18,976 nt of DNA from Candidatus Thorarchaeota archaeon (GCA_020348985.1 CP070761.1:2636012-2654987), one strand, 5' to 3'; counted from the first letter of the stretch, positions 1 through 18,976 are shown. Program-made: numbers and translations. Notes: generated from the letters alone by a model not told the origin.

Positions 1-726
1 AACCTTCCCATCATAGATGTCAAGTGCTCCCTCATTCGTTAAGCCGATGTAGTAGGTTGGAACAACGGCAACGTTGACAATTACATCCAAGTAGTCAGTG
101 ACTACCTTCTTTGCCAAGTCCACAGTCGCATGCACCAGATCAAGCATTTCCGGGACTTTTTTCAACCAATCATCACGCTCGCTTTCTTTGAGTGGCTTCA
201 TCATCCCACCTGCGATTGCAGTCACAGGATGAACGGCTTTTCCTCCAACCGTCCTACAGAGTTCCTGCCCAAACTCCATAATCTTGATAGCCTGCACGGC
301 AACATCCGGAAGATGCTTCAGGACTGCAGCAACGTTGCGTACCTCCGGGGGAGCAAACGGGCCAAACACAAAGTCTGGAGCAGCAAGAGCATAGAAATGA
401 ATGGCATGACTGCTCAACTGCTTCGCCTCGATCAGAAGTCGTCTGAGTTTGATGGCGGCAGGGGGAGGCGTGATTCCCCAAGCTGCTTCTACTGCCTTTG
501 TAGAAGCAAGATGGTGAGGAATCGGACAAATGCCACAAATTCTAGGTGCAATTCTCGGTGCTTCCTCAGCTGGACGTCCTTCGAGGAACTTCTCGAAGAA
601 TCTGGTACTGTTTACGTTGAACTGAACGTCCTTGACCTTGCCGTCTTTGCCTAGTACAACTCGAAGTGCACCGTGACCTTCCAGTCTGGTGACTGGATCT
701 ATGGTGATTACCTTGTCTTTGCTCAT
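1..726 (-). CDS. mvhA: [NiFe]-hydrogenase large subunit, group 3c (MvhA); 5' part only, continues beyond the left edge
   Basis: Not in the ORF track; translated by hand from ATG at 726, which overlaps the mvhG TGA as ATGA: MSKDKVITIDPVTRLEGHG...RFFEKFLEGRPAEEAPRIAPRICGICPIPHHLAS...SHAIHFYALAAPDF...GGKAVHPVTAIAGG... The frame is open for 242 codons to base 1. Has TRLEGH and the L1 Ni-binding RICGIC motif; follows mvhG/mvhD. Confidence 0.95.
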   Translation of the reverse strand, partial: MSKDKVITIDPVTRLEGHGALRVVLGKDGKVKDVQFNVNSTRFFEKFLEGRPAEEAPRIAPRICGICPIPHHLASTKAVEAAWGITPPPAAIKLRRLLIEAKQLSSHAIHFYALAAPDFVFGPFAPPEVRNVAAVLKHLPDVAVQAIKIMEFGQELCRTVGGKAVHPVTAIAGGMMKPLKESERDDWLKKVPEMLDLVHATVDLAKKVVTDYLDVIVNVAVVPTYYIGLTNEGALDIYDGKV

Positions 727-1637
727 TTCTTCCCCTCCCTCCTGAGTCGAATCTGTCCTAGATGACTTGCTGGATAAGTAAAGCGCCAGAATGACCCAAG
801 CGGGTCTTTGATCTGAGCTTTCATCTCCTCCGCTTCTAGCGGGCCATAGGAGCCGAGCATTGCAATTGAAGCAGCTCCATGGTCTACGAAGTGACCCACG
901 GGTCCATGACATCCCTTGCACGGGGCGCCTGCGTTGGGACACTGAGCTTCACATACTCCCCAAGTGCTTGAGCCCAAGCACAGGTAACCCTGCTCTAGCA
1001 GGCATCTATCAGGATCGGATATTCCTTGGAAGTCACGCAACCAGCTCTCGACTGGTTCTTCCTTCTTCTCTCGCTCACAGTAATGACAGACAGCATGAGC
1101 AGGGAGCTCTATTGGCCGACCAGTTAGTAAAGCGTTTACGGCAGTGGCGATTACTTTTGACGTCGGAGGACACCCAGGTAGATAGATGTCGAAGTCTACG
1201 TACGAGTTGTTGGGCTTAACAGTCTTCTCAAGGGGGGGAACATTCTCCGAAGGCACTTTACCACCTTTGACTGTCCTGTTGTTCCTGAACTTGACATCAC
1301 AGCATTCTTCAATATCAGAAAAGTTCGCCATTCCAGGAATACCTCCGAAGCATGAGCAAGAGCCAAACGCAATCAGTATCTGGCACTTGTCCCGCATTAA
1401 CTTGAGCAGGTGGACATCCTCTTCAGTCCGGGCCATGCCCTCATAGAGACCTACAACCACGGATTTGTCTGGATAGCTTTCAAGATGATGCAGCTTGAAA
1501 TCGGCTACTGCTTGCCAGTACTTAATGTCAAGCAACGGAAGAACATCAGCAAGTCCAAGATGAATATCTACAAGCGATTGAAAGCAGCCCCAACAGGAGC
1601 TTCCTTGCCCCATGGCAATTGGTACAGGATCCGTCAT
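723..1637 (-). CDS. mvhG: [NiFe]-hydrogenase small subunit (MvhG)
   Basis: Proximal cluster motifs SCWGC, GSCSCFGGIPG, LPGCPP; C-terminal CHYC...CLLEQGYLCLG...CEAQCPNAGAPCKGCHG pattern typical of MvhG/HoxY-type subunits; lies between mvhD and mvhA. Confidence 0.93.
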   Translation of the reverse strand: MTDPVPIAMGQGSSCWGCFQSLVDIHLGLADVLPLLDIKYWQAVADFKLHHLESYPDKSVVVGLYEGMARTEEDVHLLKLMRDKCQILIAFGSCSCFGGIPGMANFSDIEECCDVKFRNNRTVKGGKVPSENVPPLEKTVKPNNSYVDFDIYLPGCPPTSKVIATAVNALLTGRPIELPAHAVCHYCEREKKEEPVESWLRDFQGISDPDRCLLEQGYLCLGSSTWGVCEAQCPNAGAPCKGCHGPVGHFVDHGAASIAMLGSYGPLEAEEMKAQIKDPLGSFWRFTYPASHLGQIRLRREGKK

Positions 1638-1642
1638 TTCGC

Positions 1643-1990
1643 TCAGACCTCCTTGATATCATAGACGTATTCGCGCTTTTCATCGCCCACAATCTCTACA
1701 CGGTTCCACTTCAACATCGCAAGAAGGTTCCAAAGAATACGCTCTTTGTCCATCCTGGTTTGCTTTGCGATCTTGGTGATTGTGGCTGGACCAGTTGCTA
1801 GAACACGTTCAATGTTACTGCGTTCGACTTCGTCCCTGACCGTCTTTTCGACTAGTTCGTCGAATCGCCTCTGAGTGAGCTTGCCTCCCTGAACGAGAAT
1901 GTCGCCCTTGCCGATGAGCCATCGGAGCCTCTCGCCACTGAATGCGTCTACTGCGGCTTCAACGTCTGCTAGTGTAATTTTCTCCTTCAA
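1643..1990 (-). CDS. Small Cys-free protein with a C-terminal winged-helix-like segment, mvhD-associated
   Basis: Fills the gap between mvhD and mvhG. C-terminal half (GPATITKIAKQTRMDKERILWNLLAMLKWNRVEIVG) has HTH-plus-wing patterning. TTG at 1990 (TTGA overlap with the mvhD stop, AGGAGG a few nt upstream) is preferred over the track's GTG at 1996, which almost abuts the SD. Confidence 0.75.
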   Translation of the reverse strand: MKEKITLADVEAAVDAFSGERLRWLIGKGDILVQGGKLTQRRFDELVEKTVRDEVERSNIERVLATGPATITKIAKQTRMDKERILWNLLAMLKWNRVEIVGDEKREYVYDIKEV

Positions 1991-2421
1991 GTCCACTTCC
2001 TCCTGAATGGTCCTGCTTTCCTCACCTTTTCTGTGAGTTCCTTGACACCATCAGCAAACCTCTGCCCCTCGGAGGCACTCGCCCATTGAAGCCTGACGCG
2101 GTCAGGACTTATCCCCGCACCTTCAATGGCGGTCTCAAGCAGAGCCCATCTGGCTCTCATCTTTAGGTTCCCGCTCGTATAGTGGCAGTCTCCTGGATGG
2201 CAACCCGACACCAGAACGCCATCGGCCCCTTGGTCAAGTGCGTCCAGCACGAAGTCGGGGTCAACTCTGCCTGTACAGTTCACCCGAATTATCCGCACAT
2301 TAGGTGGATATTGTATCCTACTTGTACCTGCAAGGTCGGCGCCGGCATACGAACACCAATTACAACAGAACGCAACAATAACTGGCTCCCAGTCCTTCAG
2401 TTCTACGGCCGCAGTAGTCAT
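1987..2421 (-). CDS. mvhD: Hydrogenase/Hdr [2Fe-2S] adaptor subunit MvhD (copy 2)
   Basis: FCCNWCSYAGADLAG, RVNCTGRVD, GADGVLVSGCHPGDCHY, WASASEG: canonical MvhD/FlpD motifs. Confidence 0.95.
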   Translation of the reverse strand: MTTAAVELKDWEPVIVAFCCNWCSYAGADLAGTSRIQYPPNVRIIRVNCTGRVDPDFVLDALDQGADGVLVSGCHPGDCHYTSGNLKMRARWALLETAIEGAGISPDRVRLQWASASEGQRFADGVKELTEKVRKAGPFRRKWT

Positions 2422-4169
2422 TTCTCACCACCTCCATGCACAAACGCGGAACTAAGAAGCGCCGCGATCATCGAAGAAATCTGGTCATCCGTGGAATGTC
2501 GCATCACAATCGCTCCACTTGGGCATCCGGCAGCGCACGTCCCACAGCCATGACATTTGGCCTCAGTCACCCGGGCTACTTCAACACCTTTCGTTGCCTC
2601 GATAGAAGTTGCTCCATACGGACAAGCAGTGACACATGTGTGACATGCCGAACAGAGTTCATCGATAACACTTGCTACGGTAGATTCTATCTCAACTTCA
2701 CCGCGAGCAATCAAAGACACTGCCTTGGCAGCTGCACCGCTAGCTTGAGTAGTACTATCGGTAGCACTCTTGGCCGATTGCGCAGCTCCAGCAATCATGA
2801 TCCCTGCTGTGTGAGTTGTGAGTGGTGCAAGCTTGATGTGTTCCTCATTGAAGAAACCATCTGCAGATCTAGTTAGGCTGAAGATCTTCGCAACTTCGTC
2901 AGCACCTTCGGGTGGCACCATAGCATTGGCCAACACCAGCATATCGGGCCTAAACTCGCAATTCTCTCCAGAAAGCACGTCATTCCATTTTAGCATAATT
3001 CCAGAATCATTAATCTTGACTGCAGGTTTCTTCTTCTTGTTGTACTTTGAGAAGATTACATGTTCTTGACGGGCACGACGATGAACATCCTCGTGCCCCT
3101 TGCCAAATGTTCGTATGTCATCATACAGCATAAGGACTTCATCGGCTTCTTCCCTCAATTCTGCAGCTACCTTTGCCATCGCGGTACAACAATATCGAGA
3201 ACAGTGTTCATGCCCTTTGACACCTTCCTCTCGTGAACCTACACAGCTGATGAACGCCACATTCTTTGGCGGCTGAGCTGTACTGGGGCGCAGAACAGTC
3301 CCGTCTCGCTTCATTTCTTCAAGTGCAGATAGTGTGATTATATCAGGAGAGTCTCCATACCCGTAGTAGCCAATTGGTTCAAACGGATCGAATCCAGTTG
3401 CCACTATCACAGTGCCAACTTTCATCTCGGACTCCTCCTCAGTCACATTGTTCTTGACTGTAACCTCGAAGTTGCCAATGTGCCCATCGAAATTTGTGAC
3501 TTCGGAGTTCAGAAGTATTGTAACATTCTCGCTTGCCTCAGCAGCCAACGACATCCTATCGACAACATCCTTTGCAGGTTCGTTGTTTGGATAAAGCGTC
3601 GAGAGCTTAGCTAGATTGCCACCAAGATTGCCTGTCCGCTCAACTAGTGTAGCTCTGAAACCTCTATCACCTATGTCAAGAGCGGCCCTTAATCCAGAGA
3701 CCCCGCCTCCTACGACAAGTGCATGAGGCTCAACACTGACAGTCTTGACTTCAAGAGGTTCAAGAAGTGATGCTCTTGCAACTGACATCCGCACTAGATC
3801 TCTAGCCTTCTGAGTAGCCGCTTCTGGTTCTTTCATATGACACCAAGAAACATGCTCTCTGAGATTCACCTGTTCGAAGCAGTATCTGTTGAGGCCAGCT
3901 TCTTCCACTACCTTTCGAAAGGTGGGCTCATGCATACGGGGTGAGCAGCTTGCGACCACCACCCTGTTTAGACCTAGCTCTTCAATCTTCTCACGAATCA
4001 AAGCCTGGCCGCTGTCACTACACATGAACATGAAGTGAGTCGATAGTTCAACGTTCGGGAACTCTGAAGCTAGCTCTGCAACATGCTCAACATTGACAGT
4101 ACCAGCTATGTTGTGGCCGCAGTGACAGACGAAGACACCAACTTTCGGACTTTCCCCAGATCCCATCAC
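2418..4169 (-). CDS. hdrA: HdrA-family flavoprotein with N-terminal FeS domain, FAD domain and C-terminal 2x[4Fe-4S]; lacks the inserted ferredoxin domain and DCxxC (QmoB-like layout)
   Basis: GVFVCHCGHNI...CS...SCSPRMHEPTF...NLREHVSWCH; GGGVSG; CVGSRE...HCSRYCC; C-terminal CSACHTCVTACP and CHGCGTCAAGCP. GTG start at 4169, or ATG at 4166. Confidence 0.9.
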   Translation of the reverse strand: MMGSGESPKVGVFVCHCGHNIAGTVNVEHVAELASEFPNVELSTHFMFMCSDSGQALIREKIEELGLNRVVVASCSPRMHEPTFRKVVEEAGLNRYCFEQVNLREHVSWCHMKEPEAATQKARDLVRMSVARASLLEPLEVKTVSVEPHALVVGGGVSGLRAALDIGDRGFRATLVERTGNLGGNLAKLSTLYPNNEPAKDVVDRMSLAAEASENVTILLNSEVTNFDGHIGNFEVTVKNNVTEEESEMKVGTVIVATGFDPFEPIGYYGYGDSPDIITLSALEEMKRDGTVLRPSTAQPPKNVAFISCVGSREEGVKGHEHCSRYCCTAMAKVAAELREEADEVLMLYDDIRTFGKGHEDVHRRARQEHVIFSKYNKKKKPAVKINDSGIMLKWNDVLSGENCEFRPDMLVLANAMVPPEGADEVAKIFSLTRSADGFFNEEHIKLAPLTTHTAGIMIAGAAQSAKSATDSTTQASGAAAKAVSLIARGEVEIESTVASVIDELCSACHTCVTACPYGATSIEATKGVEVARVTEAKCHGCGTCAAGCPSGAIVMRHSTDDQISSMIAALLSSAFVHGGGEK

Positions 4170-5506
4170 ACTTCACCTCCCTTCGCGAGAGTTATACTTG
4201 CTCGCATTGCCGCTGCACTCCCTGCAGCAACTGAATCTGGGATGTCCTTGGGTCCTTCGGCACATCCACACACAAACACGCCCGGCACTTTGGTGTCCAC
4301 TGGGTTGCTTGCAGGATGCTCTACGAACAAATAGCCATCAGAGTCGACATCCACGCCGAGCTCTGAAGCTATGACTCTCAGCTCTTTTGGAGGAAGGATA
4401 CCGGGGCAAAGCACCACAAGCTCGTGTTCATGCTGCAGATATTCCCCGGTCTCAGTGTTCTCAACACGGATCTCGATATTCCTAGTCTTTGGATTCTCTG
4501 CAACTTCTCCTACTCGACCTCGAATGAACTCGATTCCGAATCGAGTCTGGGCCATATTATAGAATTCCTCGAATCCCTTTCCGTATGCACGAATGTCCGC
4601 GTAGTAGACAGTGACGTTCTTTACGTTATCCGGTTGGAGCTCTTTGGCCATAACGGCATTCTTTATGCCATACATGCAGCATACTCGAGCACAGTATGGA
4701 ACTTGGTTGGTAACGTCTCGGGCACCCACGCATTGAACGAAGCCTATGCTCTTCGGAATCTTTCCGTCACTCATCCTCAACAGGTGCCCAGCTGTTGGTC
4801 CGGCTGCATTGATGAGCCTCTCATATTCGAGAGCGTTGATTACGTTCTTGTACTCACCATACCCTAGACGCGGATACTTACTGACGTCGAAGAGTTCGAA
4901 CCCGGTGGCTACAACGATTGCCCCTACAGGTATCTCAACTTCTTCGTCTTTCATGGCCAGGTCAATGGCCTCTCGCTCACAAGCCTTGACACACATCTCA
5001 CACTTGATACAGTTTTCATCGTCAATGGTATAGACGAGTGGTGTGTTCTGCGGGAATCCTACGTAGACAGCCCTTCTAAAGCCGAGACCTTGATCGAACT
5101 CGTTTGGAATTTCAATGGGACAGTGTTCCACGCAGTCGCCACAGCCCGAGCATTTGTCCTCTAGAACCTTGCGGGCTTTCCGAAGCACTTTCACCTTGAA
5201 GTTACCGGCTTGCCCACTGATCCCAGTAACCTCGGAGTAGGTAAGTAGCTCTATGTTTGGATGTCTGGCCACCTCCGATAGCTTTGGGGTGAGAATGCAT
5301 GCAGAACAGTCAAGGGTTGGAAAGGTTTTGTCGAGCATGGCCATTGCTCCACCAATTGAGGGTGTCTTCTCTACAAGTACAACATTGAATCCCTGATCTG
5401 CCAAGTCAAGCGAGGCTTGCATTCCGGAGACCCCTCCTCCGATTACAAGGGCGGTCTGAGTTGGACTCATCTGTGAAAGAGTAGCGAGTTTCTCTGCTTC
5501 AGTCAT
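4166..5506 (-). CDS. hdrA: Short HdrA-family flavoprotein with FAD domain, DCxxC and inserted 2x[4Fe-4S]; lacks N- and C-terminal FeS domains (QmoA-like layout)
   Basis: Starts directly at ALVIGGGVSG; LDKTFPTLDCSACIL; CSGCGDCVEHCP and CIKCEMCVKACE; CVGARD...YCARVCCMYGIKNA; GPKDIPDSVA; ends before the C-terminal ferredoxin domain. Confidence 0.9.
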   Translation of the reverse strand: MTEAEKLATLSQMSPTQTALVIGGGVSGMQASLDLADQGFNVVLVEKTPSIGGAMAMLDKTFPTLDCSACILTPKLSEVARHPNIELLTYSEVTGISGQAGNFKVKVLRKARKVLEDKCSGCGDCVEHCPIEIPNEFDQGLGFRRAVYVGFPQNTPLVYTIDDENCIKCEMCVKACEREAIDLAMKDEEVEIPVGAIVVATGFELFDVSKYPRLGYGEYKNVINALEYERLINAAGPTAGHLLRMSDGKIPKSIGFVQCVGARDVTNQVPYCARVCCMYGIKNAVMAKELQPDNVKNVTVYYADIRAYGKGFEEFYNMAQTRFGIEFIRGRVGEVAENPKTRNIEIRVENTETGEYLQHEHELVVLCPGILPPKELRVIASELGVDVDSDGYLFVEHPASNPVDTKVPGVFVCGCAEGPKDIPDSVAAGSAAAMRASITLAKGGEV

Positions 5507-5931
5507 TTCTTGCCCCTCCCACTGATAGGACTTGGTCCGAGCTTTTTGATCTGCTCAGTCATCTCTGTGATGGCTTCTGCCCATTGCTGGCCCTCAGATG
5601 CGCTCGCCCATAGCAGCCGCAGCCTTTGTGGGTCCATTCCAATGCTCTCAAGTGCTGTCTGAAGTGCTTGAAAGCGAACCTGAGTCCGGTAGTTGCCAGT
5701 CGAATAATGACAATCTCCAATATGGCACCCGCTGACAATGACGCCGTCAGCACCATTCTTGAAAGCCTCTAGCACCATGACCGGATCAACACGACCTGAG
5801 CACATGAGGCGAATCACCTTCGCACTCGTCGGGTACTGAATACGCGATATCCCTGCGAGGTCAGCCCCACCGTATGAGCACCAGTTGCATGTGAACGCAA
5901 CAATATTCGGGTCGAAGATCTTCTTACTCAT
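5503..5931 (-). CDS. mvhD: MvhD (copy 1), 142 aa
   Basis: MSKKIFDPNIVAFTCNWCSYGGADLAG...MCSGRVD...GCHIGDCHY. Start moved from 6057 to ATG 5931, which overlaps the upstream stop as ATGA and has GGAGG upstream; the extra 42 codons overlap the hdrA-L gene. Confidence 0.93.
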   Translation of the reverse strand: MSKKIFDPNIVAFTCNWCSYGGADLAGISRIQYPTSAKVIRLMCSGRVDPVMVLEAFKNGADGVIVSGCHIGDCHYSTGNYRTQVRFQALQTALESIGMDPQRLRLLWASASEGQQWAEAITEMTEQIKKLGPSPISGRGKK

Positions 5932-8900
5932 GTCTCGACGCCTCCTTTGACCTTGGCCGCTGCTTCTATTACGGGCATTATCTGCTCCCGCTTGTAGTGG
6001 TGTATATCTATGGCATTCATTGGACATCCACCTGCACACGTTCCACATCCCTGGCACAATTCAGAGAGAACCTTCCTTTCGTCCCTTTCACCAACAACTG
6101 CATTGTATGGGCAGATTTCTCCACAGAGATCGCAGTCCATGCAAAGCTCAGTGTCAATTTCGGCAAACATGGGCTCAATTTGGAATTGCCCTGGCGTAAG
6201 CAGTGATTGTGCTCCGGCCGCAGCGGCCTTGCCATATGCCACGGCCTTCGGAATGTCCATTGGTCCGAGACACGCACCAGCCAGAAAGACTCCGTCTTGG
6301 AAGGCATCGACCGGACGAAGCTTCGGATGTGCTTCTAGAAGATAGCCGTACTCTCCGGTTGATAGTTTGAACTTCCTTGCGAAGTCCTTCATGTCATCAT
6401 GCGGAAGAATAGCAGTGGCCAACACAACCAGTTCATGGGTTGTCTCGAGCCGTTCTCCGGTGTAGAGGTCTTCGGCTAATACTTTCAGTGACTTCGAGCC
6501 AGGTATCTCTTCAACTTCTGATGGCCTTCCCTTGACTATAATGACACCCATTTCTCGTGCCCGATGGTAGAGGCTCTCGTATCCGAGACCGTGTGTACGA
6601 ATGTCCATGGCGTAGATTGTGACTTCGGTTTCAGGATACTTCTCCTTGATTTGAGTTGCCTGTTTGAGTGAATTCTCACAGCCGATATAGCAGCAATAAT
6701 CTGCGTCGACTCTCCGATCTCTTGATCCGACACACTGAATGAAGGCCACACTCTTTGGAATCTCATGGTCAGAAGGTCTCTTGATCTTGCCCTTTGTAGG
6801 ACCTGCAGCGTTCGTGAACCTTTCAAACTGCGCACTCGTGACTACGTTATCGAAGGTTCCAAAACCGTATTCCCGCGTTTCGATTGGATCATATATTTTG
6901 AATCCAGTTGTTACAACAATTGCACCCACTTGAATCTCCGAGATCTTGTCTCCTAATGAGTGGTCAATGGCATTTGGCTCACACACCGTCAGGCACTGCA
7001 AGCACTCAGAGCACACTCCGCAGCTCAGACATCTTCCTGCCTCCTCAACGGCAGCCTTCTCGCTCAGACCCAGCTCGACTTCAGCAAATGAACGCAATCT
7101 CTTGCTCTTTCCAAGCGTCGGCATTGCTGGACGCATGTTCTGGCCGAGTCTAGCGATGTCAACATCGACATATGGAATTGGACTCAAAGTATCATCACGG
7201 GCCTTCAGAAGATCAATTCCCTGAAGATGTCTTGCTATCGAGTCTGCAGCAGTTTTTCCATGTGCAACGGCTTCAATGACTGTGCCACCTCCGCCCAAGA
7301 CAACAGCGCCGCCTGCAAACACTCCCGGCTTGCTTGATTGCATTGTCCTGGAATCTACTGAAAGAGTACCCCATTCAGTATGTTCAAGTTCCCATAACGG
7401 ACCTGTTGGCTTGACCTCTTGTCCTATAGCTATGATTATGTTGTCCAACTTGATGGTGAACTCGGAGTCAGGAACAGGTACTGGTCGTCGACGCCCTGAA
7501 GAGTCAATGTCTCCTAATCGCATCTGGATGCATTTGATGCCCTTGACTATCCCCTGCTCTTCTTTCACCGAAATCGGTTGCGTAAGGAAGAGTATCTTAA
7601 CACCTTCACGTTCAGCTTCATCAATTTCATGGGCTAGCGCTGGCATCTCTTGTCTTGATCGTCTATAGACGATACTGACCTGCTTGGCACCTAGTCTAAG
7701 AGCTGTCCTTGCTGCATCAATCGCGGCATTCCCGCCGCCTATGATTGCGACTTTATCGCCAATTGTGACATTCTTTCCACTATTGACCCGATCCAAGAAG
7801 TCAAGCGCGTGAAACACTCCGGAAGCATCTTCGCCTTCTATTCTGAGTCGTATGCTAAAAGGAGCTCCTGTTCCTATGAACACAGCCTTGTAGCCCATTT
7901 CTTTTAGCTCATCAAGAGACTCGATCCTTTTACCCATCTTGAATTCTACACCAAGATTCTCAACTCGCTTGATCTCCAAGTCAATGATGTCGCGAGGCAA
8001 TCGGAATTCAGGTATGCCATACCTTAGGAGACCACCAGCCGCCTCCTTGGCTTCAAATATCGTAACTGGGTAGCCCGACCTGATGAGGTCATGTGCGCAT
8101 GCTATCCCTGCTGGGCCAGCTCCAATTATGGCCACTTTATCCTCCTTATCAAGAGGGAGTATGGCAACAGGTTCGGCTCCCTGTTCAATCTCTTTGTCCG
8201 CCAGGAATCTGTGTAAATTCCTAATGCTGACTGGAGCATCATACTTGCCTCGTTCACACTTGTCTTCACATGGACTAGTGCATACTCTGCCAAGTACACC
8301 TGGAAATGGAGATACGTCACGATAGAGATTGAGGGCTTCAGTGAACTTCCCGTCATGTAGTAACTGGACGAAGCCTTGGATATTCACGTGAGCTGGACAC
8401 GTGATTCTGCATGTAGCGTGCCCTTTCTTCTCTATCGTATACTTGTTGGGCACCGCCTGTGGGAAAGGTCTATAGATCGCAGTCCTGTTTGCCAGACCAA
8501 ACTCATATTCACTTGGAACTTCAACTGGGCAAGCGTCCTCACATTCGCCACACCCAGTACATTTCATTGTGTCAATATAACGTGATTTCTGTCTGATTTT
8601 GAGGCGGAAGTTGCCTACGTAGCCATCTACATTGTCAACTTCACTGTAGGTCATGAGATTGATACGCGGATGCTGTCCAACCTGGGACATAATTGGGCCA
8701 AGAATACAGATTGCGCAGTCACTCTGTGGGAACACCTTGTCCAAGAGAGCCATCTGTCCTCCAATGGTCGGTCTACGCTCAATAAGATACGTGTTGAAGC
8801 CAGCATTAGCCAGATCAAGTGATGCGCTGATACCTGCAACACCGCCACCTATGACTGCCACTTTTGGAATGATGTTGACTCGCTGCCTGACAAGTGGTTC

Positions 8901-9299
8901 AAGCTGTTTCACGCGCTGCACAGACATCGCAATGAGCGCCATTGCCTTTCGTGTCGCCTTCTCAGGCTCATTCATGTGGCACCAGCTGACATGCTCACGA
9001 AGATTGACTTGATCATACAAGTACCGATTGAGTCCTGCTTCTTCAACACACTTTCTGAAGACTGGTTCGTGAGTGCGAGGTGTGCAACTCGCTACAACCA
9101 CACCGTCTAGCGAATGATCGGTTATTGCTCTCTGTATTGCAACCTGACCGTCATCGGAGCATGCGAACAGCAAGTCCGTCGAATATGCCACGCCGGGCAG
9201 ATAACCAGCGTAATTCGCTACTGCAGGACAGTCTACCGTGCCAGCGATGTTGAGACCGCAGTGACAAACGAAAACTCCAATTCTACCTAGTTCAGCCAT
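5928..9299 (-). CDS. hdrA: Large HdrA with an inserted GltD/NfnB(SudA)-like NAD(P)H:flavin oxidoreductase module (HdrL-like), 1123 aa
   Basis: HdrA N-domain (VCHCG, CS, SCTP, HVSWCH), GGGVAG, DCAICIL, CTGCGECEDACP; then GltD-like CRITCPAH...GRVCTSPCEDKCER, GAGPAG, GGGNAAIDAA, YRRSR, EAGRCLSCG; then the HdrA second half (CVGSRD, EAHPKLRPVD) and a C-terminal ferredoxin domain. Confidence 0.92.
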   Translation of the reverse strand: MAELGRIGVFVCHCGLNIAGTVDCPAVANYAGYLPGVAYSTDLLFACSDDGQVAIQRAITDHSLDGVVVASCTPRTHEPVFRKCVEEAGLNRYLYDQVNLREHVSWCHMNEPEKATRKAMALIAMSVQRVKQLEPLVRQRVNIIPKVAVIGGGVAGISASLDLANAGFNTYLIERRPTIGGQMALLDKVFPQSDCAICILGPIMSQVGQHPRINLMTYSEVDNVDGYVGNFRLKIRQKSRYIDTMKCTGCGECEDACPVEVPSEYEFGLANRTAIYRPFPQAVPNKYTIEKKGHATCRITCPAHVNIQGFVQLLHDGKFTEALNLYRDVSPFPGVLGRVCTSPCEDKCERGKYDAPVSIRNLHRFLADKEIEQGAEPVAILPLDKEDKVAIIGAGPAGIACAHDLIRSGYPVTIFEAKEAAGGLLRYGIPEFRLPRDIIDLEIKRVENLGVEFKMGKRIESLDELKEMGYKAVFIGTGAPFSIRLRIEGEDASGVFHALDFLDRVNSGKNVTIGDKVAIIGGGNAAIDAARTALRLGAKQVSIVYRRSRQEMPALAHEIDEAEREGVKILFLTQPISVKEEQGIVKGIKCIQMRLGDIDSSGRRRPVPVPDSEFTIKLDNIIIAIGQEVKPTGPLWELEHTEWGTLSVDSRTMQSSKPGVFAGGAVVLGGGGTVIEAVAHGKTAADSIARHLQGIDLLKARDDTLSPIPYVDVDIARLGQNMRPAMPTLGKSKRLRSFAEVELGLSEKAAVEEAGRCLSCGVCSECLQCLTVCEPNAIDHSLGDKISEIQVGAIVVTTGFKIYDPIETREYGFGTFDNVVTSAQFERFTNAAGPTKGKIKRPSDHEIPKSVAFIQCVGSRDRRVDADYCCYIGCENSLKQATQIKEKYPETEVTIYAMDIRTHGLGYESLYHRAREMGVIIVKGRPSEVEEIPGSKSLKVLAEDLYTGERLETTHELVVLATAILPHDDMKDFARKFKLSTGEYGYLLEAHPKLRPVDAFQDGVFLAGACLGPMDIPKAVAYGKAAAAGAQSLLTPGQFQIEPMFAEIDTELCMDCDLCGEICPYNAVVGERDERKVLSELCQGCGTCAGGCPMNAIDIHHYKREQIMPVIEAAAKVKGGVET

Positions 9300-10198
9300 T
9301 ACGCGACACCTCCTAGCTTCTTCAGCTTCTCAACGAATTTGTCGGTCTTTACTGTGTGATGCGTCAGACCGATTTCTTCCGGTGAGTATCCAAACGCCAA
9401 AGCAAGGATCTGTGGATAATGCAGCACGGGTATCTCAAGCTCATCCATTCCGAATTTCCGTTTGATAATCCTCTGTCCCATGTCATGCTGTAGATGGCAG
9501 AGTGAACAGACGGTGACCAACCCATCGAGGTCTGCATTGTCTGCATCGACGAGTCGTTCATGCAGAACCATATCGGCCAGATCATCCTGAATTCCACGAA
9601 GTAAGCCTCCGCAACACCTGTGTTTTCCGGTGTACATCTTGCTCGTGACACCAAAAGTTTCTAGAATCGTGTCAGCGAACGTGGGCCGCTCGGAATACTC
9701 TATGTTCAGCATCTCATGTGGTTTAAGCATATGACAACCATAACGCAAGCCAACCTCAATGCCGGTCAAGTCGACAGTCGAGTGTTGCTTGAGCTTCTCA
9801 ACTCCCACGTCGTTGTATAGGAAGTCTACGAGGTGACGACCCTCGATGCTTCTATCATAACTCAATCCTGCTGCCCCAAGAATATCGTCAACTCTGGAGT
9901 GCAATTCAGGATACTTCTCCAAGGCATAGTTCACACGCTTGTAGGAGTGGAAGCACCCACTACACGGAGTCAACAAGTCTAGCCCCATCTCTTCAGCCTT
10001 GGCCATGTTGCGTGCAGCCATAGCAATGCTTGTTGTCAGATCCAATGACTGCATCCAGAACGGTGCACAACAAGTCTCGTTCGGCACGTCAACAACCTCA
10101 ATATCCAAGTGTTCCAACACCTTTCTCGTTGCCGCCTCGTATCCAATCAGGGACCTTCTTGTCGGCATAAGACATCCCCAGGCAATTGCCATCTTCAT
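9299..10198 (-). CDS. hdrB: Heterodisulfide reductase subunit B (copy 2)
   Basis: Two CCG domains with all ten Cys: WGC, TCCAP, PCSGC; YGCH, RCCGG, VCSLC; C-terminal [13 protein letters not shown]. Confidence 0.93.
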
Positions 10199-10767
10199 TC
10201 CTCAGACTCCCTCCCTTCATTTGCCTCTATGATTTCCAAGAAGCCCGAACTCTGTATTATCTTGTGAAGTTGTTCCATATCGGGCTCGGAAAAAGGTGGC
10301 AATCCAAGCTCTTCTCTTATTTTGCCAACGTGACCAGTAGCTTTGCTCACTCTTCCGTGCTCCATCACAGTCTTTGCCATCTTGACGTATCCAGGTGCCG
10401 CATGGCCTTCCTCACTAGCCATATTCCTAAGAACGGTGACAACGTCGGTGAAGTTGACTTCCTGAACGCATCTCTCTTCACAGGTAAAACATGCTGCGCA
10501 AAGCCAGAGGTTTTCGCCAACGAGGACTTGTTCTCTAAGACCCAGAAGCACATTGCCCAAGACCCTGCGGGGTCTGTAGTCAATCACTGACCCAACCGGA
10601 CATCCACCACTGCAAGCCCCACACTTTAAACACCTGAGGAGTCCTTCGCCTCCGAATTTGTCGGCAACCTCATACTTGAAGGCGCTATCCACATCGGCGT
10701 CCCGAACGGGAACGTCACTTCTGTAAGGTTTGGGTTTACGCACGCTATCTGAGTTGCTTCCTTCCAT
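10195..10767 (-). CDS. hdrC: Heterodisulfide reductase subunit C (copy 2)
   Basis: [14 protein letters not shown] and [14 protein letters not shown]; directly precedes hdrB. Confidence 0.92.
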
Positions 10768-10773
10768 GTCGTA

Positions 10774-11655
10774 TCACCTACCCTCCTTCAGCGCAGCGAG
10801 AATAGGATTGGCGCTGATGCGGTTTAGATGGAATCCCATCAAGTTTTCATCCAGTCCAAGAGCAGGTCCTAGGAACTGTGTCAACGGCATAACGGGAATA
10901 CGATCGTTTCCATTGGCGCCCTCTCCAAACTGAACCTGTGTAAGCTGGATGTCGCAGAAGGCGCAAGCCGTAACGATTCCAATGGCACCTGCAGACCGAA
11001 CATTTGCAATCTTCTCCGCGCCAATCTTGCTTGAAGCTGTCTCGTCCATGGCCAGAAGCGGACCGCCACAACATCGAGTCCTCCCAGGGTATCTCACTGG
11101 CACGCCACCTACAACTTCGATGACCTTGTCAATGATAGATGGATTCTCGGGGTCATCCACTCGTGCGAGTTCGTGTGGCCTAGTCACGTGACATCCGTAG
11201 TGTGCCGCAAGTCGAACACCTTCGTAGGGTCTCGTGACTGCTCTTTCAATGGCTTTGTATCCAATGTCTTCGCGAAGAACCTGAAGCAGATGCTTAACTT
11301 GCGTCTTGCCCGTGTATTTCAACCCCTCCTCTTTGAGTATAGAGTTGAGTTCATCACGAGCCGCCTCGTCAGTGTCCAGGGCATGTTTGGTGTGTTTCAA
11401 TGATCCAGAACAAGCCCCACAAATCGCGAGTATGTCCTTGCCCTCTTTTTCAGCGAGAGCAAGAATCCTGCCGCCCAAAGCATGAAACGCGTTATCATTG
11501 AGTGATTCGACATACTGTGCACCACAGCAGGTGGTCTCCAACATATCAATCGCTGTCACACCAAGGCGTTCAAGCACGAGCTTCGTTGTCGCCTCGTAAG
11601 CTGGAAGCCTCACTGGAGTTGTGCATCCTCTGTACAGCAAAATCTCAACCATCAT
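10774..11655 (-). CDS. hdrB: Heterodisulfide reductase subunit B (copy 1)
   Basis: YRGC, TCCGA, ICGAC; HYGCH, RCCGG, ACAFC: two complete CCG domains. Confidence 0.93.
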   Translation of the reverse strand: MMVEILLYRGCTTPVRLPAYEATTKLVLERLGVTAIDMLETTCCGAQYVESLNDNAFHALGGRILALAEKEGKDILAICGACSGSLKHTKHALDTDEAARDELNSILKEEGLKYTGKTQVKHLLQVLREDIGYKAIERAVTRPYEGVRLAAHYGCHVTRPHELARVDDPENPSIIDKVIEVVGGVPVRYPGRTRCCGGPLLAMDETASSKIGAEKIANVRSAGAIGIVTACAFCDIQLTQVQFGEGANGNDRIPVMPLTQFLGPALGLDENLMGFHLNRISANPILAALKEGR

Positions 11656-12146
11656 AATATACCTCCAAGATACCGTTTCCTTACTCGTTCTGTGAATTCG
11701 CTATTCCAATGCAGGTCTGTATCGAGACCCAAATCCTCTCTATCATCTTCGATGAAGTCTGAGTAGGAGTCCTTCAGAATCCAACCATCGTCAAGGACAA
11801 GCCGAGCAGTGGAACGAAAGATTTCAGGGACATGTCCTTCTTGAACTGCTAGATGTCGAACTGCCTGGAATATGTCTGCCGGGCTGACATCTTCTTGACA
11901 CCTATCTTCACACATTCGACATGTCATGCAGAACCAAGGTATGTCGCTCTTCAGCACCTCTTCCCTCTTCCCGATTAGTATCTTCTGAATCAATTTTCGT
12001 GGGCGGTAGATGTCCGACACTGATGAAACCGGACAAGTAGCGGTGCAAATACCGCATTGTATGCAACGAGAAAGAAGTTCGCCACCTGGGAGGTCGGATA
12101 GCTCAAGTGCAAAAGCAGAACTCGGTGAGTGCGGCTCACTAGTCAT
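11652..12146 (-). CDS. hdrC: Heterodisulfide reductase subunit C (copy 1), 164 aa; first gene of the operon
   Basis: CIQCGICTATCPV and WFCMTCRMCEDRC. Start moved from 12263 to ATG 12146 (MTSEPH...), which has AGGAGATGG upstream. Confidence 0.9.
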   Translation of the reverse strand: MTSEPHSPSSAFALELSDLPGGELLSRCIQCGICTATCPVSSVSDIYRPRKLIQKILIGKREEVLKSDIPWFCMTCRMCEDRCQEDVSPADIFQAVRHLAVQEGHVPEIFRSTARLVLDDGWILKDSYSDFIEDDREDLGLDTDLHWNSEFTERVRKRYLGGIL

Positions 12147-12770
12147 GGGCGCGATCCATCTCCTGTTCAACCAAAGCTGTCGTTGAAATATCACCCTGAG
12201 GTGAGGTCGCTTTCCGTTCGATGAATTCATGTTTGGTTCAAACGTTAAACTTACAGAAAACACGTCATTTGGAGAAATAATAACTATATCGAGTTAGGCT
12301 CCGGACAAACTGCTAGGATGTGCGTCGAAAACCAGTCAAATTAGAAGGCAATCTTGAATGAAAACAGACATTGAAGGCGTTCTTCTGCAACGGCACATTT
12401 TGCGTGTTGTTCCATTTCACAGTATTGAGACTCTCTTGCAGATTTCGAGTTTGAAATAAATCTCTGCAGATACGATAGTAATCGTTCATCCTGAGATATG
12501 CCTTCCAGCACAACCTGCGGTCGAATTGTACATATCGCAAATCTTCGTTTGAGCTGTCGTTATCATGATCGAAAACAAAAGCTCTTTCGGATTCCGTGGT
12601 CGTTCTCAGACAATCAACCATAGACCCAATCATTCAGGTAGCTGTCTCGAAATCCGCCAAGACTCAGCTATCGCACATTCAGAAGGCAAGACTAAAATGA
12701 AGGTCAAGGCCGCAAACGGTCGGCTAAAGACAGAGAGTTGTTGTGGAGTCTCCAGGCGCGGTGATTGGGT
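12147..12770. promoter_or_regulatory. Divergent intergenic control region (hdr/mvh operon versus aor)
   Basis: About 620 nt between head-to-head genes, with AT-richer patches near 12240-12290 and 12450-12460 and several short inverted repeats. Exact TATA/BRE elements cannot be assigned. Confidence 0.5.
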
Positions 12771-14957
12771 ATGGTTCTAATGGAGATGAAGTATGACATC
12801 CCTGAAATCAGACATGGTTATGCAAATCAAACACTCTACGTAGATCTGAGCAAGAAGACAATCGAAGTCAAGCCCGTCGATGAGAAGATGAAGGAGACCT
12901 TCACAGGCGGCAAAGGATTCGACCTTTGGCTCATGTGGAATGGACTCCCAAAGGACCGAGTCGTGAAGTGGGATGATCCGGAGAATGAGATCTGCATAGC
13001 AACAGGACCACTTGGTGGAGTGACAACTTACCCAGGCGCAGGGAAATCAATTGTCACAGCAATTTCACCGCTGACTGGTCAGCCTATCGACAGCAACGTC
13101 GGAGGTTACTTCGGACCACACCTGAAATTCTCCGGCTTCGATGCCATGGAAATTCAAGGGTGTTCAGCCGAGGAGGTCTACATCTTCATTGATGGGGATG
13201 AAGGCCTGGTTCAGATACTGAACGCAGGAGACCTGCCTGATAATGCATATGACATAACTCGGATCTTGACAGATAGACACACTGCAAAGGGTGGCAGGGA
13301 CATCTCCGTGGTTTCCGCAGGTCCGGGCGCCGACCACGCATGGATGGGCTGCCTGAACTTCTCCTGGTGGGACAACAAGCGAGAGGAGCCTCGTTACAAG
13401 CAGGCTGGCCGTGGAGGTACAGGCACTGTACTGAGGAACAAGAGAGTCAAGGCACTCGTGGCGAAGAAAGAGAGACTAACACTCGAGATGAACGGCCCAG
13501 CAGATCTTGACATGCTAAAGGCAGTCGCCAGAGAGCATTCAAAGGAAATCCTTGAACTTGACTCGCAACAGAACCGGATGCGTGTGGTTGGAACGGCTCA
13601 TCTGCCTGGCATTATGGATGAATTCGACCTGCTGCCAACAAGGAATTTCAGAGCAGGTAGTGATCCTGAGGCGAAGAATCTGCATGCCGAAGTATGGGAA
13701 GAGACCTACACAAACAGCGGCAAGGGCTGGGATGGATGTTGGAGACCTTGTGCCATCAATTGCTCACACTGCATTGAAGGTTTTGTGCCCAAGACAGGTC
13801 CGTTCGCCGGTAAGAAGGTGATTGTTGACGGACCAGAGTATGAGACAATTGCCGGATGCGGGTCGAATCTCGGCATCTTCGTTCCGCATTGGGTTGCCGA
13901 GTTGAACTTTTATTGCGATGCGTATGGGATAGACACTATCAGCTTCGGAACGACTATGGGCTTTGTGATGGAGCTGTTTTCTGAGGGGTACATTGACGAG
14001 AAGGCCACAGGAGGGCACAATCTCGAATGGGGTGCGGCGAAGGCTGCGTTGGCCGTTTTGCATGAGATAGCCAGTGGGGAAGGCTTTGGCGGCGAGCACT
14101 TCGGGAAGGGTGTGCAGTATTTGAAAGGCTACTTCGCGTCATCTGGTGCTGACGTACGGGTCATGGAAGACATCGGAATGGTTCACAAAGGTCTGGAGTA
14201 TAGCCTGTATGTGACGAAGGAGTCTCTGGCTCAGCAGGGCGGATACGGTCTCACACTCAAGGGACCACAGCATGACGAGGCCTGGCTGATCTTTCTTGAC
14301 ATGGTTCACAACTACATGCCAACCTTTGATGACAAGGCCGAGGCATTGCATTACTTCCCAATGTGGCGGACTTGGTTTGGTTTGAATGGGCTGTGCAAAC
14401 TACCTTGGAACGACGTCGTACCCCCAGATAACAGTGAGACCGACGAGCCAGCAAAGGTCCCCAGACATGTCGCCTTTTATGCTCGCTTGTTCAGTGCGAT
14501 GACTGGCCGCCAAGTTGACGGTGATGACCTTGTCCATATGAGCGAGAAGGTCTACAACTTTCAAAGGATCTTCAACATACGCCAGGGGAAGGGTCTCAGA
14601 GTCAATGATTCAAATCCACCTTACCGGAGTATTGGTCCAGTCACTGCCTGGGAATACGAGAGCAGACAAGAGAGGTACGACTCGCAGCTTCAAGAGAAAT
14701 GTGGGATTGACTGTTCCAACATGACATCAGAAGAGAAACTCGCGAAACTTAAGGAATATAGAATGGAACAATACATGTGTCTCACTGACGCGGTTTACAA
14801 GCGACGTGGGTGGACCCGTAATGGAGTGCCCACGATGGAGAAGGTGAACTCCCTGGGCCTGGATTGGATTCCAGACCTTGTGACTATTGTGAAAGAGCAC
14901 CAGGCAGATGAGCCTCCGTCACACACACTTCCAGAGAGCGATGAAGGCTGGAAATAG
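12771..14957 (+). CDS. aor: Tungstopterin aldehyde:ferredoxin oxidoreductase (AOR/WOR family), about 728 aa
   Basis: GYANQTLYVDLS, SPLTG..IDSNVGGYFG..LKFSGFDA, AGRGGTG, DGPEYETIAG.GSNLG, CDAYGIDTISFG; FeS Cys in CWRPCAINC and GLCKLPW; RRGWTRNGVPT. ATG 12771 lies 6 nt after GGTGA. Confidence 0.92.
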   Translation: MVLMEMKYDIPEIRHGYANQTLYVDLSKKTIEVKPVDEKMKETFTGGKGFDLWLMWNGLPKDRVVKWDDPENEICIATGPLGGVTTYPGAGKSIVTAISPLTGQPIDSNVGGYFGPHLKFSGFDAMEIQGCSAEEVYIFIDGDEGLVQILNAGDLPDNAYDITRILTDRHTAKGGRDISVVSAGPGADHAWMGCLNFSWWDNKREEPRYKQAGRGGTGTVLRNKRVKALVAKKERLTLEMNGPADLDMLKAVAREHSKEILELDSQQNRMRVVGTAHLPGIMDEFDLLPTRNFRAGSDPEAKNLHAEVWEETYTNSGKGWDGCWRPCAINCSHCIEGFVPKTGPFAGKKVIVDGPEYETIAGCGSNLGIFVPHWVAELNFYCDAYGIDTISFGTTMGFVMELFSEGYIDEKATGGHNLEWGAAKAALAVLHEIASGEGFGGEHFGKGVQYLKGYFASSGADVRVMEDIGMVHKGLEYSLYVTKESLAQQGGYGLTLKGPQHDEAWLIFLDMVHNYMPTFDDKAEALHYFPMWRTWFGLNGLCKLPWNDVVPPDNSETDEPAKVPRHVAFYARLFSAMTGRQVDGDDLVHMSEKVYNFQRIFNIRQGKGLRVNDSNPPYRSIGPVTAWEYESRQERYDSQLQEKCGIDCSNMTSEEKLAKLKEYRMEQYMCLTDAVYKRRGWTRNGVPTMEKVNSLGLDWIPDLVTIVKEHQADEPPSHTLPESDEGWK

Positions 14958-15054
14958 ATTCTCACGGTTTCTCTGGTAAACCATATATCCTCAAAATCCA
15001 AGATGTAGCTTGAACCAGAAGACTGGTTGTCCGGATTGGGGAGAAGCTCATACT

Positions 15055-17652
15055 ATGCGCATGAATTCAAAGGGCATAACGTTTGCAGTAGTTCTGACGG
15101 TGCTTCTGATAGGTCTCGTAGGCCTTGTGGGAGATACATCCGATTCGTCTGATAATGCCCCACCAATTCATCAGACCGATTCGCTTTCTCAAAACTCGCT
15201 CTCCTACAATGAGATGGCCATACGTAGTGATGCAGAGTTCCATCAGATAGCTTCTCAGGAAGGATGGCCAGGTAGTGGCACGATGAATGATCCTTATCGG
15301 ATTCTCTTAGGCTGGTTTGGTGGAACAGATGCACCAGCCTTGATTCTTGAGAATGTCCATGAAACCTACTTTGAGTTTGAGGCTTGTGTCTTCCACTCCT
15401 ACGGAGAGCAGGAGATCGTAGCTCGTTTCACAAATGTGACCAGTGGCGTCTTCTATGATTGCCTTTTTGCAGGTTCTGACGTCTACGGTAATGTGACGAT
15501 AGAGGGTTCATTGCTTATGGAGTTTCTAGAGACCGATTTCTTCTCTAATCTGGATATTGTCAACTGTTCTGAGTTCTTTGTTACAATGGGCAATGTTACT
15601 TATTCAGATGTACGATTGCTGGAGGGCACTCGAAACATAACAATCGTGGACTTCCACTTTGTTGACAGCCATCTCATTATCATCGATTCCTATGAGAATA
15701 GGATCAATGAGAACATCTTCACAAGTTACGTTTATGATGCAGGGTGGGACAATGACTGGAACGGGAACTACTGGATAGACTACTCCGGCATGGGAGCCTA
15801 CACCATTCCTGGCCCAGCCGAAAGCGTCGACAACTACCCGTCATTGTACACAGGCGGGCTCCCCGTACCGTCAGGTTATACTTTCAGCGGATCAACTGCC
15901 ATAAGAAATGATGCCCAGTTCTCTGAGGTTGCATCAGTCAGAGGTTGGGAAGGTAATGGAACTGAGAGCGATCCTTACCTCATCCAGAATGTATGGTTTC
16001 AAGGTTCAGGTGAATACTCCTTAATCCTAGAGAACCTAGACACAACTCACTTCGTCTTCGAAAGATGTGGATTCTCGAGTGAGTTCTCTACGGAACTAGT
16101 GAATATCAGCAACGTAGAATACGGATTCTTCGTTGAATGCTTGTTCACGGGTGACTCAGGTGGATGTCACATTTGGCATTCTGAGTTTCTGGCCTTTGAT
16201 TTGTGCTACTTTGGCACTCACTGCTTTGTGAGAAACTCGTCAGAGATATGGTTCTATGGTGGCAATTTCACGGCAGGCTCATTGGTGATAGAAGTAGATT
16301 GCTACTGGATAGCTGTTCACGAAGTTCTCTTCTACTCGGGAGACCTCTATATTGGTCAAGATTGCCACGATTGTGAAATCTCAGGAAACAAGTTCAGGTT
16401 CGACGCCATAGATGACGGCTATGACAACCAGTGGGACGGCAATTACTGGCCCGATTTCAGTGGGACGGGTATCTACTACGTCAGTGGGAGCGCAGGCAGT
16501 GTGGACAGTGACCCACACGTGCTGACCGAGTTCATTGAGCCGCCAGATGGTCCACCACCAGTGTGGCCATTTCAAGCGGCGGCTGGAGCTATAGCTGCTT
16601 TGTCATTCACAATTGTACTATCCATAGGTGTAAGACGCATTTCAAGAAATTCACCACGTCGTTATGATAGAACCAGGAGAGAACCAATACGAGTCGAGAG
16701 AACCGGACCTGTTGACAGAGAAGTGGAGAGAGACGACCGGGTTGTGAGAGCAGATGAGATTCGCAAAACTGCGCGTCCAGAGCTCTCAGTGGCATATCCA
16801 AGGACTCCGCGACCTGTGTTTCCAACACCAGTACCTGAGTCCGAATCAAAGGGCGCAGTGAAAGCGTTACGCGGCGGAGAGTTTCTGGGAAATCGAATGA
16901 GGTTCAAGGTCAAGGTGCTCAATGAAACCCGATTTACAATAACAGACGTGACTGTATTCCTGTTGTCATATCCTCAGAGTGCCCTGGTCTTGCGTTCAGA
17001 CAATGACGTTTTCTTCCCCAAGATTGAGCCAAACGGTTTCAGGAGCCCATACTTCGATTTCGGCCCAACTCAAGACTGCGTTCGCGGTGAGATTATCGCA
17101 GGAGTATCATATGTAGACCATCTTGGCAATCCACACTCGATGACAGCGAAACCATATGTCATCCGAGCTGTGTGTGATCTTCTACAGCCCGAACCAATAT
17201 CCGCAGCGTCATTTGAATTGAAGCTCAAGGAGCTTCATCATGGAGATCTCAACCTTCGAATCGATGACTGGAATCCAGAAGAGATGCACGAGAAGACGCT
17301 GAGAATCCTTGATGAATCTAATTTCTACGAGGTAAGCAGCACTATTGAGGAAGATGACGGAATTCTCTTCACAAAGATAATAGGATGGGCACGTGGCAAG
17401 TATACTGGCAGGAGCATTGGTGTGGAGATCTCGGTCTCAGGCAAATCAGGAGTGAAAGGTGCTTCATGCCGGATTCTTGTCCTTGGTGAAGACGAGGCAA
17501 TGATACTGCCAACGGTCGACGAGCTCAAAGAGAAGCTCAGTACATGGCTTTGCCCAATGTGCGGAAGTAAATTGCCATTGAAGGCTGTTGAAGACCTCCG
17601 TAAAGGAAGAGCCGCTGAGTGCGAGTTCTGTAAAGTTGCGATAGGAAGATAG
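15055..17652 (+). CDS. Type I single-pass membrane protein: signal peptide, two beta-helix (NosD-like) ectodomain repeats, TM helix, Pro/Arg linker, appendage-like domain, C4 zinc ribbon
   Basis: ATG 15055 follows GGGGAG. Hydrophobic N-terminus (ITFAVVLTVLLIGLVGLVG); two ~207-aa repeats with many N-x-S/T sequons; TM AAAGAIAALSFTIVLSIGV followed by RR (positive-inside); C-terminal CPMC-x19-CEFC. Confidence 0.85.
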   Translation: MRMNSKGITFAVVLTVLLIGLVGLVGDTSDSSDNAPPIHQTDSLSQNSLSYNEMAIRSDAEFHQIASQEGWPGSGTMNDPYRILLGWFGGTDAPALILENVHETYFEFEACVFHSYGEQEIVARFTNVTSGVFYDCLFAGSDVYGNVTIEGSLLMEFLETDFFSNLDIVNCSEFFVTMGNVTYSDVRLLEGTRNITIVDFHFVDSHLIIIDSYENRINENIFTSYVYDAGWDNDWNGNYWIDYSGMGAYTIPGPAESVDNYPSLYTGGLPVPSGYTFSGSTAIRNDAQFSEVASVRGWEGNGTESDPYLIQNVWFQGSGEYSLILENLDTTHFVFERCGFSSEFSTELVNISNVEYGFFVECLFTGDSGGCHIWHSEFLAFDLCYFGTHCFVRNSSEIWFYGGNFTAGSLVIEVDCYWIAVHEVLFYSGDLYIGQDCHDCEISGNKFRFDAIDDGYDNQWDGNYWPDFSGTGIYYVSGSAGSVDSDPHVLTEFIEPPDGPPPVWPFQAAAGAIAALSFTIVLSIGVRRISRNSPRRYDRTRREPIRVERTGPVDREVERDDRVVRADEIRKTARPELSVAYPRTPRPVFPTPVPESESKGAVKALRGGEFLGNRMRFKVKVLNETRFTITDVTVFLLSYPQSALVLRSDNDVFFPKIEPNGFRSPYFDFGPTQDCVRGEIIAGVSYVDHLGNPHSMTAKPYVIRAVCDLLQPEPISAASFELKLKELHHGDLNLRIDDWNPEEMHEKTLRILDESNFYEVSSTIEEDDGILFTKIIGWARGKYTGRSIGVEISVSGKSGVKGASCRILVLGEDEAMILPTVDELKEKLSTWLCPMCGSKLPLKAVEDLRKGRAAECEFCKVAIGR
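15217..16515 (+). repeat. Intragenic tandem duplication of the ectodomain (about 15217-15840 and 15898-16515)
   Basis: AIRSDAEF..ASQEGWPGSGTMNDPY.I / AIRNDAQF..ASVRGWEGNGTESDPY.I; LILEN in both; DNDWNGNYWIDYSGMG.Y..PG.AESVD.YP / DNQWDGNYWPDFSGTG.Y..SG.AGSVD.DP. Confidence 0.9.
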
Positions 17653-17756
17653 AACGCCAATGAGTAGTCAGGATTTCTACAAGTGTGCTTGTACCATACC
17701 AAGAACGAACTGTGTTTCTTGGAACTCCAACTGCCCTAGGGGGTCGGAGTAGCACA

Positions 17757-18839
17757 ATGCAAGTGGATGCAACTTTCTTCTTCGTGATGTTGGTTGTGTC
17801 TCTGGTCTGTTACTGCGCGTGCTATGGGAAGCTTGGTTGCCGTTGTGCAGAAGATGACTTTGACGCGCAAGGGGATAGAACATACCGAACGCGAGTGAGA
17901 CATACTCGGACTGCACCCTGGCTGCGAATTCCCACTTATGAACCGGTTGCCAAATCGAAAGCTGTATCTGCTCGTAGACCAATCTCGGGAGTCTCAGAGG
18001 CCCTAAGGACGGTTCCAAGAGGTGCGCCCGAGCGTCCACAAGATGTTAGGGCTCTTAGAGGAGGCGAGTTCATCGGGAATAGGATGCGATTCAAGGTCAA
18101 GGTATTCAACGACAGTCCGTACATCATTACCGATGTCAGGGTGTATCTGATTTCTTACCCGCGAGAGGCTCTGAGTTTGGTCGGAGAAGACGATGTCTAT
18201 TTCGGAAAGATAGAACCCGATGGATTCAGAAGCCCACACTTCGACTTCATGCCAACACAAGACTGCGTTAAAGGAAACATCGTAGCAGGCGTGGCTTATA
18301 TCGATCATCGTGGAGCGGCTCACACTTTGCAGACAAGACCCTTTGTGATTCGGTCAGTCTGCGATCTACTGCAACCAGAACAGATTGCCCCGAGTGAGTT
18401 CGAACTAAAGCTCCAGAATCTGGCCCATGGCGAACTAGTCGTCAAAGTAGATGAGTGGACTCCAGAAGAGATGCATGAGAAGACACTAAGGATTCTTGAT
18501 GAATCTAACTTCCATGAAGTAACATCAGAACTGGACGCCTCTGAGAGTGTTGTAATGGGAAAGGTAAGTGGCTGGGCAAGGGGCAAGTACACTGGCAAGA
18601 ATCTTGGCGTCGAAGTGTGGATCTCCGGAAAGTCTTCAGAACCCGGCGCGACATGCAGGATCAAGGTCTCCGGTGAAGATGATGCCATGATTCTGCCTGC
18701 AATTGATGACCTGAAGGAACGTCTGAGTGCCTGGCTATGTCCAATGTGCGGAGGAAAACTGAGCATGGCGGCCGTGGCCGAGATTCAATCGGGAAAATCT
18801 GTAACGTGTCCTTATTGCAGTGTGTCGGTTGCTAGATAG
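17757..18839 (+). CDS. Paralogous membrane-anchored protein: N-terminal hydrophobic anchor with Cys cluster, basic linker, same appendage-like domain and C4 zinc ribbon (360 aa)
   Basis: ATG 17757 follows GGAG. FFFVMLVVSLVCYCACYGKLGCRC anchor; last 264 aa colinear with those of 15055-17652; CPMC-x19-CPYC. Confidence 0.85.
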   Translation: MQVDATFFFVMLVVSLVCYCACYGKLGCRCAEDDFDAQGDRTYRTRVRHTRTAPWLRIPTYEPVAKSKAVSARRPISGVSEALRTVPRGAPERPQDVRALRGGEFIGNRMRFKVKVFNDSPYIITDVRVYLISYPREALSLVGEDDVYFGKIEPDGFRSPHFDFMPTQDCVKGNIVAGVAYIDHRGAAHTLQTRPFVIRSVCDLLQPEQIAPSEFELKLQNLAHGELVVKVDEWTPEEMHEKTLRILDESNFHEVTSELDASESVVMGKVSGWARGKYTGKNLGVEVWISGKSSEPGATCRIKVSGEDDAMILPAIDDLKERLSAWLCPMCGGKLSMAAVAEIQSGKSVTCPYCSVSVAR

Positions 18840-18885
18840 TCAGACTCTCAAAGCTTGATGAATGGACTAGAAATAGAATATGTCT

Positions 18886-18903
18886 GAGCCCCAGCTGGGG
18901 CTC
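18886..18903. other. Perfect 18-bp palindrome GAGCCCCAGCTGGGGCTC (possible terminator hairpin or protein-binding site)
   Basis: Reads identically on both strands; starts 46 nt after the last stop codon; no U-tract follows. Confidence 0.5.
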
Positions 18904-18976
18904 CAACATGAACCAAGGAGAACTCAGTAGACTTCACGTGGGCTCTCACGTAGTCTGTCTGGCAGAGCTCCACCTG

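Follow-up and report, generated by a model that had tools for sequence, protein, structure and literature searches.

Appendage domains, or ears, serve eukaryotic vesicle coats as recruitment hubs, and those of AP2 alpha and beta2 act as docking hubs for peptide motifs. Archaeal proteins with an appendage made of IG and TBP lobes have also been described, some with a zinc ribbon and one joined to a GOLD domain via a transmembrane linker (in Methanosalsum zhilinae, WP_013898571.1 is the zinc ribbon form and WP_013898578.1 the GOLD-TM-appendage form). Asgard archaea have proteins that combine Vps28-C/longin with an appendage, archaeal appendage proteins are found in ESCRT neighbourhoods, and the role proposed for them is the binding of cargo or partners (Makarova 2024, 10.1101/2024.02.06.579148). 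Asgard 'Alpha_adaptinC2' proteins that end in a zinc ribbon of the same kind appear in Supplementary Table 3 of Eme 2023 (PMC10307638).

The ear described in this work belongs to a gene of an Asgard archaeon, a member of the Thorarchaeota, and lies in a stretch of 18,976 nucleotides, hereafter the window, with Hdr/Mvh and AFOR genes as its neighbours. By description, the proteins of Makarova 2024 resemble it in the IG and TBP lobes, the optional zinc ribbon and the TM link to an outside domain, but the ectodomain here is a predicted beta-solenoid instead of the GOLD domain of WP_013898578.1, the Thorarchaeota ear genes lie outside ESCRT neighbourhoods, and they form a Thorarchaeota-centred subfamily with tandem arrays. 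In the part of the Eme 2023 supplement compared, the ~330-aa Lokiarchaeales 'standalone Alpha_adaptinC2' proteins show the same order of sandwich, platform and CxxC...CxxC, and one Helarchaeales entry has the sandwich start GGxxRFKVxVxN in common with the Thorarchaeota ear. The Lokiarchaeales proteins differ in that a TM segment is not obvious by eye and in that they reach the Pfam model, whereas the Thorarchaeota subfamily does not, and none of the Thorarchaeota signature motifs (RFKVKV, ARGKYT, CDLLQP and others) occurs in that part of the supplement. A preliminary, sequence-only reading of this DNA regarded the architecture as uncharacterised; with membrane-linked and zinc-ribbon archaeal ears in Makarova 2024 and an Asgard ear with zinc ribbon in Eme 2023, this view is outdated and the claimed novelty of a membrane-tethered archaeal ear was overstated.

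The gene and its ectodomain

The open reading frame spans 15010-17652 on the plus strand (880 aa counted from TTG 15010), and the call in the public collection starts at M16, which gives 15055-17652. The product consists, in order, of a putative signal anchor, two predicted beta-solenoid repeats, a TM helix, an Arg/Pro hinge, the ear and a Cys4 zinc ribbon (Table 1). The region 15923-17369 is covered with zero joints by one 1447-nt contig from a sediment metagenome run, and therefore ectodomain, TM helix, hinge and ear are on one molecule. The gene is covered joint-free by sediment-metagenome DNA contigs, of which none from a second study crosses the TM helix itself, and no RNA run was among the sequencing runs listed for it. 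The putative signal peptide or signal anchor has a Kyte-Doolittle value of 2.68, with MRMNSK before it and an acidic Ser/Asp stretch after it.

Table 1. Positions of the gene, its parts and its tandem neighbour in the window
Feature	Coordinates	Strand	Basis
Whole gene, predicted type-I membrane protein with cytoplasmic ear	15055..17652	+	ORF list, translation; 865 aa as called (P0004)
Putative N-terminal signal peptide / signal anchor	15073..15129	+	hydrophobic stretch, aa 22-40 of 880-aa ORF
Ectodomain repeat 1, predicted beta-solenoid (right-handed beta-helix-like)	15187..15864	+	38% identity to repeat 2, E 5e-39
Ectodomain repeat 2, predicted beta-solenoid	15895..16539	+	AF2 model mca530c55c43f
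Transmembrane helix	16576..16632	+	aa 523-541, Kyte-Doolittle 2.11
Predicted cytoplasmic hinge, 73 aa, Arg/Pro/Glu-rich	16633..16851	+	composition: 18 R, 10 P
Ear, Ig-like beta-sandwich subdomain	16852..17175	+	AF2 model m476f663aaaee, residues 1-108
Ear, VCDLLQP linker between subdomains and TBP-like alpha/beta platform	17176..17544	+	model residues 109-231
C-terminal Cys4 zinc ribbon (CPMC ... CEFC)	17545..17649	+	four Cys invariant in alignment A2
Tandem paralogue, next gene	17757..18839	+	360 aa as called (P0172); N-terminal TM anchor, 71-aa hinge, ear, zinc ribbon

The model of ectodomain repeat 2 (pLDDT 87, pTM 0.87) has a helix cap followed by ~18 short strands; its Foldseek matches are weak (E 3e-3 to 0.1) and every one is a beta-solenoid or beta-helix, and the Pfam Beta_helix match stays under the cut-off (E 0.0057). 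The end of repeat 1 matches the NosD/Beta_helix region of a 794-aa paralogue (BLASTP E 3e-9). Among the fetched relatives there is no close orthologue of the ectodomain; other beta-helix ectodomains reach 23-28% identity over long stretches and ~49% over short terminal segments. It is thus unproven that P0001 arose when a neighbouring NosD-like gene, of the kind found at other Thorarchaeota loci, fused with an array member.

Fold of the ear and its relation to eukaryotic appendages

The ear at 16858-17550 (aa 617-847) coincides with a conserved domain drawn from the family HMM (617-875 including the zinc ribbon), and the domain noticed there is real. Its AF2 model, built from 94 relatives, has a pLDDT of 92.3 and contains 9-10 strands in residues 3-113, followed by helix-strand-helix-four strands-helix in residues 118-230, just as expected from the initial description of a beta-rich half and then an alpha/beta half. 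The top 16 Foldseek matches in the PDB are all appendages of AP2 alpha/beta2, beta-COP or gamma-COP (E 3e-11 to 8e-7), so that the proposed fold of an Ig sandwich plus platform was recovered by structure prediction and structural search alike. The closest in shape is the beta-COP appendage (9qpq_H, 5a1u_G, 5nzr_B; Coatamer_beta_C plus Coatomer_b_Cpla), with two lobes in the same orientation and 223 of 243 residues aligned by VIA-align (Z 17.4, 3.1 A); Foldseek against 9qpq_H gave TM 0.68/0.73 and rmsd 3.4 over 241 columns. The AP2 alpha and beta2 appendages (1w80, 1b9k, 3hs8; 1e42, 2iv9, 3h1z) have the same two-lobe fold (Foldseek E 3e-11), with Z 15.1-15.5 over 209 aa for alpha and 13.6-13.7 for beta2, and gamma-COP reached 13.6. 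Matches to the sandwich by itself stop at Z 13.2 or less, and the platform lobe by itself scores Z 13.2 on the AP4 beta platform, across 113 aa. The sandwich lobe superposes on the sandwiches of 9qpq_H, 1w80, 1e42 and 1r4x, and whole-domain superposition shows the platform lobe packed on it in the canonical appendage orientation. An independent model and search in the ESM Atlas gave beta-COP clusters at TM 0.64-0.67 and adaptin ear clusters at 0.62-0.63.

Both lobes also align with the GAE-platform of BBSome BBS9/BBS1 (6vbu_9; Z 12.2 over 190 residues), with a structural score for BBS9 below those of the COPI and AP ears. BBS2/7/9 have a propeller before the ear, as does the P0121 relative, in which a beta-propeller stands ahead of the ear, whereas P0001 has none. 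The beta-COP model 9qpq_H is a cryo-EM structure to which prediction may have contributed, and for that reason its margin over the crystal structures could be too large.

At the level of sequence the likeness is faint. The ear has 12-15% identity to eukaryotic ears (14% to beta-COP), and at E<=1 P0001 matched none of Coatamer_beta_C, Coatomer_b_Cpla, Alpha_adaptinC2, Alpha_adaptin_C, B2-adapt-app_C or COP-gamma_platf, nor the curated models PF07718, PF14806, PF02883, PF02296, PF09066 and PF08752. Appendage families were absent from the 25 Pfam families most often matched by the 94 relatives. Scanned against Pfam and NCBIfam, the whole proteins and the ear gave nothing relevant, only chance matches at zinc-finger level; GAE_BBS1 was matched weakly by 12 of the 94 relatives, and phmmer of the ear against PDB sequences found nothing under E 0.45. 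The best match of the family HMM in the PDB is the beta-COP platform 826-905, at an E value of 0.11-0.22 that is not significant alone. In this pairing IMDYIQPATCTDAEFRQMW falls on the VCDLLxP...F block, LQHILKSTNM on LxxxNF and LYARSIFG on AxGKYT. The beta-COP motifs that the sequence-only reading had set against the platform are true beta-COP segments, each placed by HMMER at the equivalent family position; the structural alignment spans beta-COP 724-953, and the sandwich half and the last helix are covered by structure alone. The ear and beta-COP have in common the DxxxP...F linker and the LxxxN(F/M) helix end, and the near-invariant residues of the ear in the alignment of relatives are C108, L110, L111, P113, N157, F158, A180, G182 and K183.

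With identity this low (12-15% to eukaryotic ears), it is formally possible that two common folds converged, a generic Ig-like domain having by chance come to stand beside a helix-grip/TBP-like domain with no homology to coat appendages. The silent Pfam models agree with such a look-alike, as does the fact that each lobe is a common fold with many unrelated matches at Z 9-13. However, only appendages and BBS9 present both lobes in the same relative orientation (Z 12-17.4, 190-223 residues), the best sequence-profile match in the whole PDB is the equivalent beta-COP segment, the inter-lobe linker motif is common to the ear and beta-COP, and Pfam Alpha_adaptinC2 is reached by related proteins of Lokiarchaeales that have an ear and a zinc ribbon (Eme 2023). 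We therefore regard a chance resemblance as very unlikely. Homology of the Thorarchaeota ear to eukaryotic ears is strongly suggested by the predicted structure and weakly suggested by sequence comparison.

The Thorarchaeota and beta-COP ears also differ in what they are attached to. Although the domain sits behind a flexible hinge in both, the Thorarchaeota ear hangs from a TM helix and the beta-COP ear from an alpha-solenoid trunk; behind the Thorarchaeota hinge no such trunk (Adaptin_N) was found, and the hinge leads instead to the TM helix and the ectodomain. Unlike beta-COP, the Thorarchaeota ear has a Cys4 zinc ribbon in addition and, as far as known, stands outside any heterotetramer. 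Attachment and C-terminal extension likewise set it apart from the AP2 alpha/beta2 appendages.

Membrane topology and distribution of the ear family

In keeping with the positive-inside rule, the TM helix has PPDGPPPVWP ahead of it and RRISRNSPRRYDRTR behind it; RRISRNSPRR lies directly C-terminal to the helix. The product has nine NxS/T sequons outside, across both ectodomain repeats, and one inside. The same pattern is seen in 38 relatives with long N-terminal parts, which are not independent of one another: the median K+R count is 5 in the 15 aa after the TM helix and 0 before it, and sequons occur at 1.91 per 100 aa outside vs 0.65 inside. Soluble ear paralogues bear domains of cytosolic type, such as zinc fingers and PCI/UFM1-ligase-like winged helices. 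The basic residues after the helix, the sequon asymmetry and the zinc ribbon together place the ear in the cytoplasm, a location supported by these sequence rules, as proposed initially for an ear behind a TM helix and a disordered-looking hinge. The hinge itself is probably flexible, judging from its composition, and RPIPGV is a conserved hinge motif; across 57 short relatives the median hinge is 73 aa long, with R, S, P, E and K abundant. An ear outside the cell, through inverted topology or a 'TM' segment that does not span the membrane, would suit the kinship of the sandwich lobe with extracellular Ig-like domains, but it is exceedingly improbable in view of the positive-inside rule and the sequon asymmetry, the Thr/Pro stalks before the TM helix in paralogues, the invariant Cys4 zinc ribbon and the soluble paralogues, which have no signal peptides.

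The ear and the zinc ribbon are a portable cytoplasmic module. A terminal CxxC...CxxC is present in 100 of 152 family representatives, and Zn_ribbon_9 is matched by 23 of the 94 relatives (best E 2e-5). The first reading had singled out the ear and missed the ribbon as part of the module; nor had it stressed that the ectodomain is optional, the neighbouring paralogue having none. This paralogue (54% identity over 328 aa, E 1e-123) has its TM helix at aa 29-47 of a 384-aa ORF, ~4 residues outside, and an ear plus zinc ribbon at 18039-18836.

The family comprises 386 ear clusters at 50% identity (E<=1e-3), which, with the further copies in this genome and the one in the next gene, puts the domain well beyond chance. 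Eight copies are present in this genome, at 0.67, 0.73, 0.88, 2.21, 2.44, 2.65 (two) and 3.15 Mb, six of them membrane-tethered, and 91 of 141 representatives have a TM helix <=120 aa upstream of the ear. The ear occurs in 150 of 301 Asgard genomes, in 71 of 76 of its own family and, across two Asgard families, in almost every genome searched. Relatives bear it behind many different ectodomains, and a separate Thorarchaeota cluster in the ESM Atlas, distinct from the 15055-17652 gene, joins HEAT_2 to an ear. At Thorarchaeota loci, short TM-hinge-ear genes stand 2-4 in a row, in conserved tandem arrays with a single orientation, and a quick tree shows paralogue lineages common to several genomes, with both ears of the window on long, unresolved branches.

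None of the eight copies has an ESCRT or coat-like gene next to it. This genome has its ESCRT genes at 1.865 and 2.971-2.972 Mb, with the nearest ear copy >180 kb off (genome profile search: Snf7 at 1.865 and 2.972 Mb, Vps4_C at 2.971 and 2.265 Mb); Pfam VPS28 gave no match in this genome and was likewise silent in control genomes, so that this result is uninformative.

Possible roles of the ear module

The reading we consider probable is that of a type-I membrane glycoprotein whose cytoplasmic, appendage-homologous ear and zinc ribbon form a docking platform that links the surface to intracellular machinery. Two beta-solenoid modules would stand outside, followed by one TM helix and, inside, by a flexible, Arg/Pro-rich hinge of ~73 residues carrying a two-lobed ear (Ig-like sandwich plus TBP-like platform) that would be homologous to the COPI/AP large-subunit appendages and closest in shape to beta-COP. 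The zinc ribbon would cap the C-terminus, and the next gene would present the same module on a bare N-terminal membrane anchor. With eukaryotic AP2 ears as peptide-motif docking hubs for a working model, the module may dock cytosolic proteins, probably via short linear motifs, and, one hinge-length under the membrane, could couple surface proteins or membrane patches to sorting or membrane-remodelling machinery inside the cell. By this analogy the ear may recruit partners and have a part in trafficking, and the first interpretation of the gene is partly supported.

A transmembrane signalling receptor, in which the beta-solenoid would be the sensor of a ligand or surface and the ear with its zinc ribbon an output that binds a regulator or nucleic acid, with no role in sorting or remodelling, seems rather unlikely to us. 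In its favour, one conserved cytoplasmic module serves diverse ectodomains, as in receptors, and the neighbourhood holds no trafficking gene. Nucleic acids and partner proteins are, besides, common ligands of zinc ribbons, and relatives are named 'RPC12/RpoP' or 'RNA-binding Zn-ribbon' in JGI annotation. Many members, the adjacent gene included, are however essentially without an ectodomain (median 13 residues ahead of the TM helix in 57 short forms), and therefore sensing cannot be their common function; moreover, protein docking is the only role known for the ear fold (Makarova 2024).

The tandem arrays with lineages common across genomes, as well as the presence of two different ears on each eukaryotic coat complex, would also suit a structural element of a membrane skeleton, in which paralogue ears homo- or hetero-oligomerise under the membrane and cluster or anchor surface proteins. 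Eukaryotic ears, however, are monomeric docking modules and not lattice formers, and diversification of binding specificity explains the arrays equally well, which leaves this element quite improbable. A predicted complex of the P0001 and P0003 ears gave ipSAE values of 0.01 and 0.00, obtained without controls, which speak neither for nor against binding.

A further reading takes the membrane-tethered ears as archaeal precursors of coat-adaptor appendages, each serving at once as cargo receptor and as adaptor for a proto-coat or for remodelling machinery; in our estimation it is unlikely. If it were true, each surface protein or bare array anchor would recruit machinery directly via its beta-COP-like ear, with ESCRT, small GTPases and the HEAT+ear or propeller+ear proteins as candidates for that machinery. 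The appendage would then have been a membrane-proximal docking module first, and its fusion to a solenoid trunk would have followed in the eukaryotic stem.

The general idea of archaeal appendages has already been published, and what is added here is therefore limited to the Thorarchaeota subfamily, its tandem arrays, the closeness in shape to beta-COP and the independence from ESCRT loci. For annotation, the ear gives a name to many 'hypothetical proteins' beyond the reach of Pfam, across the 386 clusters, and as a small, confidently modelled domain it is suited to expression and identification of partners. With ~8 per genome, mostly on the inner face of the membrane as predicted, the Asgard ears may offer a concrete handle on the proto-trafficking machinery that preceded eukaryotes.

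Fold and ancestry of the ear

The sequence-only reading had proposed that a membrane protein of this window carries a beta-COP-like appendage (ear), that is, a sandwich plus platform and not a generic Ig domain, and structural comparison bears this out. An AlphaFold2 model of the ear, built from an alignment of 94 relatives (A1), has a mean pLDDT of 92.3 with no segment below 50, and consists of a strand-only lobe (model residues 3-113), a lobe of helix-strand-helix-four strands-helix (118-230) and a small C-terminal element. The top 16 Foldseek matches in the PDB are coat appendages only, including AP2 alpha (E 3e-11), AP2 beta2 and gamma-COP, and for beta-COP 9qpq_H the TM scores are 0.68/0.73, at an rmsd of 3.4 A across 241 columns. 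An independent aligner, run over 48,161 representative chains, gave the alpha ear a Z of 15.1 (209 aa), beta2 13.7, the AP4 beta platform 13.2, gamma-COP 12.9 and BBS9 12.2, and re-examination of Foldseek's list put beta-COP on top (Z 17.4, 223 of 243 residues, 3.1 A). Matches to the sandwich only (TRAP-beta, transglutaminase, complement MG domains) stay at Z <=13 and cover residues 1-108. In the ESM Atlas, the Atlas's own model of the first-gene protein matches eukaryotic beta-COP clusters (TM 0.64-0.67 over ~220 residues), and our ear model matches beta-adaptin, alpha-ear and AP3 beta clusters (TM 0.55-0.63). As modelled, the ear is structurally a member of the coat appendages.

Convergence could produce such a likeness, and the searches with the single protein, which found no match for the ear in Pfam, NCBIfam or PDB sequences, would agree with it. 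Scanned singly against Pfam, the 94 relatives had no appendage family among the matches listed, so curated sequence models do not place the ear in one; these scans gave weak matches to GAE_BBS1 (in 12 of the 94, with E 2.5e-3 at best), to TRAPPC13_C and to TRAP_beta, and many zinc-ribbon models. The A1 profile, searched against all PDB sequences, ranked beta-COP first at region 826-905 (E 0.11-0.12, not significant alone), so that sequence and structure point to one protein and one region of it, and in that alignment the platform motifs named in the earlier reading (IMDYIQP...AEFRQMW, LQHILKSTNM, LYARSIFG) are exactly the ones aligned. Homology to the coat appendages, rather than convergence, is in our judgement highly probable.

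Membrane anchoring and orientation

Features of the window and of related loci (aa positions follow the 880-aa ORF; P-numbers are proteins of the ear family, the window's own included, L-numbers related Thorarchaeota loci)
Feature	Position	Strand	Details
Hdr/Mvh-type cluster	1-12263	-	long, co-oriented
Aldehyde:ferredoxin oxidoreductase (AFOR)	12765-14957	+	tungsten-type; upstream of first gene, same strand
First-gene ORF	15010-17652	+	880 codons; ORF list, translation
First gene as publicly called	15055-17652	+	P0004; start M16, 865 aa
Signal anchor	aa 22-40		preceded by MRMNSK
Ectodomain repeats 1 and 2	aa ~60-285, ~296-510		38% identity to each other, E 5e-39
TM helix	aa 523-541		
Hinge	aa 542-614		18 Arg, 10 Pro
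Ear, as delimited in the sequence-only reading	16858-17550	+	aa 617-847
Ear, then zinc ribbon	C-terminal part of first gene		CPMC...CEFC
Second ORF	17685-18839	+	104 nt downstream of first
Second gene as called	17757-18839	+	P0172; from M25, 360 aa
Example tandem arrays	L011:601-7880, L012:2-6798, L015:5620-11167		

Ectodomain, TM helix, hinge and ear of the first gene are contiguous DNA in metagenome contigs; a look for RNA data sets turned up none. Repeat 2 of the ectodomain is modelled as a beta-solenoid (pLDDT 87, pTM 0.87); its Foldseek matches are weak, yet all are solenoids or beta-helices, and by sequence it matches Pfam Beta_helix (E 0.0057) and, in a paralogue, the segment annotated as NosD (E 3e-9). 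At the other end, all four cysteines of the zinc ribbon are invariant among 67 relatives.

The TM helix of the first gene is directly followed by RRISRNSPRR, and nine NxS/T sequons precede it versus one after it. Of the genome's six TM-anchored copies, five carry a clearly basic flank after the helix, and two of those five have a Thr/Pro stalk ahead of it; the flank is weaker in P0003, the 384-aa ORF of the second gene. Among 38 long-N-terminal representatives, which are mutually related, the 15 residues after the helix hold a median of 5 K+R versus 0 before it, and sequon density per 100 aa is 1.91 outside versus 0.65 inside. An extracellular ear, for which the likeness of the sandwich lobe to extracellular Ig-like domains would speak, is very unlikely given the basic flanks, the sequon asymmetry and the invariant zinc ribbon. 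Placement of the ear inside the cell, as the earlier reading had it, is well supported by these signals but not proven. Its Asgard host was also correctly named, close ear relatives all coming from Thorarchaeota or Promethearchaeota MAGs.

A portable module and its distribution

The ear domain is real. A single-sequence HMMER search of 1.84 billion cluster representatives found it in 386 clusters at E<=1e-3 (132 of them at E<=1e-30), almost always at the C-terminus of host proteins of 264-2867 aa; NCBI labels its relatives 'hypothetical protein'. At E<=1e-5 it is present in 150 of 301 Asgard genomes, which are sampled and often incomplete, including 71 of 76 in its own family and 63 of 68 in a second, and in none of the sampled, often incomplete genomes of several other Asgard families.

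The window's genome, searched as a single 3.16-Mb contig, has eight ear copies. Six are TM-tethered, with N-terminal parts ranging from none to ~1230 aa (one with a NosD domain), and the other two, one of 760 aa with zinc-finger repeats and one of 314 aa, are soluble. The last 328 residues of the second gene share 54% identity with the first (E 1e-123), and since only ~4 residues precede its TM helix the ectodomain is optional. A 916-aa paralogue (G000:C1:3154472-3157222, minus strand, in the same genome; also L042:8473-11223) has a poly-Thr stalk ahead of the helix and a PPxY-type PPPY directly after it (SRRRPKGPPPYVPV).

Across the family, a hydrophobic segment lies within 120 aa of the ear in 91 of the 141 representatives with enough upstream sequence, and some ears follow 3-11 predicted TM helices. 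The CxxC...CxxC ending is found in 100 of 152; a ribbon-less subfamily (P0089, P0101, P0106, P0107, P0111, P0115 and ~20 more) instead carries a 130-155-aa C-terminal extension, and nine representatives (P0014, P0017, P0024 and others) have two tandem ears. Soluble P0121 (607 aa) joins the ear to a beta-propeller weakly matching Beta-prop_BBS7 and BBS2_Mid, an order resembling BBSome BBS2/7/9. Other soluble forms combine it with E3_UFM1_ligase/PCI-like winged helices (P0045 and P0053, ~700 aa), LRR (P0064) or TSP3 repeats (P0084). In the ESM Atlas, one Thorarchaeota cluster, whose proteins are 407 aa long and carry HEAT_2 in 80% of cases, matches the ear model at TM 0.80-0.84 (235 residues, rmsd 2.2); its single-chain order matches the alpha-solenoid then ear of adaptin large subunits, an arrangement that Eme et al. 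(2023; PMC10307638) reportedly did not find with Pfam.

Across 32 Thorarchaeota loci, the nearest relatives are encoded by short genes (~350-430 aa) for TM helix, hinge, ear and ribbon, which stand in co-oriented tandem arrays of 2-4 (L010-L023 and others). A quick tree shows paralogue lineages conserved across different genomes and puts the window's two ears inside the array clade, on long branches. An EamA transporter gene precedes the arrays in 25 of the 32 loci and a PRC-barrel gene follows on the opposite strand in 17; these, AFOR and a helicase are the recurrent neighbours, and look like lineage synteny more than a functional operon. The AFOR gene and the Hdr/Mvh cluster (HdrB/C-like and Oxidored_q6 hydrogenase genes and three different HdrA-like ones, of which one encodes 1123 aa and has a GltD-like insert) belong to common anaerobic energy metabolism and have no bearing on the ear finding.

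The hinge of 57 short forms has a median of 73 aa and is R/S/P/E/K-rich and otherwise variable; its sole conserved motif, RPIPGV, lies ~20 residues ahead of the ear (RRPISGV in P0003, window ~17980-18010) and might bind a partner or the protein itself. P0003 also has a Cys cluster at the anchor's cytoplasmic end (aa 31-54, window 17775-17846; CYCACYGKLGCRC). The median Cys count in this juxtamembrane stretch is 2 among short-form relatives; lipidation, metal binding and disulfides are possible roles.

Earlier work and possible function

The claim that this architecture was uncharacterised was overstated, and it is the part of the earlier interpretation that falls, fold, placement and host having stood. 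Eme et al. (2023; PMC10307638) report that Alpha_adaptinC2 and B2-adapt-app_C occur as 'standalone' domains in Asgard archaea, and their table includes Lokiarchaeales proteins of ~330 aa with visibly the same CxxC...CxxC ribbon ending as the window's ears. Makarova et al. (2024; 10.1101/2024.02.06.579148) found that archaeal ESCRT loci encode adaptin appendage regions (IG+TBP), in one case with a zinc ribbon and in another joined to GOLD via a transmembrane linker, as well as Asgard combinations with Vps28-C and longin, and assigned the domain to the last archaeal common ancestor. Beyond these two, a full-text literature search returned no paper on archaeal appendage domains. What is new is a Thorarchaeota-centred ear subfamily invisible to Pfam, beta-COP as its nearest structure, bare-anchor forms in tandem arrays, the beta-solenoid ectodomain of the first gene, and the lack of linkage to ESCRT loci in this genome.

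A proposed role of archaeal appendage domains is to equip ESCRT systems with surfaces that contact cargo or partners (Makarova et al. 2024; 10.1101/2024.02.06.579148). None of the eight copies in the window's genome lies near its ESCRT genes (1.865 Mb and 2.971-2.972 Mb), so gene context lends no support to a possible ESCRT link of these ears. As a signalling output domain, the ear would suit the first gene with its large ectodomain, and suits less well the bare-anchor forms; a sub-membrane lattice of ears is a further, unlikely reading, with the co-oriented tandem arrays in its favour, though diversified binding specificity would explain those equally well. The role of eukaryotic ears serves as the model for function here. 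From what those ears do and from the anatomy of the protein, the best-supported reading is that the ear, rigid, two-lobed and flexibly tethered to the inner face of the membrane, would serve as a docking module that brings cytosolic proteins to the membrane or to certain surface proteins.
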